Virus record (IMG/VR): IMGVR_UViG_3300028533_000484
Span: 64,001 to 128,000 of that record
Reading direction: 5' to 3' (one strand)
Length of the DNA stretch: 64,000 bases
Source of the DNA: a virus
Taxonomy: Duplodnaviria; Caudoviricetes
In this document: one piece after another, positions 1-64,000 of the stretch
Numbering within the stretch: position 1 is the stretch's first letter
Layout: each line of letters begins with the position of its first letter
Notes under the pieces: generated by a model
The model's input: only the letters and a program-made list of their open reading frames with translations
The model's database searches: none
Told to the model about the DNA's origin: nothing
Translations under genes and position numbers: made by a program

Positions 1-2
1 TT

Positions 3-239
3 AAGGTAACATTTGTAACAAGAGATTATGGTTCATATGCATATGAAGAAGAGAAGCATGAGTTTTGTTTTGACCTCGAAAAAGATGCTAAAGCTTTTTA
101 CGACGATCTTGAAAACTTCATAGAGGAAAGAACTGGAGGAGACTCTTATGTTGTTTCTAAATCTAAACCTGAAAAGTTGAACGATTTAGTTTTATATAGA
201 TACGATCCATATGCTAAAAAACTTTGTCGTATAGATTAA
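3..239 (+). CDS. hypothetical protein, 5'-truncated by window edge
   Basis: Open frame KVTFVTRDYGSYAYEEEKHEF...KKLCRID ending TAA at 237-239, followed by AGGAG RBS of next gene. Confidence 0.7.
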   Translation, partial: KVTFVTRDYGSYAYEEEKHEFCFDLEKDAKAFYDDLENFIEERTGGDSYVVSKSKPEKLNDLVLYRYDPYAKKLCRID

Positions 240-251
240 AAGGAGATTATA

Positions 252-470
252 ATGGCAAAATTTTATGACCAACAGGACGATAGACCTACTAAAATTGAAA
301 AATTATTGAGAGCTTATAAAGAAAATAAGCTTGATGACTTTGAAGCAAGAGACGCTTTTGAGACTCTTGTGGATGATGAAGTTGATTTTTGTGAAGATGC
401 CAAAAGCGAAATTGAAGACCTTAAAGGGAGATTAGAGCGTATTGCTAATATTGCGGATGGATATTATTAA
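252..470 (+). CDS. small acidic hypothetical protein
   Basis: ORF with AGGAG RBS at 241-245. Confidence 0.75.
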   Translation: MAKFYDQQDDRPTKIEKLLRAYKENKLDDFEARDAFETLVDDEVDFCEDAKSEIEDLKGRLERIANIADGYY

Positions 471-488
471 TGCAAGGAATGTTGAATC

Positions 489-761
489 ATGAGCAAAAAA
501 TCTAAAAAGAAACAAGGATCAAAATGGTATTTCGCATTAAGAGGATCTAGTACTATACAAAGTATATATGCTGAAACTATAGAAGAAGCTGCACAAGTAC
601 TGGACGAGAAATATGGGGAAGGTAAGTACACTCTAGGTCATCTGAATAAAGCTCTTTCCAAAGAACAAATAAAAAGAGATAATGAAATATCGGAAAAAGT
701 AGCACGAGATCTATTTGGCGAAACAGCTGGTAGAATTATGCATGATATAAACAATCTTTAG
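489..761 (+). CDS. hypothetical protein
   Basis: ORF in tightly packed + strand run. Confidence 0.7.
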   Translation: MSKKSKKKQGSKWYFALRGSSTIQSIYAETIEEAAQVLDEKYGEGKYTLGHLNKALSKEQIKRDNEISEKVARDLFGETAGRIMHDINNL

Positions 762-785
762 GAACACTTTACGGAGGTAAAAAAA

Positions 786-1235
786 GTGGACTTTGAACTT
801 TTTAAGAAAGAGATTGATAGAATTAAGCAAGCTAAGTTTGGTGCAGAAGAGAAAGAAAGAAGAGAGCGTGAGGAAAGGTATGAGCAAGCTATCAAAAGTT
901 TGTTGGAACTTTTAGAAAACCTTAAGCCAGCTATCGAGTATGTTACAAAAGAATTTAATCTATTCAACGATGTTAAAGAAATAGGATGTACCGTACCCTA
1001 TGCATACTCTGCAAGTATTCGATGGTCTGAAAACTTTGATAATGCAGTTTGCCTTTATACAGGTCACGGTACTACTCTTACGTTTACAGTAAATAGTCTT
1101 ATCAATAGAAAGACTAAAGTAGATAAGGATTCTTTACAATGGATTGAAGACGCTTTTTGTTCAAAGAACTCAGTATTTTTTGCAGAGAGTTTATTAAAAA
1201 AATTAGAGTCCAATACACTCTACGTTGGTCGATAG
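786..1235 (+). CDS. hypothetical protein
   Basis: GTG start after GGAGGT RBS. Confidence 0.75.
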   Translation: MDFELFKKEIDRIKQAKFGAEEKERREREERYEQAIKSLLELLENLKPAIEYVTKEFNLFNDVKEIGCTVPYAYSASIRWSENFDNAVCLYTGHGTTLTFTVNSLINRKTKVDKDSLQWIEDAFCSKNSVFFAESLLKKLESNTLYVGR

Positions 1236-1245
1236 GAGGTAATGT

Positions 1246-2013
1246 ATGTCGATATTGGAAATTCATGATAAACCTTTTAATTATTTATTGCAGGTTGAAA
1301 ACGAATATAACAAAGTTGTAAAAAGGTTTGACACCAAAAACAAAGACTACTTTGATGCTCTTCGAGAACTTCGAGACAACTACACTAAAGACTACGATGC
1401 AATAGATGCTAAAGCTAATCAGCTCATCTATGGAAATCCTGAAGGTAAGTTGGATCGTAAATATAGAGATAGATCTGATTTATATATTAAAGTTGTTAAA
1501 AGAAGCCAAAAGTACAAGAACTGGATAAACTTTTTTATAGCTATTGGGGCTGCAGCAGTATTTATTACATTGGTTCGAGCTATTGTTTGGCCTTTTAATT
1601 TTGGGTCACATTATATTGGTAAAGGTTTTGAAAACTTTCTTCATATAGTCACAATAACTGCGGCTTGGTCAGGCTTTCTTTTTAATTCTATAATCTTTTT
1701 CAAGTCTCTCAAATATTGGTCTACTCAACCACTTAATACTAGAGCAGAAAGAAAGTGGCTTAAAAAATATTTTCGCAATATTAAAGATATAACAATTGCA
1801 AAAAGTTATTTAGAAATTTTAATTCAAAGAGAAGAATCTATTGAAAAGTATATTAATCTAGGCGATACCTGTATAGAAGTCCTAGATGCTAAATCTGAAG
1901 TAATTTCTAAAATGAAAAGAGATGTTGAAAAGGTTGTAGATGATTTTATGCACAATGGGGAAGTTTGCACTGCACTAGATCGTGTTTTGGAAAGTTGGAA
2001 AATATATCAGTAG
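1246..2013 (+). CDS. hypothetical membrane protein (two hydrophobic segments)
   Basis: AGGAGGT RBS; segments FFIAIGAAAVFITLV and IVTITAAWSGFLFNSIIFF. Confidence 0.75.
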   Translation: MSILEIHDKPFNYLLQVENEYNKVVKRFDTKNKDYFDALRELRDNYTKDYDAIDAKANQLIYGNPEGKLDRKYRDRSDLYIKVVKRSQKYKNWINFFIAIGAAAVFITLVRAIVWPFNFGSHYIGKGFENFLHIVTITAAWSGFLFNSIIFFKSLKYWSTQPLNTRAERKWLKKYFRNIKDITIAKSYLEILIQREESIEKYINLGDTCIEVLDAKSEVISKMKRDVEKVVDDFMHNGEVCTALDRVLESWKIYQ

Positions 2014-2085
2014 AAGTTAAAACTTTTTAGAATGCTTTGCTATAGGAACACCTATACTGTTATATGTACAGTAGGAGTTACGAAT

Positions 2086-2364
2086 ATGATTAAGATTTTT
2101 AGAATTTTGGATTTGACTGTAAGTTTAGTTCTTGTAGCACTTGGTGTTGCAATTTTCTTTATTGCAAAGAATTGGTGGGCTGTAGCTCCTGTAGGTGTTG
2201 CCTACATTATTTGGGAAATCATTGTTTTTAAGACATACTATAAAGCAAGAAAAGTAAATAGAAAAACTTGGAATGCTGGTTACAATTGTGGTTATGAAAG
2301 TGCACTAGAAGATGACGAGGACGATGATTATAGTTTTTATGATAATGAAAGTGACCGTTTATAA
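2086..2364 (+). CDS. small membrane protein with acidic tail (start moved from 2032 to 2086)
   Basis: AGGAG RBS before ATG 2086; GAAT-N18-CTATACT promoter motif upstream. Confidence 0.7.
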   Translation: MIKIFRILDLTVSLVLVALGVAIFFIAKNWWAVAPVGVAYIIWEIIVFKTYYKARKVNRKTWNAGYNCGYESALEDDEDDDYSFYDNESDRL

Positions 2365-2378
2365 TCAGGAGGACAGCA

Positions 2379-2573
2379 ATGGATGAAATCATTAGAATTT
2401 TGATGCATCGTGACGGTATTGACAAAGTGGAAGCTAAAGATATGATTAAGAGCTTTTTTGATGATGCTGAAGATGCCATCAATTCCGGCGATTATGAAGC
2501 TATTGAAGATATCTTGATGGATGATCTTGGTCTCGAACCTGACTACATTCCACAGCTTTTAGGTCTATTCTAA
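2379..2573 (+). CDS. small acidic hypothetical protein
   Basis: AGGAGG RBS. Confidence 0.75.
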   Translation: MDEIIRILMHRDGIDKVEAKDMIKSFFDDAEDAINSGDYEAIEDILMDDLGLEPDYIPQLLGLF

Positions 2574-2600
2574 CTAATTGTTGTAGGAGCATATATAATT

Positions 2601-3158
2601 ATGAAGAATTTTAGAGAAGGTAGAGTCAATAGAGACCAGGTTTTTGATATGCGTAGTGCCCGGAGACATGTTGCAAAAATTGCTGAATCTGTTGGCCTTA
2701 GAGCAGAGTATCGTGAAGCAGATGCAGATTCGTTCACTGTTCTTTTTTACAGTGGAGACAGTCGTCTTTTAAGTTCTGTACCAGTAGCTAAGGTATACAA
2801 TGCAACTGTCACTTTCACTTTTAAGGATTCTGGATACACTATAGATGATGAGCATGCAGACTACGATAGATTCCAAGGTGACTTTTCAAAAGGTTGGACC
2901 GAATTTGATCAAGATGTAAAGGACCTTTTAACAGATATGATAAACAATTTTTCAAAAAAGGAAATGAAAGAATCTGTTATTCCTGCAGATCAGGAAGAAA
3001 TTCTAAGAAAAGTTATTGCAGAAGCGTATCCTGAATATGTCGGTATAATTGACGACTATCTTAAAAATGGACTTGAAGGTTGCGATGGTTGCTTTGACGA
3101 TGATAACGATCTAATCGATGATTTTATTGCATACGCAGAGTATATTTTAGGAAAATAA
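2601..3158 (+). CDS. hypothetical protein, probable late/head-associated
   Basis: ACTAAT motif plus AGGAG upstream; N-terminus MKNFRE. Confidence 0.7.
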   Translation: MKNFREGRVNRDQVFDMRSARRHVAKIAESVGLRAEYREADADSFTVLFYSGDSRLLSSVPVAKVYNATVTFTFKDSGYTIDDEHADYDRFQGDFSKGWTEFDQDVKDLLTDMINNFSKKEMKESVIPADQEEILRKVIAEAYPEYVGIIDDYLKNGLEGCDGCFDDDNDLIDDFIAYAEYILGK

Positions 3159-3171
3159 TTTTTCTGAAAAA

Positions 3172-3197
3172 AGCATCAATGTTGTTTCGTTGATGCT
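3172..3197. terminator. hairpin between convergent genes
   Basis: AGCATCAATG...CGTTGATGCT preceded by A-run. Confidence 0.55.
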
Positions 3198-3207
3198 ATT
3201 CCTATCT

Positions 3208-3849
3208 TTAAGTATTTTCTAGAATTCTATTCTTTGGCATTTTTCTACTTGCAATAATTCTTGCAGTTGGATAAATCTCGTCATAAAGGCTATCCTCGAA
3301 TTCTGGTTTATCTAAATCATAATCATTCAATAATGGAAAAGACTTAATCAATCTTCTAACATTGTCAGGTATATCATCTCTGTACTCGAGTAAATATGCA
3401 AAGTTGCGAGCAATTCTTTCTGCTTGACCAGGTTTAGGTCGATCTAAACTATTTACCAAGCAATCTGCAGCTTTCACTAAAAGTGCAGAAGGACTTAACT
3501 CCAAAAGCTCTCGATTTATATATTCCTCTTTTCCTAACCTATCCACTTCAGGTTGAAAGTTTGTTACTTCCTCTACAATTTGGGCAACTGTTGGTCCGTA
3601 AATAGCTTCTAACTCTTCTGCAGTTGTATCTGTATCTTCCAAAGTATCGTGTAAAAGAGCTGCTTCTATTTCTGTAGCTGTTCCACCATAGGCAGCAACA
3701 ACTTCAGCTACCATTTCAGGATGCACGAAATATGGCTGACCAGATCCTCTACGAACCATTCCAGTATCATCGTGTTTACGTTTAGCAAAACTATAAGCAT
3801 ATTGTAATTGTGGATTTTCAATCATAGGGTTTTCAACTAATCTTTGCAT
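3208..3849 (-). CDS. HD-domain (p)ppGpp hydrolase-like protein (SpoT hydrolase / Mesh1 / SAH family)
   Basis: AxxxH...RRGSGQPYFVHP...AALLHDTLEDT...VEEVT...VKAAD...N motifs. Confidence 0.85.
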   Translation of the reverse strand: MQRLVENPMIENPQLQYAYSFAKRKHDDTGMVRRGSGQPYFVHPEMVAEVVAAYGGTATEIEAALLHDTLEDTDTTAEELEAIYGPTVAQIVEEVTNFQPEVDRLGKEEYINRELLELSPSALLVKAADCLVNSLDRPKPGQAERIARNFAYLLEYRDDIPDNVRRLIKSFPLLNDYDLDKPEFEDSLYDEIYPTARIIASRKMPKNRILENT

Positions 3850-3880
3850 ATCAAATGTAATTAGTTATATACTAATATGT

Positions 3881-4441
3881 ATGAAAATATTTTACATAAG
3901 ACACGCTCCAACTATGGCCAATCTAAACGGTGACATAGTTGAAGATTACGATGGACAAAGCATAGTTTTCTTTGATAAAGATAAATGGTACGAAAAAGTG
4001 GGGTCAAATCTTCCGAAAGATTTTAAGTTATTTATTTCACCTGCAAAAAGATGTAAAGAAACAGCTAAAGTTTTGTTCCCAGATAAAGAGTATACAGTCG
4101 TACAAGATCTTGCAGAGTTTGACTTAAGTGAGCTTAATAAGTCAGGCCAAAAGTTTTGGGAGATAGATGAAGAGACATTTAACAAGTATGTTTTCTTACC
4201 AGAACGCAGCATTATCAATCGCTGGTTGATTGCTCTCGAAAGTATGAAAAGCAAGTGCGACAGTAGTGACGACACAATCGTTGTAATTGGCCACGGATTT
4301 TACGGAAGACTTGTAAATGAAATATACCAAAACAATGATGACTCTGTTTTTGATATTCTTAATTCAAAAACCTTTTCTTTTGGAAATCTTGATATGATGG
4401 AAATTGAAAAGAGCCGAGTTCAGAAAGTTTACAGGATGTAA
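3881..4441 (+). CDS. histidine phosphatase (phosphoglycerate mutase-like) family protein
   Basis: IRHAPT, SPAKRCKET, LAEF, IGHG motifs. Confidence 0.85.
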   Translation: MKIFYIRHAPTMANLNGDIVEDYDGQSIVFFDKDKWYEKVGSNLPKDFKLFISPAKRCKETAKVLFPDKEYTVVQDLAEFDLSELNKSGQKFWEIDEETFNKYVFLPERSIINRWLIALESMKSKCDSSDDTIVVIGHGFYGRLVNEIYQNNDDSVFDILNSKTFSFGNLDMMEIEKSRVQKVYRM

Positions 4442-4443
4442 TT

Positions 4444-4908
4444 ATGGAATTTTACATTACTTATTTTTATCACATTCGAAACCTTTCTACAGATACTCTT
4501 CCGATAAGTATCAATAGTGGTGAGCCAAGTTGGTACCACAACTTTCAATCCAGAGATACAATGTTTAAGGATAAAAGAGGAGTTTGGAATGGAGGATATA
4601 TCGATGAGATATCGTCATCCAATTTAGATAGTACTGATGCTCATGAAACTTGTACAGATTGTGGAAGAGTAAAACTTGTAGGTAAAGATTGTCCTTTTGC
4701 AAAAAATTATCGAGCAAAATTAGACAAATTAGACTTTAACAAAGTTTACAAAAAGTTACTCAAGGTAGCAGAACATTTCGATTGCAATAAAATCTGTTTT
4801 GTTGTATATGAAAAACCAGATGTTGTTTGCGGTGAAAGATGGGTAATGAAAGATTGGTTTGCAGATCATGGAATTCAAATAGAGGAATTTAATCCAAAGA
4901 AAAGCTGA
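4444..4908 (+). CDS. DUF488-like protein
   Basis: N-terminal YITYF, ISI, and C-terminal YEKP..C..R..(W)F pattern. Confidence 0.55.
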   Translation: MEFYITYFYHIRNLSTDTLPISINSGEPSWYHNFQSRDTMFKDKRGVWNGGYIDEISSSNLDSTDAHETCTDCGRVKLVGKDCPFAKNYRAKLDKLDFNKVYKKLLKVAEHFDCNKICFVVYEKPDVVCGERWVMKDWFADHGIQIEEFNPKKS

Positions 4909-4959
4909 ACGTAGATCTCCAAAAGCAACTATAATATTAATTATTAGGGGGCTACGGAT

Positions 4960-5091
4960 ATGAATGAATTCGAATTAATGCAAATCGATGAAGAGGTTGA
5001 AAATTTCTTTAATGGAAATCTTGAATATGAAGAACTTGGACCTTCTGCTCGTTCAAGAGTTGCTGAAATAATTCAAGAATTGAGTGATTAG
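4960..5091 (+). CDS. 43-aa acidic protein (not in ORF track)
   Basis: GAAC-N18-CTATAAT promoter, AGGGGG RBS; MNEFELMQIDEEVENFFNGNLEYEELGPSARSRVAEIIQELSD. Confidence 0.7.
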   Translation: MNEFELMQIDEEVENFFNGNLEYEELGPSARSRVAEIIQELSD

Positions 5092-5113
5092 AAGATGTTA
5101 AGAGAGTATAAAA

Positions 5114-5839
5114 ATGCAAATTGTTATTGATGAAAAGGATTTTACTAGAAACAAACCTTACAGAGTTGAAATTGAGTTTGATGATGAAAAAGTTGTAGAA
5201 ATTTTAAAGTGCGCTAGAATTACAGCAAAGGATGGAATCATAAACAATTCCGATGTTATTAGTTGGATTCCATCTGCTATAAAAGGTAGTATTTATCTCT
5301 GTTTCCCTGAAACAGATAAGTTTTACTACATTAGTCCAAAATGTTGGAAAATGGATATAATCTCAATATTAAATGATGACAAGCTTTCAAGTGAAATTAT
5401 TACTGAGATATGCTTTAGGACTGCAAAATGTTTGACAGTTTTACTTCAAGCTGATCTTAAAATGCATGAAGATCCTCCTTCGTTTGAAGAGTTCGTAAAA
5501 GACTTCTTTAAAAAGAATCCCGATACATTAATAACTGTTACAGAATTTTTAAGAAAACTTGTAGATTGTACAAACATTATAGCAGAAAATCTTTCAAAAG
5601 CAGCAAAAGCAGATTGGCATACATCTTCAGGACTTTATGTATCGAAGGAACCTGTGTTGATGAATAGAAGTGCCATCAATTACTTTGCAAATGCTTTGAA
5701 TGGAGATGTTTGCTGGGATATACCTTCAGGTAAAACATCTTGTACAGTAAATCATATAGAAGGTGGAATAATGGTACGTTCTGAATTCCTTGCAAAGGAA
5801 AATGGATTATATGAATTGGTAAACACTTGTACGAACTAA
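5114..5839 (+). CDS. hypothetical protein
   Basis: 241-aa ORF. Confidence 0.75.
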   Translation: MQIVIDEKDFTRNKPYRVEIEFDDEKVVEILKCARITAKDGIINNSDVISWIPSAIKGSIYLCFPETDKFYYISPKCWKMDIISILNDDKLSSEIITEICFRTAKCLTVLLQADLKMHEDPPSFEEFVKDFFKKNPDTLITVTEFLRKLVDCTNIIAENLSKAAKADWHTSSGLYVSKEPVLMNRSAINYFANALNGDVCWDIPSGKTSCTVNHIEGGIMVRSEFLAKENGLYELVNTCTN

Positions 5840-5871
5840 AAGGATTAATTTAAATTAAAGGAAAAAATAAT

Positions 5872-6723
5872 ATGTCGAAAGTTTTAGTAATTTCTGGTAC
5901 TCATGGAAATGAGACCAATGCTGTTCAGGATGTATACGACCTTGAATTAAGATATGAGGATCAAGACATTCGCGATGTTATATTTTATCAAGCTTGGAAT
6001 CTTACGGCTTTAGATGCAGGAACAAGAGAGTTTGTTAGTTACTCAAACGAACTTCCCGATGATCTGAATCGGGCTTTTCCAACAACACAAAATGTAGATA
6101 AGGAAGACTTGATATATGTTCTTAAAGGTATCATAGATAAGGTGGACATTATTATCGATGTTCACAATTCCGAACTCTTAAAAAATTGCGTTGTCATTAA
6201 TAACGATTCTAGAGCCCAAAATTATGTAAATTTCTGTAAAGAAAATGACATACCTTTTATTGTAATTGAATCAACTACGAACACAATTAAGAGATTTGCA
6301 CTTAACAACGATAAAATTGGTTTTACTGTTGAAATTGGAGATATGAATTTCTCTGATAGTACCGAAGGTGTTGACTTTTTAGATAAACTTATCAAAGCTT
6401 TGCGAGCAGCTGATTTAGAAACATTAAGACGCTCTGATCAGAATCCTCTTGATGCATCTCAAGTCGCAAAAACAATTTATGCACATTCTCGAGGTTTATT
6501 AAGAACTTTTAGGAACAATGAATACAGTAAAAAGCCAAAACGTTCAGAAGTTCTAAAACATTACTTAAAAGGTGAAAAAATCTTCATAATTGAAAATCCT
6601 ACAAAATCTACATGTCGTGGTGAAGAAATTGTTGCTCCTTGTGATGGTTATGTAATGGATATGGTTGACTCATACTGGGTTAATACTGGAGATGTTATTC
6701 TTAATTTCCAACCAGACTTATAA
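5872..6723 (+). CDS. succinylglutamate desuccinylase/aspartoacylase (M14 metallo-carboxypeptidase) family protein
   Basis: GTHGNE, DLNRAFP, IIDVH, TVEIG motifs. Confidence 0.85.
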   Translation: MSKVLVISGTHGNETNAVQDVYDLELRYEDQDIRDVIFYQAWNLTALDAGTREFVSYSNELPDDLNRAFPTTQNVDKEDLIYVLKGIIDKVDIIIDVHNSELLKNCVVINNDSRAQNYVNFCKENDIPFIVIESTTNTIKRFALNNDKIGFTVEIGDMNFSDSTEGVDFLDKLIKALRAADLETLRRSDQNPLDASQVAKTIYAHSRGLLRTFRNNEYSKKPKRSEVLKHYLKGEKIFIIENPTKSTCRGEEIVAPCDGYVMDMVDSYWVNTGDVILNFQPDL

Positions 6724-6735
6724 AGGAGATTTTAT

Positions 6736-6951
6736 ATGCAGTTTTTTATTTTAACTTCTATTACAGTACTTTTTGCCTTAATAGCAGCAGAATGCATCTT
6801 TGAAGCATTCTTTTATGGATATCATTGGCTTTCAAAAAAGTATCATCGTCAAATTGATGACAATTGTCTTTGTCGAAAATACCTTGGAAATATCCTAGGT
6901 GCTTGGTTTTTTATAACACTTGTAATCATTTCAATTGTAAAGATTTTTTAA
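6736..6951 (+). CDS. small membrane protein
   Basis: AGGAG RBS; two hydrophobic segments. Confidence 0.65.
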   Translation: MQFFILTSITVLFALIAAECIFEAFFYGYHWLSKKYHRQIDDNCLCRKYLGNILGAWFFITLVIISIVKIF

Positions 6952-6954
6952 AAA

Positions 6955-7545
6955 ATGAAACAGCTCTACATACGTAAAGGTAATTTAGAAGAAAATAGAA
7001 ACATTCTCATAATTGGGGAGGAAGCAGAGCTCGGTAGTAGAGATTCTGCTTATAAACCTAAAGGTACTTTGCATCAAAGAATGCCTAGAGATCCTTACAC
7101 TGGAGCTGAAAACCTTGCTTACATTCATGCTTGCAAAAACATTCTTTTGATCTCATCTCAATATAAAAACGATCATGCAGTACACGATTTTGTAAAACGT
7201 TTTTGTAAAGATCTAGTAGTTTGGGACGGTGAAAGTAATCAAGGTTTAACAAATTCAAGAGAAGCTTTCATCTGTAAAAGTAAAAATGTAGATAAGACTG
7301 TTAGAATCTTACGAAAAAGAATTCAAGCAGTTGTTAAACCAGAAAGCTTTAAACAGTTTTTACAGAAAATATACTACAGTCTTAAAGTAAAGAAAAAGAT
7401 AAAATCTAAACGAAAAGTACGTAACATAAAACTCTGGTTAGTGATAATTCTAATCACTGTTTTAAACTTTCATCCAGTCACAAAACCTTTTGTAAGAAAG
7501 GTAGAAACAATCATTTATAATACAATAGCAAAACTTTTTAATTAA
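6955..7545 (+). CDS. hypothetical protein, basic C-terminus with hydrophobic segment
   Basis: 196-aa ORF. Confidence 0.7.
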   Translation: MKQLYIRKGNLEENRNILIIGEEAELGSRDSAYKPKGTLHQRMPRDPYTGAENLAYIHACKNILLISSQYKNDHAVHDFVKRFCKDLVVWDGESNQGLTNSREAFICKSKNVDKTVRILRKRIQAVVKPESFKQFLQKIYYSLKVKKKIKSKRKVRNIKLWLVIILITVLNFHPVTKPFVRKVETIIYNTIAKLFN

Positions 7546-7613
7546 AAAGTCATTTTTTATCGAAACTCCTTAAAGGTGTCTACCTATAATATTGGTATAT
7601 ATAAGGAGATAAT

Positions 7614-9329
7614 ATGAAACTTAAGTCATTAAAATCTGTAGAATTAAAAGCTGTTGAAATTCCAAAACGAATTACTGTTCCGGATTTTGCAGATTCAAAT
7701 AAATTTTCAGACCGAGTATTCGGTGCTTTTTGTAGAATAAATCCAGATCTTCCTTGTATGCAGGATGAAACATTCCTTAAAAGAGTTTTTACAGTATTAA
7801 AAGCTGCTGGTGGAGATGATTATTTAGAAAAAGCTAAACAATGTAAACTCTCAGAACTTGTTAGTAAGGATCCTGAAATTAAGAAATGGCGTCAGTGGTA
7901 TGCAACCGAAAAGTTGCGATTAGCTGAATGGAGAAAAGCCAATAAAGAAGAAATTGCAAAACGTAAAGCAGAATTTAAAGATAAATACGGATATGCAATT
8001 GTAGATGGTGTAGAAGAACCACTACAAAGTTATGCAGTCGAGCCAGAAGGTTTCTTCTTCGGTCGAGGAGATTCACCAATCAGTGGTTACTGGAAATTCG
8101 AAAACACTGCAGCAGACCTTAGAATTAATTCAAATAGTAAAAATCTTCCAGTAGTCATCTATACAGGTGAAGATGAAGAAAAATTAATTACAGATAATTT
8201 CCCTTGGAAAGTAACTTGGGATCCAGATTCACATTTTGCTGCACAATATGATATTAAAATAGGTATTCCAAATTCTGATGGAACAATTAAAACAATTAAA
8301 GCCGAAAAGTATAAAATGATTCAATTCGGGGCTACATCTTCAGTGAAAAAGGAAGGTCAGTCGAAGAAGTATGCTGCAGCTTCTGAGCTTGGAAAATCTT
8401 ATGAAAAAATTATTGAAAATGTGAAAAAGGAATTTCAAAAAGCAAGAAGCAGTAACAAAATTGCAGATTTAAGTACAGCGATTGCAGTATTTATGCTTTT
8501 TGAAAAAGGTATTCGTATTGGATCTGCTAAACCAACTGTCAACGGTACAAAAGGTCTTCTTTCTCTAGAATGGGGAAAAGATGTTAAGAGAGATGGTAAT
8601 AAAATAAAATTTAATTTTTATGGAAAAGATTCTGTAAAAGATACAAGTTCGATCGAAACTGAATATGCTGATGTAATTGAAAAAGGTTGGAGTAAATATA
8701 CAAAACTTTTTACAGATAAAGCTTCTATTAAAGAGTATATTGGAAAACTTGCACCTTCTGTAAGCGATGTATTTTCACCTAAACTTTGTCGTACGGCAGT
8801 TGCTGCTTCAGTAATGTTAAAAGCTCTTGACGAAGTTGTTGATAAGTACAAACTTACAAAAGAATCGCCAGAAGCTCTTAAAAAACTTGCATTTGATGAA
8901 GCAAATATGGCTGTTGCAAGACGCTTAAATCATCAACGCGGTGTAAACAAAGTTGCAGAAGCAAAACGTAATGAAGCAAATAAACTTAAAGAAGAAGCAA
9001 TTAAAGCAAGAGTTATTAAAGTAAAAGAAATGAATGCAAAGAAACAGGAAAGAATTAAGGCTCTTAAAGCAGCTAAAAAAGATGGTTGGAAAGAAAAGGT
9101 TGCAAAAATTCAAGAACAAATGCTAAAAGCAGATGAAAGACTTGCACAAAGTAAACGTAATTTGAAGTTCAAAGAAGAAAACGGAAACATTACAGCTTCT
9201 ACTTCGAAGGCTGCTTATATTGATCCTTCGATTGTTGCAGATTTCTGTACAAGAGTAGATTTGAAGCTTGAAAAAGTTTATACAAAGAGCCAGATAGAAC
9301 AGTTCAGTCAGTTCTTTGGTGAAGATTAA
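7614..9329 (+). CDS. DNA topoisomerase IB, long eukaryote-like form
   Basis: Catalytic pentad in order: GIRIG (R), GKDS (K), KLCRT (R), NHQR (H), TSKAAYIDP (Y); EPEGFFFGRGDSP motif; Lys/Glu-rich linker before the Tyr. Confidence 0.9.
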   Translation: MKLKSLKSVELKAVEIPKRITVPDFADSNKFSDRVFGAFCRINPDLPCMQDETFLKRVFTVLKAAGGDDYLEKAKQCKLSELVSKDPEIKKWRQWYATEKLRLAEWRKANKEEIAKRKAEFKDKYGYAIVDGVEEPLQSYAVEPEGFFFGRGDSPISGYWKFENTAADLRINSNSKNLPVVIYTGEDEEKLITDNFPWKVTWDPDSHFAAQYDIKIGIPNSDGTIKTIKAEKYKMIQFGATSSVKKEGQSKKYAAASELGKSYEKIIENVKKEFQKARSSNKIADLSTAIAVFMLFEKGIRIGSAKPTVNGTKGLLSLEWGKDVKRDGNKIKFNFYGKDSVKDTSSIETEYADVIEKGWSKYTKLFTDKASIKEYIGKLAPSVSDVFSPKLCRTAVAASVMLKALDEVVDKYKLTKESPEALKKLAFDEANMAVARRLNHQRGVNKVAEAKRNEANKLKEEAIKARVIKVKEMNAKKQERIKALKAAKKDGWKEKVAKIQEQMLKADERLAQSKRNLKFKEENGNITASTSKAAYIDPSIVADFCTRVDLKLEKVYTKSQIEQFSQFFGED

Positions 9330-9371
9330 TTAGGAATCTAACAGTTCGTGTAAAAGCATTATCGTAGGAGG

Positions 9372-10658
9372 TTGAAAGATATGCGACAACGATTAATAAC
9401 ATTTAACAAATCTGAATTAGGAACATGGGATGAATTACTCAGTTGCAATTGGTTAGTAACTACAACTTCTGAAGGAGACGAACATTTACTGATAGGTGAT
9501 ATAGCTGTAACAGATGCTATAAAAGATATTCAATTTGAAGTTTCTTATCGAGATACACATCGTGAGCCCAAAGATCTTATTCTAGATATCCATCAAACAG
9601 ATACTATCGCAAATTGGAAAAAATTTGAAAAGCATTTTGAGAATTGTCTTAAAAAAGTTCTCAAAGCCTCTGATGCAGAGAACAAACTTTTTGCTTTAAA
9701 GTCCTTTTTATGGAATAAAATGGCTAATGAGCTAATTAAAACTATCAAAGCCGAAAAGGAACCTTCATTACCGACTTCAATGGTCTGGTATCACACATTT
9801 AAAGAACCTTTTACAACTTACGATGGTGTAGTTTGGGGAAATGTAGACCTTCTAGTTGATTTTTCAGAAAGCACGCTTACTAGTGCTGCAACAAGATGGT
9901 TTACAACTCGTACAAATTACGGCCAAGCTGATAAAGATGATCTTGGAAACTATCTATTATACTACATTTACGGTACCTTAACTTACAAATACTCTATTCC
10001 AACAAATCCAGATTTAATTAATTATAAAGTTGAAGAAATGAGCACAGGCAGCTTTTTAAGTGAACTTGAAAAACATTTTAGCATACCTTCTAGAACTGAA
10101 ATCAAAGCAAGTTTGAAAGCTTTTTTAATTGACAAGTTTTGGATTGCGGATTATAGATTACCTCCAACAGCAGCTAGGATTTTACAAGAGTTGGAAGCTA
10201 CAAAAAAGCAGAAGGAACAGATAGCAAATGAATTTGAAATGCTGTTTAAATTGAGTTCTTTTCCAATTGATAACTACGTTGAAGAGTCAAAGCTTCAAAC
10301 TGCATTAAATTCATTAAAAAGACAACTTCGTAATTTTAATGTGCGAACAATTACCGATTATTCATCTGTAGGCTTTTCTACAATTTATGAAGTTACTTGC
10401 GACTTTTTAGATTATCGTTTTACAATAACTCTTAATACGAAAAATAAATATGTCGTAGATTCTTTTGAAATTAAAGTTGAATCCGAAGGAAGAGTAATCT
10501 TCAATACTGTATTTACTTGCTGCGAAGGTAATGTTGGGGAGTTTGCAGTAATAATGTCTCAATACCTAGGAGATGTTTATTTGGCAAAAGCTTTTAAGAG
10601 ACACATCGAGTATAAAATCGAAAGAAGTACTGGATGCGAAATTACTTGGAGGTCTTAA
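9372..10658 (+). CDS. hypothetical protein
   Basis: 428-aa ORF, AGGAGG RBS (start may be ATG at 9381). Confidence 0.75.
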   Translation: MKDMRQRLITFNKSELGTWDELLSCNWLVTTTSEGDEHLLIGDIAVTDAIKDIQFEVSYRDTHREPKDLILDIHQTDTIANWKKFEKHFENCLKKVLKASDAENKLFALKSFLWNKMANELIKTIKAEKEPSLPTSMVWYHTFKEPFTTYDGVVWGNVDLLVDFSESTLTSAATRWFTTRTNYGQADKDDLGNYLLYYIYGTLTYKYSIPTNPDLINYKVEEMSTGSFLSELEKHFSIPSRTEIKASLKAFLIDKFWIADYRLPPTAARILQELEATKKQKEQIANEFEMLFKLSSFPIDNYVEESKLQTALNSLKRQLRNFNVRTITDYSSVGFSTIYEVTCDFLDYRFTITLNTKNKYVVDSFEIKVESEGRVIFNTVFTCCEGNVGEFAVIMSQYLGDVYLAKAFKRHIEYKIERSTGCEITWRS

Positions 10659-10795
10659 TTTATTATCATAACCAAACTTCGCTCGTTTACTTGTGCTGGA
10701 AAGTGGTAATTGTTACTAGTAATTACTGCCTTCGTTTTATGATTTAAAAAATAGGATTTCTGGAAATATTAAAATAGAAAGTACCTATATTATGT

Positions 10796-11374
10796 ATGAT
10801 GAAGGAACTTATGAACAGAAACGAAATGCGAGGAGAAGTAAATCGCTTGAATTATATATTGAACGAAAAGAAAAAATCCACAGATGAAACAAATTTTGTA
10901 AAAGATTTTCTAAAATTGGAGATAAAAATAAGAGGGGCATTGGCAAGCCTAAAAATCATTCCAAGAAATGAAGCAATCAACAAAGCTTTTAACACTGAAC
11001 ATAAGGTTTTAACAGAACAGTCTAGAGCAACTTGGGAAAATTATCTACAAAATATTCCTGCACATGAACATCAATTGCAAAAAATACGTACAGCTGAGGA
11101 TGATTTTGATGCAGATTACTTGCACAACAATCTAAACAAATTACTTACAAACGCTAGTGATATTAGGGAATTGTACGATGATACTATTAACTATGTAAAA
11201 AAGAAAGCTACAGAACCTGAGTTTAGCAATATTTACAATTTAACAAAGAATTTGGTAAATCATTTGCTAGCAACCGTAAAGGATATTGTTGAATTAGATG
11301 AAAGGTTTATGGAAACTATGAATAGAAACAATATTGACTATATGGAAAAATATAAATTGTACGATGTAGATTAA
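10796..11374 (+). CDS. hypothetical helical protein
   Basis: GAAA-N18-CTATATT promoter just upstream. Confidence 0.75.
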   Translation: MMKELMNRNEMRGEVNRLNYILNEKKKSTDETNFVKDFLKLEIKIRGALASLKIIPRNEAINKAFNTEHKVLTEQSRATWENYLQNIPAHEHQLQKIRTAEDDFDADYLHNNLNKLLTNASDIRELYDDTINYVKKKATEPEFSNIYNLTKNLVNHLLATVKDIVELDERFMETMNRNNIDYMEKYKLYDVD

Positions 11375-11401
11375 AGTATGTAAGAAAGGATAATTTCGTT
11401 T

Positions 11402-12070
11402 ATGATTAAATATGATGCCGGAATTTTTGAAGCAATTTTAAACTTGCTTGTATCTTTACAGGCATTTACAGCAGTTAAAATTGAAAAGACTTATCAGGAT
11501 GGAGAGCACGACTACTGGGACTACAAAATAGAAGCTACAAGTGTCGAAGACAACATTGTAGATTTTCCTGTTAGATTTTCAAATTCATCAAATCAAAAAG
11601 AGTACAGTATCTTTGAACTGGAAAGGATTTACAAAAAAGGTAGCCAAAACCCAGATATAGTTGATGCTGCTACAATAGTTTTAGCATCAAAGAGTTTTAA
11701 ATGGCTTCCGTACAAGGATATTGATGAGCAACGTATAAAAAATGCTTGTACAGTAGAAAATTCCTACAAAAACAATGCAATGTATAAAGCTTTTGTTGAT
11801 ATGTACTCTTACAATTATTCTACAGATGCTCTAAAAGTTATCTACGATCGTGCTGTTGAAGAGTATGAGAGTCACGATGCTTTTGAAGTAATCAATATCG
11901 GAATAGGTGATGTGGATGATGATTGGTACGATAACGAAGGTTTAAACTTTGTTTGGGGAATGCTTGTACTGATGTTTGGTGAATATGACTCTTCTCCAAG
12001 AACTGGTTGGTTAATTGTTAGTAAAGAATTGATTGACTTTTTGGAAACTATGCTTAAAGATTTAGATTAG
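11402..12070 (+). CDS. hypothetical protein
   Basis: 222-aa ORF with AAGGA RBS. Confidence 0.75.
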   Translation: MIKYDAGIFEAILNLLVSLQAFTAVKIEKTYQDGEHDYWDYKIEATSVEDNIVDFPVRFSNSSNQKEYSIFELERIYKKGSQNPDIVDAATIVLASKSFKWLPYKDIDEQRIKNACTVENSYKNNAMYKAFVDMYSYNYSTDALKVIYDRAVEEYESHDAFEVINIGIGDVDDDWYDNEGLNFVWGMLVLMFGEYDSSPRTGWLIVSKELIDFLETMLKDLD

Positions 12071-12084
12071 TTGTAGAAAAAATA

Positions 12085-12117
12085 CGATGCTCCAGATTTA
12101 AGAAGCATCGCTTTTTT
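12085..12117 (+). terminator. intrinsic terminator, probably bidirectional
   Basis: CGATGCT...AGCATCG followed by T-run, preceded by A-run, between convergent genes. Confidence 0.6.
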
Positions 12118-12125
12118 CTAAAGTG

Positions 12126-15100
12126 TTAATCCTCCGTAATATCGATTCCTTTAATACTTAGACCAGAATTCTTTTCAAGACCAATTCTTATGTAAATTGT
12201 TTTTACTGGAATTGGTTTTCTACCAAATGTAATTCTTCTTACAGATTCATCACTCTTTCCTGGATAGTTGCAAGCCTCAGCTTGTTGTATACTTGCTTCA
12301 AAGAATACTGGTACAGGAGCATTTCCATCTAAAAGAACTGTACTCGGTAACTCTGCAGAATTAACACAAACTTGCACCAAGACATCCTTTAATGTACCAT
12401 CTTGCATTTTAATCTCAGGCTTTCTATCAACCCAGTCCAAATATAAATTAAATCCACACAAATCATAAATTTTATCAAATTCGTACTTAAATGTTACAAA
12501 TCTGTAAGTGCCATTGTCGTAATCTAATCCTGACATATCTGCAGGTACAGAAATGTAGTTATCGAAAGTGTCAATCGTGTTTGTGTACTCGACCTCTTTT
12601 GGCCAACTGTAACCTTTTCCATCAAATACAATTTCAGGGAATCCGCAAACTCTGTTATACTTTTTAACTGTATAGTCAGCTCCGAATTGTGTATCTATAT
12701 TTGTACCCAATGTTGGAAATAAAACGTTTCCTGCACTTTCAACAATTGTTGGAAGATTTTCAGGTTTCATTAAAAGTAAATCTTTAAGTACCAATACATT
12801 TGTCCACAACGATTCGGTGCCAAAGTTCTGTGCAAATGCTTTAACTGTTAAAGTGTCTTTCATATAACCTACGTCAGGAAGATTTAATGTAAAGCTGACA
12901 GTCAAATCATAAGTTTCTTCAAAACTATCCGACAATGTAAAGTATTGAGAAGTTATTTCGATAGCTAATGGAATATCTCCGAATGCAGCTTGTAATTCAA
13001 CTTTAGCGTCAGGACTTATTGTACCATACTTTGTAAAATCTGTAATTACGAATGTTCCCGATACAGCTGTATTACCTGGAACAAAACCATAACCACCAGT
13101 TCTGTGCTCTGAGAGAAGTGTATTTAAGACTCTCAAGTTTACTGTTTCTCTATCACATTGATTAATGCTATGGTCTTTAAAATCGTAGAATTTTCTTTCT
13201 GAAATTATTGCTGATCCAGTTTCACCTTCAAGAGCTGATATAGGATCTGTAACAAAAGGAGACTTAACAAGCTCGTATTGTGTATACTTAATTTCATGAT
13301 CGATTTTGTAAGCACCTTCTCCTAAAACAATATAGCCAGTAACTTCAGCAGCATCCATTGCTGTTGGTGTTCTGAAGCCCATTCTATATTTTTCATAAGG
13401 ATCAAATCTTTCAACATTGCAACGATCTGTAATTTCAATACCTTTGTCCAGTACTCGAATGCTTGATGATTCACCACAATAGAATGTATGTTCAAGAGGT
13501 AAGTAGTCGTGCTTTCCTTGTTGTTTAAAGTAAACTTTACCGCCAATTGTTGCATCCCAAGCTAAAGATGGTTTCAGTTTTGTCAATTGATTCAACTGTA
13601 AACCGTTGCTTACTTCTAGATATTCTGTCTTTTTAGCTGTAGACTTCTCTTCATCTACGACTATTGAGATTTCTTGAATTGAAGCAGATCTATCTGGAGA
13701 GAGTTTAAACAACTCTTCATTGATTAATCTTACTGCTTCTGCTAAGGAAGCGTATGAAAGTCTCAATAGACCTGTACCACTATCAAGAATACTCCAAGCT
13801 GGATTTTCAGCACCTGTTTTTGTTGCAAGTCCTGGTAATCTACTGTAAACTGGGTCTTGATAAGCTCTATCTACTTTTTCCCATTTTATTTCTGATTCTA
13901 CAGAATATGTACTCCACTCTATATTTCCATCAGGTGTTTTATAACTCCAAATCTCATCCCATTTATCAAGTGGTTGTTCTCTAGAGCAAACTTCATCTTC
14001 ATACCAACCGCCAATCATTGTTGGTCTTAAAGCAAATTTTCCATCTATAGCATCGAAAGTTTCGTTTGACCAAGTTTTTGTAGCATCATCGGCAGCCTCA
14101 AGAATAAGTCTTCCAACTGTTCTTGTATTTCCGTTCTGATAATCTTCTTTTGTAAGGAATTGAGTTTCTAAATTAGAGTAGTCTGTATTATCTCCTCTAA
14201 CTGCTGTACCTAGAACATTGAATGTGCAATCACCAATTTTAATTTGTGTAATAGTTTTATATGCATCTATTTTTGGATTTACACTAGCATAAATACCTTC
14301 AATGTATTCTACTGGATAAGATTCTACAAAATGGAAGTCTCCTTCTGATTTATACAAATCAACTTTGTCAGCAAAGAACATTAAAGAGCTTAAATTATTA
14401 AACCTTTTCGTAACATCTGCATATTGTTGACAAGAAGACCAAACTGCTGTATGTGCTTTGTGCGAATGTCCAAATCTATCATCTGTACAGTCTATTTCAT
14501 TGTTTCCTGAAGAATACTGTAAAAGTGTATTTTTATCTTTACTAACAGCTTCACAGTTAAGTAATGCTCTAGCTTGTAAAGTTTCAGTTGTAAGCTCTTT
14601 CTTTTTACCAACACAAACAAACCAGTCACCAGCTGTATATACTTCACCATCGACAGCTGTTTGTGGATAACAAGGATCATCCTCTTTATGAGAAGCTTTA
14701 ACAATGAAGAACCAACCTCTCTGTAATTCTGAGTAAATTTCATCACTCATTGCAGAAAAATCTACATCTTCAAAAGTTGGATATCTTCCTTCATTATCCT
14801 CAAAAGACCATACACCAACGAGACTCAAACCACCATAAGCAACTGAATCTGGTAATTGTTCAATTCTAACTTTACCGTTTTTCAAGTCTGCTTTAGACCA
14901 ATATAAGTCAATCAAAGCTTCTTCTAAGTTTGTTGGTTTAGTTGTAGTTAATTTTGTATCTGCATGCTCATTGTAAATTGCTTCTAATTGAGTTTCATAA
15001 GCTTCTGGTCGAGTTAATGAAATTTCAGAGCTTGATAAGAATCTTGCTTGCAATTCACCATTGTCATTGATAAAAATTGTATGATATACAGTATCTAATT

Positions 15101-17138
15101 TTAGACTAATTTCATTAGTTTTTTCATCATATAAGAATGGCTCTGGTAATTTTGCATAAACTCTTTTTTCAAAACTTAGATAGAAAGGAATTGTTAATTC
15201 ATTAGGATAATTTCTTCTAGCAACTCTATCTGAGTATCGAACAACTTGAGAAGAATCTATTTTAATTTCCTCAGGAATGTACTCAACAAAATCGATGTTT
15301 GTCGTATTTACAATAGATTTTGCATCAGCTGTTTCGGCATCAAATGTTTCAATTCTACTTGAGTTAATGTAAAACAAACTGTCTGTATTTTTGAAAGTCT
15401 TTACATACGATCCGTACAACTCTACTTTTGTACCAGAACTTTGCAAAGTATCTATGATCGATGAATTAAAGAAACTAGCTTCACCTGTAACATTTGCTTT
15501 CTCAAGTCTTGAATCAAAAATCTGTGCTGTACCAGAAATGTTCAAAACGTGTAAGTTACAATCCTTAATTACAGCTGCATCTGTAATATTAATTGTAGTT
15601 GTTTCATCAAAATCACAATTCTTAAATATTGTTGTTTTGTTTACTTCAATTGTACAGTTCTTGAATGAGATGTTTTCAAAGAATGTTTTCTCATTTATAT
15701 TTAATGTAATACCTGAAAGAATAGTACTTTGCTTTGTTTCACCGGTGATTGTAAAAGCTTTTGTTAGCTCAATATTTTTTGAGTTTTTGTAAAGACCGTT
15801 CCTAATATAAAGGTGACTACCTTCTGAAGCATCAATTGCATCTTGTAAATAGAATCCTTCCTTGTTGTATACAATAAAATCTGCCGATCTGTTACTTACA
15901 GTTGTTTCATCTGCAGCAATAACAAAGTCTACGACTCTAGGACCATAATACTGAGGTGTAATGTGATCTGAATAAGAGTTTAGAGTCGATAGTTTTAAGT
16001 GCGGTGGAAATTTCATCAAGTCAATAAACACTGGCAACTTGATTGTAGCATTCAATGTGGCTCTTGGATAGAATAACTCATAATCCAATGTGTAATTATC
16101 TTTTACGAGTAAAACAGCTGTAATATTTTCTGAATCTGTTACTTTAATATGATATGTACCTGGTGCACCCTTTACAACAAAGAAACCATCGTCAGTATTT
16201 ATTTTTGAAATACTTTCCTTTTCTCCAGGTTCAATGGTAATTTGATGAATACCATTTGCAATACCTTCACTAACAAACTTAACTTCAAGATCTGCAGATT
16301 CACCAACTTTATGAGAAAGTAAACTTACAACTTGTGCATTGCTGTTGTCGTCATAACCTTTTACAGGATCATTTGTTGATGTATCTGTAATATTTGAAAG
16401 AATGTTGTATTGTAAACCAATACCTTGAGTTGTATCCGTACCATTGAATTTGTGCTTTGCAAAGAAACCATTTTCGATAGAGTCTAAAAAGTTAGCAGCA
16501 AGATCTGTAAAATCTTTTACAGGTTCTGAAGCATCAAATACGATATTTTCAATATCAAAAAGTGTAGCGTCTACATAATGTCTTTCACCAACAGGTCCAA
16601 CATATTGGTAAAAAGTTAATTTTGGAGGCTGATTTGCTGAAATACCCTCTGGTACTCCATTATTAAATGTCAATAAACTTGAGTTTGTATCAACTATCCA
16701 ATCGCAACTACCCCAAGCAATCTCTTCTCCATCTTGAGTTTTTAGAACAATGTTGTAAATTCCTGTATCACTGAAATCGTAAGGAATAATGTTTTTTATC
16801 TGATTTCCATCCTCATCTAGAATGGCAAATGCATGATTACAGTTAGAAGAAATCTTAGTAAGTAGTAAATTTGTATGCTTTTTAATTAAAGGTACTTTCT
16901 TGAAAGATGACTCTTGATACTCGATAAGATCGTTTGTTGCATCTAAAGATTTAACATCCTCAAAGAACATATCCTCTGCTTTTCTAGGTATTAAATTACC
17001 ATAAGTTAATACAGAGTTTGTAGAGATATTATCATAAGATCTATAAAGCTCTTCAAAAACTTCTCTCTCAGGATGAGTAGAACCCCAACCTTTAGATTTT
17101 TTCCATAATGAGTTGACTTTGTTTGTACTGGTTAACAT
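12126..17138 (-). CDS. large virion structural protein (tail fibre/baseplate-associated, beta-helix-like segment)
   Basis: 1670 aa; short I/V-x-N/D repeats mid-protein; GKVRIEQLP and AGDW...WEKVD motifs of fibre proteins; ACTAAT motif upstream. Confidence 0.6.
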   Translation of the reverse strand: MLTSTNKVNSLWKKSKGWGSTHPEREVFEELYRSYDNISTNSVLTYGNLIPRKAEDMFFEDVKSLDATNDLIEYQESSFKKVPLIKKHTNLLLTKISSNCNHAFAILDEDGNQIKNIIPYDFSDTGIYNIVLKTQDGEEIAWGSCDWIVDTNSSLLTFNNGVPEGISANQPPKLTFYQYVGPVGERHYVDATLFDIENIVFDASEPVKDFTDLAANFLDSIENGFFAKHKFNGTDTTQGIGLQYNILSNITDTSTNDPVKGYDDNSNAQVVSLLSHKVGESADLEVKFVSEGIANGIHQITIEPGEKESISKINTDDGFFVVKGAPGTYHIKVTDSENITAVLLVKDNYTLDYELFYPRATLNATIKLPVFIDLMKFPPHLKLSTLNSYSDHITPQYYGPRVVDFVIAADETTVSNRSADFIVYNKEGFYLQDAIDASEGSHLYIRNGLYKNSKNIELTKAFTITGETKQSTILSGITLNINEKTFFENISFKNCTIEVNKTTIFKNCDFDETTTINITDAAVIKDCNLHVLNISGTAQIFDSRLEKANVTGEASFFNSSIIDTLQSSGTKVELYGSYVKTFKNTDSLFYINSSRIETFDAETADAKSIVNTTNIDFVEYIPEEIKIDSSQVVRYSDRVARRNYPNELTIPFYLSFEKRVYAKLPEPFLYDEKTNEISLKLDTVYHTIFINDNGELQARFLSSSEISLTRPEAYETQLEAIYNEHADTKLTTTKPTNLEEALIDLYWSKADLKNGKVRIEQLPDSVAYGGLSLVGVWSFEDNEGRYPTFEDVDFSAMSDEIYSELQRGWFFIVKASHKEDDPCYPQTAVDGEVYTAGDWFVCVGKKKELTTETLQARALLNCEAVSKDKNTLLQYSSGNNEIDCTDDRFGHSHKAHTAVWSSCQQYADVTKRFNNLSSLMFFADKVDLYKSEGDFHFVESYPVEYIEGIYASVNPKIDAYKTITQIKIGDCTFNVLGTAVRGDNTDYSNLETQFLTKEDYQNGNTRTVGRLILEAADDATKTWSNETFDAIDGKFALRPTMIGGWYEDEVCSREQPLDKWDEIWSYKTPDGNIEWSTYSVESEIKWEKVDRAYQDPVYSRLPGLATKTGAENPAWSILDSGTGLLRLSYASLAEAVRLINEELFKLSPDRSASIQEISIVVDEEKSTAKKTEYLEVSNGLQLNQLTKLKPSLAWDATIGGKVYFKQQGKHDYLPLEHTFYCGESSSIRVLDKGIEITDRCNVERFDPYEKYRMGFRTPTAMDAAEVTGYIVLGEGAYKIDHEIKYTQYELVKSPFVTDPISALEGETGSAIISERKFYDFKDHSINQCDRETVNLRVLNTLLSEHRTGGYGFVPGNTAVSGTFVITDFTKYGTISPDAKVELQAAFGDIPLAIEITSQYFTLSDSFEETYDLTVSFTLNLPDVGYMKDTLTVKAFAQNFGTESLWTNVLVLKDLLLMKPENLPTIVESAGNVLFPTLGTNIDTQFGADYTVKKYNRVCGFPEIVFDGKGYSWPKEVEYTNTIDTFDNYISVPADMSGLDYDNGTYRFVTFKYEFDKIYDLCGFNLYLDWVDRKPEIKMQDGTLKDVLVQVCVNSAELPSTVLLDGNAPVPVFFEASIQQAEACNYPGKSDESVRRITFGRKPIPVKTIYIRIGLEKNSGLSIKGIDITED

Positions 17139-17168
17139 AACTAAAATTAGTTATGTAGACAAAAAAGA

Positions 17169-17190
17169 AGGCCTGGAATGTTCCAGGCCT
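17169..17190 (-). terminator. intrinsic terminator
   Basis: AGGCCTGGAA-TG-TTCCAGGCCT perfect inverted repeat with T-run on minus strand. Confidence 0.8.
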
Positions 17191-17199
17191 AATTAATTT

Positions 17200-17472
17200 T
17201 TAACCTTGTTCTATTGACAGGAATGCATCTCTAATTTTTTGACGTATCCTAATTAAACTTTCTTCGCTACGATATGTGCCACAATCGTGATTTGCCCAAG
17301 CTTCTAGATAGTCAATATAATTGAAAACTTCTTTTCCAATTTTTACTACTTTTTCGTTACCGCGAACATACCAAAATGGTTTACTACAAAAGTCAGGAGC
17401 TCTTGTTGGTAAACTATTCTGTATTAATGTTTCAGATTGTTCTGAATTTTTCGAATCAAATGGACTCAACAT
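17200..17472 (-). CDS. hypothetical protein
   Basis: Start overlaps chaperonin stop; GGAGG RBS. Confidence 0.65.
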   Translation of the reverse strand: MLSPFDSKNSEQSETLIQNSLPTRAPDFCSKPFWYVRGNEKVVKIGKEVFNYIDYLEAWANHDCGTYRSEESLIRIRQKIRDAFLSIEQG

Positions 17473-19115
17473 TACTTATAAGCCTCCACTACTTTTCTAT
17501 CATTCATATCGTAAGATACGTTGCAATTTGCATTTACGATAACACCATCTGAAACGATGAATGCTCCAATTTCAGAAGCTGAATACTGTAGCACAAAGAG
17601 CTCAATTGCTGCTGAGTCAATAACTTGTGCTTTCTTTAAATCTTCAATTTTTTCTGTTCTTACATTGTAACCTGTCCAGAAGTCTTTTTCATGCGCAATT
17701 TGCTGAACAATGTACTGATAATCATCTGGTTTAACAGAACCTACAAGTCTTTTAGCTAAAGATCTCATTGTTGAAAGAACAGCTTCATAACCTTTTCTAA
17801 TTGCTTCTGTTTCAAAGTTGTGTGGTTTCTCAGAAAGGTATTGAGCTGTCTTTAATAGTGCAGTACCTCCGCCAGGTAAAATACCATACTTAATTGCTCC
17901 AGCAACTGAGTTCTGCGCATCCAAAATTGCTGCACATTTTTCTTCTTTTTCTGTAGGAGTTAGAGCACCAACATAAATCGTAGCAATACCGCCGCTTAAT
18001 CTAGCTAGTCTCTCTTTTAGACCTTCCATTACAGAAATCTGAAGACCGTCATCTGTATCGATTGTTTTCTTAAGTTTTTCAATGTATAGAGCATATTCTT
18101 TTGCTTTATCTTCTTCAAGCTCATCTACTTGTACAATATTTGTTTCCTCTACTGATGAAACAATGTGTTTAGCAACACCAAGATCTGAAATATCTGGAAC
18201 AACATCTATTGCACTTTCAACAGAAGGTACAACCTTGGTACCTACAGTAATTGCTAAATCCATTAGTGCATCGTGAAGATCAACATGACTGAAAGATGTA
18301 CCAGGTGACATTAAAAGAAGAATTTTCTTTTTAGCTGCTTGTGAAAAGAGTTTTGGTTCGAAGTAAGGTGCAACAAGTACTAAAGTCTTACCTACAAGTT
18401 TTGCAGCTTCAACATATGCTTCAAGAGGTTCAAGATTATCAACACCGGTAGCTAGAACCATAATTGCTGGATTATCAACGACTGCAGTATCGTCAATAAC
18501 ATTTGTGATGAACAATGAACTAGGAATACCACCTGTCCATTTAATGCCGTTTGAAACTTCTACATAAGATTTACCACTACGACTCCAAGAGTCTGCTAGA
18601 ACAACTGAACCATTTTCTCCAATTGAATTATAAGCTTCAGCAATTAGATTTGAAAGCTCTTCATTTCCGTTTGTAGAAACATTTGCAACTGCTTTGTAAT
18701 CCACTGTTGTATCTACCATGCTCTTTAAGTATTCAACAGCATCTGCAGTCGCCATATTTAAACCTTTACGAACTTCTCCAGCATTAACACCTAGATTAAC
18801 GAGCTTTGTCAACTCTCTTAAAAGACTTGTTGCATAAATTGTTGTAGTTGTTGTACCATCGCCGGCCATTGCATCTACTTTGGCAATAATATCTTTTACA
18901 AGAAGTATTCCAGATTTTAAGAAAGGATCATCTGAGTCTACTTTGTTTGCAACTGTAGCTCCATCCTTTAAAATCAGTGGTCTTATTCCACCATCATAAA
19001 TAAGAACATTGTGTCCTGCAGGTCCAAGAGTGGATGAAACAATTTTTTCCAACATTTCAGCCCCTTCAACAATCTTGTTTCGTGCCTCAGGACCATAAAC
19101 TATATGTTTATTCAT
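17472..19115 (-). CDS. groEL: phage chaperonin, GroEL-like
   Basis: STLGPAG, KDGATVA, AGDGTTT, ERLARLSGG, PGGG motifs. Confidence 0.92.
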   Translation of the reverse strand: MNKHIVYGPEARNKIVEGAEMLEKIVSSTLGPAGHNVLIYDGGIRPLILKDGATVANKVDSDDPFLKSGILLVKDIIAKVDAMAGDGTTTTTIYATSLLRELTKLVNLGVNAGEVRKGLNMATADAVEYLKSMVDTTVDYKAVANVSTNGNEELSNLIAEAYNSIGENGSVVLADSWSRSGKSYVEVSNGIKWTGGIPSSLFITNVIDDTAVVDNPAIMVLATGVDNLEPLEAYVEAAKLVGKTLVLVAPYFEPKLFSQAAKKKILLLMSPGTSFSHVDLHDALMDLAITVGTKVVPSVESAIDVVPDISDLGVAKHIVSSVEETNIVQVDELEEDKAKEYALYIEKLKKTIDTDDGLQISVMEGLKERLARLSGGIATIYVGALTPTEKEEKCAAILDAQNSVAGAIKYGILPGGGTALLKTAQYLSEKPHNFETEAIRKGYEAVLSTMRSLAKRLVGSVKPDDYQYIVQQIAHEKDFWTGYNVRTEKIEDLKKAQVIDSAAIELFVLQYSASEIGAFIVSDGVIVNANCNVSYDMNDRKVVEAYK

Positions 19116-19447
19116 TCCTTAATCTCCTTTTTGTCTGTTATTTTCAATACTTTTTTCAATTCTTTAATTAAGAAGTTTTCTGGATTCTGTCTTATCTGAT
19201 AAATATCCTTCTTAAAATCTACATCAGGAATAAAATCGAAATCCATATCTTCATTAATTTTCACTTTTCCAAATACAGGAATATCAATATAAATATCCGA
19301 ACTTGAATTTTCATTATCTGCTTGACTATTGATTGCGGATATCAAAGATACTAGCTTCAATAGCGTAAAAGCTTTTTTCAAATCGTGTAAAGATATTCGT
19401 GTAAGGTCAGATACTTTACTTAATGTTTCTTTCACATACATCTCCAA
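19112..19447 (-). CDS. hypothetical protein
   Basis: Overlaps chaperonin start by 4 nt. Confidence 0.65.
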   Translation of the reverse strand: MEMYVKETLSKVSDLTRISLHDLKKAFTLLKLVSLISAINSQADNENSSSDIYIDIPVFGKVKINEDMDFDFIPDVDFKKDIYQIRQNPENFLIKELKKVLKITDKKEIKE

Positions 19448-19549
19448 TGTAGATAGGTTTAGACCTATCTTACAATCTTATAATATAGGTAAGCTTACAA
19501 CATTGAAGGATAAACTATACGAACTTAACAAAGCTAACTAATTTCTTGT

Positions 19550-21877
19550 ATGAAGCGTTTTGACCAACAGGGAATCCTAGAAAGACAAATTAATGTATTA
19601 AAATCCAAAAACAATTGGTCCAATTTACAAGCGGACGGTGCTACGTATCAACTGTTAGAAGCTTTCGTAGAGCCTATTGCGGAAGTAGCTAGATATGGTG
19701 AATATCTTTTACAAGAGTTAAAATGGGACACATCTAGAAACTTTAGCTCTACAAAACATATGGCCAGATTGGTTGGAAAGAAACTTGAAAGAAAGCATTC
19801 AGCAACAGGTTCTATTATTGTCAGTCATTCTGATGTAGATGGAATTGCTAGATATTCTTTTCTAGGTATTGACAATTTTAATATCGATTCGGAAAGTAAT
19901 TACGATAATTTAACACTAGATTCAGAGTTAACAGAAACTTGTTATACTCACTCTTTGGTGCCTTGGACAAGTACTAGTAGTTATGTAGTTAAAAAAGGCT
20001 CAACTTTTGTTACAAAAGATGGTAGAAACTTTATTTGTGCTGAAAGTAAAAGTATTCAACCTTGTACAGTTGACTGGGATACAGTTCGTAGCAGTGCTTC
20101 AAGTCTTTTAGCTTTTAAGGCTACTGATGGTTGGAACAATTACAAGTATCTTACTGTACCTGTTGTACAAGGTTTTCAGAAAAAAGTAAACTTAGGTATT
20201 TCAAATGGTAGAGCTAGTCAATCTTTTATTGTTGCTACATTGGATATTGAAGCTGCAGATAACTTGTATACAAAACAATTTTGTTATATTGAGGTAACGG
20301 ATGCAGCTGGTAAAACAGAAACCTGGACAGAGATTCAACACTTACAGTTAGCAACTGCTACAGATAAAGTGTTTGAAATAGACATTTTGGACGATTTATC
20401 TGGTACAGTTGTCAAATTTGGTGACTCTTGTAGCGGTGCTATTCCACCAGAGAATTCTAAAATTGTTTTCCATTATTTGGAAACATTAGGGGCAGAAGGT
20501 AATGTTACCGATTTGTATGCTTTCCAAAACGAGATTGATGGTGTTGAAATGCCAAAAGATAGCAACTACAGAAACTTGACAGTTGGTTGTCAAAACATGT
20601 GGCCAATTATTGGCGGTAAAGATCTCGAAACATTATCAGAATATAAAGCAAATGCAGAAATTGCCTATGCTAAGAATTATGAAATTCTTCATACATATCC
20701 AGAGTTAGAAGCAGCTATTAATAGTATTTCTCCAATTCCTTTGATTAAGGTAAAAACAAGTACATTCTACGAAACTGAAACAATTAATTCGACAAAAGTT
20801 GTTTTACCGAAAATTGGACTTACAGGTTTATCTACTGGTGTTAAGCCTTTAAACTCTACTGAAGCTCTTCTTTTTGAGAGTATTCTTAACTCTAAACTAA
20901 ACTCAAAAGTTTTGTCAAATAAGTTTATTCGTTACTTAGCACCAGCTATTATTGAAATAAACTCTTCAATTCAGATCGAGCCAAGTACATCAATTGCTTC
21001 TAAAGAGGAATTCAAGGAAGAAATTGAGACATACTTAAATACACACTACGGTAAAACAAATATTAATCCAATTGACTGCTATAAGCAAGCTGATTTGTTA
21101 AGAGGTGCCCTTACATGTTCAAGCAACATTGGGTCTATATTGTCCACAAGTATGCTTACAATTTCAACTTCAGATGTAGTTTACGGTATTTTCGGTAACT
21201 CAATGGAGAAGTACTTCTTATTTACATTCACATTTCCAACCTTATCTACAGATACTTCTAGTGTAGAAGGTTTCTGTGATAGATCTTTGGCAGATGGTAA
21301 CGAAACACCATATGTATTTAATATTAATATAAATGGTAATTCGCATACATACGTTGTTCGAGAAACAAAGTCAGAAGAATCTGAAAAACTTCTTTTTGAA
21401 CAGGATGATTATTTTTCAGACTTAAATGCAGTGTATCTTTACAAAAACCTGAATACAGAGAACTCTAGATATGTTTTGAAACACTTAAGATTACCAAAAT
21501 ATACATTCTCGAAAAAAGATTTACAGAGCTTCCAAAGTTTAGCTACAGATGTAAACGAACCTTTTGCAACAGCAGATGATTTCAAAGGTATCTATTTTTA
21601 TGTAAAAAGATCAAAAGATTCTCCTACATTCTATTTAGCATTAAGTGCCCAGGAAGTTGCAAAATGTTTAGGATTTAAGACAGAAGTATCCGACGATAAC
21701 ATTTCTAGTATTTACAACAACCTTTTAGGTTCTATAGATAATGATTCCACAAAAATCACTGTTGCATTTGAACCTGCGGATAAGACAGTTGCAGGACCTT
21801 GGAATACAGTAATCTATTACGATCACATCGATGTTGACATAGAGAATACACTTAATACCTCAATTGCAAGTTCTTAA
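19550..21877 (+). CDS. baseplate wedge protein (T4 gp6-like)
   Basis: VPVVQG, VKFGD..GAIP...YLETLGAEGN, GGKDLET motifs. Confidence 0.75.
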   Translation: MKRFDQQGILERQINVLKSKNNWSNLQADGATYQLLEAFVEPIAEVARYGEYLLQELKWDTSRNFSSTKHMARLVGKKLERKHSATGSIIVSHSDVDGIARYSFLGIDNFNIDSESNYDNLTLDSELTETCYTHSLVPWTSTSSYVVKKGSTFVTKDGRNFICAESKSIQPCTVDWDTVRSSASSLLAFKATDGWNNYKYLTVPVVQGFQKKVNLGISNGRASQSFIVATLDIEAADNLYTKQFCYIEVTDAAGKTETWTEIQHLQLATATDKVFEIDILDDLSGTVVKFGDSCSGAIPPENSKIVFHYLETLGAEGNVTDLYAFQNEIDGVEMPKDSNYRNLTVGCQNMWPIIGGKDLETLSEYKANAEIAYAKNYEILHTYPELEAAINSISPIPLIKVKTSTFYETETINSTKVVLPKIGLTGLSTGVKPLNSTEALLFESILNSKLNSKVLSNKFIRYLAPAIIEINSSIQIEPSTSIASKEEFKEEIETYLNTHYGKTNINPIDCYKQADLLRGALTCSSNIGSILSTSMLTISTSDVVYGIFGNSMEKYFLFTFTFPTLSTDTSSVEGFCDRSLADGNETPYVFNININGNSHTYVVRETKSEESEKLLFEQDDYFSDLNAVYLYKNLNTENSRYVLKHLRLPKYTFSKKDLQSFQSLATDVNEPFATADDFKGIYFYVKRSKDSPTFYLALSAQEVAKCLGFKTEVSDDNISSIYNNLLGSIDNDSTKITVAFEPADKTVAGPWNTVIYYDHIDVDIENTLNTSIASS

Positions 21878-21898
21878 TTGAAGCGATTGCACAAAAAG

Positions 21899-21929
21899 AA
21901 AGCTGTTGATTTTTTTTCAACAGCTTTTA
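21899..21929. terminator. bidirectional intrinsic terminator
   Basis: AAAAGCTGTTGA...TCAACAGCTTTT between convergent genes. Confidence 0.8.
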
Positions 21930-21949
21930 TTTTTTTACTTCGTTAAATC

Positions 21950-23998
21950 TTAACTTTGAATTCTTTTCTTTCCTTTCCTTTTAGGTCTATTACTTAAGAA
22001 TGTACCCATTTCCTCATTAAACTTGTCTGCATAGCCTGAACTAAAATGATTTACACTTCTTCTCATTTTTAAAGTACCAACAGCTTCTGTTAGATAATAT
22101 TTAAGATCTACTGAACGTTTTGCAACGTTATATCTTTCCTGAATCAGTGTTTTCTTTGCGCGTTTTACACTCTCTCCAAGCTCTTCTTCATCTTCTGTAT
22201 CTTCACTATCTATTGGTTCACCAAAGTCTGCATCAAGTTCCTCGTCAGAAGCTTTTGAAGTTGCTTCACCTTCTTCTTCTAATGTATGCTCGTAACTTTC
22301 TAAATCTGTAACTGAGAAATCTGCATACTTTGTTAATATATCCTTTTTAACAGTTTTTGGTAAAGCTTCTTTACCATCTAAACCGAGTAATAGTGCAACT
22401 GTATCCATAATAGTGTCTGCAAGCTCAAGTTTAGAGCTTGTATCTTCTGTAGCTACAGGATTAATTACATTCATTGAAAGTGTAAAAGCTGGTGTACTTA
22501 CACCTCTAATAGAATCGTGAAGCCTAATTGTATCTTCAATTTCAGCACTAATGATTCCTCTAACGTTTTCAATTAAAGTTCTAAAAGGTTTAAATAAAGT
22601 AGAAAGAGCTACACCAGACATTTGAAAACCTTCGGTAGTAGGATCGATATATGACATTGGAATACCGGTTGCTGTAGTTAATCTAGAGTTAAAGAACTTC
22701 ATTTTATCCGTAGCACCAGAATCGTTTGATCTATCAGCTTGTACTGTTTCTATTGAAACCAAATCATCGGATGTCCAAATATTTGTTGCTAAACTAGGAC
22801 CTTCAATACCAGCAGCTCCAGAAACCAATCCTACATTTTCATATCTTTCTTTTACTGTATTTACAATATCGAAAGCACGACCTACAGTAGCACCATTTGT
22901 TTTTACTTTGTAAAGATGCATTGGCATGCCTAAAAGCTTTTCAAGATCATCCAAACCCATAACTCTTTGTAACTGTTTATAAGCAGATAAACAAGCTATT
23001 AAAGGTGGTTGACCGTATGGCCAGAATTCTGAAACATTTGCATTAAATCTAAAATGTGAAACTTGCCAAGGAGCAACTAGCTGATCCCCATAAATTCTAT
23101 AACCTAGTAGATGTGGTGTGAAATATTCTACACTAGAAACCTCGGCAATGTTTTCGATGTAGTTCTTTAGTAATTCATCTCTAGATGTATATGTTACCTG
23201 TCTATTTCCAACATTAAAATCAAGATTATTTCTTCCAAAACCTCCATTAGTTGGTGTAGCTAAGTTAACTGTAAAACCTGTACTGCCGGACTTACCGTTT
23301 CCTGCTCGCATTTGTGTACAAAATTCAGCCACTTTGGAAGGTTTAAATTCTAATCTTTCTAGAATCTCATTTACACTAACATTGTTTAATCCAACAACAC
23401 CTGCAGATGTAACTTCTTTACCTAAGAATGCCTCGCCGTATAAAAAGAGATTCCAAGCAAGAGAGTAGATTCTAGATTGATCTAAATTCCAAACATCTTT
23501 GAGTAAGAAGTTTATCTCATCTTGCCAATTTTTATCTTCACTTATAACACTGAAAGCAGTATCTTCCGATAAAGATGCAACTTCAGAAGCAACAAGCGTA
23601 ACAGCCGATTTAACAATACCTTCATTGTCACACATATATGTAAAGGCATTTAATCTTTCTTGTCTTTCAGTGATGTTAGCGTAAGTGTTTTGAGTGTCCT
23701 CAACCCATTCATCAAACAAATCCTGAACTGTTGCAGATAGTTTATTGTTACTAATAAGTTTTCCAATTAAATCCAACTCTTCTTTTTCATTTTTGTTTAA
23801 AAGTTGATTTGATGTAGGTTTTTGAATGATTTTGTATGTTGAGTTTTTCCTGTTTTTTCTACTCTTATCTTCAGTGGATCTAACTACTGCAAAGCCAAAA
23901 CGAGCAGCCATTCTTTGAAAGAAGTTTGTTCTTGTAGCTGTTTTAATATCTTGGGCTTTTTCAGCGTTATTGTCCATATTATCTTTTAAGTCTGCCAT
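21950..23998 (-). CDS. portal protein (T4 gp20-like)
   Basis: LYGEAF, WQVSHFR, WPYGQP..AYKQL, GIPMSYI motifs; acidic C-terminal region. Confidence 0.75.
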   Translation of the reverse strand: MADLKDNMDNNAEKAQDIKTATRTNFFQRMAARFGFAVVRSTEDKSRKNRKNSTYKIIQKPTSNQLLNKNEKEELDLIGKLISNNKLSATVQDLFDEWVEDTQNTYANITERQERLNAFTYMCDNEGIVKSAVTLVASEVASLSEDTAFSVISEDKNWQDEINFLLKDVWNLDQSRIYSLAWNLFLYGEAFLGKEVTSAGVVGLNNVSVNEILERLEFKPSKVAEFCTQMRAGNGKSGSTGFTVNLATPTNGGFGRNNLDFNVGNRQVTYTSRDELLKNYIENIAEVSSVEYFTPHLLGYRIYGDQLVAPWQVSHFRFNANVSEFWPYGQPPLIACLSAYKQLQRVMGLDDLEKLLGMPMHLYKVKTNGATVGRAFDIVNTVKERYENVGLVSGAAGIEGPSLATNIWTSDDLVSIETVQADRSNDSGATDKMKFFNSRLTTATGIPMSYIDPTTEGFQMSGVALSTLFKPFRTLIENVRGIISAEIEDTIRLHDSIRGVSTPAFTLSMNVINPVATEDTSSKLELADTIMDTVALLLGLDGKEALPKTVKKDILTKYADFSVTDLESYEHTLEEEGEATSKASDEELDADFGEPIDSEDTEDEEELGESVKRAKKTLIQERYNVAKRSVDLKYYLTEAVGTLKMRRSVNHFSSGYADKFNEEMGTFLSNRPKRKGKKRIQS

Positions 23999-24010
23999 AC
24001 TTTAAGTTAG

Positions 24011-24244
24011 TTATTTACCTGTAAAATGCTTAGAATGCTTATCATTGATGCGATTACCTACAGTGTTATATAAAGCTTCATCCCCTAGAAATCGGGCTTC
24101 TTCACTTGTCATTACATCTGCAGTAATGTTGTCAGAACTTCTTTGCATTTCACTGTTACAGTTTTTGCACAGAACGGTTTTGGTTTGCACATTAGAAAAA
24201 TAACGTTTTCCTTCACATTTTGTGCAATGATAGATAATTAACAA
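24011..24244 (-). CDS. small zinc-ribbon protein
   Basis: YHCTKC...CKNC; AGGAGG RBS, TTG start. Confidence 0.7.
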   Translation of the reverse strand: MLIIYHCTKCEGKRYFSNVQTKTVLCKNCNSEMQRSSDNITADVMTSEEARFLGDEALYNTVGNRINDKHSKHFTGK

Positions 24245-24268
24245 TCTGTTGCCTCCTAGAAAATATCC

Positions 24269-26029
24269 TTAAACATTGAAGATCTCTTGCAATCTTTTAT
24301 ATACATCTCCTTTTACAGATTCTGACACTGAGTCCTTATCGGAATCTTCAGTATTGCTTTCTTCATCATCACTTTCTTCATCCGATTCTTCATCGTCGTT
24401 TTCTTCACCTGATTCTGTAGCTTCCTGATCTTCAGCATCTTTTTCTTTATCTGTTTTTTCAGCTTCTTGATCCTCAATATCTTTGTCATCTGGATCAACA
24501 GGATCGATACCAAAATCAAAATCAGTTAAAAGCTCTTTTAATGATTTTGCATCCTTACTTAAGTCTGTACCAGCCTCATTGATTAATAGTTCCATTTCGA
24601 TATCCGTATATGATGCACCTTTTTTATCCTTCTTTTTAGGATCAATATCTACTACTTTACCTACAGAAGCTGCAGATTTACCGCCTGCATACTGCATACC
24701 AGTAAACATGCTTGAGCTAACTTTGTTATCACCTTTTTCAGTAGACCTATTAAGAACACTACCTACAGCATTACCAACTGCTGTAAGTTTAGCTTTTTTT
24801 GCAGCACCATAAACTTTAGCAAGATTCCTTTGTAAAGTTGTTAAATCTTTTAAAGCTTTTGTATCCACGTTACCTTTAATTACATCGAAAACAGCTTCTT
24901 CCCAAGTCTTACCGAGATCTGTAAGAGCCTCAAAATCAGATCTTGAAAAGTAATTATGGTAAAGAGCTAAAAGATTTTTTACAGCAGTTTGATTTTTAAT
25001 AGTATCGTAATACTGCTCTACTCGAGGTTTAACGCTTTTATTTTTCCTATCCTTTGTAACCATCTTAATTTGATTAAGAATAATTTTTTCAATCTTTTTA
25101 GCATCTTCTAGAGTATTATCTTCAATAATATCTTTACCTAAATCGACCTCTTCTGCAGCCAAAATTTGTGGAAAGTTGTTGTCTTTGATACCTTGTTTAG
25201 CAGTGCTAGTCAAGTAGGCAACTTCAGCTAACTCAACAGAGTTAATTAACTTTGCAAAATCTGAATTACCACTAACAGCTACATATGCATACGTATCCCC
25301 ATATTTTTTCTTTATTTCTTCACTAAAAACTTTAATAGAAGCCCAAGCATAGCTTGGTTGTACTTGATTATCTATGTAAGGAATAGTTACAGCCACTTTC
25401 ATAGGTACTTTTTTACCGTTTTCATTTGACTGTTTGTATAGACCTCTAACATTTTCAATATTTTCTACAGCTTTTTGAAAAAGTTGAAAACCTTTAACAG
25501 AGACTGGACACGTTACACTAATAACAGCTAGATTTACCTTTGGTTTACTGTTACTTTCAGGTGCTTTTGTAGCTTGTTGAGCTTTTAAGTCTTCAGAATT
25601 CTGAGGAATCTCAGTATCAGATTCATATAAAATATATCCTGTAGTTTCCGCATAATCTTCGTTTAATCTTTTTCCAGCAAGATGCACTTCTTCTTTTTTC
25701 TGTTCTAAAGAAATCTTATCGGATTCACCATATGTATTTACTATCTTAAACTGCTGACAATCAGGTTTAACTTTTATCCAACCTTCATCTTGATTCAGTT
25801 CTAGAATTCTAAAGTCATCTTCATATTCATAAACATTTGTTGGAGTAAACATGTTCTGAATATCTTCAGAATCAATTCTGAATTTTTCAGGTACATACAA
25901 CGAGTTGAAGTGAAGCTTAAAAACTACATCTCCATTGTCGTCAAAATAATATGTAATCTTTGCAGGATCTTCTAAACAACATCTGTTTTGAACCTTTCTA
26001 ACAATTTTAACTAAGTCTTTCTTCTTCAT
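24269..26029 (-). CDS. hypothetical protein with acidic C-terminus, probable head-associated
   Basis: 586-aa ORF in portal operon. Confidence 0.7.
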   Translation of the reverse strand: MKKKDLVKIVRKVQNRCCLEDPAKITYYFDDNGDVVFKLHFNSLYVPEKFRIDSEDIQNMFTPTNVYEYEDDFRILELNQDEGWIKVKPDCQQFKIVNTYGESDKISLEQKKEEVHLAGKRLNEDYAETTGYILYESDTEIPQNSEDLKAQQATKAPESNSKPKVNLAVISVTCPVSVKGFQLFQKAVENIENVRGLYKQSNENGKKVPMKVAVTIPYIDNQVQPSYAWASIKVFSEEIKKKYGDTYAYVAVSGNSDFAKLINSVELAEVAYLTSTAKQGIKDNNFPQILAAEEVDLGKDIIEDNTLEDAKKIEKIILNQIKMVTKDRKNKSVKPRVEQYYDTIKNQTAVKNLLALYHNYFSRSDFEALTDLGKTWEEAVFDVIKGNVDTKALKDLTTLQRNLAKVYGAAKKAKLTAVGNAVGSVLNRSTEKGDNKVSSSMFTGMQYAGGKSAASVGKVVDIDPKKKDKKGASYTDIEMELLINEAGTDLSKDAKSLKELLTDFDFGIDPVDPDDKDIEDQEAEKTDKEKDAEDQEATESGEENDDEESDEESDDEESNTEDSDKDSVSESVKGDVYKRLQEIFNV

Positions 26030-26042
26030 ACAAATAAACCTA

Positions 26043-26411
26043 CTAATCTACAGGACTCTGTGCAGCCTCACCGAATAGATCGGATCTTTCTAAAGGAATT
26101 TGTGCTAAGGCATCGTCCATATTATAAGCTTCGTTTAATCTAGTCTGAGCTGGATGCGCAATTGCTGCAAACTCATTGTCAATATCCTCATCTAAGATAT
26201 CTATAATTGGTTTTTCTGAAGCTGCTTTTGTTGCTTCTTTTCCTGATCTAAGAGCTTGTAACTCTCTATACTGAGCAGTACGTACTTCATCTACAACTTC
26301 CTCTTCTGTAGGTACCAGTTTCATAAGATTTTTCAAAAAAGTCTTTACGGTTTGTTCAGCAACTTCTGCTGCAATTTCTACAGCTTCATCATATGTTATG
26401 TATTGTTCCAT
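26043..26411 (-). CDS. hypothetical protein
   Basis: GAGG RBS. Confidence 0.7.
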   Translation of the reverse strand: MEQYITYDEAVEIAAEVAEQTVKTFLKNLMKLVPTEEEVVDEVRTAQYRELQALRSGKEATKAASEKPIIDILDEDIDNEFAAIAHPAQTRLNEAYNMDDALAQIPLERSDLFGEAAQSPVD

Positions 26412-26443
26412 TTTTTTAACCTCTACTATCTACAGAATATAGT

Positions 26444-27448
26444 TTAGATTTTACTTACAAGTTCTTTAAGCTCTTCATCTGGATACTGTTGCAATACCCA
26501 CTTACCTATTCTTGAAGCTAAATCTTCCAAACCACCTGTTGTCTCGCTCTGAGTAACTAAGTGCTGTAAATCACTATTTTCATGATTTACATCCTCATTT
26601 TCGTTTTGATTGTTAATTAAAAGTTGTTCTGTAATCTCTGTGATTAATTCATCTCTCTTCTTTGTATCAATAGTACCAGGAGAGTTTTCTATAAAGTTGT
26701 TAACCCAATCCTTGATATGTCTATTCAAGTCTTTATTATTGAATGTATTAGGATATCTATCCTTTACACCTTTCAAAGCACTGTTTATAGCTGTACCGTT
26801 TCTGCAGGCAGAATATATAGCATCTACAATACGACTATGCAATCGAACAATTGGATTTTCATTAGTTTGTGCATCTAACATGTTGCTCACAACTTTTTTC
26901 TCTGGCTCAGTATTAATTTTATTTGCTACATTTGTAAAGTAATCCTCTACAGTCATATCCGAAGGAGATGAAAGTCCACTCATTCCTAGCAATGTTTCAT
27001 GAAAATGAAATGTGTCTTCTAGAAAGTTTACTGCAAGTTCATTAGCTTCGAAAGCAGAAGCTTTACCTCCAAATAAATGTTTGAAATACTGGAAGAAATC
27101 TTTATTTGAATTCTCTCTAATGTGACCAATAAGCTCTTGAATATATCTTTTACCTTTTTCAGGTGATTTTATCACATCGTCATTAGGAAAAAAAGTTTTC
27201 TCTAAACATTTAGAATAATAAAAAAGAAATGAGGCTTGTAGTTTAGGAATAAAATTAGGACACTCTAATTGTAATCTGTATCTAAGTTTTTTCCAATTCT
27301 CATCTTGCGAATCTAACATCTGTAAAAAGGAATATATAGAACTTGTTACTTCTTGTAATTCAGGAACTGTAGCTGCATTAACATTGTTAAGAGCTGCATG
27401 AAGTTTTCCCAAATCCTGAATATATGTAAAATTTAACCTACTGCTCAC
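26444..27448 (-). CDS. hypothetical protein
   Basis: 334-aa ORF, AGGAG RBS, GTG start. Confidence 0.75.
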   Translation of the reverse strand: MSSRLNFTYIQDLGKLHAALNNVNAATVPELQEVTSSIYSFLQMLDSQDENWKKLRYRLQLECPNFIPKLQASFLFYYSKCLEKTFFPNDDVIKSPEKGKRYIQELIGHIRENSNKDFFQYFKHLFGGKASAFEANELAVNFLEDTFHFHETLLGMSGLSSPSDMTVEDYFTNVANKINTEPEKKVVSNMLDAQTNENPIVRLHSRIVDAIYSACRNGTAINSALKGVKDRYPNTFNNKDLNRHIKDWVNNFIENSPGTIDTKKRDELITEITEQLLINNQNENEDVNHENSDLQHLVTQSETTGGLEDLASRIGKWVLQQYPDEELKELVSKI

Positions 27449-27451
27449 TTA

Positions 27452-27898
27452 TTACTCCTTTTCAGATTTTGTTGCAACCAATGCTTCTAGAGAAGCTGCT
27501 CTCAACTTTCCTAAAAAGTCTTTTAAGCACAATCCAACATCTGCAGGTGACTGAGCTTTTTTCATTCTTGAAAAGATTTCAGGTAAACCTTTTACTTCTA
27601 CGAAAGGATTGGCCTTACTTACAGTTTTAGATGTAGTTTTAGTTTCAGTAGATATCTCATCACTTTTTTCAACGGAATCGTCTTCAGTTGAATCTTCATC
27701 CTCAGCTACATCATCTTCTTCATCTACCTCTTCGTCAGATGCTTCAGTATCCTCTTCATCATCCTTTTCATCATCCGGTTCAGCACCAGCCTCTTTCAAA
27801 TTAAGATTATCTGAATCTTTATAATCATCAAGATTCAACATATAATCTTCTTTAAGATTTAAAAGATTTTTTATAGCAGTGTCTTTTGATTTTTTCAT
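27452..27898 (-). CDS. acidic hypothetical protein, scaffold/core-like
   Basis: D/E-rich with LKE motifs. Confidence 0.7.
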   Translation of the reverse strand: MKKSKDTAIKNLLNLKEDYMLNLDDYKDSDNLNLKEAGAEPDDEKDDEEDTEASDEEVDEEDDVAEDEDSTEDDSVEKSDEISTETKTTSKTVSKANPFVEVKGLPEIFSRMKKAQSPADVGLCLKDFLGKLRAASLEALVATKSEKE

Positions 27899-27917
27899 AT
27901 TGTTTTCCTCGCTTTAA

Positions 27918-28244
27918 TTAGTTTTTTGTTAAAAAAGTTTCAATTCTGCGGATTCTTTCAGACTGAGAACTTAAGTTTTTTTGAAATCTTTCTATAGATT
28001 CTCGAGTTAATTTCTTTGAAGTACGTTTCATGTTTTTCATTTCAAGAAGAGGATTTTTTACTTCATATTGATCTTCAACATCCTCATTTAATTTTTTCTG
28101 TCTTTTATTAAAATACTTGTTAAAATCTGCATCGAAGTTTTCTTGGAGATCTTGAAGCTCAAGCTCGTAATCTCTAGCTTGCATGTAATCAAAATCATCA
28201 AAATTAACAGTATCATTGTATGACATATCTAATAAATTATTCAT
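27918..28244 (-). CDS. hypothetical protein
   Basis: ACTAAA motif upstream; LNE/LLE motifs. Confidence 0.7.
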   Translation of the reverse strand: MNNLLDMSYNDTVNFDDFDYMQARDYELELQDLQENFDADFNKYFNKRQKKLNEDVEDQYEVKNPLLEMKNMKRTSKKLTRESIERFQKNLSSQSERIRRIETFLTKN

Positions 28245-28288
28245 ATATATATGATTTAGTTCTTACAAACAGAAAAAAGAACTTTTTT

Positions 28289-28317
28289 GAAATATTTATA
28301 TAGTTATAAACTATAAT
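28289..28317 (+). promoter_or_regulatory. GAAA-N18-CTATAAT promoter of the tRNA region
   Basis: Same motif and spacing as at least 10 other intergenic sites. Confidence 0.65.
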
Positions 28318-28357
28318 ATTACTGAAGCAAATATTAAATTAAAGTTTCTTTAACAAC

Positions 28358-28429
28358 GCATCTATAGCTTAATGGATAAAGCTTCTACCTCCTAAGTAGA
28401 GGATGCAGGTTCGATTCCTACTAGGTGCT
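28358..28429 (+). tRNA. tRNA-Arg(CCT)
   Basis: Cloverleaf; TCTAC-CTCCTAA-GTAGA. Confidence 0.9.
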
Positions 28430-28530
28430 AAAGGTTGGCAGTCAAACCTTTAAGACTCCATTTTTTCTTCTGGAAATATTTTGATTTATTTTCAGAAGAA
28501 AATTAAACTTATAACAAGTGAGGTACAGAA

Positions 28531-28692
28531 TTGGAAAGATTGGAAAGAATTGTAGATTGGCTTTTCGATACACATGATAAGGTTTTGTTTGTTGAAGATA
28601 TTAGTGGTTTTGGAGCTCTATTTCTTTTTGGAACTATGATTTTTGTTGCTGTGTTGTGTTGCAGCAAAAAGCTCAGAAGCAAGTTCTTTTAG
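28531..28692 (+). CDS. small membrane protein (53 aa, not in ORF track)
   Basis: GAGGT RBS, TTG start, hydrophobic segment. Confidence 0.5.
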   Translation: MERLERIVDWLFDTHDKVLFVEDISGFGALFLFGTMIFVAVLCCSKKLRSKFF

Positions 28693-28750
28693 GTGAATTT
28701 TTCAGATTGCACTAACTATATTACAAGCATAAATTGAAGGAGTAGATATC

Positions 28751-28861
28751 ATGACAAAGACATTTGTAACATCTAATAACATGACAAGTTCTTATCAATG
28801 CTGTGATACTATCCAATATTCATATTGTTCGTCAATCTATTTTAGAGGTGACAACAGTTGA
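28751..28861 (+). CDS. leader peptide 1 (36 aa) MTKTFVTSNNMTSSYQCCDTIQYSYCSSIYFRGDNS
   Basis: Promoter motif 28695-28722, GAAGGAG RBS, stop overlaps antiterminator arm. Confidence 0.75.
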   Translation: MTKTFVTSNNMTSSYQCCDTIQYSYCSSIYFRGDNS

Positions 28862-28923
28862 CCTTGTGCAAATAAAAAATGTTTGAAGAGTTGCACAGGG
28901 TTCCTAGAAATAGGAACTTTTTT
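28860..28923 (+). promoter_or_regulatory. attenuator 1: antiterminator (28860-28871/28891-28902) competing with terminator (28897-28923)
   Basis: GACCTTGTGCAA pairs TTGCACAGGGTT; AGGGTTCCTA-GAAA-TAGGAACTTT-TTT. Confidence 0.75.
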
Positions 28924-28940
28924 ATTCTTCAAACAAGTTT

Positions 28941-29021
28941 GGGTCAGTCGAGCAATTGGTTGCTCAGCGGACTGTAAATCCGTGGCCTATGGCATTGGGG
29001 GTTCGAATCCCTCCTGGCCCA
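28941..29021 (+). tRNA. tRNA-Tyr(GTA)
   Basis: Cloverleaf with variable arm; GCGGA-CTGTAAA-TCCGT. Confidence 0.92.
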
Positions 29022-29116
29022 ATATCACATTAAATCAACCAGTTTGTGAAAAGAGTTAATTTTTTTAACTATAATTAAATTATTAGCACTAATTAATTAA
29101 AGAAGGAGAAAAGATT

Positions 29117-29260
29117 ATGAAAAATTTTGTAACAAAACATTCGAACATAATTACAAAACAGATGTGTCAATCTGCTCTCCATACACTTTGCAATATTTTT
29201 GCTGACTCTGATTTTCAAACTAATGGGAAAGTGAAATGCGAAGGAGACTTCAAGTCTTGA
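29117..29260 (+). CDS. leader peptide 2 (47 aa) MKNFVTKHSNIITKQMCQSALHTLCNIFADSDFQTNGKVKCEGDFKS
   Basis: Promoter motif 29048-29075, GAAGGAG RBS, last codons and stop form antiterminator arm. Confidence 0.75.
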   Translation: MKNFVTKHSNIITKQMCQSALHTLCNIFADSDFQTNGKVKCEGDFKS

Positions 29261-29321
29261 GATAATTAATAATTTAGTTATTTACAAGGCTTGAATCGAA
29301 AAGGTTCAAGCCTTTTATTTT
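29249..29321 (+). promoter_or_regulatory. attenuator 2: antiterminator (29249-29295) competing with terminator (29286-29321)
   Basis: TTCAAGTCTTG pairs CAAGGCTTGAA; AAGGCTTGAATC-GAAAA-GGTTCAAGCCTT-TTATTTT. Confidence 0.8.
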
Positions 29322-29325
29322 GCTT

Positions 29326-29398
29326 AGGATGTTAGTACACCGGTTTAGTATTTTAGTCTGATAAACTAAAGAAAGAAGTTCAACTCTTCTACATCCTA
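29326..29398 (+). tRNA. tRNA-Ile(GAT)
   Basis: AGGATGT/ACATCCT acceptor; TTAGT-CTGATAA-ACTAA. Confidence 0.85.
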
Positions 29399-29402
29399 TA
29401 TA

Positions 29403-29629
29403 GTTAAACAAAAGCGTCGATTAAAACTGGTTCGAGTAATTGAGGTAACGTTCAGTAAATGAAAGAACAAAGATAATAACGGACTGAGGTAGAAACATTG
29501 TCAATCTTGGGTGTCCTGCCCGTCAGAAGAGTAATACTCTTCTTCAAGAATAAGGTGACGGATTGATGGTGTTGAAGGTTGGCTGGAGACGGCAGCGATA
29601 AATCCAGTTGAGTTTGACTTATTTTTAAC
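29403..29629 (+). ncRNA. candidate structured ncRNA (~225 nt)
   Basis: Ends pair (AACTGG/CCAGTT, GTTAAA/TTTAAC); inner CCGTCA/TGACGG and GAAGAG/CTCTTC. Confidence 0.45.
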
Positions 29630-29696
29630 ATTTTTTATGAAACAGCAATTAGCTTTTCAACTATAATATATATGTTAAAAATATTAAATTATTTAT

Positions 29697-29770
29697 AGTT
29701 CCATAGAACAACAGGTCCAGTTCACGGCCCTTTCAAGGCTGAGATCCGAGTTCAAGTCTCGGTGGAACTA
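29697..29770 (+). tRNA. tRNA-Glu(TTC)
   Basis: CGGCC-CTTTCAA-GGCTG; own promoter motif at 29639-29667. Confidence 0.9.
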
Positions 29771-29970
29771 AAGCTTATGTTCCTAACGGTTCGACTCCGT
29801 ATGAAAATCTTGAACTGTATAAGTGCGGTATAAGCCCGATGAGATGTCAAGATATAAACGGCATAGGAAAGGAAGCATCTGACTTAAGGTTTCAGGATAC
29901 AGTAGTAAACCTAGCGAAGTAGCGAAGGCCAAGTGAAAAGCGAACTCTTGCAAGAATCCCTTATAATGGG

Positions 29971-30051
29971 TGAAAGTTATAGTATAATGGAAATACAACA
30001 GCCGAGGTTATCTGGGCTGGAGATTGAAGGTTCGAGTCCTTCTGACTTTCA
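29971..30051 (+). ncRNA. tRNA-like RNA with aberrant anticodon arm
   Basis: Acceptor, D and T arms intact; CAGCC-GAGGTTATCTG-GGCTG (11-nt loop). Confidence 0.7.
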
Positions 30052-30056
30052 TATTT

Positions 30057-30130
30057 GCATCAGTAGCTCAGTTGGTTAGAGCGCCTGCCTTCCAAGCAGG
30101 ATGTCGAGGGTTCGAGCCCCTTCTGGTGCT
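30057..30130 (+). tRNA. tRNA-Gly(TCC)
   Basis: CCTGC-CTTCCAA-GCAGG. Confidence 0.95.
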
Positions 30131-30132
30131 CT

Positions 30133-30298
30133 AGGTGCAGCAATGCCGTGGATAGCACGTTACTAGGACTAATCTAATTGTACAAAGGAATTAGCCAGAG
30201 GATATGGTAACATACCTCGTTCTACGACTAGGTTGTTAAGGATGTTATACCTGACGTGAGACAGCCATAAAGGTTTCGTTTAGAAGATTGCTGCACCT
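30133..30298 (+). ncRNA. candidate structured ncRNA (166 nt)
   Basis: Perfect 12-bp closing stem AGGTGCAGCAAT/ATTGCTGCACCT with internal hairpins. Confidence 0.55.
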
Positions 30299-30373
30299 TT
30301 AAGCAGGTTGAAACGAATAGAAACTGAATCGAAAGATTCTAATGTAGGAGTAAGCACAAGAAGCTTATTGCAT

Positions 30374-30446
30374 GGGATATTGGTAAAATGGTGCATACGC
30401 CTGACTGTCACTCAGGAGAGCGCGAGTTCAATTCTCGCATATCCCG
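30374..30446 (+). tRNA. tRNA-Asp(GTC)
   Basis: CCTGA-CTGTCAC-TCAGG. Confidence 0.9.
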
Positions 30447-30455
30447 TTTTTTCTT

Positions 30456-30551
30456 GGACTGGTCGTATAGAGGTCAATTACAGGAGGAATGCGGTCCATT
30501 GGACCAAAGCCTCCTGCCATAGCTACGTAGGTTCGAATCCTACCCAGTCCG
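30456..30551 (+). ncRNA. tRNA-like RNA with hairpin inserted in the anticodon loop
   Basis: GGACTGG/CCAGTCC acceptor, perfect T arm; GGAGG-AATGC-GGTCC-ATT-GGACC-AAAG-CCTCC. Confidence 0.7.
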
Positions 30552-30560
30552 TAATGCATT

Positions 30561-30634
30561 GGAGTGTTAGCTCAGTTGGTAGTAGCAAGCGGCTGTTAAC
30601 CGCTAGGTCGCAGGTTCGAGTCCTGCACACTCCG
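30561..30634 (+). tRNA. tRNA-Asn(GTT)
   Basis: AGCGG-CTGTTAA-CCGCT. Confidence 0.95.
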
Positions 30635-30642
30635 AAAACCTT

Positions 30643-30710
30643 AACATCTTACCTTTATGGTCCTAGGGCTGTAATGTTAGGTGGGGACCACCGGAGATGT
30701 TCCTAACATT
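30643..30710 (+). ncRNA. compact pseudoknotted element
   Basis: AACATCTT/GAGATGTT, TGGTCCT/GGGACCA, loop AATGTTAGG pairs CCTAACATT. Confidence 0.55.
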
Positions 30711-30717
30711 GTTTTAT

Positions 30718-30790
30718 GCTACCTTAGCAAAATGGCTAATGCGCGTGATTTGTAATCTCGAGATTGTGGGTTCGAGTCCTACAGGTAGCT
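30718..30790 (+). tRNA. tRNA-Thr(TGT)
   Basis: CGTGA-TTTGTAA-TCTCG (one stem mismatch). Confidence 0.88.
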
Positions 30791-30792
30791 TT

Positions 30793-30865
30793 CGCGGATG
30801 GGTGAAACGGAATTCATGCCAGCCTCATAAGCTGAAGATAGCAGGTTCGACTCCTGTATCCGCAA
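30793..30865 (+). tRNA. tRNA-Met(CAT), initiator-like (C1:A72)
   Basis: CGCGGAT/ATCCGCA; CCAGC-CTCATAA-GCTGA. Confidence 0.85.
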
Positions 30866-30867
30866 TA

Positions 30868-30995
30868 AAAACATTTAGCGGTTTGTGAAAGTGGAAGGCA
30901 TTCCTTTGGACGACATGAAAGTCATAGCAAATCATAATCGAAACTGGTAAGCCTTAGCGCTGAGTACACTTACCGTTGAGTAGGCTAAATGTTTT
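30868..30995 (+). ncRNA. candidate structured ncRNA (128 nt)
   Basis: Perfect 12-bp closing stem AAAACATTTAGC/GCTAAATGTTTT; inner GGTAAG/CTTACC. Confidence 0.5.
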
Positions 30996-30999
30996 ACAT

Positions 31000-31071
31000 C
31001 GCCTGTTACCCAAGCAGTAAGGGAGCGGTCTGCAAAACCGTAATTCATAGGTGCAAATCCTATACAGGTGT
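31000..31071 (+). tRNA. tRNA-Cys(GCA)
   Basis: GCGGT-CTGCAAA-ACCGT, U73. Confidence 0.9.
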
Positions 31072-31075
31072 CTAA

Positions 31076-31231
31076 GGAATGGTAGCTTAGTCAAAAATAG
31101 TTTAGAAACTGCGCTGGCCGGTCGGCGGTTATAAATACTGAATTATTCAGTGTTAGGAAGCCTAAATGAAATATGCAGGAAAAGCGCTAACGAAACGTTA
31201 GAGAGTGTAAGTTCGAATCTTACCTATTCCT
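31076..31231 (+). ncRNA. tRNA-like RNA with ~90-nt D-loop insertion and collapsed anticodon loop
   Basis: GGAATGG/CTATTCC, GCTT/AAGC, CTAACG-AAA-CGTTAG, GTAAG-TTCGAAT-CTTAC. Confidence 0.65.
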
Positions 31232-31298
31232 TGAGGTAGATATAGGTGTTCGGTGCAAGTCCGGATTTAAGATAGTCAAGCCTTAAGCTACCATAAAA

Positions 31299-31505
31299 GT
31301 GGAGACTTCTGTGACTATACAGAAAACTATAGCAACATCTCAGCCAAGTGTTAATAATTGCTCTTTAGATAGTAAAATCGAAAGAGCTTATATGAAAGGC
31401 GCGCTTGCAATGTATGAGTTTTTGCAAGAAGAAAAATTAGTGCCTATTATAACAACTGGGTGTCAAGAAATGTTATGGAAAAAGTTTAAGGAAAAGAATA
31501 GCTAA
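31299..31505 (+). CDS. small hypothetical protein
   Basis: ORF between RNA genes; start uncertain. Confidence 0.5.
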   Translation: METSVTIQKTIATSQPSVNNCSLDSKIERAYMKGALAMYEFLQEEKLVPIITTGCQEMLWKKFKEKNS

Positions 31506-31566
31506 TTCGCATGCTTTCTTGATATATTGGATTACAGGTCTATGAAAATGACTTGTTTTTTTACAT

Positions 31567-31638
31567 TCCTCCATAGTGTAGTTGGTAGCACTTGAGAATT
31601 TGGGTCTCACAGGCTGGGTTCGAGTCCTAGCGGAGGAA
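31567..31638 (+). tRNA. tRNA-Gln(TTG)
   Basis: TGAGA-ATTTGGG-TCTCA. Confidence 0.88.
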
Positions 31639-31640
31639 AT

Positions 31641-31701
31641 AAAGCAAAGGTTGTTCCTATTAAAAGTTATTTTATTGGAAAAATTGTGTACAACCCGCTT
31701 T
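31641..31701 (+). repeat. GTTGTTCCTATT...TACAAC motif copy 1
   Basis: Conserved with 34987-35062 and 35394-35470. Confidence 0.7.
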
Positions 31702-31707
31702 AATTTT

Positions 31708-31780
31708 GGGCTGTTCGTATATCGGCTTATTACACGGGCTTTGCAAGCCTGATAGAGGGGTTCAACTCCCCTACGGTCCA
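31708..31780 (+). tRNA. tRNA-Ala(TGC)
   Basis: G3:U70 pair; CGGGC-TTTGCAA-GCCTG. Confidence 0.92.
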
Positions 31781-31810
31781 CTAAAAAAGTCTTCTGTTAG
31801 AAGATTTTAT

Positions 31811-31892
31811 GGGTTTGTGTTGGAATTGGTATACATCGGGGTCTTAGAAGCCTCGGCCGAAAGGATTGAGAGTTCGAGTCTCTCCAAGCCCA
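31811..31892 (+). tRNA. tRNA-Leu(TAG)
   Basis: GGGGT-CTTAGAA-GCCTC, variable arm. Confidence 0.9.
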
Positions 31893-31896
31893 TCAT

Positions 31897-31968
31897 CCAA
31901 ACTTGGTGTCAGCGGTAGCACAGCGGACTGAAGATCCGTTAGCTGGGGTTCAAATCCCTGAGTTTGGA
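31897..31968 (+). tRNA. tRNA-Phe(GAA)
   Basis: GCGGA-CTGAAGA-TCCGT. Confidence 0.85.
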
Positions 31969-31975
31969 CTAATAT

Positions 31976-32048
31976 GTTGAAGAAGTTCATACGGTTGAAC
32001 GCTGCCCTCATAAGGCAGATGTAGTAGGTCCGAATCCTGCCTTCAGCA
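31976..32048 (+). tRNA. tRNA-Met(CAT), elongator (or Ile2 if lysidine-modified)
   Basis: CTGCC-CTCATAA-GGCAG. Confidence 0.85.
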
Positions 32049-32050
32049 AT

Positions 32051-32123
32051 GTACCCATAGTGTTAGTGGTTAGCACGGAAGATTGTGGATCTTCAAGGTC
32101 GGGTTCAAATCCCGATGGGCACC
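32051..32123 (+). tRNA. tRNA-His(GTG)
   Basis: GAAGA-TTGTGGA-TCTTC, C73. Confidence 0.9.
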
Positions 32124-32130
32124 TTTATTT

Positions 32131-32166
32131 GGAAAGTTGGCACAGCGGCGACTGCAACGGTCTTGA
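32131..32166 (+). pseudogene. 5' half of a tRNA-Ser(TGA), truncated just after the anticodon
   Basis: GGAAAGT-TG-GCAC-AGCGGCGAC-TGC-A-ACGGT-CT-TGA then unrelated T-rich sequence. Confidence 0.75.
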
Positions 32167-32187
32167 TTCTTTTTTACCAATTAATGT

Positions 32188-32928
32188 ATGGGAAGAATTA
32201 AAGATACAGAAAAGATTTTACAAAATGCTAAAGAAGGTAATTGTATTTTCTGCAGCAAAGTTTGCAAAAATCAAAATAGCTTTAGGCAGCATCAAGTACG
32301 TTGTAAGTACAATCCAAATAGAAGAGCTATATGGTTGCACAACGATGTTTGGAGAGCTTCTGTTAAGAATAGAAAAGTAGCTGTACAGGTAAAAGATCAG
32401 TTTATTTGTAAATTTTGTAAAAAATGTTGGCTTACTACTGTAAGCGGTTATAAAAATCATGAACTGCATTGCAGAGAGAATCCTTGCAGAAAAGCAGGAT
32501 CCTTTACAGGCAGAACTGTTTCGGAAGAAACTAAAAAGAAAATCTCTGCGACAGGTAAGAGTCGAAAATCCTTAGGAGGATATCGATTTGGAAGTGGTAG
32601 AGGTAAAAAAGGAACATATAAGGGTTATTATTGTGATTCATCTTGGGAACTCGCTTATGTGATTTTCAATCTTGAACATAATATAAAGTTTGAAAGAAAC
32701 GAAGAACTTTTTCCTTATGAGTTTAATGATGAACAGCATAAATATAAGCCTGATTTTATTGAAGGCGACATTTATGTTGAAGTAAAAGGGTATTATACTG
32801 AACAAGTCAATGCAAAGACAAAAGCCTTTCCTTATAAACTTAAGTTCCTTGATAAAGAGACAATTAAGCCGTATATTGACTATGTTGTATCAAAATATGG
32901 TCAAGATTATATACGACTTTATGAATAA
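32188..32928 (+). CDS. free-standing homing-type endonuclease (two Cys/His fingers, NUMOD3-like motif, PD-(D/E)XK domain)
   Basis: CIFC..HQVRC, CKFC..HELHC, VSEETKKKIS, DSSWE...YKPDF...YVEVKG. Confidence 0.8.
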   Translation: MGRIKDTEKILQNAKEGNCIFCSKVCKNQNSFRQHQVRCKYNPNRRAIWLHNDVWRASVKNRKVAVQVKDQFICKFCKKCWLTTVSGYKNHELHCRENPCRKAGSFTGRTVSEETKKKISATGKSRKSLGGYRFGSGRGKKGTYKGYYCDSSWELAYVIFNLEHNIKFERNEELFPYEFNDEQHKYKPDFIEGDIYVEVKGYYTEQVNAKTKAFPYKLKFLDKETIKPYIDYVVSKYGQDYIRLYE

Positions 32929-33019
32929 GGAAGTGTTGAGCAGTTGGTAGCTCTCCTGACTTGAAATCAGGCGATTGCCTTGGAAAGGCGTCATGCAGGT
33001 TCGAATCCTGTCGCTTCCG
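32929..33019 (+). tRNA. tRNA-Ser(TGA)
   Basis: CCTGA-CTTGAAA-TCAGG, long variable arm, G73. Confidence 0.92.
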
Positions 33020-33053
33020 TAAATCTTTGTTGTAATTAAATATAAAGATTTTA

Positions 33054-33240
33054 ATAGAACTTGCAACACTTAGAGGCATTAAAGTTTTGAACTCGTCACT
33101 CAAGACTGCTGCTCAAAGAGATGATGAAGCTCGTGTCCCACGGCAAGTCTATAATGGTGATTCACAGTAGCCACTCAACTTCATCAGAGAAAAGAATCCC
33201 GCCGAGTAGGACGTTCGATACAGATTCTGAGTACTGTGAA
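33054..33240 (+). ncRNA. two adjacent stem-closed candidate ncRNA domains
   Basis: ATAGAACTTGC/GCAAGTCTAT and TTCACAGTA/TACTGTGAA. Confidence 0.4.
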
Positions 33241-33244
33241 ACAA

Positions 33245-33317
33245 TGGACTCGTGCTCGATGGTTTTGAGCAACGGTCTTATAAGCCGTCACACAGAGTTC
33301 AATTCTCTGGGGTCCTA
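33245..33317 (+). tRNA. tRNA-Ile(TAT)
   Basis: ACGGT-CTTATAA-GCCGT; U1:U72 mismatch. Confidence 0.8.
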
Positions 33318-33429
33318 AAAAACGAGTTAAGGAATATAATATGAAGAAGAAACAGAGGCCTTAACTTTCTGTTCAAGTCCATTGGAATAGAAAGTGGCCA
33401 GATTAAATGGAAACACAATTTATTTTAAT

Positions 33430-33506
33430 GGACCGTTAGCTCAGTCTGGGTTAAGAGCAATGCCCTTTTAAGGCGTGGGTCGTGAGTTCGAATCTCACAC
33501 GGTTCA
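33430..33506 (+). tRNA. tRNA-Lys(TTT) copy 1
   Basis: ATGCC-CTTTTAA-GGCGT. Confidence 0.93.
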
Positions 33507-33511
33507 ACCTT

Positions 33512-33586
33512 CTACCCGTGACGCAGTCTGGTTAGCGTACAAAACTTTTAATTTTGGGGTCGTGAGTTCGAATCTCACCGGGTAGA
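33512..33586 (+). tRNA. tRNA-Lys(TTT) copy 2
   Basis: CAAAA-CTTTTAA-TTTTG. Confidence 0.9.
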
Positions 33587-33590
33587 CTAC

Positions 33591-33662
33591 CCGCTTATAA
33601 CTCAACGGTAGAGTGGCGAACTCTTAATTCGCAGGTTCTCAGTTCAAATCTGAGTAGGCGGA
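33591..33662 (+). tRNA. tRNA-Lys(CTT)
   Basis: GCGAA-CTCTTAA-TTCGC. Confidence 0.93.
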
Positions 33663-33676
33663 CTTTTATAAAAAAT

Positions 33677-33749
33677 ATGAGTATGGTATAATGGATAGTG
33701 CCTTTGGCTACGAACCAAATGAATGGGAGTTCGATTCTCTCTACTCACA
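33677..33749 (+). tRNA. tRNA-Arg(ACG)
   Basis: TTTGG-CTACGAA-CCAAA. Confidence 0.85.
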
Positions 33750-33755
33750 CAATTT

Positions 33756-33827
33756 CGTTCTCTAACTCAATGGTGGAGTGCCGCTTTTACACAGCGGAGG
33801 TTGTAGGTTCAAGTCCTACGGGAACGA
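33756..33827 (+). tRNA. tRNA-Val(TAC)
   Basis: CCGCT-TTTACAC-AGCGG. Confidence 0.92.
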
Positions 33828-33834
33828 CTTTAGG

Positions 33835-34239
33835 TGTCAAAGTAACTTAAAAGGGTTTGACAAAATCGATACGACCAGAGCACTGCTGCAGCGTCCCTCC
33901 TGGTTTTGTGTAGGCCTAAAACTATATTTTTGATATAAAGGTGTGCTCTGACCTAGCTTAGATTAGGTGTGAAGGGATAATCTAGCGACAACAAAATGTT
34001 GTAAGAACTAAAGAGAATTTATGCAGTAGTTACTAAAAGTATGACGGTTAAGTGGATGTTCCGCTTCCGTAGAACTGCCAAGGCACGAATCTACAACTCA
34101 AGTAGTTGTATTTATCAGTAAAGGTGATTAAAAGAAAAGCATAATTTTAATCTGATTTTAATATCAAACCAAGACCTTGCAGGCGGGTGTGTGCATTACG
34201 AGCACCCTAAGCGGCTTCACCGCATCGGGCATTTTTTTT
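33835..34239 (+). ncRNA. ORF-free structured region, one or more candidate ncRNAs
   Basis: TGTCAAA/TTTGACA, CAGAGCAC/GTGCTCTG, TACAACT/AGTTGTA, GGGTG/CACCC hairpins, ends in T-run. Confidence 0.4.
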
Positions 34240-34429
34240 GAAAACTATAATGAAATAAAAACCTGTAAGGTAATAGATGTGACAGTCTAGGAAGTAATCA
34301 GGTGTTTTCTAGCTTTCGTAAACTAGATATTGGAGTGCTACGTAAGTTATAGATATGAATTTATGTATGTGGAAGCTTCCTAAATTCTTTATTTATAACA
34401 TGCCAAGAAGTCGAAACAGTAGCAATTTT

Positions 34430-34503
34430 GGTCTATTGGAGAAGTTGGAGTACTCGCCTGACTGTCACTCAGGAAATCACAGGTTCAAGTCCCGTATAGA
34501 CCG
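34430..34503 (+). tRNA. tRNA-Asp(GTC) copy 2
   Basis: CCTGA-CTGTCAC-TCAGG. Confidence 0.9.
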
Positions 34504-34531
34504 TAATCAAAAGCTTGTACGAGGTATAAAA

Positions 34532-34699
34532 ATGAAAGTTTTGAAAAAAATATTTCTTTTCATTAAAAAAGCTTTTTTAATTTTAACCGAAGAAAACCCA
34601 AAAGACAAGAATTGTTTAAATTGTGGTTGGAGAAATTCTAAAGATAGATATGCTTGCAAATTGTGTAGTCCAACAGATTTATCTGAATGGATTCCGTAA
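34532..34699 (+). CDS. 55-aa Cys-containing protein (start moved from 34355)
   Basis: GAGGT RBS before ATG 34532; CLNC...CKLC; the longer frame overlaps tRNA-Asp. Confidence 0.6.
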   Translation: MKVLKKIFLFIKKAFLILTEENPKDKNCLNCGWRNSKDRYACKLCSPTDLSEWIP

Positions 34700-34731
34700 G
34701 CGAAAACTATATTAATACCAATAATATAAAT

Positions 34732-34804
34732 GACTGTGTAGCTCAACTGGATGAGCACAAACCTTCTAAGTTTGCGGATGCAGGTTCGAATCCTGTCACA
34801 GTTA
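34732..34804 (+). tRNA. tRNA-Arg(TCT)
   Basis: CAAAC-CTTCTAA-GTTTG. Confidence 0.92.
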
Positions 34805-34806
34805 AA

Positions 34807-34980
34807 TAAAGAATGTATACCTCTATTGCTACGAGTCTATGGAATTCCTCGTTGAAATAAAAAGGTAGTACTTGGGGGAACATTGAGAGTTCGATGATGG
34901 TATAATTCTCTCTGAACTGATGAGGAAGGATTCAGTTGAGTTGACTAGCAGATAGCAATCTAGTCTCAATTCCTTTTACA
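34807..34980 (+). ncRNA. duplicated ~175-nt structured RNA, copy A
   Basis: Near-identical to 35939-36111, with a compensatory change. Confidence 0.65.
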
Positions 34981-34986
34981 AGAGTG

Positions 34987-35062
34987 AAGTGCATAGGTTG
35001 TTCCTATTTAAAAGCTACTTAGGGCTCGTAAGGGCTCTGCCATTTTTATACAACTCGCACTT
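34987..35062 (+). repeat. GTTGTTCCTATT...TACAAC motif copy 2
   Basis: Closed by AAGTGC/GCACTT. Confidence 0.7.
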
Positions 35063-35072
35063 TTTATTTTAC

Positions 35073-35143
35073 TCCTCCGTAGTGTAATGGTAGCACGCGA
35101 GATTCTGGTTCTTAAAGTGAGGGTTCGAATCCTTCCGGAGGAA
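35073..35143 (+). tRNA. tRNA-Gln(CTG)
   Basis: GAGA-TTCTGGT-TCTT; TCCTCCG/CGGAGGA. Confidence 0.9.
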
Positions 35144-35276
35144 AGCACATTTGCAGAGGCCTACTAGCAAAATTGAGGAACGGCAATTCCAATAGATTAG
35201 CGAAAAATGGTTGTAGGGACAAGCTCATACCGTTGCCGCGAATGAGTGAGAGTGAGTTCAACTCCCGCTAGGTGCT
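35144..35276 (+). ncRNA. candidate RNA ending in a T-arm/acceptor-like module
   Basis: AGCAC/GTGCT ends, GTTCAACTC T-loop, CGGCAA/TTGCCG potential pseudoknot. Confidence 0.4.
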
Positions 35277-35286
35277 CTTTTTATAT

Positions 35287-35367
35287 CGGTCTGTGGTGTA
35301 ATTGGCAGCCACGCATGACTTAGGATCATGTGTCTTTGACGTGAGAGTTCGAGTCTCTCCAGGCCGA
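35287..35367 (+). tRNA. tRNA-Leu(TAG) copy 2
   Basis: CATGA-CTTAGGA-TCATG, variable arm. Confidence 0.9.
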
Positions 35368-35376
35368 CTACTTAAA

Positions 35377-35495
35377 ACATTGAAAAAGATCTAGCATAAG
35401 TTGTTCCTATTTTATGAGTGAACTGGATCTTCACGGCTACCACCGTGAATGTATAGAGTATACAACTCGCAGCCTTTTGTACCTTTTTCAATGTT
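35377..35495 (+). repeat. GTTGTTCCTATT...TACAAC motif copy 3 inside a 13-bp outer stem
   Basis: AACATTGAAAAAG/CTTTTTCAATGTT. Confidence 0.7.
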
Positions 35496-35583
35496 AAAAG
35501 GCGACTAATTGATGTGGTTTAAAAACCTATTTAGGTGGTCTTAATGAAGCTTAAGTGTACTCCAGCCTTTATAAAATCTGTTG

Positions 35584-35856
35584 CAAGAAAACCTATTGAT
35601 CTTTAGTCAATAGGATGAATTGCAACTCTATATTTAAAGATGATTGAAATCCAAGTTAGACACAGGGATCGATAAATTCGGTGCAAATCATAAAACTTAG
35701 CTAGACATAGCTCTAGCATAGTACCCAGGGGACCTGGGGAAATTATAAATGCCTGTGGAGAACCACGAAGTTCTATGAAGCAGGAAATTTCCGTAGCATC
35801 GCTGAAAACAGTGTAAATACGGAAGCTGATGGATCTTCAGTCCATCGGTGGTTCAC
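35584..35856 (+). mobile_element. non-autonomous IS200/IS605-family remnant (both end hairpins plus omegaRNA-like segment, no transposase/TnpB ORF)
   Basis: Left CCTATTGA-TCTTTAG-TCAATAGG; right CTGATGGA-TCTTCAG-TCCATCGG...GTTCAC; GCCTGTGGAG...TGAAGCAGGAA. Confidence 0.7.
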
Positions 35857-35938
35857 CTTTAACAAAATGGCCAGGGAGCCCTAACGGATGCTGGGCGGCT
35901 TAATGATGTTACTGAATGGTGGTAACCCATTTTGTTTA

Positions 35939-36111
35939 TAAAGAATGTATACCTCTATTGCTACGAGTCTATGGAATTCCTCGTTGAAATAAAAAAGCAA
36001 TACTTGGGGGAGCGTTGTGAGTTCGATGAAGGTTAACTCTCTCTGAACCGATGAAGGAAGGATTCGGGAGATTTGACTAGCAGATAGCAATCTAGTCTTA
36101 ATTCCTTTACA
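35939..36111 (+). ncRNA. duplicated ~175-nt structured RNA, copy B
   Basis: See copy A. Confidence 0.65.
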
Positions 36112-36145
36112 TGAACAGTATAAGTTCTAAAAACCGTTGGATAGT

Positions 36146-36397
36146 TTAGGTAGCGTGAGTACCTAAGAGTACTTGGGGAAAAGAAGTATGAGCTCAAGGA
36201 TTGGCTGGTATGAAAAATTACCGAGACATCAGATAACTATGGAGCTTGCAGGCCATAGTTACCATAAAGGCCAAAATAAAGGTTATCCTGTGATGAATAG
36301 GAGTAGAAAGTTTTACCAAATGCAAGCTTGTTGAATTGACAACCAATAGACTTATCTTGACTGAAGCATAGCTTGAAAAAGTTGACTTTGGATAAGT
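36146..36397 (+). ncRNA. candidate multi-hairpin ncRNA with pseudoknot
   Basis: TTAGGTA/TACCTAA, TAACTATGG/CCATAGTTA with loop AGCTTGCA pairing TGCAAGCT, ACTTATC/GATAAGT. Confidence 0.5.
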
Positions 36398-36492
36398 ACA
36401 AGAAAAACTTCGGAATTTTTTTTGTGGAGGAAAAAAAATTATCCTCCCAGAGCTATTCTAACCTTAAATAGCTCTCGTCTTTTATCATTTGA

Positions 36493-36531
36493 CCCTCTAT
36501 AACGAGTAATGTCGGTAGAGGGTATTTTTTT
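36493..36531 (+). terminator. terminator closing the RNA island
   Basis: ACCCTCTAT...GTAGAGGGT followed by ATTTTTTT. Confidence 0.7.
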
Positions 36532-36589
36532 GGAAAAAGTACCACTTGAAAAACTCTACTATATTGAACTTTGTTAAGGAGATTAGTAA

Positions 36590-36883
36590 ATGTTTAATTT
36601 ATTATTAACTGCAGCAGTATCTACTTTCCTAGCTGTAGGATTAGTAGATGTGATCAAAGTGTTTCTTCCAGAAACTACAAAAGCACAAGTAAAAGCAATT
36701 GTAGCAATTCTTGTAGAATTAGCAATCTCAATCTTTACCGGATTGATAGGTGGTTTGACAGTTGTTCAATTAATTTTTGTAGTAATTGCAACTGTTGCGG
36801 CTTCGCAGATTTTCTACAACGATATTCTTAAATTGTTTACAAGTTTGATCTCATTCATCAAATCGAAAATTTCTAAAAAATAG
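36590..36883 (+). CDS. holin-like membrane protein
   Basis: Three hydrophobic helices, basic C-terminus, AGGAG RBS. Confidence 0.55.
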   Translation: MFNLLLTAAVSTFLAVGLVDVIKVFLPETTKAQVKAIVAILVELAISIFTGLIGGLTVVQLIFVVIATVAASQIFYNDILKLFTSLISFIKSKISKK

Positions 36884-36988
36884 GGATTGAAAGCTTTAAA
36901 GGTACCTATTAGGTACCTTTTTCTATGTGCGGAAACACTTCAAAAGAAAAAGATATATTCAAAAAGTTTTCCTTACTATAATACTGTT

Positions 36989-37537
36989 ATGTTTTTTAAG
37001 AAGAAAAAGAAAATTGAAACAAGATCCTTTTTAAAGGATTTAGAAAAGAAGTTGACAGAGATGCTGCATTGTACCGGTTGTGTACCATATTTTATGGAAA
37101 CTGGAGGTACAGCCAGAAAAAGCATTTTTAAGTTTGAAGTCGATGAATATCTAATAGAGTTGGAAGGACAGCAATCTAGTCTTTTCTCTGAAGGTTACTT
37201 TAGCTTAGGTGTTTGGTTTTCGAATGGAGAACGCTACTCTATTAGAACTCATAGTTTAAGTAAAGATCATTGTAGTACTGTTTTCTGGGGTTGGGATGAA
37301 AAAGGTATAGCTCGCTTTAGAGAGACAGATATTTCCGGATGCGAGCTATATGAAGATTCTGCTAAAGCAGCTGCTGAAAATGTTATTAAGTCTCATATGA
37401 ACGATATGATAACAGCTGTTGAAGATGTCATCAAAAATTACAAAGAGTATCAATCTAATAAAGAAGCTACGTTTAAGAAACAATTAAATACTATTGGCAT
37501 CGACTGTGAAGCACTGGTTGAGGAGGAAGAAGATTGA
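36989..37537 (+). CDS. hypothetical protein (start moved from 36887; probably leaderless)
   Basis: CTATAAT 6 nt before ATG 36989. Confidence 0.65.
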   Translation: MFFKKKKKIETRSFLKDLEKKLTEMLHCTGCVPYFMETGGTARKSIFKFEVDEYLIELEGQQSSLFSEGYFSLGVWFSNGERYSIRTHSLSKDHCSTVFWGWDEKGIARFRETDISGCELYEDSAKAAAENVIKSHMNDMITAVEDVIKNYKEYQSNKEATFKKQLNTIGIDCEALVEEEED

Positions 37538-38106
37538 AGACTTTGATTTGTGGACCAATGTATTCTGGAAAATCGACAGCTCTTTTTCAAAGGTTAGAAA
37601 GATGTTTATTTGCCAAAAAGAAAGTATTGTTGATAAGACCTAAAAAGGATGATAGAGGTTACTTTACTCATTCAGGAGGAGTTGACCTTAAAAAGCTTGA
37701 GGAGAATTTTAAAGAGCTCTTTTACATAGAAGAAGTAGAAGATATCAAAACAGGTTTTCTAAATTGGATTCTACATGAAAAGTTTGAAGCAGTTTTTGTA
37801 GATGAATATTTTATGATTCCAGATTCACATAGGCTTTGTTATCAAAATGAATACGATGTTTATTTTGGAGGACTTCTTGCAACTTCTGAATGTGAACTGT
37901 TCGCAGAAACTATTAAAATCCTTCCTTACTGTGATAAAATCAAAAAATTAAATGCTGTATGTATGTATTGTGGTTCTGAATTAGGTTCTTATTCTTTTGC
38001 TGATTTTGAAAAGACTACTGAAGTAGTTGTAGGAGATACAAAGTATCGATGTTTGTGTCAAAAGTGTTATGAAAAAGCTTTAAAAAGTAGATCAACTAAA
38101 CAATAA
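37534..38106 (+). CDS. tdk: thymidine kinase (TK1-like)
   Basis: GPMYSGKST, VDE, CMYC...CQKC. Confidence 0.88.
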   Translation: MKTLICGPMYSGKSTALFQRLERCLFAKKKVLLIRPKKDDRGYFTHSGGVDLKKLEENFKELFYIEEVEDIKTGFLNWILHEKFEAVFVDEYFMIPDSHRLCYQNEYDVYFGGLLATSECELFAETIKILPYCDKIKKLNAVCMYCGSELGSYSFADFEKTTEVVVGDTKYRCLCQKCYEKALKSRSTKQ

Positions 38107-38125
38107 TCTGTAATTGTTAAAAATA

Positions 38126-38153
38126 AAAAAAGGGACTTTAAAGTCCCTTTTTT
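38126..38153. terminator. bidirectional terminator
   Basis: AAAAAAGGGACTTTAAAGTCCCTTTTTT palindrome. Confidence 0.8.
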
Positions 38154-38158
38154 AATCC

Positions 38159-38923
38159 TTATTTTGAAAAACGTCTTCTAAAGTATCTCAAAATGATTTT
38201 TTCTTGATTAGTTCGAAGCCAGGCTATCAACTCTTCTGGTCTTTGGAAAGTGTTTGGCGCTTCTAAGACAATATAATCCGATATGCAGTATTGTTTACCA
38301 CTTAAAGGACTTTCTCCTCTTACTTTGTAAACATAAACATCTGTGATTCTTCCATCTACTTCATAAGCGTATGAAGGAATCTTATGTGCTTTGTTATAAG
38401 GAACTAAAGTCTTTTTAACTTTCTCTACAAAGAGAGGCTCACCAAGAACTCTCTTACGAAGTCTTGAGAATGGGTCAGGATCCTCTACAACATAGTGAAC
38501 ATTAACTCTTAACTTAGGATGCTCTTTATTATATTTAGCATCTCTGTTATTAACATAGTTATCCCATATAGTTGATATAGTTCTTTTTCTCCAAGATCCT
38601 AATAAAGAAACTGGGGGTATGCCAAACAAGACTTTATCAAAGTCTTTGCGGATTGAAGATAAGTCTTCTCTCCAATAAGCACCGCCATCAGATGACCAAC
38701 ACCATTTGTCTGCAAATTGTAAAGATCTATCAACTTTGTTCATTACAATTTTTTCACAAGGCTCTTCATAAGGAAAATCCTCTAAATCTGTACCAAGTTT
38801 TTCCTGAGCTTTTAATAAAGCTCTAACTTTAGCTCTTTCTTCTCTGTGGTACAAAGTTCTGTCTTTCTTATCAGTACCGCTGCAATAAGCGTATGCACCA
38901 ACTTTTCTGTAACTTCTACTCAT
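38159..38923 (-). CDS. basic hypothetical protein (MSRSYRK N-terminus)
   Basis: 254-aa ORF; AGGAG RBS lies inside a hairpin. Confidence 0.75.
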   Translation of the reverse strand: MSRSYRKVGAYAYCSGTDKKDRTLYHREERAKVRALLKAQEKLGTDLEDFPYEEPCEKIVMNKVDRSLQFADKWCWSSDGGAYWREDLSSIRKDFDKVLFGIPPVSLLGSWRKRTISTIWDNYVNNRDAKYNKEHPKLRVNVHYVVEDPDPFSRLRKRVLGEPLFVEKVKKTLVPYNKAHKIPSYAYEVDGRITDVYVYKVRGESPLSGKQYCISDYIVLEAPNTFQRPEELIAWLRTNQEKIILRYFRRRFSK

Positions 38924-38981
38924 TCGTTTCTCCTAAGTTTTTAATAAACTTAGAAAACTGCAAACTTCATCTCAAGCCCTC

Positions 38982-39119
38982 CTACAAGAACGAAAACAAA
39001 AACGATATAGCAGCAAAAGCAATTGTAATAAAAGCTACTGCTGTTGTAGTCTTTGCTATATAGTAGCGAAGATTAATTAACTTCATCTCCTCTTCAAACT
39101 GCTTCTTTAAATCATCCAT
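38982..39119 (-). CDS. 45-aa membrane protein (not in ORF track)
   Basis: MDDLKKQFEEEMKL...AVAFITIAFAAISFLFSFL. Confidence 0.5.
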   Translation of the reverse strand: MDDLKKQFEEEMKLINLRYYIAKTTTAVAFITIAFAAISFLFSFL

Positions 39120-39157
39120 TTTACTCAATTTATGCCAACTCCCTTATCTATAGTTAG

Positions 39158-39604
39158 TCATTTATTAGCAAATGAAATTACAAAAGTTCCTTTTCTATCC
39201 TCAAAGCCTAGTTTCTTATAGAATCCTATAGACTTTTCAACTGGCGATAAAGCTAAATACTTTTTATTAGAGACTGCTTCTCGCATAAATAAGTTTAAAG
39301 CAGCTTCTCCAAAACCAAGACCTTTCAAATGTTTTCCAACTTCAAAAGAATCTAACCAAACAGACTTCGTTTCAACTGTATCACCTATTTGGGTAAACTT
39401 ATTAGCCGAATACGCTAACAGTGCAACAGTTGTTTCTTCTTCTCTAAACTTACGAACAACTGCACACCAATTAACTTTTTTCTGATGCAGCTGTAACAGT
39501 CTTGATCTTGTAAAATCAAATGTTTTCTGAAGATCGTTTCTCAAAAAGAAATCCAAAAATTCAGAATAATCTCTAAAGTTGATTAAACTAAGGTCACCTT
39601 TCAT
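39158..39604 (-). CDS. GNAT-family acetyltransferase
   Basis: FEV...KGLGFG...IGFYKKLGF. Confidence 0.8.
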   Translation of the reverse strand: MKGDLSLINFRDYSEFLDFFLRNDLQKTFDFTRSRLLQLHQKKVNWCAVVRKFREEETTVALLAYSANKFTQIGDTVETKSVWLDSFEVGKHLKGLGFGEAALNLFMREAVSNKKYLALSPVEKSIGFYKKLGFEDRKGTFVISFANK

Positions 39605-39956
39605 CTCTCAACTCCTTTACTGTAGAATGTATCAACTCACTATAAGCAATCTCGGGTTCAGGATTCTTTGAAGAATATACTTTCAAAACTTCTCTATCCG
39701 GTAACAGATTATCCGGTACAGATACTAAATTATATGCTGCCAATGCTTCATCAGAAACAACGGCCTTTAATTTATCAAAAGTTGTTTGATTCATAACATA
39801 TTTAATATTGTATTCAGATTCATCAAGCTTGTTAAGCCAAGTGATTACAGGTAACTCTGGAAACAGTTTTTTAAGCCTTCGATTGAGTCTAATTTCCCGA
39901 ATTTTCTGAATTTTATCTTTTATCTTTTTAAATATCTTTATCACTTTGATCCTCAA
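39594..39956 (-). CDS. hypothetical protein
   Basis: ORF in minus-strand run. Confidence 0.6.
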   Translation of the reverse strand: MRIKVIKIFKKIKDKIQKIREIRLNRRLKKLFPELPVITWLNKLDESEYNIKYVMNQTTFDKLKAVVSDEALAAYNLVSVPDNLLPDREVLKVYSSKNPEPEIAYSELIHSTVKELRDER

Positions 39957-40077
39957 CCTTTTTCCTGTTTTGTAAAAGTTTTATAATCTCAACTTTCTGC
40001 TTCAAAATTTTTATTTGAACAGGAAACGAACATCATTAAAATCGTTAATATAAAAACAATCTTTTTCATTGCTATCC

Positions 40078-40350
40078 TCACTCAATCTTGTCTATACCTG
40101 GGATAGAAAATATATCATCACTTTCAACTGCATAACTAACGCTATCAGGATATCTGCAATTGGGATATCTATAAATTGAAAAATCCATTTTCCAACCAAA
40201 CTTTGCTTTCATGAACTCGTAAGCAGCTTTTAACTCTCGAGCCTCTTCAAGATTATCAAGCATGCCACCTAAACGAGACTCTTTGTATGCTTCATCAAAA
40301 TTCGAAATGTCAAAACCAAACATAACTTTGAAAGCTTCATTAAAATCCAT
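40078..40350 (-). CDS. hypothetical protein
   Basis: AGGAGG RBS. Confidence 0.7.
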   Translation of the reverse strand: MDFNEAFKVMFGFDISNFDEAYKESRLGGMLDNLEEARELKAAYEFMKAKFGWKMDFSIYRYPNCRYPDSVSYAVESDDIFSIPGIDKIE

Positions 40351-40386
40351 AACTATCCTCCTATGCTAACATCCTAAGTATAGTTT

Positions 40387-40578
40387 TTAAATTCCATAAT
40401 AAATAAAATCTTCATCTATATAACCTTTCACAACCGGGTTAACACTTTCAAATCTAGAACTATTAAGTGCTGTTTTTCTAGCCTTCATTGCTTCTTCAAG
40501 AGACTCGTAACATGTTGATTGTTCAACTTCACCATTAATCAATTTTTGTAGAAAGAAATATACTTCCTTCATGAGCAT
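40387..40578 (-). CDS. hypothetical protein
   Basis: AGGAG RBS. Confidence 0.6.
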   Translation of the reverse strand: MLMKEVYFFLQKLINGEVEQSTCYESLEEAMKARKTALNSSRFESVNPVVKGYIDEDFIYYGI

Positions 40579-40954
40579 CTCCTTTCATGTATGTTTTTAC
40601 AATAATCGTACTGTCGTTCTGATCATATTCTCTCAAAACTTCATACCCTCTTGAATCTTTGCAATGAGTTAATCTACTATTTACATCGTACTCTTTCCAA
40701 AAGTTATATCCTTTTGAATCCTTATGATGAATTAATCTATCTTTCGAGTCATACTCTTTCCAAAACTCATAGCCATTTGAGTCCTTGTGGTGAACCATAT
40801 TACCTCTTTCGTCATATTCATACCACCACTCATCTCCACTAGAATTTTTGTAGTGTAGTAATCTATTGTTAGAGTCATACCAATATTCAAATCCGCTTGA
40901 ATCTCTACGGTAAACTAAATTACTATTCTCATCATATTTTTTAATTTCTTCCAT
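40535..40954 (-). CDS. YD-like tandem repeat protein
   Basis: ~22-aa repeats EYDxxGxxxHxKDSxGYEFW. Confidence 0.75.
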   Translation of the reverse strand: MEEIKKYDENSNLVYRRDSSGFEYWYDSNNRLLHYKNSSGDEWWYEYDERGNMVHHKDSNGYEFWKEYDSKDRLIHHKDSKGYNFWKEYDVNSRLTHCKDSRGYEVLREYDQNDSTIIVKTYMKGDAHEGSIFLSTKID

Positions 40955-40955
40955 G

Positions 40956-41429
40956 TTAGTACCACTCCTCGTTTCCGTTTGAATCTTTATAATGTACTAC
41001 TTTACCTTCGGAATCATAATCTTGCCACAACTCGTACTTATCCGAGTTTCTATAATGAATTTCATTTCCATTTTCATCATACTCTCTCCAAGATTCAAAA
41101 CCTTTGGCATCTTTGAAGTAAATTTCATTACCCTGTTCATCATATTCTCGCCAACAACTACATCCATCTGAATCTTTGTAATAAATTTCGTTGTGTTTTA
41201 AATCAAAGTATCTCCAAATCTCAAAACCATCTGGATTTCTGTAATGCATGCAACTAATACAGTTACTGTTAGGATAGTATTCTCTCCAAATTTCAAGTCC
41301 GTTGGAATTCTTGAAATAAATTTCTCTACTATTTGCATCATATTCATACCAATACTCCCAGCCCTCTGAATCTTTATAGTAAGTTAAATTACCAAGTTTA
41401 TCGTACTTATCATAGTTGTCCATACACAC
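40956..41429 (-). CDS. YD-like tandem repeat protein
   Basis: ~22-aa repeats EYDxNGNEIYFKxSxGxExWR. Confidence 0.75.
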   Translation of the reverse strand: MCMDNYDKYDKLGNLTYYKDSEGWEYWYEYDANSREIYFKNSNGLEIWREYYPNSNCISCMHYRNPDGFEIWRYFDLKHNEIYYKDSDGCSCWREYDEQGNEIYFKDAKGFESWREYDENGNEIHYRNSDKYELWQDYDSEGKVVHYKDSNGNEEWY

Positions 41430-41611
41430 ATCTCAGTTAAATTATAGCTAAAGGATTAATGCTTAAAATATCCTTTTATCAAACTTCTTCTTCATCTAAG
41501 CGCTTATTAACATTTTTAAATATTTCTTCATATAGCTTATAGACTTCTCCAGCACCGAAAAACACTATGAAGAATGGTGCTGTTATCAACAATAAAATAA
41601 TCAAACACACA

Positions 41612-41995
41612 TTAGCTAGCATCCTCATCGTCGACCTCCTGATTAGCTGCATCTTTTAAAGCCTGAAGATTCTTAATACGGTCTGCAGTGCTTGCAATTT
41701 TAGTATCGACTGATGCTGATAAAGTCTCTAAAACTCCGCAAGGCGAACCATCAATAAAAGTGTATTCATTTAAAAGATCTTGCATTGTAAAATTTGCTCT
41801 AGGTAAAAGTACTATATTTTCTCCATAACCTATTATCATTTCTCTAATACCAGAATCTTTATTTATAACCCAAATTGATGGCATCTCTATTGAAAGATTA
41901 AAATCATACTCTTCGTAAAATCTGCGAGCTTTTCTCCATATTCTTCTAAAATGTTTGATAAATTCGTTACAATTTTTAAAAGGTCTGTATTCCAT
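41612..41995 (-). CDS. hypothetical protein (YRPF N-terminus)
   Basis: GAGGT RBS. Confidence 0.7.
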   Translation of the reverse strand: MEYRPFKNCNEFIKHFRRIWRKARRFYEEYDFNLSIEMPSIWVINKDSGIREMIIGYGENIVLLPRANFTMQDLLNEYTFIDGSPCGVLETLSASVDTKIASTADRIKNLQALKDAANQEVDDEDAS

Positions 41996-42005
41996 CTATG
42001 CACCT

Positions 42006-42293
42006 CTAAATAAATTCTGTAGGATTCTCAAGCAATTCTTTTATAGTTTGCCAATCAATATATTCTACGTTTTCCTTCTGGGCATAGTTCCAAATGTTTG
42101 AAATAGATGTTTCCCAATCTTCTATTTTAGAAAGCTCAGGATCATTAGCAACTTTAAAATAGATATCATCAAAAGTATATAAGATTGTATCTTGTTCAGA
42201 TTCAACTTGTTCTGCGTCTTTGCAATTTGGTGTTAGTCCAAAAGCAAAACCTGTAATTAATGTGATTAAGATTGCTGTTATAAGCTTTTTCAT
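42006..42293 (-). CDS. hypothetical exported protein
   Basis: Signal-peptide-like MKKLITAILITLITGFAFG; AGGAG RBS. Confidence 0.7.
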   Translation of the reverse strand: MKKLITAILITLITGFAFGLTPNCKDAEQVESEQDTILYTFDDIYFKVANDPELSKIEDWETSISNIWNYAQKENVEYIDWQTIKELLENPTEFI

Positions 42294-42427
42294 TTTTGTT
42301 TTCTCCTTTTCTAGAAAACGTCCTTGTTATAAATTTTTCAATTCCTATTATCCAATAATATAGGTGTAAACTAGACTCTATATTCTAAAAAAGTCATACT
42401 AATTTTAATTATTAGGAGACCTAAAGA

Positions 42428-43657
42428 ATGAGAATGAAACTAAGAGAAGGAGAATTATCAATATCTAAAGCTCGCCAGATGACAGCACAAAACGGTTTTG
42501 CATTTGAAGCAAATTCTCCAGCTGAATTGAAACAATGTCTTGAGTTAATGAAAAGACAATTACGGGATATGGAAACTCACAGAGAGCAATATGAAGTAGC
42601 ATTAAGAGATGGTTTCGTTATTGCTGGCTTTGGTGGCAACTTACAAGGTATCGATGTACCAGAAACATTAATGACTGGAAAAGTACCTGCAAATATGACT
42701 CCCGAACAAGCATTTGATGAAGTTATAGATTTCATGAGAAAAACTATAAAAGAAGCTTCAAAAGCTTTGTTAAACAATCCTACTAAATCAGCATCAACAT
42801 TACCAAAAAGACCAACAAGGTATCTTGAAACAAAAAAGAAGTACGGTACAGTAAAAGAGCTTTTCGAAACAGAAACAGGTATTGAACTTTATCCAAAAGA
42901 TGGAACCTTAAAAGCAACAGCTATTACAGATAAGGTTGTATCAAACAAAACAAAAAACAAATTAAGTGATTTGAAAACAGTAACATCTACAGAGAACTTA
43001 AAACCTGTTCAGTTGAAGCAAACAAAACAAGTTGTAAAGGCTTTAAAAGCAAAAGGAAAATTAACAGATATCTCGAAAGATTATGATATTGAGCCTCGAC
43101 CAGATATTCAGTTTAAAGCTGATGGTAGTGCTTTAATTACACCTGACAATGGTAAAGCATCATTCATTATAACTGATAGCGAACTTGAAAAGTTTCAAGA
43201 ATCAGAAGCATTTGTAGATCCAACAACAGCAAAAATTCTTCGAAAAGCTATTCGTATGACAAAAGGTAGATCTTCAGGAGAATTGTCAATTGGTGACGAG
43301 TTGCAAATAACTTTAAGTCGACTTAGAGCTAGTGCAGTCGATCCTATAGAGGATTCTACTTACGAAAACTTGTGCTTGAATTTAGAACCTAGTGAAGTTG
43401 AAGCACTTGCTAGATCTGTAGATCCAAAAGGTGTTCAAGAACTTGTTGCTGAAATTTCAGGACCAGAGCAAAAGTTTGAAACATTCCTTATTAACATTGG
43501 ATGTACTTTCTCGAAAAGCGATAGAGGTTATGTTATTCAATCTAACGATATTGAAAGTGCTTGGGATCAGGTAAATACATATATTATGAAAAACGACCTT
43601 TATATGGATACTTGTGAGTACGAACCTGTTGAAGGTAGATTCTTTGTAATAGTTTAG
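42428..43657 (+). CDS. hypothetical late protein
   Basis: ACTAAT plus AGGAG upstream; MRMKLRE start. Confidence 0.75.
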   Translation: MRMKLREGELSISKARQMTAQNGFAFEANSPAELKQCLELMKRQLRDMETHREQYEVALRDGFVIAGFGGNLQGIDVPETLMTGKVPANMTPEQAFDEVIDFMRKTIKEASKALLNNPTKSASTLPKRPTRYLETKKKYGTVKELFETETGIELYPKDGTLKATAITDKVVSNKTKNKLSDLKTVTSTENLKPVQLKQTKQVVKALKAKGKLTDISKDYDIEPRPDIQFKADGSALITPDNGKASFIITDSELEKFQESEAFVDPTTAKILRKAIRMTKGRSSGELSIGDELQITLSRLRASAVDPIEDSTYENLCLNLEPSEVEALARSVDPKGVQELVAEISGPEQKFETFLINIGCTFSKSDRGYVIQSNDIESAWDQVNTYIMKNDLYMDTCEYEPVEGRFFVIV

Positions 43658-43668
43658 GAGATTATAGA

Positions 43669-44016
43669 ATGAAAAATACATATTGGGAAGAAGAATTAGA
43701 CGATTACATCAAAAAGAATCTAACTGTAGAAGAAGCAGTAAGTCTATCAACTTTAGATTATAAGCTCCACGAAGAAGATTATCTTAGCTTTCTTGACGAT
43801 GTTCACAATGTTCTAAAAATGACTTGTGACAATGTAACAAGTGTTGCATATTTTGAAGATACAGAAGCTTTAGAAATGATTAGTAAACTTTCTGGACTTT
43901 ATTTCGACGGTGCAACTATTTACAGACTAAAAGATGGTTCGACAAAAGTTCTTGGTTGGAAGTGCGGAGAAGCTGGTAAAGATATTTCTGATTATCTTTT
44001 AAGTTATTATATATAG
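43669..44016 (+). CDS. hypothetical protein
   Basis: AGGAG RBS. Confidence 0.7.
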   Translation: MKNTYWEEELDDYIKKNLTVEEAVSLSTLDYKLHEEDYLSFLDDVHNVLKMTCDNVTSVAYFEDTEALEMISKLSGLYFDGATIYRLKDGSTKVLGWKCGEAGKDISDYLLSYYI

Positions 44017-44025
44017 GTAAGTTAA

Positions 44026-46176
44026 ATGAGTAATTCCAATAAGATCTTAAATCAATTTACAACTCTTTATCACGGTTCTAAAAACGGTGAATTGAGAAAG
44101 GATGAAAAACACAAATACAACTGTTTATATGTAACTCCTATTTTTGCGTATGCAGCAATGTACAGTACAGATTCTAATTCTACACATGGTTGCGTTTTCG
44201 AAATGACACCAATCAGACCGTTAAATATATTTGATGCTAACGATGAAAATGCGCTAGAGCAGTTGAAAGCAAAAGTGATAGAATTAAATCCAGGAAATAC
44301 TTTAGTAAACCAGATTAAATGGAACGATCTAAAAACAAAAGACTGGTCTACTGTTTGCTTTAGAAGAGATAAAATAAGAGACGATTTACTTCTTAAAGCT
44401 GTAAAAACTCTAGGTTACGACGGTTACGTAAATATAGAATGGGATGAAGGTTGTGCTGAGAGCTACGCTGAAGGACTTGGAGGTTGTATAGAAGTTGTAA
44501 ACTCAATATCTATTGGAATTTTCGATGAAAATTTACTAGAAGTTGTTGATGAGAAATATTTCGACGACTATTCAGATGATGAGCTATTTAACAAATGTCA
44601 TCAAGCAGATGAGGATTTATTTATAAAATTCTTACAAGATGAAGGTCTTGGCGACTTCTATTATGATGACGAAGCTTCAGCTAAAGATTGGGCAGCAGAT
44701 AATTTACCGTTCTTAGATGCAGATGAAGTAAATAATCTGTTTGATACATATGCAAACTGTTATGATGATGAAGCTAGGGATTTCGATGAATCATCTAAAA
44801 AGAAAAATCTAACTAGTGTTTTAGGAACAATCAATGAAAAAAAATTAACTGAAAAGTACATCATTTCGACTATAGATGATGAAACAGGTAAAAGAATGTA
44901 CTGGAACAATGGTGATGGAGTTTGGTATTATGGACAGTCTCAAGGCACAACTTATGAAAATTATGACGAAGCTAGTTTGAATGTACCAGAAGCAGATTTA
45001 AATCTTCCATCAGATTCTATATATCCTGTAGAAGTATTGGAGAGCTCTAAAAGATGGAGCAAAATGAAAGAAAGCAGAGTTGCAAATGCTAATGAAGATA
45101 TTTTGAAATTGATGGATTATTTCATTAGTGATTTGCAAGATAGAGGTTATAGAAAAATAACACCTGTAAGAGGTTCTGGAAAAGTTGCAGGTCCAAAAAC
45201 ATTCTTTGTAGTAGATAGTACCGACACAGTTAAGAGAATTGAAGTTAGTGTTGATGGACAATATGAAGATGATATTATTGCAATGTTTGATAGATATTCC
45301 GGAGGCGTTGTAGGTTCTTCTATATATCAGTTATGTACTGCAGATCCAAATAGTGCAGACCCTTCAAATCCTGAATTGATTTGGTGGGCTGGAAAAACTA
45401 AAGAAGATTTTATAAACGATCTTGCGGATATGTGGAAAGTTGTAAAGTCACAATCCCCACGAATGCAAGAATCAAAAAAGATAAAAGAAAGAGTTTTAGA
45501 CTTTGATACTTATGACAAGTATTACGATGAGGGAGCAGAAGCTTACTTTGAAGGAAAGTCCTTGAGTGAAGTTCCAATTACTGGAAATGCTTGGTTTAGA
45601 GAAGCTTGGGAAGAAGGTTGGAAAAACGCAAAAGCTTATGATGAAGAAGATGCAAGAAGACTAGAAGCTGAGTATGAAGATGAATTAGAACAGGAAGAAG
45701 CTTGTAGAGAAGGTTTGATAGAATCTGAAAATTCAAAACTTAAAAAACTCAATTATATTGAACCTAATAATCCTCAAGCATTAGCTGATTTTATACAGGC
45801 TTGTACTAAGGATGGAGTAACAAATATTCAAACAAGGGTTATGGACGACAGTTATATAATGGTTTTGGGAGAAGAACCTTTGAAGGAATCTAGAAGACGT
45901 TTCCACGTATATGATAGAGAGATTAGCAGTCAAATGGATTCTATTTTAGGTAGTAAAGGTATAATCATAAAGCCACAAACTACAGGTCAAGGTTTTGCAC
46001 TTTACTCTATTAAGAAGCCAAACTTACAAGTAGGTGAGCTAATGTTTACTCCTGCAGCGTACTATTTAGCTGGACCTCGCGAGAACATTTATTGGGAAGG
46101 ATCAACATTAGAAGAGTTCGAAACAGATGTAGAAGATATGGCTTATGCTGTAAGAGAGATAGTTGATTCTTTATAG
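44026..46176 (+). CDS. multidomain protein with N-terminal ADP-ribosyltransferase-like fold
   Basis: LYHGS...LYVT...AAMY...LGYDG; domains separated by KES/LES/QES motifs. Confidence 0.55.
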   Translation: MSNSNKILNQFTTLYHGSKNGELRKDEKHKYNCLYVTPIFAYAAMYSTDSNSTHGCVFEMTPIRPLNIFDANDENALEQLKAKVIELNPGNTLVNQIKWNDLKTKDWSTVCFRRDKIRDDLLLKAVKTLGYDGYVNIEWDEGCAESYAEGLGGCIEVVNSISIGIFDENLLEVVDEKYFDDYSDDELFNKCHQADEDLFIKFLQDEGLGDFYYDDEASAKDWAADNLPFLDADEVNNLFDTYANCYDDEARDFDESSKKKNLTSVLGTINEKKLTEKYIISTIDDETGKRMYWNNGDGVWYYGQSQGTTYENYDEASLNVPEADLNLPSDSIYPVEVLESSKRWSKMKESRVANANEDILKLMDYFISDLQDRGYRKITPVRGSGKVAGPKTFFVVDSTDTVKRIEVSVDGQYEDDIIAMFDRYSGGVVGSSIYQLCTADPNSADPSNPELIWWAGKTKEDFINDLADMWKVVKSQSPRMQESKKIKERVLDFDTYDKYYDEGAEAYFEGKSLSEVPITGNAWFREAWEEGWKNAKAYDEEDARRLEAEYEDELEQEEACREGLIESENSKLKKLNYIEPNNPQALADFIQACTKDGVTNIQTRVMDDSYIMVLGEEPLKESRRRFHVYDREISSQMDSILGSKGIIIKPQTTGQGFALYSIKKPNLQVGELMFTPAAYYLAGPRENIYWEGSTLEEFETDVEDMAYAVREIVDSL

Positions 46177-46183
46177 GTTATAT

Positions 46184-46852
46184 TTAGAGGTTCAAGTTAT
46201 CTAGAACCTCTGATATGTCCTCGTAAGATTCATTTAATACACTTTCATAAATGTCGTATGTATCGTTTTTTAATTTGTAATACTTATCTTTTTGAATGCT
46301 GAAGGCCAATTCTTTAGATTGGTCTACAGTACTACATTCATATACAGTGGTTTTAAATCCTGGAAAAATATCTTTATCTTCATAAATCCTATCAATTCTA
46401 AACTTTCCAAAAGTAATAACTTCTTCTTGGTATCTAAATCTTTCCAAGTCAACTTCGTGTTCATTGCTATGAATTATTAGTTTGCTATTATAGTCTACAG
46501 GAAGACCTTTTACATTCTTTAAAACAATGATAGTGTCTATATCCGCATCGCTGGAACAATCCTGCATAAATTTTGTTATAAGCTCTTCATCAGGTTTTTT
46601 AGAAGTTGTAGAAGTCAATTGCTTAAAAGTTATAATATCTCCTACATCTTTATCGAATATGTAACTATCTTTTCCTTTTCTGTGAGAGACTTCCCAATCA
46701 TCTTCGCTTGCCAACATTCTGTACAAAGCAGGATATGTTTTGCCTGAAATAATTTTTTTATAAAAAGCAGAAGATGCATATTTATTTACATCTCTATATT
46801 GTCCTCTCACAAAACAATTTAAGTTATCGTTATAGTTGTGAAATCTCTTCAT
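46184..46852 (-). CDS. ADP-ribosyltransferase (R-S-E clade)-like protein
   Basis: LYR, TSTTS, YQEEV motifs in canonical order. Confidence 0.65.
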   Translation of the reverse strand: MKRFHNYNDNLNCFVRGQYRDVNKYASSAFYKKIISGKTYPALYRMLASEDDWEVSHRKGKDSYIFDKDVGDIITFKQLTSTTSKKPDEELITKFMQDCSSDADIDTIIVLKNVKGLPVDYNSKLIIHSNEHEVDLERFRYQEEVITFGKFRIDRIYEDKDIFPGFKTTVYECSTVDQSKELAFSIQKDKYYKLKNDTYDIYESVLNESYEDISEVLDNLNL

Positions 46853-46899
46853 AATCTATTTAGTAAAGGTACCATACTAACTAATAGCGAGGAAGAAAA

Positions 46900-48231
46900 A
46901 TGAAACTGTATAGAGGTATAGTAAAAGGTAGACAAAGACAGTTAAAGACACAAGGTACAGGAATGTGGTTTACCTCATCTTTAAAAGTTGCTAAAACATA
47001 TTCTGATACAATTGAAACTTGGGAATTAGATGAAGATTTAGATTTGGAAGGTATTCAAATCGATTGCCAACAGCGAAGTTGGAATGAAGTAAATACAGAT
47101 GCATATGCTCGTAAGTACAAAGATTACGATGTTATTATTTTCAAAGATATTGTAGATGTAGGACCTTTAGTACTAAACTATGCTAAAATTGATGATAGAC
47201 CTGTAAAAGAGAACTTCAAAGATTTCACTGCAGATACAGTTGTTGTAAACAATCTTGATTGTATAAAAAAGGTTCAAAAAGAAATACTAAAAGAGTTTGA
47301 TGGTGACTGGATGGATGATGGTGCAAAACTTAATGCCGTCAAAGTAGAAGATCTTATAGAGGATAAATATTTAGATAAGGCCTTAGAGTACTATGAATTA
47401 TTTGAGGAGCTTACTTTAAGAGGTGACTATAAAAAAGCAGAAGATAGATCCGAAGAGGATATTGAAAAGGATCAAAAAGCCACTGAATTACTCAAAAAAT
47501 TACAAACAAATACAGATCCTGCTCTAGCTTATGGATTCATGCTTTATGACGAATCATCCATTGCAAAAGCTTATTGGAAAAAGAGAGTAGGAGATAGAAA
47601 AGATCCTCATACAAAACAACCTTGGACTAGACCAGAAAAACAGGCAGATTGGCTTTACGAAGTTTATTTGGTTTTGACAGACCAGAATCCTAAATACAAA
47701 GATCATTTGTACTATTACAAGTTTACAGATGCTACAGGTAAATTCAACATAATGAATAATTTCAAAATGCATTGGAATATGTACATGCTTCCTGAATTGG
47801 CTAGATCTATTTTCAAAAGAAATGTCAAAGATTTTAAATCCTTAAGCGATTCTAAAAACGATTTTGAAATAGCTGCTGATTACTCAGTTGAGGATGTAGA
47901 CAACTTTTTACTTGTAGAAGATTTTATAAAATACTTTGCTAAGAAAGGGCCTGTAAAAGCAAATTCTGGAAGCTCTTTACAAGGTTTAACTTGGAAGAAG
48001 GTATTAGAGGAACTTATAAAAAATAAAGATGAAAGTGCTGTAAAACTCTCAAAAGCTCTTAATATTTCTTCTCCAGCCATGCTTCCCAAATTAAAAGATG
48101 AACTTAAAAAAGATCTGAAAAAGTTTGATATAGATCAAGATAGTTTTGCAAAGTACATATCAAAATATGATAGCATTGCTTTAGATATTCTAAATGGAAA
48201 AGATGTAACATTCTCCGATATTGAAGGTTGA
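46900..48231 (+). CDS. protein with N-terminal ART-like domain
   Basis: LYRG...GMWFTS...AKTY...YDVII. Confidence 0.55.
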   Translation: MKLYRGIVKGRQRQLKTQGTGMWFTSSLKVAKTYSDTIETWELDEDLDLEGIQIDCQQRSWNEVNTDAYARKYKDYDVIIFKDIVDVGPLVLNYAKIDDRPVKENFKDFTADTVVVNNLDCIKKVQKEILKEFDGDWMDDGAKLNAVKVEDLIEDKYLDKALEYYELFEELTLRGDYKKAEDRSEEDIEKDQKATELLKKLQTNTDPALAYGFMLYDESSIAKAYWKKRVGDRKDPHTKQPWTRPEKQADWLYEVYLVLTDQNPKYKDHLYYYKFTDATGKFNIMNNFKMHWNMYMLPELARSIFKRNVKDFKSLSDSKNDFEIAADYSVEDVDNFLLVEDFIKYFAKKGPVKANSGSSLQGLTWKKVLEELIKNKDESAVKLSKALNISSPAMLPKLKDELKKDLKKFDIDQDSFAKYISKYDSIALDILNGKDVTFSDIEG

Positions 48232-48274
48232 AAAGTGCTAATTGATTGATCGAACAATTATAGGAATTTAATTA

Positions 48275-48790
48275 ATGAGAATTGACAAACTTGATGAAGA
48301 AAAGTTGAATGAGTTTCGTGATTTTTGCAGATATGGCTATTGTCTTGAAGAAGAAACTGCCAAAGAGTATTTAAATTTTTTGGTAAACGGAATTAAAAGC
48401 ATAACAGATAAGTATAAAACTATTTCAGCAGACACTGCTCATAAAATTAACAATAAAAGATTTAGAAATGAGAGAACTAGGGATGACAGAATTGATAATG
48501 ATTATTTTGAATCTTTTTCTGGCAAAGAAGGAACTTTGAGCGAATTCGAAACAGAGTTTGAATATATGTTCAACCAGTTGAAGATAGAAAAAGATGATAA
48601 AGGTAAAAGAAAAATACCTCAAGAATGGATTACCTGGATTCAATCGACTTTTAATGATTACGTTTGCAGATTTGACAAAAGAGATCCATCTATAAAAGCA
48701 GATTTTGCAGATGAAGTAAACTGGAAAGATAAAGGAAGATTTACCGGATCTCATCTACCTTCATCTGCAAAAAAATTAATCGTTACCTAA
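48275..48790 (+). CDS. module gene A, copy 1 (DFCxYGYCLEEETA family)
   Basis: Paralog of 51426 and 61375. Confidence 0.85.
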   Translation: MRIDKLDEEKLNEFRDFCRYGYCLEEETAKEYLNFLVNGIKSITDKYKTISADTAHKINNKRFRNERTRDDRIDNDYFESFSGKEGTLSEFETEFEYMFNQLKIEKDDKGKRKIPQEWITWIQSTFNDYVCRFDKRDPSIKADFADEVNWKDKGRFTGSHLPSSAKKLIVT

Positions 48791-49273
48791 AAGGTCATCT
48801 ACTGTAGTAGTAGTGTTATATTTTAATAAGGTTTTTAACATTTTTCTAACGTATTCGATTTTTTCTTTATCTGCATCGTTTTCTTTTTCTAGCCAAAGAA
48901 CTTGGTTTGCAAAAGAATAAGTTTCTTTCGTATACTTCGGAGCAAGGTCTGTAAAATCAGCAGGAATTTCAATTGCTTCTTTTGAAACAAAATGGTCGAG
49001 ACTGCCAAAAATCAAAACATAGTTGTTGTGGGTAATTACCTTCAGTTCATCATTCAGTAGTTTTGCTGTTATAAAATCTTCTAGTTTTCCTGTGCTACCA
49101 TCAACATCAAATTCTGCAACAGAGATTTCTTTGTTTTTGATTTTATCAAAAACTTCTGAAACTTTGAATTCACCTTTAAATATATCAAATTCAGTGTCAT
49201 TTCTTTGAAGTTTAAAAGCTTTTCCCAAAACATCTACTGAATATTTTTTATCTAGCCCTTTGAGATCAATCAT
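48776..49273 (-). CDS. module gene B, copy 1 (YNTTT..DL family)
   Basis: Paralog of 51920 and 61883; GGAGG RBS. Confidence 0.85.
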   Translation of the reverse strand: MIDLKGLDKKYSVDVLGKAFKLQRNDTEFDIFKGEFKVSEVFDKIKNKEISVAEFDVDGSTGKLEDFITAKLLNDELKVITHNNYVLIFGSLDHFVSKEAIEIPADFTDLAPKYTKETYSFANQVLWLEKENDADKEKIEYVRKMLKTLLKYNTTTTVDDLLGND

Positions 49274-49384
49274 TCTTGTACCTCCTTACCTATAATAATA
49301 TAGGTACTTTTCAGCAAAATGTTTCAAAATCTCAAAAAAGTGTTTACGGAAGAGGTTTCCAAAACATTTTAACTAATTTTTAAT

Positions 49385-50404
49385 ATGAAAAAACTTAGCA
49401 AAGTTGCCGCAGAGCTTTTAGCTACATATGTAAACCTTATCGATTCAGAGTTTAACGCACATATCTGCGAAAACGGAGAATTTGACAACGAGAGCGTTCA
49501 ATTTTCAGATAGTTATAGAGTTTTCTACGACGGAAAGGACAACAACACAGATAATTACATTACAGTATATTCGTTTAACTCTGAGAAAAAGAGCAGTTGT
49601 GTACTTCTAAACTTTTCTCACGAAGAAACTGAAGGTATTCAAGAGCTTTTAGAATTTGCTTTCAATCAATGTGAATTTGCAGAAAAGTCTAACGAAACAA
49701 TCTGGAGCAATACCGAAACAAACTGGATAGTTGATTTAGATGTAATTATTGAACTTATTGAAGATTTTAAAAATCCTTATGGAATAAATAATCCTGATCT
49801 AGGTGTAAAAGCAGAATATGAAAAGAATAGAGCTTCAAGAAGTTATCCTTTAGATGAGTCCTACTCTACAGACTTAACTGATTTAGAACAAATACAAGAT
49901 GATTGGCTTTACGTTTTAGAAAAAGTTGAGGACTTTGACCCTTTTATCATAATTGCTTTAAAGTCAATTCCTATACATTATGTTGAAGATTTAAGATCTG
50001 ACAACGGTCTTGAAAGAGTAGCTGAGTTTGTTGTTGAATATGGTTTAGAATACAGTCTAAATGTCGGAGGAGTTTATTTTGAACTAAAACGAGAAGTGGC
50101 TATAGGTGCTTTACTTCACGAAATAGCTCATGCTATTTTAGCTTTCAGATATTTGCTTACAGGTAATACTTCCGCTTACAACTTATATGCAAGGACTAAC
50201 GGTGGTCATACAGAAGACTGGTGGAAAATAGCTACAGAGTTAACAAAATATTTTAATGAAAAAATTGAAATTGTAGAAACATTAGATTTAAGAGATGCAA
50301 GTATCTACGAGTATCCAATACAGTATGAAAACTACAATGACGATGCTGTTTGGAGTGAAGAGTATTCCGAACCTGAAGAGATGGATTCAAACTTTAGCTT
50401 TTAG
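49385..50404 (+). CDS. zincin-like (SprT-type) metallopeptidase domain protein
   Basis: LLHEIAH...GHTEDW. Confidence 0.65.
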   Translation: MKKLSKVAAELLATYVNLIDSEFNAHICENGEFDNESVQFSDSYRVFYDGKDNNTDNYITVYSFNSEKKSSCVLLNFSHEETEGIQELLEFAFNQCEFAEKSNETIWSNTETNWIVDLDVIIELIEDFKNPYGINNPDLGVKAEYEKNRASRSYPLDESYSTDLTDLEQIQDDWLYVLEKVEDFDPFIIIALKSIPIHYVEDLRSDNGLERVAEFVVEYGLEYSLNVGGVYFELKREVAIGALLHEIAHAILAFRYLLTGNTSAYNLYARTNGGHTEDWWKIATELTKYFNEKIEIVETLDLRDASIYEYPIQYENYNDDAVWSEEYSEPEEMDSNFSF

Positions 50405-50415
50405 GGAGGATGTAA

Positions 50416-51414
50416 ATGAGAAAATTAAAAGAAGAAGTTTATATAGCAACACCAGAAGCTCCTATAAAATTGTGGATAGTAAATGAAGATGATCCAGACA
50501 TGTCTTGTGGATATATTGAGTCAACCTGTAAATCAGACACGATGCTTTTGCAAACATTTATCCAAAAAGCTGGATACAAAGTAGTTTCTTCAAAGCCAAA
50601 AAATTGTGTTTATGCAAGAGGTATTCCTTTAAGAGTATTTTTAGGTAAAAAAACATATGCAGAGTTTTCAACAGATAAATATAATGAGGCTATTTTAGAG
50701 ACTTTTAAACAAGTTGCAAAGTCTCTTAAGATTGAATTAAAGCAAACTAAACAGCGTGGATTAGCTGTGCAAGAGTGTAAAGGTGAATTCTCGGATACAG
50801 ATTATTGGAAAGAGCATAAAAATAAAACTTTTAAGTTTAAGCAAGGATTAAAAGAAGCAAAAGGAAATAAAAACGACGATAATTTTTCTCATGCTGAACA
50901 TTTAGATTTTGAAACAGTAAAAAGTATGTTTAAACATCCTAAAAAGTTAGCAAAGTATATGTTTGAACATCCTGGGCTTTTAGATGTTGTTCAATCAAAA
51001 GCTTTTAATTACGCAGATGAAATTGGTCAACAACAAGGTTTTGAAGCCTACTATCCTCTCTGGTTGAAGATTACTCAAACAGGTTTTGATACCATTTTTA
51101 ATCTAACAACTTTGGAAGATCCTAATGAAGAAATAGACCTTTATAGAGGAATAGTTCTGTTTGAAGTAGAGCCTAATTTAGAAGAACCTGGTATCTGCTG
51201 GAGTTATGAAGAAGAAGGTGCCTCAGATTGGGTAAACGAGCTTTGTATAGAAGATGATCCGAACGAGGCTCCTTGTATTTTGGTCGGTAAAACTAAAATT
51301 GAAAATGTCGATTGGATTATAACATTTCTACTACTGTGTGCTAGTCCTGAAGAAAAAGAAATTCGAATTTGGGATGATTCTAAAGTGGAAATAACAGATT
51401 GGTATGTAGAATAG
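50416..51414 (+). CDS. protein with C-terminal ART-like domain
   Basis: LYRG...GICWS...EEKEI; MRKLKE start. Confidence 0.55.
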   Translation: MRKLKEEVYIATPEAPIKLWIVNEDDPDMSCGYIESTCKSDTMLLQTFIQKAGYKVVSSKPKNCVYARGIPLRVFLGKKTYAEFSTDKYNEAILETFKQVAKSLKIELKQTKQRGLAVQECKGEFSDTDYWKEHKNKTFKFKQGLKEAKGNKNDDNFSHAEHLDFETVKSMFKHPKKLAKYMFEHPGLLDVVQSKAFNYADEIGQQQGFEAYYPLWLKITQTGFDTIFNLTTLEDPNEEIDLYRGIVLFEVEPNLEEPGICWSYEEEGASDWVNELCIEDDPNEAPCILVGKTKIENVDWIITFLLLCASPEEKEIRIWDDSKVEITDWYVE

Positions 51415-51425
51415 AGGTTGAAAAA

Positions 51426-51923
51426 ATGAGGCTTAGAGAAGATATTTTAAACGAGTTTTATGATTTTTGCAAATATGGATATTGTCTGGAAGAGGAAACT
51501 GCAAAAGATTATTTGAAATTTCTAATTGATGCTTTGTGTCTTATTAGGGATAGTTATGGAGACAAAGCTGTCGAAAGTACCGAAAATCGTTCTAAAGTGA
51601 ATGTTATCAGGTTTCAAAAAGAGCAAAAAGATTTAAAAGGAGATGCAAATGTAGACTACTTTGAAGGAAAAACTTTAGCAGATTTTGAGAAAGATTTTGA
51701 GAGGATGCTTAATCAATTAAAGACTCAACATACTTTAGATGGTAAAAGAAAGATTTCTACCAAATGGATTGAATGGATACAGGATACATACAACAACTAC
51801 GTTGCAAGATTTGAAAAAAGATCTCCTGAGATATCTACAGATTTTCGAAACCAGGTAAGTTGGAAAAATAAAAAAGAAACTTCCAATACAGGTAAATATT
51901 TACCGTCTACAGCTAAAAACTAA
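51426..51923 (+). CDS. module gene A, copy 2 (start moved from 51399)
   Basis: GAGG RBS before ATG 51426. Confidence 0.85.
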   Translation: MRLREDILNEFYDFCKYGYCLEEETAKDYLKFLIDALCLIRDSYGDKAVESTENRSKVNVIRFQKEQKDLKGDANVDYFEGKTLADFEKDFERMLNQLKTQHTLDGKRKISTKWIEWIQDTYNNYVARFEKRSPEISTDFRNQVSWKNKKETSNTGKYLPSTAKN

Positions 51924-52414
51924 TCTCCTAGAAGATCTTCTATGCGAGTAGTTGTATTATACATAAGCATATTTTTTAAGTCTTTTCTCATACTTAAAAC
52001 AAATTCTTTTTCTTCTGGATCTTCTGATTCTGGTAATAGCCAAAAAACCCTGTTTATGCTTTCTACATGAGCATCAACGGAATCGTTTGCTTTTGTAAAA
52101 TCTTCAGGAACTACAATTGGTTGTTTTGTAATAAGATTTTCCAGATGAGTAAACATTAATGTATATGTACTACTGCCAATAATCTTAGCTTCTTTGTTTA
52201 ACTGTCTAATGTAAACGTAATCCTGAAGCGTAGCAAAAGATGGATCGATGCTAAAAGCTTTTACGACTTTTCTGCTTTTTACAAGTTCAAAAGCTTCTGA
52301 AACCTTTAATTCATCTGAAAATGTTATCAAAGAGTCTGTTCTGTGCAAGTAACAGAAAAGACCTGACTTCACATCCACTGTATATAACTTGTCCAATTTC
52401 TCGAAATCAAGCAT
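51920..52414 (-). CDS. module gene B, copy 2
   Basis: AGGAGG RBS; paralogy. Confidence 0.85.
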   Translation of the reverse strand: MLDFEKLDKLYTVDVKSGLFCYLHRTDSLITFSDELKVSEAFELVKSRKVVKAFSIDPSFATLQDYVYIRQLNKEAKIIGSSTYTLMFTHLENLITKQPIVVPEDFTKANDSVDAHVESINRVFWLLPESEDPEEKEFVLSMRKDLKNMLMYNTTTRIEDLLGD

Positions 52415-52497
52415 TCTTGTACCTCCTGAACACTAATAATATAGTTTTTTCCAGAATGCATCCTTCAAGAAGTTTTCACGAATTTCGAGGAAATCTA

Positions 52498-54396
52498 TTA
52501 CGTGATATTGATATGGAATTCTCTTCCTCTTAAAAAGTTTTTCCTTTCATCTGTATCAAAACCAAACCAATTTTGAATTGACTTTTTATAATTTTTATCA
52601 GCATCGTAAGGCATTAGAAGTTTCTCCATTCCACCTTCTTTATCTAAAACTTGATTAAGTCTAACCTTAGTCCAAGAACCTAAACCTTTTAAGTAAAAAT
52701 AATCTAAATTCTTTTTCATATCTTTTTTGTCTGGAAAGTTAAAATAGTACTCTTCTACTTTTTCTCCTTTAAGACCAATTAATAATGGAGTATTTAATCT
52801 ACAGACTCTTCCGTTTTCAATCATTTTTGGAGCAAGTTTTGCAAACATTGTAAGTACCAAACCTGCAATTGCTGTACCATCGGGGTCCGCGTCGGATAAA
52901 ACAACAACATAGTCGTAAGTCATATCTTCTGTTTTACCATATAGATCTAAGCCTAGAATATTTACAAGCTCTTTGATTTCTTGGTTTTCCATAAAACCTT
53001 TTACTTTACCTTTTCTTACAGGACCTACATCTTGAATGTTCATCGGTTTACCTTGCAACATGTAGTACCCAATTCCTTTACGACCTAGAATAGGACTAAT
53101 ACCAGAGAAAGCAGATCTACCTTCAGTAATCATTAGATACTTTTGACCTGATTTTGCTACAGGTGCAAAATATTTCTCACTTACGACTTCTTTCTTTACT
53201 TTGTTGAGAGCATCTGTTGCTTTACGAGCTGCCAATTCCTCTTTTAATTTAAAAAGCTCTGTAATATTTTCAATAATCGGTTTTGTACGAAGAATTTTAT
53301 CTGTAAAAGTATCCAGATCAACATTATTTGCTCTTAAGAATTCTGTAATTTCTCCTTGAGAATTTGTAATTTTTTCTTTTGTCTGGGAATTAAATTTACA
53401 GTTTGTAAAATCTTTCAGAAAAACAACTATACCAATACGATTGCGAATGTCTGCAGGTTTGATTGCTTTGTATTTTTTAGATACTTTCTCACGAATATCA
53501 TTTATAACTTTTGCTGAGATGTAATCAACATGTGTACCACCTTCGCGAAGTGAAATACCGTTTACATAACTCAGTACATAGGGTTCATCACTAGGATATA
53601 CACAAATATAGCAATTAGGCTCGTTGAGTACTACGGCTGGTTGAGGAAACATTGAAGCAAGATCTTTTGCTTTTACTCCGACCTTTTCTCCATTAAAAGT
53701 AATTGTACATTTAGGAAAGAACCAGGAAAGGAATTTCAAACGAGTCTTAATAAGAGATATAATGTTTTCATCAAACTCTTTTACACCAAATCTAGCAAAA
53801 TCTGGAGTAAATGTTATTGTTGTTCCTTTTTTTGGTGATGCAGTTAAAAGTTTAAAGTCCATTTTAGATCTATTATCTTCGCAATTGATCTTCATCTTTG
53901 CATTACCATCGCAAGTAATACATTCAAACTTTTTAGAGAAAATGTTCGCGCCCTTACATCCGATACCGTTGGTCCCGATAGTCTTTCTGTTTGCATCATC
54001 TTCAAAGTTGGAACCTGACATTGGTCTACAGACAGCATCTACACACATCCAGTTTCCTTCATCATCTTGAACAACTGGAATACCTCGACCATTGTCTTCG
54101 CAAGAAAATGTATCTTTTGTAATAGTAACTTTAATTTTATTTGAAAAAGCCCAATCTGTTTTTACACCTTCGTCAATTGAGTTGTCGACAACCTCGTTAC
54201 AGATTTTCAATAAACCTTCTGTAAAGTTAACTTCTTTGTAAGAGATCTGTCCATCTTCCTCTAAGATCCAAGAGTTAATATTAGCAGGAGAAACTCCACC
54301 TATGTACATTGAAGGCCGTCTAAGTACATGTTCAATAGTAGATAAATGTTTAATTATTTGATTGCTTTCTAATTTTTTTGTTTTATTATCTTTCAT
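52498..54396 (-). CDS. type IIA DNA topoisomerase ATPase/TOPRIM subunit (T4 gp39+60-like)
   Basis: RRPSMYIG, EVVDNSIDE, DNGRGIP, GTNGIG, TEGRSA, DADPDG, YLKGLGS. Confidence 0.95.
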   Translation of the reverse strand: MKDNKTKKLESNQIIKHLSTIEHVLRRPSMYIGGVSPANINSWILEEDGQISYKEVNFTEGLLKICNEVVDNSIDEGVKTDWAFSNKIKVTITKDTFSCEDNGRGIPVVQDDEGNWMCVDAVCRPMSGSNFEDDANRKTIGTNGIGCKGANIFSKKFECITCDGNAKMKINCEDNRSKMDFKLLTASPKKGTTITFTPDFARFGVKEFDENIISLIKTRLKFLSWFFPKCTITFNGEKVGVKAKDLASMFPQPAVVLNEPNCYICVYPSDEPYVLSYVNGISLREGGTHVDYISAKVINDIREKVSKKYKAIKPADIRNRIGIVVFLKDFTNCKFNSQTKEKITNSQGEITEFLRANNVDLDTFTDKILRTKPIIENITELFKLKEELAARKATDALNKVKKEVVSEKYFAPVAKSGQKYLMITEGRSAFSGISPILGRKGIGYYMLQGKPMNIQDVGPVRKGKVKGFMENQEIKELVNILGLDLYGKTEDMTYDYVVVLSDADPDGTAIAGLVLTMFAKLAPKMIENGRVCRLNTPLLIGLKGEKVEEYYFNFPDKKDMKKNLDYFYLKGLGSWTKVRLNQVLDKEGGMEKLLMPYDADKNYKKSIQNWFGFDTDERKNFLRGREFHINIT

Positions 54397-54447
54397 AGTT
54401 TTATTATTATAGTTCCTTTTGATTCTTTCTCTTCTCTAATTGAAAGG

Positions 54448-54476
54448 AAAAGGTGCTCATTTCAGAGCACCTTTTT
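54448..54476 (-). terminator. intrinsic terminator
   Basis: AAAAGGTGCTC...GAGCACCTTTT. Confidence 0.75.
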
Positions 54477-54497
54477 ACTTTTTAGAATTTTATCGAC

Positions 54498-55271
54498 TTA
54501 ATCCCGGTCGTAACTCTCGTCGTCATCCCAGTCATCATCCTCGTAATAGTACCTAACACTGTCGAGATATCTTTTTACATCTTTTCCGAAGTATATTCCA
54601 AATAGACCTTTACCATCTTCGGTATAGTCAGCTTGAGTAGAAATAAAATACTCGTTCTTGGAAATTTCAAGAATTGTAGGACTACCATAAGGACCGTCAT
54701 TTTCAAACGATGCTAAACAAGTGTAACCTTCGCTTTCAACGTTTTCAGGCATGACTCCAAAAATGTCTTCTGATGGTTCTTCGTTGAGAATTGCAGCATG
54801 TGCATCCCAGTCAGAATTACCTCTTTCAGCAATAGCAATATAAAGATATTTACCAGCATATTTAGACTCTGCAGGAAGTTTAACAAAAGCATATTCATCT
54901 TCAGACTGAAGTTCATCCATTAGATCAACAAAATGTTCTGTCGGATTTTCAGATTCAGAAATCCTCTTTGCAGATGTCTTTGTAGAGCATCTTAAAACTC
55001 CAAGTCCCAAACCTTTTAAGTATACATTGTACATTCTCTGAAAATTTGCTTCAAAGTTTGGATTTGAGGAAATATCTGCAATTAATTTGTCTGTATACTC
55101 AGTTGCTTCTGTATTTAATCCAGCAGTTTCACAAGCCATAAGAGTATCGATCAAATCAGCGTTTGTCTTACAAGCATTTAACATATCTATATGTGCAACT
55201 AAAGCTTTCTCCAATGTACCGTTCCATTTAGAAATATCTCTACCTGTACCAGTAGTTTTAAATTTTGACAT
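54498..55271 (-). CDS. hypothetical late protein between the two topoisomerase II genes
   Basis: ACTAAA plus AGGAG upstream, own terminator. Confidence 0.75.
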   Translation of the reverse strand: MSKFKTTGTGRDISKWNGTLEKALVAHIDMLNACKTNADLIDTLMACETAGLNTEATEYTDKLIADISSNPNFEANFQRMYNVYLKGLGLGVLRCSTKTSAKRISESENPTEHFVDLMDELQSEDEYAFVKLPAESKYAGKYLYIAIAERGNSDWDAHAAILNEEPSEDIFGVMPENVESEGYTCLASFENDGPYGSPTILEISKNEYFISTQADYTEDGKGLFGIYFGKDVKRYLDSVRYYYEDDDWDDDESYDRD

Positions 55272-55328
55272 GGTTTTAATCTCCTATATTGTAATATTTA
55301 GTTGTTTTTTATTCGAGCTACCGATAAG

Positions 55329-56696
55329 TTAAAGATCCGTAGATTTTTTTGCAACAGTTTTTATAAAGCCTTCTTTTTTAAGTTCTGTTTCAAGTTCGTT
55401 CAAGTCTTTTGTCCAAGCACTTTCTGGAGTTTCCTGTTCCATTGCTTCACGTTCTTTTGTCTTGTCTTTCCACTTCTTTTCAATTTCTTTTGCTTTATCT
55501 ATTGTAATGGAATATAAAGGCATCGAAAGAAGTTTATCTACAATTGTGTAACCTTTTTGTTTAAGATCTGCTTCTGCAACTGCTTTTTTCTTATCTTTTA
55601 AAACTATTGTACCTTTAATAACTTCCTGAATAAATCTGTAGACTTCGTTTAATTCACTCTCTTCTTTTTTCAATCTTGCAATTTCAGATTTAATACGTAA
55701 CTTAAGATATTTAATCTTAATTTTGTAGTAATCATTAAAGACGGATCTTACTTCGTTATATTCACGAACTGTATTATTTTCATCCATACAAGTTACAGTT
55801 TCTGTCATTCTTTGAATCAAGCCAAGATCTTTCCAGATTTGATCTTCTGATTTTACCAATTCTGTATCCGAAAGCCAAATTTCGAATTTAAAAACATCAT
55901 CTTCACTAAAATCGTTGAATTTTAGTACAAGGCCATCCTCTTTAAGACTGCGAAGCTTTTTCAAATAGCCACTTAAATCCCAAGTTATTGGAAGTTCGTC
56001 AATATAAAGTTTCTTACCTTCAAGTCTAGCAATACCCTTAACAATCCAAGAGCCATCAACATTGTCAATTGTGCCTTTAAAACCTTCCCAATGTGGTTTT
56101 AGCCAATCGGATTTAATGTTCTTTCCTGCAATTGCTGCTCTTGTAAGCTTGAAAATATTTTCAAGAGAGCGAGGATAAATATCTGAAGAAAATCCTACAC
56201 CAATTCCTTCTGTACCATTGAGTAATATTAATGGTAAAGTCGGTACATAAAACATTGGTTCAATTTGCTTACCTTCGAACTCTTGATAAATAAGATTTGG
56301 ATCATCTTCTTTTCTAAAAAGTAAATTAAAATAATCTGCCGGTCTTGCAAAAATATAACGAGGTGCAGAAGCTGTTGGTGAGAACCTAGTACCAAAAGAT
56401 CCAACTCCTTCTAAAGGTGGTAAATTGTTTGCACCACAATATTTTGCAGACATTGTTACAATTGTACTTTGAGCACCAGATTCACCATGTAAGTATTCTG
56501 CTTCATCTACAAGTTTGGAACTGTAAGCTGTAACTTTAATTGGGTTTTTAATTCCACATTTTTTCGTAGTATAGACTACCTTTCTTGCAGTCATCTTCAA
56601 CCCGTCAATGTAAGATGCTGTTGCTCTATACAAAATGTATAGAGCAGCGTCATTGTACTGTGTATTTAAAAATTCTGTAATATCCATCTTTTTCAA
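55329..56696 (-). CDS. type IIA DNA topoisomerase breakage-reunion subunit (T4 gp52-like)
   Basis: IDGLK..RK, YLHGE, GSFGTR, SAPRY, LLNGTEGIGVGF. Confidence 0.95.
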   Translation of the reverse strand: MKKMDITEFLNTQYNDAALYILYRATASYIDGLKMTARKVVYTTKKCGIKNPIKVTAYSSKLVDEAEYLHGESGAQSTIVTMSAKYCGANNLPPLEGVGSFGTRFSPTASAPRYIFARPADYFNLLFRKEDDPNLIYQEFEGKQIEPMFYVPTLPLILLNGTEGIGVGFSSDIYPRSLENIFKLTRAAIAGKNIKSDWLKPHWEGFKGTIDNVDGSWIVKGIARLEGKKLYIDELPITWDLSGYLKKLRSLKEDGLVLKFNDFSEDDVFKFEIWLSDTELVKSEDQIWKDLGLIQRMTETVTCMDENNTVREYNEVRSVFNDYYKIKIKYLKLRIKSEIARLKKEESELNEVYRFIQEVIKGTIVLKDKKKAVAEADLKQKGYTIVDKLLSMPLYSITIDKAKEIEKKWKDKTKEREAMEQETPESAWTKDLNELETELKKEGFIKTVAKKSTDL

Positions 56697-56860
56697 CCTT
56701 TAGAAGAATTATAGTTAAATAGCCAAAGCAATAAGCACAAAAGCTGCAAAACCAAACAAAAATAAAAGAAGTTCAGAGCTTAAGTCCTTAATAGTTTTAA
56801 ATATCTTTTTCCATGCTTTCATTTAAGTCCTCCACACTGTTGAAATCGAACGAAGATTGT

Positions 56861-57820
56861 TTAAGATTTTCTATTTAACGAAAACTTTTTTGTTGCTTTC
56901 GATTTGCTTGCAAAGTTGATGTCTAAATCGACTCTAAACTTGTTTATATCTATATCTGAATCTCGAGGAAGCATACTTTCGATTACTCTAAGATTTGCAT
57001 CTGTTAGATCTAACAATTTTTCATAGGATCTACAAGTGTTGGAAAGTTTTAATAGTTCAGTAAGTCTTTGAAATTTTCCAGAACCTCTGAAGAATTCAAT
57101 TTTAGCTTCAGATAAAGTCAATTCACCTTCACCAATATCTTTAAGAATTTCCATCATTACATCGCTAGCAGTCCTAATAACCTTGGTGCTAGGATCTTTG
57201 AACGAGCCTACAATGTTATCTGAAACATCTCCATAAAGAGCTTTCCAAAGAGTTACAGATGCAATGTTTGGTTTAAATCCATGTTTCTTTTCAAAATCTG
57301 TTGCTGTGTAAATGCTTTCTTGTTTTAAAGTAAAACCTTTAGTAAGCATTTCGACTCTTCCTGCCTCGAGATACCTTGACCAGTCTTCATCAGATGACAA
57401 TAATAAACATTTTCCAGTTTCTGTAAGTTTTTCTACAAAATCATCGGCTTCAAACTGTACATCGTGATAAACAGAAATTCTAGGTCTTTTTGTAACAATA
57501 AATTCTGAATAAAGTTTTTCAAGAGTATCTAATCTCAATTGAGCTGTAGGACTATTTTTATCTCTTACAGTTTTATAACCTTCTTTAATTTTAAGTCTTG
57601 CACTCATCTGTCCATTTGATAACATTGGATCAAACAATAAACAGACTTCACCAAGAGTTTGATCTTGAAGTTTGTCCAATACAGATTTGTAGTGATTGAA
57701 AACTGTATTATTTTTACTCAACTGATTTACGGTTTCCTGAGTAAGATCCTTCAGATAAAGACTAGCTACTCTATAGAATATGTTACTTACATCTACAATT
57801 ATTTTGTCATATATTAGCAT
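56861..57820 (-). CDS. 5'-3' exonuclease / T4 RNase H-like flap nuclease
   Basis: IVDVSN, GYK..R, FEADD, SSDEDW, GDVSDNI. Confidence 0.85.
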   Translation of the reverse strand: MLIYDKIIVDVSNIFYRVASLYLKDLTQETVNQLSKNNTVFNHYKSVLDKLQDQTLGEVCLLFDPMLSNGQMSARLKIKEGYKTVRDKNSPTAQLRLDTLEKLYSEFIVTKRPRISVYHDVQFEADDFVEKLTETGKCLLLSSDEDWSRYLEAGRVEMLTKGFTLKQESIYTATDFEKKHGFKPNIASVTLWKALYGDVSDNIVGSFKDPSTKVIRTASDVMMEILKDIGEGELTLSEAKIEFFRGSGKFQRLTELLKLSNTCRSYEKLLDLTDANLRVIESMLPRDSDIDINKFRVDLDINFASKSKATKKFSLNRKS

Positions 57821-57880
57821 TAAGAATCCTCCAATTTAGAGATGAAAAAAAGCATCTCTAAATTGAAATTAGTTCCAAGT

Positions 57881-58549
57881 CTAGAGATCTGTGTTGTTGA
57901 TATCTTTAGCATAATCAGCAACTAGGTTAACTGCACTATCGATAAATTCATTGTAAGTTAAAATATCCTGAACTGTGTCGTCGATATCTTTTCCACTAAT
58001 ACCACGTTTGTAGATGTTAGCAACTTTCATATAACCAGTTTTAGGTGCAAAATTAAGCTCTTCAGCCTTAGCTGAATGTTCTTCTTTGATTTCTTCGTTA
58101 TAAGATTCGATTGTAGCTTTAAAGGCTTTTACAGCTTTTAATTCTTCCTCAATATCGCACATATTCGTATCAAAATGTGTGAATTTATCAGAATCGATTT
58201 GAATATTGATACCAATGCTTTCAAGAGCTTCAAGGTAATCTCCAAGAATTTCTTCTGTTCGGTTAAATGCCTCTGTAGCTCTAATCAAAGTAACAAGTTT
58301 GATAAAGGCTGCTGAAATAATATCTTTATGTTTTTCTTCAGGATTCAATTCTAATGGATTTCCTGAAATCCAGGCTTTACCTTTACTAGCATAAGCTTTT
58401 GCTAAAGTGCTCCAATCGTTTTTATTACCTGAAGTTTCTGTAAGTACTCTTTTATTTACTTCTGCAAGAGCTTTTCCAGCTACTTTCCTTTCTTTAAAAA
58501 TTTTAAGCGTTTCGTTAAGAAGCTCTTTTGCATCTTTTACATCTTCCAT
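57881..58549 (-). CDS. putative dsDNA-binding protein (T4 DsbA/GapR-like)
   Basis: Helical IESYNEEIKE...AEELNF...KVANIYK pattern; adjacent to RNase H gene as in T4. Confidence 0.45.
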   Translation of the reverse strand: MEDVKDAKELLNETLKIFKERKVAGKALAEVNKRVLTETSGNKNDWSTLAKAYASKGKAWISGNPLELNPEEKHKDIISAAFIKLVTLIRATEAFNRTEEILGDYLEALESIGINIQIDSDKFTHFDTNMCDIEEELKAVKAFKATIESYNEEIKEEHSAKAEELNFAPKTGYMKVANIYKRGISGKDIDDTVQDILTYNEFIDSAVNLVADYAKDINNTDL

Positions 58550-58559
58550 GATCTACTCC

Positions 58560-59126
58560 TTATTTATTTTCTCCGTTGAGAGTACCTTTACCTTGATACT
58601 GACCATCGTATGCTTCAGCTTCTTCTTTGGTTTCAAATACAACCATTTGACCGACTCTAGCACCAAAATAGATTTTCATTTTGTGATTGACTGTAAGAAA
58701 TGTTCCCATTTCATCTGTGTAAAAACCTGGATCCCAAATTGGTGAGTTGATTTCATTTCCACAACGTCTTACAGAACTTCTATGAACAATTTTACCTACA
58801 GTTTTTGTATCGAATTTGCAACCTTCTGCAAACCCAATCTCATATTGACCTGGTTCCAAAATCCAACAGTCACCTTCATTATCAGTTGTCAATCTTACAT
58901 CTTCAGTTGCTGGTAATTTTGTTTTCTTTGTTTTTCCTGTTTCATCATCCTTTTGATAATCCGCATAAACAGTACCGAAAGTTTCGGATTTAATTTTTGA
59001 ACAAGATACCATGTGCAAATCAATACCTGCTTGAGCTGGCTCAAGATCTGATATTTTGTACTTTTCTTTTGCTCCATCTGAGAGATATATGATACCTCTA
59101 TCAATAATTTGTTTAGCTGTTAACAT
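58560..59126 (-). CDS. dcd: dCTP deaminase / trimeric dUTPase family
   Basis: PAQAGIDL, RSS.RRCG, WDPGF, RVGQ, YDGQYQ. Confidence 0.8.
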   Translation of the reverse strand: MLTAKQIIDRGIIYLSDGAKEKYKISDLEPAQAGIDLHMVSCSKIKSETFGTVYADYQKDDETGKTKKTKLPATEDVRLTTDNEGDCWILEPGQYEIGFAEGCKFDTKTVGKIVHRSSVRRCGNEINSPIWDPGFYTDEMGTFLTVNHKMKIYFGARVGQMVVFETKEEAEAYDGQYQGKGTLNGENK

Positions 59127-59736
59127 TATATACTCCTTTTTTGTATATTATAGGTTTTTTTGTTAATTCCATATAACAATCGTGACACAAGCATTTGTAG
59201 TTCTGACCTGTATCTATTCGTTTGTTCATTTTCCAAGTTCCAATATATGCATAATAATTTGCTGAATTGCCACATTCCATACAAATTGCATTTTCTTTTT
59301 CAATTTTATCCATAAAAGGAATTATTTCTCGAGCAGCATTGAGTACAACTGCATCTGCTCCTGAAATTAATCCTGAAAAGATTAAAGGAATATCCTTCAA
59401 TGGAGAATTGTGATAGTCGTAGAAGAACTGTCTCTTAAAGTCCAACATGTGATATTCATCAATAAAAATAGCTTCAATTTTGGCTTTCATAAGAGTCTTA
59501 CCTGTAAGCTTGATTATATCGTCCACATGTTCAATTTTAAAGTAATGTACATACTCAGTAATTTTTAATTCTTCAAGTCTCTGAGCAATGTAGTTTCCAT
59601 GACTTCCACCTCTCGTATCGCAAGCAGGTTCTAACAAAACGACATGTCTTTTAGCTATTACATATTTTTCTAATTCGATTACAAAACGTCTTGTTTTACC
59701 TGAAAACATTGGACCTGTAAAAAGTTTTGTTTGCAT
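59113..59736 (-). CDS. tdk: thymidine kinase-like, second paralog
   Basis: GPMFSGKT, IDE, CMEC...CHDC. Confidence 0.82.
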   Translation of the reverse strand: MQTKLFTGPMFSGKTRRFVIELEKYVIAKRHVVLLEPACDTRGGSHGNYIAQRLEELKITEYVHYFKIEHVDDIIKLTGKTLMKAKIEAIFIDEYHMLDFKRQFFYDYHNSPLKDIPLIFSGLISGADAVVLNAAREIIPFMDKIEKENAICMECGNSANYYAYIGTWKMNKRIDTGQNYKCLCHDCYMELTKKPIIYKKGVYNVNS

Positions 59737-59739
59737 TAT

Positions 59740-60813
59740 CTATACCTCCTTCTTTTCATCTGAATCATATCTATAATCCCAAGAATCACCGACATCATTC
59801 CTGCTTTCGCCAATTTTTGTTACATTTGATAAACTTTGATAAAATTTGTTTGCTTTTTCATTAATCTTATAACAATTGAAATAGAATGGGTTTGACAACT
59901 GTTCTAAAAGTCTTTTAGCAACACCTTGACAACGATGTTCAGAATCTACAATAAGATTTGTCATTAGATACTTGTCATCTTTATATCTACATTCAACCAT
60001 ACCTACCATTTTACTATCTACAAAAGCCATTGTTACGTTTCCATCTTCTATAGAACTTGGCATATATTCTGTAGGAAATGGAATTTCTGAAGAACTATAA
60101 GTGTTCATAAAGTTGATAATATTCTCAATATCATTTGCATTACTTCTTCTGAACTGTAACTTTAACTCTCCATAGTAAATTCTAAAACTTGGGTAAGCTT
60201 CTTTGTAAGCTAGAAGATTTTTATCTCCTCCACATTCACCCCAATTTGCAAATTTAGCACCAACATTTTTAAAGTATTCTAAGAATTTTACTGTAGCTAC
60301 ATTTGCTATGTGAGTATAATCTGTTTTTGTACTAGCTGTCGTACAGCCATAAGCCCACTCATCTTTAGCTACATACATTTGATAAGAAAGCAATTTACCT
60401 TCTTGATTAAAGAGACCTAGAACTCCACCTTTGTTAAGTAATTTTTCAAAAGCTACATCTAGACAATGTTTATATCTAGAACTATGCTCTTTGTAGTGGT
60501 TTGGATTCAATTCATCAGCTACAAGCTTGTTTGTATTCCACTCGTTGTATAGATTGTATACCTTATCTATATCTTCCTCTGTTTCGATTTCTTTTACAAA
60601 AAGCTTATTTTCTTCTGCGTATTCGAGATATTGTCTAACACGCTTTTTAAACTTTTTACCATTATCGTAACAATTTTTATCGAAAACCTTTTCCAAGTCG
60701 TAACAAACATCAAAAGTTCTTCTACCTTTTTCAAGATCTGGATTTTCAGAAAGTCCATAAGCTAGTTGTACATCTCGTACATTTGGAAAAGCGTATTGTT
60801 GAATATTAGTCAT
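59740..60813 (-). CDS. two-domain GNAT-fold protein (DUF2156/MprF-C-like plus acetyltransferase)
   Basis: GKKFKKR..., ANWGECGG..NL..YK...P; C-terminal V..EHRCQGVAK...N..A..FY. Confidence 0.6.
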   Translation of the reverse strand: MTNIQQYAFPNVRDVQLAYGLSENPDLEKGRRTFDVCYDLEKVFDKNCYDNGKKFKKRVRQYLEYAEENKLFVKEIETEEDIDKVYNLYNEWNTNKLVADELNPNHYKEHSSRYKHCLDVAFEKLLNKGGVLGLFNQEGKLLSYQMYVAKDEWAYGCTTASTKTDYTHIANVATVKFLEYFKNVGAKFANWGECGGDKNLLAYKEAYPSFRIYYGELKLQFRRSNANDIENIINFMNTYSSSEIPFPTEYMPSSIEDGNVTMAFVDSKMVGMVECRYKDDKYLMTNLIVDSEHRCQGVAKRLLEQLSNPFYFNCYKINEKANKFYQSLSNVTKIGESRNDVGDSWDYRYDSDEKKEV

Positions 60814-61327
60814 CTATATCCTCAATTTTAATTTGTTCAGGTTTATTTGTAAAATGATCAAACATATCATATCGATAGTACTTTTCTGCAAAAGTATTGA
60901 ACTTATCGTAAATCTTATCCATATTTTCCATATAAGCCTCATCTCTACTTTTAGCCAGACTGTTAAAGTGTAACATGTACTTTCCTTTATTTTTTGGTAA
61001 ACAGATAATCGCTTTATCTACAGTATTAAAAAGTTTTTCAGCAAGTTCATCTGAAATGTGAGCTTTATCCGGCTCATAAACTTCTGTATAGATAATGTTT
61101 GAAACCCAAGCTCTATCAATTACAACATCGTAATTAAGACTTCGCCAATAGTTTAAGTCTTTTAGAAGTCTTTCATAACCTTCATCTACAGTTACATTCT
61201 TATCCTGACTTGTATTTGTACAATGAATAAACATGCAAGATCTTTTTGCTTCCATAGATGCATTTACAAGATTTCTTGCAATTGTTGTTTTTCCTGTTCC
61301 ATCAGGTCCTTCTAACAAATAAATCAA
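60806..61327 (-). CDS. nucleotide monophosphate kinase (thymidylate kinase-like)
   Basis: EGPDGTGKTT, IDRAWVS..IY. Confidence 0.8.
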   Translation of the reverse strand: MIYLLEGPDGTGKTTIARNLVNASMEAKRSCMFIHCTNTSQDKNVTVDEGYERLLKDLNYWRSLNYDVVIDRAWVSNIIYTEVYEPDKAHISDELAEKLFNTVDKAIICLPKNKGKYMLHFNSLAKSRDEAYMENMDKIYDKFNTFAEKYYRYDMFDHFTNKPEQIKIEDIDD

Positions 61328-61374
61328 TTTACACCTCTTAATTAAAAAACTAATTAAATTATAGAAACAAAATT

Positions 61375-61893
61375 ATGAAAGTTGCAGAATTGGAAAAGAA
61401 AAAATATAAAAGACTTTTGGAAGAATTAAGAGATTTTTGCAAATATGGATATTGTCTGGAAGAGGAAACTGCCAGAACCTATATGTTGTTTTTAGTGGAT
61501 GCCTTGGTAAAAATAGAAAAATCTAGAGGTAAAAAAGCAGCTGCTAATGTAGAAAATCATTTTAAAGTAAATAACAATAGATTTGCAGGTGAAAGAGACA
61601 GATTAGAAAACAGAGCAGAAGATGATTACTTTGAAGGTAAATCCTTAGGGGAATTTGAAAAAGAATTTGAGAAGATATTTAATCAACTTAAAATTCAGCA
61701 TACTTTGGATGGTAAAAGGAAAATCTCTACAGAATGGATATGTTGGATACAGGATACCTTTAATAATTATGTTGCCAGGTTTGAAAAAAGAAATCCTAAA
61801 ACGAATACGGATTTCAGAAATCAAGTAGGATGGAAGGATAAGAAACAAACTTCTAATTCTGGAAAGTATTTACCTTCTGAGGTTAGGAAATAA
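61375..61893 (+). CDS. module gene A, copy 3
   Basis: ACTAAT upstream; paralogy. Confidence 0.85.
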   Translation: MKVAELEKKKYKRLLEELRDFCKYGYCLEEETARTYMLFLVDALVKIEKSRGKKAAANVENHFKVNNNRFAGERDRLENRAEDDYFEGKSLGEFEKEFEKIFNQLKIQHTLDGKRKISTEWICWIQDTFNNYVARFEKRNPKTNTDFRNQVGWKDKKQTSNSGKYLPSEVRK

Positions 61894-62377
61894 GATCCTC
61901 CACCTTTGTTGTGGTATTGTATTTAAGCATATCTCTTAGACGTTTGCGCATACTTTCAACAAATCTTTTTTCCTTTGGGTCGTCAGATTCCGGTGCAAGC
62001 CAGAAAACTCTATTTATACTTTCAACAGTGGAATCTACATATTCAGGATCTACTTTTGTAAAATCTTCAGGAATGATAATTGGCTGTTTTGTAATCAGAT
62101 TTTCCAAATGAGTAAACATCATCACAAATGTATCACCACCAACAATTTTAGCTTCCTCATTTAACTGTCTAATATAAACGTAATCCTGGAGGTTGGAAAA
62201 GGAAGAACTTATAGAGAAGGCCTTTACAATTTTTCTATTTTTTACAAGTTCAAAGGCCTCAGAAACTTTCAATTCATCACTAAAGTTCACCAAGGAATCT
62301 TTTCTGTGTAAATAGCAAAAAAGACCTGACTCTACATCCACTGTGTAAAGATCATCCAATTCCTTAAAATTAATCAT
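61883..62377 (-). CDS. module gene B, copy 3
   Basis: AGGAGG RBS; GAAA-N18-CTATAAT upstream. Confidence 0.85.
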   Translation of the reverse strand: MINFKELDDLYTVDVESGLFCYLHRKDSLVNFSDELKVSEAFELVKNRKIVKAFSISSSFSNLQDYVYIRQLNEEAKIVGGDTFVMMFTHLENLITKQPIIIPEDFTKVDPEYVDSTVESINRVFWLAPESDDPKEKRFVESMRKRLRDMLKYNTTTKVEDLIS

Positions 62378-62479
62378 ACATTGGCCTCCTTAAAGTAATT
62401 ACTCTTTCAACTACAATAATATTATAGGTTTACGATCTGAAATGTTTTCAAAAACTTTCTACAAGAAACTAAATAGTAT

Positions 62480-62737
62480 GTGCCTATAGAAAGATTACAA
62501 GACTCGCTAAAAGTTAAAAGTTTTAGATATGGAAATATCTACTTTTCAGACCTGTTTAATTCAATGTTTCTTGTTAGCATTGAAATTCCAAATTCAACTG
62601 ATGACTTATCAAGGTCGTTCTTTTATTCTGACACTTCTAAAAAATCCCAAAGAGCAGCAGCAAGATATTTTTATAATAAAGCTAAAGATTTTTTGGCTAA
62701 AGGAGATTATGATTCTCTAGAGGAGTTACTATCGTGA
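62480..62737 (+). CDS. hypothetical protein
   Basis: ACTAAATA just upstream. Confidence 0.5.
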   Translation: MPIERLQDSLKVKSFRYGNIYFSDLFNSMFLVSIEIPNSTDDLSRSFFYSDTSKKSQRAAARYFYNKAKDFLAKGDYDSLEELLS

Positions 62738-62780
62738 TTTCCTCTTAAGTAAATATTTTTAATAAAAAAGGAGAATGCTA

Positions 62781-64000
62781 ATGCAAGTAAGTTTTACATC
62801 TTGGCAAGGTAAAGGAAATGTTACTGGTTCCAAACATGCAATTTCTGTTGGAAATCGTTATATTTTTCTTGATTATGGAATTTGGCAAGGTAATCAGGAT
62901 TTAGAGCTTAAAAACGAGCACTATAAAAGTCCTGTAAATCCTAATCAAATTGATGCTGTCTTACTTTCTCATGCACATGCCGATCACTGTGCTTTGTTAC
63001 CTCTCTTAATACAAGATGGTTACAAAGGAAGTATTTATTGCACATCTGCAACTAGGGACTTAGCTTCAGTTGTGCTTATGGATTCTGCAAAAGTCAGTAA
63101 CTTGTATACAGAACAAGATGTAATAGCTACTTTAGACCATTTCAGGTCTCACGCTTACGAAAAGTGTAAACATGTCAACGACTATTTCAATTATACTGCT
63201 TATAATGCTGGACATATTTTAGGTTCTTCCATGATGGACTTAGAAGTAAAAGCAAAACAATCCTTTTTAGAAAAACTTTTTAGAAAACAACAAAAGCATC
63301 TACACATTCTATTCACAGGTGACCTTGGAAGAAAAAACAATCCTATTGTAAATCCTCCTGCTCAGGATTTTCCAGCACCAGACTACATTTTCATGGAAGC
63401 AACTTATGGAAATAGGTTACACGATGATCTTGAATGTTCGCTAGAAGATTTAGCTGAAATTATAAACGAGACTGTAAATAAAGAAGGAAAAGTAATTATT
63501 CCAACCTTTGCAGTAGAGAGGGCTCAGGAACTGATTTATTACTTAAAAGTTCTAATGCAAAAGAATAAAATTCCAAAAGTGCCTGTTTATGTAGACTCTC
63601 CAATGGCTACGACTGCTACAGGTGTATTCCAGATTCATCCAGAATGTTTTAATCACACAATTAAGGATAGATTCATTTCTCAAAATAAAAATCCATTCTC
63701 GGTAAGTTCTTTGCATATTGTAAAAGATAATCAAGAATCTATAAAATTGGCAAAAAGTAAAAAACCTTGTATTGTAATTGCAGCAAATGGTATGTGTACA
63801 GCTGGTAGAGTTCTTAACCATTTATTCTATGGAATTGAAAACTATAACAATACAATTCTTTTAGTAGGTTATGCTTCTGAAGGAACATTAGCTAGAGAGT
63901 TGATGGATGGAGCTGAGTACATTAACTTAAATACAAAAGAGCTTTTTGTTAAAGCAAATGTAGCAACTATAGGGGCCTTTTCAGCACATGCGGATTACAA
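62781..64000 (+). CDS. metallo-beta-lactamase/beta-CASP ribonuclease, 3'-truncated by window edge (absent from ORF track)
   Basis: AGGAG RBS; VTGS, LDYG, SHAHADH, AGHILGS, FTGDLG, EATYG, FAVERAQE, FSAHAD. Confidence 0.9.
   Translation, partial: MQVSFTSWQGKGNVTGSKHAISVGNRYIFLDYGIWQGNQDLELKNEHYKSPVNPNQIDAVLLSHAHADHCALLPLLIQDGYKGSIYCTSATRDLASVVLMDSAKVSNLYTEQDVIATLDHFRSHAYEKCKHVNDYFNYTAYNAGHILGSSMMDLEVKAKQSFLEKLFRKQQKHLHILFTGDLGRKNNPIVNPPAQDFPAPDYIFMEATYGNRLHDDLECSLEDLAEIINETVNKEGKVIIPTFAVERAQELIYYLKVLMQKNKIPKVPVYVDSPMATTATGVFQIHPECFNHTIKDRFISQNKNPFSVSSLHIVKDNQESIKLAKSKKPCIVIAANGMCTAGRVLNHLFYGIENYNNTILLVGYASEGTLARELMDGAEYINLNTKELFVKANVATIGAFSAHADY

What the first reader, a model, noticed from the sequence alone, without database searches (positions are those of the whole stretch)
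31076..31231. tRNA mimic 3: tRNA scaffold carrying a ~90-nt structured insert in the D loop
Seen: acceptor GGAATGG/CTATTCC, D stem GCTT/AAGC separated by about 100 nt (including hairpin AATACTGAAT/ATTCAGTGTT), anticodon arm closed to a 3-nt loop, and a canonical T arm. It looks like a natural tRNA-scaffolded cargo RNA that gains processing and stability from the tRNA fold. With mimics 1 and 2 it suggests a family of anticodon-less tRNA-like RNAs.
Basis: partly seen in the sequence, partly recalled or inferred. Interest (0 to 1): 0.7.

Follow-up and report, generated by a model that had tools for sequence, protein, structure and literature searches.

The report
Non-decoding tRNA-shaped RNA, jumbo phage
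A giant phage's tRNA gene cluster holds a conserved 156-base gene for an RNA that keeps the whole tRNA body but has a sealed anticodon arm and an 86-base folded domain in its D loop, so it is a selected tRNA look-alike that cannot read codons and whose job is unknown.

Summary
Window 31076-31231 (+), 3 nt after tRNA-Cys in a 27-tRNA array of a jumbo-phage fragment, folds as a complete tRNA body. An 86-nt Y-shaped domain sits between D-loop positions 15 and 17/18, and the anticodon stem is capped by only 4-5 nt.

I found seven more distinct homologues (84-93% identity) in metagenome contigs. On the 8-sequence alignment, 99.7% of cells pair and 11 of 44 pairs show double compensatory changes (0/500 shuffles reach this). 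Thirty-four G-U cells place the RNA on the + strand. The cap of the anticodon stem varies in sequence and length, so there is no anticodon. The junction strands of the insert, the D stem and the anticodon stem never vary.

It matches no Rfam family and ARAGORN does not call it. It is not an intron-bearing tRNA, a pseudogene, a tmRNA or a YrlA.

The closest known things are the tRNA-like stable RNAs of unknown role in the T4 (RNAC) and T5 (RNA1, RNA2) tRNA clusters. They resemble it in kind only; my covariance model finds no specific homology.

This scan has already noted anticodon-less tRNA-shaped RNAs in other phages, but not this sequence family.

Expression, processing and function were not tested.

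The parts
31076..31082 (+). Acceptor stem, 5' strand (nt 1-7)
   Evidence: Pairs with 31224-31230. Pair 2-71 is G-C, G-U or A-U, and pair 6-67 is G-U or G-C, across homologues.
31083..31090 (+). U8, A9, D stem 5' strand GCUU (nt 10-13), then A14 and G15
   Evidence: Invariant in all 8 sequences. These are the canonical tRNA core positions (established numbering).
31091..31176 (+). 86-nt insert in the D loop (nt 16-101). It has an irregular stem (16-30 with 87-101), a three-way junction, and hairpins P-a and P-b.
   Evidence: RNAalifold consensus. Helix 25-30/87-92 shows a U-A to A-U swap at 27-90.
31112..31127 (+). Hairpin P-a (nt 37-52): 5-bp stem with conserved loop GYYGGU
   Evidence: All four inner pairs vary (GC, GU, UA, AU, CG) and three of them change on both sides. 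100% of cells pair.
31134..31154 (+).
   Evidence: The helix varies in length (about 5-6 to 9 bp). Four pairs change on both sides and every cell pairs.
31106..31111 (+). Junction strand J1, AAACUG (nt 31-36). J2, GUUAUA, is at 31128-31133. J3, AGGAAGC, is at 31155-31161.
   Evidence: J1 and J2 are invariant in 8 of 8 sequences. J3 has one variable base. These are the candidate binding core (inference).
31177..31186 (+). D-loop 3' part AGGAA (G103 G104 = G18 G19; A106 = A21), D stem 3' strand AAGC, and G26
   Evidence: Invariant except A102 (A or G). With the insert removed the D arm reads GCUU-AGAGGAA-AAGC. G111 and A127 become A and U together in L008, as the 26-44 pair would.
31187..31201 (+). 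Anticodon-position arm: invariant 5-bp stem CUAAC/GUUAG capped by 4-5 variable nt
   Evidence: Caps are GAAAC, GGGC, AGGU, AGAU and AGGG. There is no 7-nt loop and no conserved triplet.
31202..31223 (+). Variable loop AGAGU and T arm GUAAG-UUCGAAU-CUUAC
   Evidence: The T stem has 2 pairs changed on both sides and 2 changed on one side. The loop keeps UUCRA.
31224..31231 (+). Acceptor 3' strand plus discriminator (U here, G in L014 and L015). No encoded CCA.
31000..31072 (+). tRNA-Cys(GCA), 3 nt upstream on the same strand
   Evidence: ARAGORN and Rfam. It defines the co-transcribed context (inferred).

Best explanation
This is a gene for a non-decoding, tRNA-derived structured RNA.

Shown:
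- It is a conserved RNA on the + strand.
- It has a complete class-I tRNA body: a 7-bp acceptor, U8, A14, R15, G18 G19, A21, a 4-bp D stem, the 26-44 pair, a 5-nt variable loop and a canonical T arm.
- An 86-nt Y-shaped domain is inserted in the variable part of the D loop.
- The anticodon stem is capped by a variable 4-5-nt loop.

Inferred:
- It is transcribed with the tRNA array.
- RNase P cuts it at G31076. It is trimmed after the discriminator (31231), and CCA is added afterwards.
- It folds into the tRNA L shape with an intact elbow.
- The insert points outward from D-loop positions 16-17, which are solvent-exposed in tRNA structures.
- Without an anticodon loop, and without any identity mark for an anticodon-independent synthetase, it does not decode and is probably not charged.

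The invariant junction strands, internal loop, D stem and anticodon stem contrast with freely covarying outer helices. I therefore think the mature RNA of about 156-159 nt works as a stable binding module for a specific protein or RNA partner, displayed on a tRNA chassis. The partner and the effect are unknown.
For: - Location: 3 nt after tRNA-Cys, inside a 27-tRNA array all on the + strand. No + strand terminator-like site lies between 29314 and 35020.
- Homologues: seven further distinct sequences in contigs of related phages, 84-93% identical, scoring 172-184 bits with model R1.
- Covariation: 99.7% of cells pair, 11 pairs change on both sides, and 0/500 shuffles reach any measure. Slid controls pair at only 34-43%.
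- Strand: 34 of the 341 cells are G-U pairs. These would be A-C mismatches on the other strand (pair counts).
- The flanking genes differ between contigs while the element persists, so it behaves as its own module. The upstream neighbour is tRNA-Cys in some contigs and other tRNA-like genes in others. A tRNA-Ile(UAU) follows it in L008 and L011.
- With the insert removed, the body is tRNA-sized with a normal D arm.
- The loop on the anticodon stem varies in length and sequence.
- Precedent: T4 RNAC/RNAD and T5 RNA1/RNA2 are annotated stable RNAs inside phage tRNA clusters; T5 RNA1 and RNA2 are annotated as tRNA-like. The roles of the T4 pair are still unknown (PMC3014915).
Against: - There is no expression, end-mapping or CCA evidence.
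- The D stem and anticodon stem never vary, so their pairing is untested by covariation.
- The three-base-pair stem closing the insert (16-18/99-101) competes with a pseudoknot, 34-37/100-103. The pseudoknot fits the alignment equally well and would use the G18 equivalent.
- The single-sequence fold is not unusually stable (z = -1.76).
- No partner was identified, so the binding-module step is inference only.
- The eight sequences come from one phage clade, and several changes may be single events.
Confidence: 0.78

Rival explanations
1. It is a cis-acting leader or regulatory structure for the small conserved gene downstream (64 aa, 31311-31505), not a free RNA.
For: A homologue of this protein lies downstream of the element in every contig that holds both.
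Against: The distance varies from about 80 to over 500 nt. A tRNA-Ile(UAU) and other modules lie between them in L008, L011, L014 and L015. The element is closed by a covarying acceptor stem like its tRNA neighbours. The 9-nt complementarity between nt 6-14 and 31284-31292 is not kept in L007.
Confidence: 0.06
2. It is a real tRNA interrupted by an intron, like the 'enigmatic introns' reported in Lak megaphage tRNAs. The insert would be removed to give a decoding tRNA.
For: Long phage tRNA genes have been read as intron-bearing (PMC6784885). ARAGORN at an 80% threshold with introns allowed gives a weak tRNA-His(atg) call with a 65-nt intron.
Against: Removing the D-loop insert restores a normal D arm but leaves a 4-5-nt cap of variable sequence on the anticodon stem. 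No single excision gives a 7-nt anticodon loop. At 86 nt the insert is too short for a group I intron (established knowledge). The insert's own helices covary, as expected for a retained structure.
Confidence: 0.03
3. It is a chargeable tRNA-like RNA used outside decoding: a mini-tmRNA, or an amino-acid donor for a transferase.
For: The acceptor stem, T arm and elbow positions needed by CCA-adding enzyme and EF-Tu-like binders are intact. A short frame, GCA-AAA-AUA-GUA-UAG, can be read in most copies.
Against: There is no G3-U70 pair (3-70 is A-U in all copies) and no long variable arm. The discriminator switches between U and G. The longer frame through P-a changes as paired RNA, not as a conserved peptide. 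ARAGORN finds no tmRNA in default mode. Rfam shows only a 9.4-bit tmRNA fragment, and it lies elsewhere.
Confidence: 0.05
4. It is a decaying tRNA pseudogene disrupted by an insertion.
For: It is not detected as a tRNA and has no anticodon.
Against: Both the body and the insert keep pairing through compensatory changes in eight lineages down to 84% identity. The core positions are invariant.
Confidence: 0.02
5. It is a Y-RNA-like (YrlA-type) partner of a Ro/TROVE protein in an RNA repair or decay particle.
For: Some jumbo phages carry TROVE proteins that work with tRNA-like RNAs (PMC7824862).
Against: No RF02553 match falls on the element; the only weak matches lie on ordinary tRNAs. No TROVE or RtcB gene is in the 140-kb record, although that record is only about 35% complete. 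The architecture also differs: in YrlA the Ro-binding helix is formed by the RNA ends (established knowledge).
Confidence: 0.03

Closest known systems
Phage T4 species 1 RNA (RNAC, AF158101 70908-71046)
   Same: It is a stable RNA gene of about 140 nt inside the phage tRNA cluster. It has a canonical T arm (CCGGG-UUCGAAU-CCCGG), a long hairpin where the D arm would be, and a closed hairpin with a non-anticodon loop before the T arm. Its role is unknown (PMC3014915).
   Different: There is no detectable homology. R1 gives 13.8 bits, below ordinary tRNAs at 17-36 bits. In T4 RNAC the D arm appears to be replaced. Here a complete D arm and the G18 G19 positions are kept and the insert sits inside the D loop.
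Phage T5 RNA1 and RNA2 (AY543070; annotated 'tRNA-like stable RNA with unknown functions')
   Same: They are tRNA-like stable RNAs of 125-144 nt in a phage tRNA cluster, with acceptor, D and T arms and no normal anticodon arm.
   Different: Their extra structure lies in the anticodon/variable region, not the D loop. R1 scores are 15-19 bits, so there is no specific homology.
Canonical tRNA (Rfam RF00005)
   Same: It has the acceptor, D stem, T arm and variable loop, and the core positions U8, A9, A14, R15, G18 G19, A21, 26-44, and G53-C61 with UUCRA.
   Different: It has an 86-nt D-loop insert and a 4-5-nt cap instead of a 7-nt anticodon loop. RF00005 scores only 18.1 bits on the 3' part against a gathering score of 29. 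ARAGORN does not call it.
Engineered tRNA scaffold for recombinant RNA (PMC3753655)
   Same: The idea is the same: a foreign structured RNA carried inside a tRNA body. The paper describes a generic in vivo approach for expressing recombinant RNA in E. coli.
   Different: Here the element is natural, and the cargo sits in the D loop while the anticodon stem is sealed. That the engineered system carries its cargo in the anticodon stem, and that the tRNA fold is what gives processing and stability, is from my own knowledge. I saw only the abstract.
'Enigmatic' introns in Lak megaphage tRNAs (PMC6784885)
   Same: These are over-long tRNA-shaped genes in giant gut phages, with highly conserved inserts.
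   Different: Those were read as anticodon-bearing tRNAs with an intron. Here no excision restores an anticodon loop.

Membership tests
Canonical tRNA (RF00005) | 7-bp acceptor stem and a T arm with a UUCRA loop | tested here: met
   both are present and both covary.
Canonical tRNA (RF00005) | 7-nt anticodon loop presenting a conserved triplet | tested here: not met
   The cap is 4-5 nt and variable: GAAAC, GGGC, AGGU, AGAU, AGGG.
Canonical tRNA (RF00005) | Reaches the Rfam gathering score, or is called by ARAGORN | tested here: not met
   18.1 bits against 29, on the 3' part only. No match at gathering threshold. No ARAGORN call.
Intron-bearing tRNA | Removing one segment restores a complete decoding tRNA | tested here: not met
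   Removing nt 16-101 restores the D arm but not an anticodon loop.
tmRNA | G3-U70 alanine identity pair | tested here: not met
   Pair 3-70 is A-U in all 8 sequences.
tmRNA | Conserved tag reading frame; detection by ARAGORN or RF00023 | tested here: not met
   The frame through P-a changes as RNA pairs, not as a peptide. ARAGORN finds no tmRNA in default mode. Rfam gives no tmRNA match on the element.
YrlA / bacterial Y RNA (RF02553) | Match to the covariance model | tested here: not met
   No match on the element at E <= 10.
YrlA / bacterial Y RNA (RF02553) | A Ro/TROVE protein gene in the genome | tested here: inconclusive
   None in the 140-kb record, but the record is about 35% complete.
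Phage tRNA-cluster stable RNAs (T4 RNAC; T5 RNA1, RNA2) | Gene inside a phage tRNA cluster, same strand, with tRNA-like acceptor and T arm | tested here: met
Phage tRNA-cluster stable RNAs (T4 RNAC; T5 RNA1, RNA2) | Sequence and structure homology to the T4 or T5 RNAs | tested here: not met
   R1 scores them 13.8-19.4 bits, no better than ordinary tRNAs.
Phage tRNA-cluster stable RNAs (T4 RNAC; T5 RNA1, RNA2) | Accumulates as a discrete stable RNA | not testable with these tools

The most novel reading that the evidence does not exclude
The 86-nt insert is a specific aptamer-like binding core: a three-way junction with invariant joining strands. The phage displays it on a fully functional tRNA chassis. 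Together with the other anticodon-less tRNA-shaped RNAs in this phage, and those the scan noted in other phages, it would belong to a widespread, undescribed class. In that class, phages would use the tRNA fold for maturation and stability while the cargo sequesters or guides a host or phage factor, for example in a conflict over the tRNA or translation machinery.
Probability: 0.25. Interest if true: 0.8.

Novelty: new variant of a known kind. Interest (0 to 1): 0.55.

Why it matters
tRNA-like stable RNAs in phage tRNA clusters have long been annotated in T4 and T5. A 2010 review still called the roles of the T4 pair unknown (PMC3014915).

This element is a clean, covariation-supported example with an unusual design. 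Every core tRNA position is kept, the anticodon arm is sealed, and a conserved three-way-junction domain is placed in the exposed part of the D loop. That design separates what selection preserves as shape (acceptor stem, T arm, outer hairpins) from what it preserves as sequence (junctions, D stem, anticodon stem). It therefore points to where a partner would bind.

It gives a defined RNA for pull-down, probing and processing tests. It also gives a covariance model for finding further members, and so a way into the open question of what such phage RNAs do.

Tried and rejected
Searches that found nothing useful:
- Rfam at gathering and at relaxed thresholds gave no family on the element.
- BLAST of the region and of a neighbouring protein against 50,697 phage records gave no match.
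- Exact-pattern scans of viral contigs found nothing real. A metagenome scan gave one real homologue (L027) and nine chance 21-mer matches, L018-L026.
- A genome-contig scan gave two chance matches, in Vibrio and Saccharibacteria. R1 rejected both, so no host or prophage copy was found.
- The search for related loci with single proteins found no relatives.
- The more distant relatives L004 and L005 have no tRNA array at the syntenic place.
- The genome search could not reach the Logan contigs behind my loci.

Readings considered and rejected:
- The first AAGC (31158-31161) as the D-stem partner. It crosses the covarying helix 25-30/87-92, and its G-C pair is broken in L011 and L015. The second AAGC gives a nested, canonical D arm.
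- Pairing of nt 6-14 with 31284-31292. It is not conserved in L007, and that 3' strand closes its own module.
- A hammerhead-like core in the junction. By eye the junction strands do not fit the consensus, and Rfam agrees.
- The 29231-29323 hit from my T-arm scan is a terminator hairpin, not a tRNA-like gene.

Other:
- A fold of the neighbouring 64-aa protein gave only a helical hairpin at pLDDT 71. I did not take it to a fold search.

Full report
CONTEXT

The window is bases 64001-128000 of a 140-kb IMG/VR virus record judged about 35% complete, so it comes from a jumbo phage. The window encodes GroEL-like, topoisomerase II and thymidine kinase proteins. Positions 28358-35368 hold 27 tRNA genes, all on the + strand. 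The finding, 31076-31231, starts 3 nt after tRNA-Cys(GCA).

OBSERVATION

- A 7-bp acceptor: 31076-31082 with 31224-31230.
- GCUU (31085-31088) paired with an AAGC 93 nt away (31182-31185).
- The hairpin at 31134-31154.
- A closed arm, CUAACG-AAA-CGUUAG (31187-31201).
- A canonical T arm, GUAAG-UUCGAAU-CUUAC.

My own scan for a T arm followed by a matching 7-bp acceptor finds this element. It also finds three other uncalled candidates in the array, one of which is a terminator hairpin. The element is invisible to ARAGORN and to Rfam. Only a sub-threshold tRNA match of 18.1 bits covers its 3' part. The single-sequence fold is not remarkable (z = -1.76), so the case rests on comparison.

HOMOLOGUES

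Public phage genomes and IMG/VR gave nothing. Two neighbouring proteins led to relatives.
- The 586-aa protein at 24269-26029 has relatives at 49-95% identity. The contig of the 84% relative carries the element at 93% identity.
- The small ORF just downstream has 20 homologues at 60-94% identity. Its true start is GTG 31311 and it encodes 64 aa. The contigs of these homologues gave more copies.
- A pattern scan of metagenomes added one more copy. The other nine matches to that pattern were chance.

In all there are eight distinct full-length sequences at 84-93% identity. The neighbours differ between contigs. The upstream gene is tRNA-Cys in some contigs and other tRNA-like genes in others. 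A tRNA-Ile(UAU) follows the element in L008 and L011. So the element behaves as a gene of its own.

STRUCTURE

RNAalifold gives a nested fold. From 5' to 3' it runs:
- acceptor stem;
- U8 and A9;
- D stem GCUU/AAGC, using the second AAGC;
- an 86-nt insert;
- the sealed anticodon-position arm;
- a 5-nt variable loop;
- the T arm.

On this fold 99.7% of 341 cells are standard pairs and 11 of 44 pairs show changes on both sides. None of 500 shuffles reaches any of the five measures. Sliding the partners by 1-3 columns drops pairing to 34-43%.

Covariation is strong in five places:
- the acceptor, where pair 2-71 is G-C, G-U or A-U;
- the T stem;
- hairpin P-a, where all four inner pairs vary;
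- hairpin P-b, which varies from about 5-6 to 9 bp and has four doubly changed pairs;
- pair 27-90, where U-A swaps to A-U.

Thirty-four cells are G-U pairs, which places the RNA on the + strand.

The D stem and the stem CUAAC/GUUAG never vary, so their pairing is not tested by covariation. A pseudoknot, 34-37 with 100-103, fits the alignment as well as the short stem that closes the insert. The data cannot choose between them.

THE tRNA BODY IS COMPLETE

With nt 16-101 removed, the D arm reads GCUU-AGAGGAA-AAGC and the body is tRNA-sized. By standard tRNA numbering the following positions are present and invariant: U8, A9, A14, G15, G18 G19 (G103 G104), A21, the R15-Y48 positions, G53-C61 and the UUCRA T loop. 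Position 26 and position 44 are G and A in seven sequences. In L008 they change together to A and U, as the 26-44 pair would.

The insert therefore sits in the variable stretch of the D loop around positions 16-17. In known tRNA structures this stretch points to solvent (established knowledge), so the L shape and the elbow can be kept.

IT DOES NOT DECODE

The cap on the anticodon stem is GAAAC, GGGC, AGGU, AGAU or AGGG. It is too short and too variable to present an anticodon. The marks used by synthetases that ignore the anticodon are also absent. Pair 3-70 is A-U, there is no long variable arm, and the discriminator is U or G. No CCA is encoded.

WHAT SELECTION KEEPS

- The outer helices (acceptor, T stem, P-a, P-b) keep their pairing but not their sequence.
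- Several parts are invariant or nearly so: the junction strands AAACUG, GUUAUA and AGGAAGC; the AAAAUA/GAAAUA internal loop; the P-a loop GYYGGU; the D stem; and the anticodon stem.

This pattern is usual for an RNA whose core is a specific binding or tertiary site. From it I infer a partner-binding module. I found no partner.

RIVALS

- Intron-bearing tRNA, as proposed for Lak megaphages (PMC6784885): fails, because no excision restores an anticodon loop.
- Pseudogene: contradicted by the compensatory changes.
- tmRNA-like: no G3-U70 pair, no conserved tag frame, and no call by ARAGORN's default mode or by Rfam.
- YrlA-like: no model match, and no TROVE or RtcB gene in the fragment, although the record is incomplete.
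- Leader of the downstream small gene: unlikely, because tRNA genes and other modules intervene in several relatives.

COMPARISON WITH KNOWN RNAs

T4 RNAC (species 1 RNA) and T5 RNA1 and RNA2 are annotated stable RNAs inside the tRNA clusters of those phages. Their predicted folds show tRNA-like ends and T arms with non-decoding middles. The roles of the T4 RNAs are still called unknown (PMC3014915).

My covariance model scores them at 13.8-19.4 bits, no better than ordinary tRNAs at 17-39 bits. They are analogues in kind, not detectable relatives. The D-loop position of the insert, together with a sealed anticodon stem and a fully kept core, is a design I did not find in Rfam or in the papers searched.

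Earlier notes of this scan describe anticodon-less tRNA-shaped RNAs in at least eight other phage genomes, and further odd tRNA-like genes in this same genome. So the phenomenon is recurrent, but this sequence family was seen only here. It is single-copy in the record.

VERDICT

The element is a real, selected, non-decoding tRNA-derived RNA gene. It is a new family and a new architectural variant of the known but unexplained kind 'tRNA-like stable RNA of phage tRNA clusters'. Maturation by the tRNA pathway and a binding role for the insert are inferred, not shown.

Noticed in passing
window 31235-31292: A separate conserved module of about 58 nt lies right after the element. It is closed by GGUAG/CUACC, which becomes GAUAG/CUAUC in L008 (a compensatory change). 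It holds a T-arm-like hairpin, UUCGG-UGCAAGU-CCGGA, whose loop is UUCGAGU in L002 and L027. In L008 a tRNA-Ile(UAU) sits between the element and this module.
   Followed up: partly
window 30456-30551: 'Mimic 2' has a tRNA body with a 22-nt stretch in place of the anticodon loop. That stretch holds its own hairpin, GGUCC-AUU-GGACC. It is conserved in L002 and L008, with compensatory changes in the acceptor and the inner hairpin. ARAGORN calls the L008 copy a 97-nt tRNA-Arg(gcg).
   Followed up: partly
window 29973-30050: 'Mimic 1' has a tRNA body with an 11-nt anticodon loop. The L002 copy has compensatory changes in the D stem and the anticodon stem.
   Followed up: partly
window 31311-31505: A conserved 64-aa protein of unknown function. 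It starts at GTG with a GGAG Shine-Dalgarno sequence and has 20 homologues. It lies downstream of the element in every contig that holds both. It is predicted to be a helical hairpin at pLDDT 71 and has no Pfam family.
   Followed up: partly
window 32188-32928: A 246-aa ORF inside the tRNA array with Cys/His-rich repeats and a weak Phage_endo_I match. It is likely a free-standing homing endonuclease. The relative L002 carries DUF559 endonuclease genes at other places in its array.
   Followed up: no
window 30867-30999: The spacer between tRNA-Met and tRNA-Cys is closed by a long helix (AAACAUUUAGC with GCUAAAUGUUU) and has inner hairpins. It may be another structured RNA.
   Followed up: no
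L011:321-421; also L007:3146-3245, L015:156-256, L013:71-169: Relatives carry a further tRNA-shaped gene of about 100 nt. Its anticodon arm is a long closed hairpin (z = -3.4). This window has no such gene.
   Followed up: no
L004:5517-7668 and L005:5526-7635: More distant relatives (50-58% protein identity) have no tRNA genes beside the shared gene block where this phage has its array. They carry a different set of genes there, including flagellin-like and FlaA-like ones (FlaA in L005 only). FlaA is known to me as a spirochaete flagellar sheath protein. This may hint at the host or at a carried host gene.
   Followed up: no
L014:866-1114: The gene caller's 82-aa product for the small-protein homologue translates only with TAG read as Gln. 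This is probably an N-terminal over-extension, but it could point to a recoded relative.
   Followed up: no
G000:C1:12437-12622 (outside the window): A weak, sub-threshold match to the PolyA_pol / CCA-adding nucleotidyltransferase family in a 263-aa frame (14.6 bits).
   Followed up: no

Follow-up and report, generated by a model that had tools for sequence, protein, structure and literature searches.

The 5' half of a tRNA-Ser(UGA) gene in a phage tRNA array is followed, directly after its anticodon, by an 853-bp unit (32167-33019) made up of a leader, a nuclease gene and a complete second tRNA-Ser(UGA), and this unit is probably a mobile cassette that homes without an intron into tRNA-Ser(UGA) genes 3' of the anticodon. 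The stretch of DNA analysed (the window, 64,000 nt) represents bases 64001-128000 of the 140-kb IMG/VR record IMGVR_UViG_3300028533_000484, and positions are given in window coordinates. The record is estimated to be 35% complete, which indicates a source phage of several hundred kb. The tRNA array of the window comprises 27 tRNA genes within 28358-35368, every one on the + strand (ARAGORN). The whole record has 35 tRNA genes, and its only tRNA-Ser(tga) is the copy carried by the cassette (the cargo tRNA).

The cassette and the genes next to it lie on the + strand. The upstream array neighbour, outside the cassette, is tRNA-His(GTG) at 32051..32123 (ARAGORN; Rfam 48.9 bits), separated by a gap of 7 nt from the orphan half-gene at 32131..32166. 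This half corresponds to positions 1-36 of an older tRNA-Ser(UGA) and reads through the acceptor strand, the D arm, the anticodon stem strand and the loop up to the last anticodon base (TGA). A preliminary description of this DNA had recognised here a tRNA-Ser(TGA) 5' half stopping exactly after the anticodon, and homology bears this out. The half matches positions 1-37 of an intact tRNA-Ser(UGA) in contig L099 at 35/37 (E 4e-11 in a whole-record search) and positions 6-36 of the tRNA in contigs L009 and L010 at 28/31, and similarity ends right after the anticodon. The exact 36-nt sequence is absent from IMG/VR, where a degenerate 30-nt pattern was required for matches, and GenBank phages have no DNA similarity to 31900-33400. 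The half is a remnant that no longer functions, or a homology arm.

The left end of the cassette is an A/T-rich 21-nt spacer (32167..32187), which forms the leader of the ORF; homologous spacers also come after the anticodon junction in related cassettes. The endonuclease ORF of 246 aa occupies 32188..32928 (ATG at 32188, TAA at 32926-32928 included) and thus begins 21 nt downstream of the half-gene, where the preliminary description had placed a Zn-finger/NUMOD3/PD-(D/E)XK ORF. The cargo tRNA-Ser(UGA), at 32929..33019 (ARAGORN; Rfam 54.5 bits against a gathering score of 29), has a long variable arm and G73, and its first base directly follows the ORF stop codon, so that the complete, divergent tRNA-Ser(TGA) claimed to begin on that base is indeed present. 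The 3' end of this tRNA is the right end of the cassette, as homology to the related locus L007 stops exactly at 33019. The old half and the cargo tRNA are unlike throughout, and direct reading of the sequence finds 3/7 mismatches between the old 5' acceptor strand and the cargo 3' strand, which therefore cannot pair. A partner 3' half of the old tRNA-Ser, which the preliminary description likewise did not see, was found neither in the window nor in the whole 140-kb record by short-word BLAST with the intact tRNA, which returned only generic T-loop matches inside other tRNAs; relatives do keep a 3' remnant. A repeat after tRNA-Val (33845-33935), considered as a displaced right flank of the old tRNA-Ser, was rejected, being a dispersed intergenic repeat that is uninformative on gene order.

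The insert is not embedded in a self-splicing intron. Only 21 nt of it lie outside the ORF and the tRNA, and neither group I nor group II intron models, nor any other non-tRNA family of Rfam, match 31900-33400 at E up to 10, in keeping with the earlier statement that no group I intron core is visible. Intron models likewise have no match up to E 1 in the related loci L003, L004, L041, and L058. A group I intron in the tRNA anticodon loop was rejected on the missing Rfam intron match and on the absence of the 3' exon from the record. An integrase-mediated element in a tRNA gene was rejected too, since the cassette consists of a nuclease ORF and a tRNA only and what remains of the old gene is its 5' half rather than a 3' repeat.

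The encoded protein has three recognisable parts. Two Cys-X2-Cys-X12-His-X3-Cys zinc fingers of the beta-beta-alpha type (residues 17-39 and 72-95; 32236..32472) are followed by a NUMOD3-like linker motif (residues 105-120; 32500..32547) and by a PD-(D/E)XK nuclease domain (residues 130-246; 32575..32925) with E154, D189, E198, and K200. In a profile of 32 homologues D189 and K200 are invariant and E198 is conserved in at least 90%, together making a PD...ExK motif, and C19, C22, and H35 of the N-terminal finger are nearly invariant. Structures of T7 endonuclease I (E 8e-5, about 46 residues) are among the matches of the same profile, as are structures of C2H2 finger proteins. AlphaFold (mean pLDDT 82) predicts two fingers of beta-beta-alpha structure and, after a helical linker, an alpha/beta domain that spans residues 140-246; both fingers thus combine C2H2-type spacing with the beta-beta-alpha fold. 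Fold matches for residues 130-246 include TnsA, Bax1, the homing endonuclease I-Bth0305I, Vsr, and VRR-NUC at moderate scores (Z 5.0-5.7). The multi-domain model has no Foldseek match in the PDB at E 0.001 or better, and the domain-level aligner alone gave Z 5-6.6. Catalytic motif and restriction-endonuclease-like fold together assign the domain to the PD-(D/E)XK superfamily.

Family assignment below this level is looser, the Pfam matches (Phage_endo_I, zf-C2H2_jaz, NUMOD3) all being under the curated cut-offs. Phage_endo_I (PF05367) reaches 19 bits against a cut-off of 29.1, which puts the protein outside the T7 endonuclease I family by curated score; the nuclease core is related to T7 endonuclease I without being a member by that cut-off. 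NUMOD3 (PF07460), named in the preliminary description, scores 15.3 bits against a cut-off of 20.4 (E 0.019) in the window protein and is precomputed for many homologues. PHROGs assign the ORF to 'endonuclease' families, and no GIY-YIG (Seg-type) domain occurs among the Pfam or PHROG matches. Compared with the ORF of L003, dN/dS is 0.10/0.61 (about 0.16), and compared with that of L004 it is 0.23/2.15 (about 0.1), values that indicate purifying selection on an ORF kept functional. The protein is a candidate free-standing homing endonuclease. Its zinc fingers, which vary in number and sequence among relatives, are presumed to be the DNA-recognition module, and domain content together with the insertion site points to DNA as the substrate and to the junction as the likely place of cutting.

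An enzyme acting on RNA is very unlikely. The protein would then be a phage anticodon nuclease directed against host-type or competitor tRNA-Ser(UGA), with the linked tRNA as a resistant substitute in a toxin/antidote-like pair. Such a pair would account for the tight and ancient linkage of ORF and tRNA and for a junction exactly at the anticodon, and tRNA-splicing endonucleases do occur among the weak fold matches (Z 3-4). However, these RNA-enzyme matches are at noise level, the zinc fingers, NUMOD3 and T7-endo-I-like core are modules that bind or cut DNA, and the breaks are observed in genes, that is, in DNA.

Empty and occupied alleles of the tRNA-Ser target are comparative evidence for insertion. 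Empty alleles were sought by a degenerate search for the 5' half, and the same tRNA-Ser is unbroken and free of the ORF in the IMG/VR contigs L009 and L010 and in the metagenome contigs L098 and L099. The preliminary description had proposed to look for relatives in which the tRNA is unbroken and the ORF is lacking. This comparison succeeded twice for tRNA-Ser, in conserved gene order (L009/L010/L098 against L007/L008; L099 against L003-L006), and once for tRNA-Ile (L068 against L041). At each tRNA-Ser site presence and absence of the cassette are polymorphic between conserved flanks, with L009, L010, L098, and L099 empty and L007/L008 and L003-L006 occupied.

In the first comparison the order Cys-Ala-Gly(tcc)-Ser-Phe-Val-Lys of the empty contigs L009, L010, and L098 recurs in L007/L008, whose flanks are 99% (left) and 90% (right) identical to those of the empty alleles. 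In L007/L008 an 835-bp segment stands in place of the 207 bp (Ser, spacer, Phe) and contains a truncated remnant, a family ORF of 208 aa, a tRNA-Ser like the window cargo and a divergent tRNA-Phe. In the second comparison L099 has the order Tyr-Ser-Cys-Tyr-Leu-Gly, and L003 and L004-L006 have it likewise, but with the Ser gene split. These split loci read as old positions 1-36, spacer, ORF (68-83% identical to the window ORF), a different complete tRNA-Ser(tga), and old positions 56 or 60 to 86, so that the old tRNA of L003 and L004 is without positions 37-55 or 37-59. Read side by side, the L004 remnants show no difference from the unbroken L099 gene; with the L010 tRNA they agree at 30/32 and 26/27. 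The two remnants of L003 and of L004 pair with each other across all 7 acceptor pairs, including a compensatory A-T versus G-C difference from L009, and therefore stem from a single gene that once worked. Every carrier examined has the break in the old tRNA after position 36.

For the window itself the history is less direct. Its 3' remnant, retained by some relatives, is missing, and its upstream neighbour is His, against Tyr and Gly at the empty-site loci and Tyr, Gly, and Pro in related cassettes. In L007 the decayed remnant clearly arrived with the cassette, and the half-gene of the window may have come with its cassette instead of arising by breakage in this genome. The proposal of intronless homing by target destruction together with a replacement tRNA, made in the preliminary description, is supported by the comparative data.

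tRNA-Ile provides an independent case. At L041 one remnant of tRNA-Ile(GAU) corresponds to positions 1-36 of the unbroken gene in L068 (97% identity) and the other to positions 37-75 (100%), and the 750-bp insert separates T36 cleanly from A37. In this insert a leader of 15 nt is followed by the ORF and by a divergent tRNA-Ile, the first bases of which make the stop codon. L058 is a second tRNA-Ile(GAU) locus, equivalent to L041.

With both halves complete in L041 and L058 and the insert exactly at 36|37, an intron-like or split tRNA might be considered, in which the inner tRNA is released by RNase P and RNase Z and the old halves are reunited at the RNA level by a nuclease/ligase pair. Bacterial tRNA group I introns also use position 36|37. 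We regard a split tRNA of this kind as highly improbable, as no ribozyme model matches, the ORF fills the insert, the window is without any 3' half, L003 and L004 miss positions 37-55 or 37-59, and remnants have decayed in L007, L016, and L017.

The decay of older remnants at these three loci argues that the remnants are not needed as RNA, and their ages bear on how often cassettes have moved. The 5' remnants of L003, L004, and the window are all close to the intact gene of the cassette-free contigs. Between the ORFs of the window and L004 dS is about 2 (saturating), and between those of the window and L003 it is 0.6; the corresponding 5' remnants are 94% and 89% identical. With this much identity despite such ORF divergence, the remnants must be much younger than the ORF lineages, and young remnants beside diverged ORFs are as expected from repeated entry of cassettes into one conserved, selected target. 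The window cassette is also a mosaic. Its segment 32125-32928 resembles L003 (85%), with similarity ending at the stop codon, and 32521-33019 resembles L007 (89%), with similarity ending at the last base of the cargo tRNA. At L016 a 3' remnant like the window-type cargo tRNA lies behind a different cargo tRNA, an arrangement that suggests serial replacement.

The motif GTCTTGA|TT survives even in heavily decayed remnants. Its retention hints at a function of the junction itself, outside what the homing model explains. I-TevI represses its own expression, and by analogy one might guess that the GTCTTGA|TT junction may double as a control element, the enzyme's own operator.

The layout is not confined to these loci. 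A protein search gives 576 relatives, tblastn-confirmed scans of IMG/VR give at least 256, and Lak megaphages are among the huge phages that carry family members. Among 70 distinct ORFs of the family, 65 are within 1.5 kb of tRNA genes, and in 33 a tRNA on the same strand begins in the interval from -60 to +10 relative to the stop codon. These stop-codon tRNAs are tRNA-Ser in 24/33 (tga 18, gga 4, aga 2), the others being Ile gat (3), Phe (2), and Met, Pro, Gly, and Leu (1 each); the cargo anticodon of some relatives is accordingly GGA or AGA. The Ser anticodon junction CTTGA|T is found within 110 nt upstream of 24/70 distinct ORFs, against 3.9% of background windows, and it is mostly preceded by a recognisable tRNA-Ser 5' half, these halves being highly diverse in sequence. 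The family is a large, so far unnamed zinc-finger/PD-(D/E)XK group living in phage tRNA arrays.

A chance arrangement, in which a decaying tRNA pseudogene, an unrelated ORF and a normal tRNA merely lie side by side, or an assembly artefact, can be dismissed almost completely, being refuted by the recurrence of the three-part layout and its junction in independent IMG/VR, Logan, ENA, and GenBank assemblies for two tRNA identities.

A distant relative (28-31% identical) lies in the tRNA region of the T4-like coliphages vB_Eco_F25, HEMP5, IME341, and EcWhh-1. Its end overlaps tRNA-Arg(tct) by 38 nt, and upstream of it is a remnant-like stretch ending in the anticodon TCT; an intact tRNA matching that stretch was not found, the stretch being present only in the five ORF-bearing phages. 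T4 presumably keeps segB at the same place in its tRNA cluster.

The association with tRNA arrays might also be read as domestication. The nuclease would then promote recombination, amplification or turnover of tRNA genes to the benefit of the phage, for example against tRNA-cleaving host defences, and the broken tRNA would be a by-product. In this direction point the near confinement of the family to tRNA arrays, the position of the T4-like relative in the coliphage tRNA gene cluster, the long-term purifying selection on the ORF, and SegB, which amplifies tRNA segments and is enriched beside tRNAs (PMC13096335). Presence/absence polymorphism and split targets are, however, the signature of selfish insertion, and no benefit to the phage is visible in the data. 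Domestication is unlikely as the main explanation, and it overlaps with homing and does not exclude it.

Homing by the cassette would proceed as follows. When cassette-bearing and cassette-free phage genomes meet in one cell, the nuclease would cut the intact tRNA-Ser gene (DNA) at or near the anticodon loop. Repair of the break from the cassette-bearing genome would copy in the leader-ORF-tRNA unit, the retained tRNA halves and the neighbouring array sequence presumably acting as homology arms. The split target would be immune to further cutting, and the divergent cargo tRNA-Ser would take over the lost decoding function, with no ribozyme to restore the old gene. Target and cargo have an identical 7-nt anticodon loop and differ in 6/10 stem bases, so any resistance of the cargo gene to cutting must rest on the stems.

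A broader reading is possible and is put forward tentatively. The family may represent hitherto undescribed zinc-finger nucleases of natural origin that behave as gene drives in phage tRNA genes, one PD-(D/E)XK core being redirected by swappable fingers (to Ser UGA, Ile GAU, and, in T4-like coliphages, perhaps Arg UCU). Each insertion would fall at 36|37, and a cargo tRNA joined to the stop codon would make up for the destroyed gene. If this holds, such elements would rank among the chief drivers of the turnover of tRNA genes in huge-phage arrays and of the scattered tRNA fragments there.

Homing in this form would have consequences for phage tRNA arrays and beyond them. It would account for part of the disorder of huge-phage arrays, with their orphan halves, duplicate isoacceptors and shuffled order. 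It would also be a force that spreads particular tRNA alleles between phages, which is relevant as phage tRNAs are now seen as counter-defence genes. The protein is a natural fusion of zinc fingers and a nuclease with modular N-terminal fingers, and its rules of site choice could interest genome engineers. The distant relatives in culturable T4-like coliphages make the idea open to bench testing.

The survival of homing endonucleases in essential genes is commonly explained by their residence within self-splicing introns or inteins. The cassette suggests, for an RNA gene, a third solution besides intron or intein, which is to break the target and bring a spare. I-Ssp6803I, a PD-(D/E)XK homing endonuclease, belongs to the group I intron of a cyanobacterial tRNA-fMet. 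Like the window cassette, its element combines a homing enzyme of the PD-(D/E)XK class with interruption of a tRNA-gene anticodon loop, but there a self-splicing ribozyme repairs the tRNA, whereas the window cassette has no ribozyme and relies on a spare gene. I-Ssp6803I is absent among the listed sequence or fold matches of the window protein. Literature searches found no published description of the present layout for phage tRNA genes.

SegB of T4 and T6, whose gene lies in the tRNA cluster, is a homing endonuclease of the free-standing kind with a GIY-YIG domain; it recognises a T-loop motif and carries tRNA genes along (PMC2330249), and it amplifies tRNA segments (PMC13096335). Both systems are free-standing nuclease genes in phage tRNA arrays. 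SegB, with its GIY-YIG domain, lies between tRNA genes, whereas the window enzyme is of the zinc-finger/PD-(D/E)XK type and lies inside a tRNA gene after the anticodon; moreover, the window cassette kills the tRNA gene that hosts it and supplies a whole substitute. In the fractured genes (PMC2677866), free-standing homing endonuclease genes split protein genes, which are rescued by split inteins. There too an essential gene harbours a homing endonuclease gene and depends on a separate device for its function, but the halves are rejoined by protein trans-splicing, whereas the tRNA halves are here abandoned.

The closest published design is that of the mobile ORFs of fungal mitochondria (atp6 of Allomyces; atp6, atp9, cox2, and nad3 of Glomus), which bring in a foreign 3' end and orphan the native one (PMC3630166). 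They share with the cassette an intron-less endonuclease ORF in an essential gene, a divergent replacement and an unused native orphan (PMC3630166). The fungal elements are found in mitochondrial protein genes, replace the 3' end alone and in frame, and encode LAGLIDADG or GIY-YIG nucleases, whereas in the window a phage tRNA gene is affected and replaced in full, which leaves its 5' half orphaned (plus a 3' piece in relatives). The cassette is best read as a phage tRNA-gene version of a known kind, the free-standing homing endonuclease with a replacement gene.

As the tRNA-Ser half-gene decays, the junction motif outlasts its other parts. Three related loci (L026, L039, and L044) have a complete tRNA-Ser(tga) upstream of the endonuclease ORF, and the very short decayed remnant between this tRNA and the ORF still keeps AGTCTTGA|TT.

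Fragments of tRNA genes are also found on the downstream side of cassette ORFs. Locus L016 (= L011) carries a 3' tRNA remnant at 3201-3245, downstream of the cargo tRNA-Ser, and this remnant is closer to the window-type cargo tRNA than to the ancestral type. The type of the remnant suggests that the tRNA of an earlier cassette was displaced by another cassette. In two more distant relatives, L019 (= L013) and L021 (= L014), the stop codon is directly followed by an orphan tRNA 3' fragment comprising T arm and acceptor strand (3098-3130 and 2927-2960, respectively) in place of a whole tRNA.

The tRNA array contains other repeated and unusual elements. One is a conserved intergenic repeat, roughly 90 nt long and dispersed through the array, which recurs downstream of different tRNAs, Val in the window (33845-33935) and Ser or Cys in relatives (1478-1546 in the empty locus L099, and about 1870-1960 and 4997-5065 in the occupied loci L003 and L004, respectively); it could be a small RNA or act as a processing signal. 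Another element, of about 170 nt, is present twice in the window (34808-34966 and 35927-36099), each copy being approximately 85% identical to a single stretch in L099 (3008-3180) and L004 (6470-6642) that adjoins tRNA-Gln(ctg). In related arrays, ARAGORN called tRNAs of the suppressor type, with tta or cta as the anticodon, and others whose anticodon has four bases (taga or gtga), the calls lying in L014 (4228-4312), L082, L015 (1029-1105), and L099 (2168-2244), which hints at recoding in some of the related phages.

The nuclease family has another, distant member in the same record, approximately 7 kb upstream of the window start (G000:C1:56880-57437; E 1e-13 against the family profile). This member lacks zinc fingers and does not lie in a tRNA array. 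A 219-aa relative resides within the tRNA gene cluster of T4-like coliphages, including Escherichia phage vB_Eco_F25 (L100, 2446-3218) and IME341 (L101), which are a possible culturable model. The final 38 nt of the coliphage ORF overlap tRNA-Arg(tct), and upstream of the ORF lies a short stretch resembling a tRNA anticodon arm and ending in TCT.

Follow-up and report, generated by a model that had tools for sequence, protein, structure and literature searches.

Closest described systems

The pb5/Llp pair of T5 offers a close point of comparison for the two genes, A and B, that are the subject of this work. Among T5-like phages, pb5 and Llp co-vary. The Llp gene lies adjacent to and downstream of pb5, and its product acts early (PMC9586334). 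The likeness to A and B consists in a late gene placed directly beside a small early gene and, on our reading, in a cognate pair with matching specificities. It does not extend to the proteins themselves, which resemble neither A nor B in sequence or fold. Unlike Llp, an early superinfection-exclusion lipoprotein, B has no signal peptide, hydrophobic leader or lipobox (N-termini MIDLKGLDKKYSVD and similar), and A is a helical protein of 170 aa whereas pb5 is a receptor-binding protein of roughly 640 aa. Moreover, pb5 and Llp do not bind each other; what they share is the receptor to which both bind.

In T4, the gp5 tail lysozyme/Spackle pair and Imm are cases in which superinfecting kin deliver a protein with the virion and an early phage protein counteracts it. 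The role proposed below for B would resemble that of Spackle and Imm if A were carried in the virion; the T4 genes are neither adjacent nor duplicated and have no similarity to A or B. T4 also encodes the internal proteins IPI-III and Alt, whose capsid-targeting sequences are cut at LxE. These small late proteins are encoded, as is the presumably late A, in hyperplastic stretches of a T4-related genome, and the invariant motif of A includes a conserved L-x-E.

Type II toxin-antitoxin and polymorphic effector-immunity systems share with A-B, on our reading, the presence of two small cognate proteins that are inherited together in several diverged copies. However, these systems are co-directional operons with one promoter, autoregulated in type II, while A and B converge from two promoters of opposite temporal class, and the co-transcription that characterises the type II class is absent. 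A and B also matched no known toxin, antitoxin or immunity fold. Type I systems such as txpA/RatA pair a small hydrophobic toxin with a non-coding antisense RNA, which does not fit two constrained soluble proteins. Finally, phage morons and the seg and mob cassettes of T4-like phages resemble A-B as self-contained units between conserved genes whose location varies and which recombine at their conserved edges, but A-B has no detected endonuclease domain and its two genes lie on opposite strands.

Three A-B cassettes in one phage genome

The window analysed here is a stretch of 64,000 nucleotides (positions 64,001 to 128,000 of record IMGVR_UViG_3300028533_000484). Its source is a huge uncultured phage from gut or rumen that carries three paralogous A-B cassettes, each a two-gene unit of about 1.1 kb. 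The initial annotation of the window had reported a triplicated convergent module, and open reading frames were indeed found at all three places (A on the plus strand, 165-172 aa; B on the minus strand, 164-165 aa). When the 140,446-bp contig was searched with profiles, exactly three A and three B copies were returned, with E-values of 1e-82 to 1e-96, a triplication far beyond chance. The cassettes (W1 to W3) comprise the following features.

48237-49330: cassette 1, A on the plus strand converging on B on the minus strand
48237..48244, plus strand: degenerate late-type motif GCTAATTG before A1, one mismatch to AACTAAWT
48275-48790, plus strand: gene A1 (type I), 171 aa
48703..48772, unstranded: perfect 14-bp hairpin within the A1 3' end, just past the B1 stop codon (z = -3.3)
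48776-49273, minus strand: gene B1 (type I), 165 aa, acidic, pI 4.9
49281..49330, minus strand: B1 early-type promoter and ribosome-binding site, TTTTGAAA, 16-nt spacer, ACCTATATT; AAGGAGG
51426-52470: cassette 2, A on the plus strand converging on B on the minus strand
51426-51923, plus strand: gene A2 (type II), 165 aa; alternative TTG start at 51399
51920-52414, minus strand: gene B2 (type II), 164 aa
52422..52470, minus strand: B2 early-type promoter and ribosome-binding site, CTTGAAGG ... AACTATATT; CAGGAGG
61348-62455: cassette 3, A on the plus strand converging on B on the minus strand
61348..61355, plus strand: late-type motif AACTAATT before A3, at a distance of 26 nt
61375-61893, plus strand: gene A3 (type II), 172 aa
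61883-62377, minus strand: gene B3 (type II), 164 aa
62385..62455, minus strand: B3 early-type promoter and ribosome-binding site, TTTTTGAAAA ... ACCTATAAT; AGGAGG

The closeness of copies 2 and 3 to each other, noted from the start, holds in both genes: A2 and A3 are 63% identical and B2 and B3 74%, while A1 shares 52-53% identity with the other A copies and B1 38-42% with the other B copies. The motifs originally quoted for A and B correspond to invariant alignment columns. The divergence of A tracks that of B (r = 0.95), as expected, since physical linkage and the overlap of the two genes suffice to produce it. In unsaturated comparisons dN/dS lies between 0.08 and 0.27 for A and B alike (0.26 for A1 and 0.20 for B1 against their L009 orthologues), and strong constraint spans the entire length of both proteins. 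A and B are real proteins under purifying selection, each of about 165 aa and soluble (GRAVY -0.2 to -1.1). The DFCxYGYCLEEETA segment of A was also considered as a DNA or RNA element and rejected, because its synonymous sites differ among lineages and the constraint must therefore act on the protein.

The temporal classes given here are read from the promoter motifs and from the kinds of gene found behind them. The early-class motif also stands before the topoisomerase IB and dCTP deaminase genes, and the late motif AACTAAWT is also found upstream of baseplate-wedge-like and portal-like genes. Every B was said to have an early promoter motif and a strong ribosome-binding site, and this is borne out at all three copies by TTTTnGAAA-N17-20-(A)CCTATAWT together with AGGAGG. 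The corresponding claim of late-type signals before A holds only in part: A3 has AACTAATT at -26, A1 has the one-mismatch variant GCTAATT at -38, and A2 lacks its own promoter motif, its start lying 11 nt past the stop of the gene at 50416-51414. Across the loci compared, AACTAAWT lies upstream of most A genes, among them those of W3, L007, L009, L011, L012, L017 and L025, and CCTATAWT with AGGAGG precedes the gene in the B position in 13 of the 15 tabulated loci; L014 and L019 carry one-base variants of the B-gene -10 box. As judged from these motifs, the opposite promoter classes of A and B are conserved in nearly all lineages. Each copy would be an autonomous accessory cassette, in which a late-class promoter and A are followed by an opposite-strand B with its own strong early-class promoter and consensus Shine-Dalgarno site.

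A candidate late/early protein pair

We tentatively propose that A and B constitute a mobile cognate pair of late and early proteins acting on one process. The two are probably a matched pair, since they are kept together across distant relatives (see below). They would act at the two extremes of the infection cycle: A would be made late, alongside the structural genes, and B in quantity right after infection, where it would neutralise A, incoming or carried over, or occupy a host target used by A. Like T5 pb5 and Llp, the pair would combine a late component with a cognate protein that blocks early, and a genome with three diverged types would hold three specificities. The acidity of B (pI 4.9) counts in favour of an inhibitor role because many phage-encoded inhibitor proteins are acidic. 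A more specific version, in which A is a late-made effector, carried in the virion or long-lived, and B its type-specific early neutraliser, is unlikely as a whole; it would make of A-B a phage conflict module of a kind not described before, mediating kin-specific superinfection exclusion or phage-phage competition, with specificity types, cassettes shuffled whole between sites, and two new folds.

Given that no terminator was found between A and B, late transcription of A would run antisense across B and early transcription of B antisense across A, and this mutual read-through would sharpen the temporal separation of the two. The 3' overlaps of 15, 4 and 11 bp described for the three junctions are present, but they are not specific to the pair, as 11 of the 29 convergent junctions of the contig overlap, and we have dropped them as a special feature of A-B. 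It is quite improbable that the arrangement is mainly an RNA-level timing switch, in which early and late units interfere by antisense and the A and B proteins have separate roles. Such a switch would accord with the unterminated junction, with the conserved opposite promoter classes and with the junction hairpin, whose stem is kept perfect in the W1 and L009 lineage (L009 and L014-16) by two compensatory double changes. However, the hairpin is restricted to this one sub-lineage, being missing from L012 and the type II copies, the identical overlap geometry is frequent elsewhere in the genome, and both proteins are strongly constrained over their full length.

Sequence and fold searches

The pair had been presented as undescribed, and sequence family, PDB, structure and ESM Atlas searches all came back empty. 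Neither A nor B has a significant match in Pfam, PHROGs, NCBIfam or PADLOC, and the best E-values against PDB sequence profiles (0.12 and 1.2) are not significant. The structure models reached a pLDDT of 73 for A3 and 86 for B3; within the A model the invariant motif scores below 50. Foldseek returned nothing on PDB with both models and nothing on BFVD (B model only), and the wide VIA-align search gave a maximum Z of 3.2 for B and of 6.1 for A, the latter on generic helical repeats. ESM Atlas held no match for either protein, and no significant match was obtained in IMG/VR pattern scans or in GenBank phages by tblastn and megablast. The model of A shows a small bundle of helices without tail-fibre-like features.

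These searches bear on the idea that A could be an enzyme of mobility or of nucleic acids, for instance a homing nuclease or recombinase of a new type, or else a late transcription factor, with B as its early inhibitor, similar to free-standing homing cassettes or sigma/anti-sigma pairs. The mobile-looking distribution of the cassette and the abundant conserved basic and aromatic residues of A (GKRK, WIxWIQ, NNYVxRF) would be in line with it. Nevertheless, neither the sequence nor the model of A carries a nuclease, recombinase, sigma or helix-turn-helix signature, and a core transcription factor would hardly be expected in three diverged copies that are present in some genomes and absent from others, which makes this possibility very improbable. 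No GIY-YIG, HNH, LAGLIDADG or PD-(D/E)xK domain was detected in A or B by sequence or fold. Two specific candidates were rejected. B was considered as a PD-(D/E)xK nuclease on account of a non-significant 13-bit match of B1 to Cas4 and a D...ExK-like pattern, but a helix is predicted at these residues and the B model matched no nuclease fold. A sigma-like A, suggested by the similarity of WIxWIQ to sigma region 2.3, was unsupported by sequence or fold searches.

A packaging function for A, for which the initial annotation had invoked LxE tags, found no support: A contains 3-4 such tags where about 2 are expected from composition, placing it at the 68th-83rd percentile of genes, and LxE, occurring at chance frequency, was dropped as evidence of packaging. 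Searches for packaging signals covered the 140-kb contig, that is, 35% of the genome. Within it, an HMM of the conserved A motif matched the three A copies only and no other open reading frame, in contrast to T4 internal proteins, whose signal is common to several, and no T4-type (S77) prohead protease was seen. PF03420 had no match in this fragment, and the control likewise had no match anywhere; a ClpP-like protease is present.

Distribution, pairing and exchange among relatives

Homologues of A and B are limited to a clade of uncultured T4-related jumbo phages. These probably infect Treponema of the rumen or gut, with Treponema saccharophilum as a candidate host. The independent occurrence of A and B, which would speak against a pair, was largely not seen, as a convergent B adjoins A in all 16 loci with a full-length, high-scoring A and an available flank. 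The pairing persists to about 30% identity and extends to distant pairs with A scores of just 88-200 bits; for L017 and L019, hhalign gives probabilities of 99.8% and 99.7%. The flanks, in turn, differ, falling into at least seven distinct neighbourhoods.

The claim that A and B are inherited as a single unit is upheld both by this constant adjacency and by the exchange of whole cores between sites. At the site orthologous to that of cassette 3, L011 has W3-type flanks (81-91% identity) around a W2-type A-B core (85-98%); the core has been exchanged whole from one cassette site to another. Breakpoints of recombination lie outside the A-B pair, not between its two genes.

It could be argued that A and B are functionally unrelated accessory genes, for instance anti-defence or host-takeover factors needed at different times, and that nothing but their overlap and their joint travel in a small mobile block keeps them side by side. 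Overlap at convergent junctions is common in this compact genome (11/29), strand tracks timing as in T4-like phages, and the co-divergence of A and B needs linkage only. Still, neighbours have been reshuffled in almost every lineage while the adjacency, orientation and promoter classes of A-B persist down to about 30% identity, and the position of the breakpoints outside the pair points in the same direction, so that we consider such hitch-hiking somewhat unlikely. Even then, the cassette would show that late genes can be planted within early regions of T4-like genomes.

Presence of the cassette is variable. Its copy number differs among relatives. In L009 it is flanked by an exact 15-nt direct repeat at a site beside topoisomerase IB, a position at which G000 has no cassette. 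L011 has none by the gene for the topoisomerase II large subunit, the location of copy 2 in the window, and the neighbouring gene differs too; a clean empty site was sought among related genomes and none was found. L026 carries decayed A remnants, and L027 has an intact B next to an A without its N-terminal conserved motif. The order of loss in L027 is expected if B protects against A, and is reminiscent of the occasional orphan protectors of effector-immunity systems.

These observations could also be accounted for by a selfish poison-antidote element akin to toxin-antitoxin systems, with A as a stable toxin and B as antidote, persisting and spreading because its loss is costly. The many genomic contexts, the variable copy number, the direct repeat around the L009 cassette, the truncated A beside an intact B in L027 and the A remnants in L026 are all in agreement with it. 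The convergent genes with separate promoters of different temporal class are, however, no autoregulated operon, and neither a known toxin or antitoxin fold or family (Pfam, NCBIfam, PADLOC, Foldseek, VIA-align) nor a DNA-binding antitoxin domain was matched by A or B. In addition, a diffusible antidote would also shield cassette-free genomes in a mixed lytic infection, which weakens the drive logic. Taken as a whole, this explanation appears improbable.

A late/early cognate pair remains the reading that we put forward. Gut and rumen anaerobes have jumbo phages of which hardly any has been characterised, and the A-B unit, being compact, self-contained, present in several copies, under opposite temporal control and kept as a pair over deep divergence, provides a clean and testable handle on them. 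If A and B were an effector and its neutraliser, or binders of one host target, they would enlarge the small known set of phage exclusion and competition systems by a new family, with two new folds, and an example of module diversification by whole-cassette swapping.

Some relatives depart from the common arrangement. In L017, an HD hydrolase gene lying upstream has become joined in frame with A; this may be an insertion accident, or it may mark A as a regulatory or carrier domain and not as an effector. Next to the most distant A relatives (L021 and L026) the partner is marginally B-like at best, and in L021, where it is not recognisable as B, it is still preceded by the motif CCTATAWT with AGGAGG.

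Organization and conservation of the A-B cassette

The convergent genes A and B can securely be described as a mobile, self-contained, two-promoter, two-protein cassette that is kept as a unit and whose families have no known match. The three cassettes of the window, W1 (type I), W2 and W3 (type II), lie exactly where the initial annotation had placed them, and an ORF check gave the following limits:

48275-48790, + strand, gene A, copy 1
51426-51923, + strand, gene A, copy 2
61375-61893, + strand, gene A, copy 3
48776-49273, - strand, gene B, copy 1
51920-52414, - strand, gene B, copy 2
61883-62377, - strand, gene B, copy 3

Profile searches of the whole 140,446-bp contig recovered only these three copies of A and three of B. 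Identity among them is 52-63% for A and 38-74% for B, and pairwise values bear out that copies 2 and 3 are mutually closest in both genes. The co-divergence claimed for the two genes is present (r = 0.95), but it is expected from linkage. Similarly, the 3' overlaps of 15, 4 and 11 bp (copies 1, 2 and 3), which had been regarded as special, are a general trait of this compact genome, in which 11 of 29 convergent junctions overlap. Judged from sequence, A and B are both real genes. In comparisons with unsaturated synonymous sites, dN/dS was 0.26 for A and 0.20 for B between W1 and the related locus L009, 0.27 and 0.14 between W2 and L011, and 0.12 and 0.08 between W3 and L007. The A motif DFCxYGYCLEEETA is invariant while its wobble positions differ between lineages, so its conservation is at the protein level only; no other ORF of the contig carries it.

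Promoter classes and convergent transcription

A genome-wide test revealed two motifs enriched upstream of the genes of the contig. The first motif, TTTTnGAAA-N17-20-(A)CCTATAWT with a consensus AGGAGG site after it, has two parts and resembles a sigma-70 element. Roughly 18-25 genes carry it upstream, including the dCTP deaminase and topoisomerase IB genes and each of the three B genes, in agreement with the early promoter formerly assigned to them. The second, AACTAAWT, is located 13-16 nt (often only 13) ahead of the ATG of many genes devoid of a Shine-Dalgarno site, which suggests leaderless or near-leaderless late mRNAs. It is associated with structural-like genes: those that follow it include one that is baseplate-wedge-like and one that is weakly portal-like, together with one of 1670 aa. 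It occurs contig-wide (examples at window 49372-49387, 64162-64177 and 12126-17151), and the two motifs mark different gene sets. From promoter class and gene company, B would be early and A late. The late signal attributed to A holds for A3, with AACTAATT at -26, and for A1 as a one-mismatch variant, but not for A2, which has none and starts 11 nt past the end of the previous gene. Among 15 related loci, the AACTAAWT class is found upstream of most A genes and the first motif before the B-position gene in 13; the B-position genes of L014 and L019 have a -10 box with one-base variants.

No intrinsic terminator was found between A and B, and their transcripts should therefore run antisense through each other. 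That the cassette is mainly an antisense-RNA timing device is, in our estimation, very unlikely. A perfect 14-bp hairpin lies within the 3' end of A1 (window 48703-48772); its stem is still perfect in L009 and L014-16, with two compensatory double substitutions that also alter amino acids, and it is missing in L012 and the type II copies. Its role may be to stabilise the 3' end of the B transcript or to terminate it.

Pairing of A with B across loci

The constancy of the pair was assessed in 21 related loci (L007-L027) by running the A and B profiles over every reading frame. In 16 loci (about nine non-redundant lineages) A is full-length and scores highly and its downstream flank is available; all 16 have a convergent B beside A. 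Independent occurrence of A and B, which would have refuted the pairing, was looked for and largely not found. The 16 include L017 and L019, where A scores fall to 88-200 bits and B identity is 30-36% (hhalign probabilities 99.8% and 99.7%). At the greatest divergence, in L021/L022 and the second L026 pair, a similar-sized gene occupies the same convergent, overlapping position. These partners resemble B only marginally (E 0.13 and 0.007), and one another likewise marginally (E 7e-5); in L021 the gene follows an early-type promoter and ribosome-binding site like those before B. The neighbouring genes vary with the lineage: GTP cyclohydrolase I in L007, NAD-dependent ligase in L008, topoisomerase IB in L009 and L014-16, NMP-kinase-like and beta-CASP nuclease genes in W3 and L011, unrelated small genes in L012 and NAD-salvage genes in L021. 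Since adjacency outlasts this reshuffling, the comparison argues for selection on the co-inheritance of A and B and not mere proximity. It is unlikely, although far from negligible, that they are two functionally unrelated accessory genes that hitch-hike. L021 also contains a 141-aa ORF (2209-2634, +) that resembles B weakly and in split segments (E 2e-5) and is unpaired with the distant A-like gene 3.4 kb away.

Mobility, exchange and decay of the cassette

At site 3, L011 and the window are syntenic. The L011 flanks and first A codons are W3-like (81-91% identity versus 42-45% to W2), whereas its A-B core is W2-like (85-98% versus 55-86% to W3); whole cores have therefore been exchanged between sites. 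The exchange junctions map on one side to the conserved 5' portion of A and on the other to the 5' end of B, with none between the two genes. The topoisomerase II large subunit gene, which adjoins copy 2 in the window, has no cassette next to it in L011, and the comparison sequence G000 has a topoisomerase IB gene without an adjoining cassette. In L009 the cassette lies between two identical 15-nt direct repeats, GGAGTAATTCCATAA (L009:9938-9952 and L009:11111-11125), and the repeat takes in the stop codon of a 125-aa gene upstream; at the other cassette sites no repeat of this kind was seen. In a 306-kb relative (L017:6001-7146), an HD_4 hydrolase gene and A form one in-frame fusion, the convergent B is retained, and it looks as if the cassette had landed directly behind a late gene. 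The window carries a stand-alone HD_4 gene (RelA/SpoT-type HD hydrolase; 3208-3849, -), with a late-type motif and 66% identity to the L017 orthologue.

Decay affects A in two loci: L027 has a 123-aa A without the N-terminal motif, an unrelated ORF alongside and an intact B, and L026 has A remnants, including a 60-aa N-terminal piece, followed by an ORF. At L026:3986-4820 and L027:305-1570 these two ORFs share the motif HNPP(Y/H)AH(V/I)RW...CSRF and stand in for the missing 5' or 3' portion of A; in L027 the ORF precedes the 123-aa A. It has no Pfam match and may be a mobile gene targeting A near codons 55-65.

Predicted structures and possible function

Neither A nor B matched anything known in family libraries, PDB sequence profiles, fold searches or the ESM Atlas. 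For neighbouring genes, a Pfam search did not confirm an ADP-ribosyltransferase assignment. A is modelled (pLDDT 73) with a helix at its N-terminus, four bundled helices over residues 33-137 and an extended tail at its C-terminus, the invariant motif falling in a poorly modelled loop between helix and bundle; B is predicted (pLDDT 86) to comprise an alpha/beta N-terminal and a helical C-terminal domain. B is acidic (pI 4.9) and A highly charged (pI 5.9 to 9.3). The LxE tags formerly noted in A occur at the frequency predicted from its composition, and in the contig, an estimated 35% of the genome, a ClpP-like protease but no T4-type prohead protease was seen.

We tentatively propose that A and B are cognate partners whose actions fall at the two ends of the infection cycle: B, made immediately on infection, would neutralise A or occupy its target, and A would be made late in the cycle. 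T4 gp5 and Spackle follow the same logic. So do pb5 and Llp of T5 (PMC9586334), although the lipoprotein feature of the T5 type is absent from the A-B pair. T4 internal proteins share a targeting sequence, and within the contig no such sequence common to A and other ORFs was seen; no known family was found to include the cassette. A selfish poison-antidote element is quite unlikely; the operon structure of toxin-antitoxin systems is not that of the cassette. Least probable of all is an enzyme or regulator with its inhibitor.

Distribution of homologues and source genome

Word-based searches of 5.8 billion proteins gave 42 A clusters and 16-19 B clusters, all of metagenome origin apart from three entries, which belong to Treponema or NCBI MAG records and include a chimera with ribosomal protein S5. 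In the predicted protein P0090 (294 aa; NCBI MAG, 27,962-bp contig), about 140 N-terminal residues from a type II B are followed by the C-terminal portion of S5; the likeliest explanation is that phage and bacterial DNA were wrongly assembled together in the MAG. An A-profile HMM search of 1.84 billion representatives returned 33 proteins. Two of these, P0059 and P0085, are longer; the former combines an HD_4 domain with A, and the latter (733 aa) has A at its C-terminus. GenBank phages gave no match, and 185,579 species genomes a single one, on a 3.8-kb contig of a Treponema MAG.

The window covers bases 64001-128000 of a 140,446-bp IMG/VR viral contig, and the phage genome must be very large because CheckV estimates this contig to be 35% complete. 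Its topoisomerase II large subunit shares about 33% identity with the counterparts in T4-like and other large myoviruses. The phage also encodes a eukaryotic-type topoisomerase IB (7614-9329, +; Pfam Topoisom_I, Topoisom_I_N, Topo_C_assoc), and relatives a flagellin (Flagellin_N and Flagellin_C; L009:3890-4741). Between the two topoisomerase II subunit genes, the window has a 257-aa orphan gene with a AACTAAAT motif (54498-55271, -); as these subunit genes are just 6 nt apart in L011, the orphan represents another insertion/deletion polymorphism.
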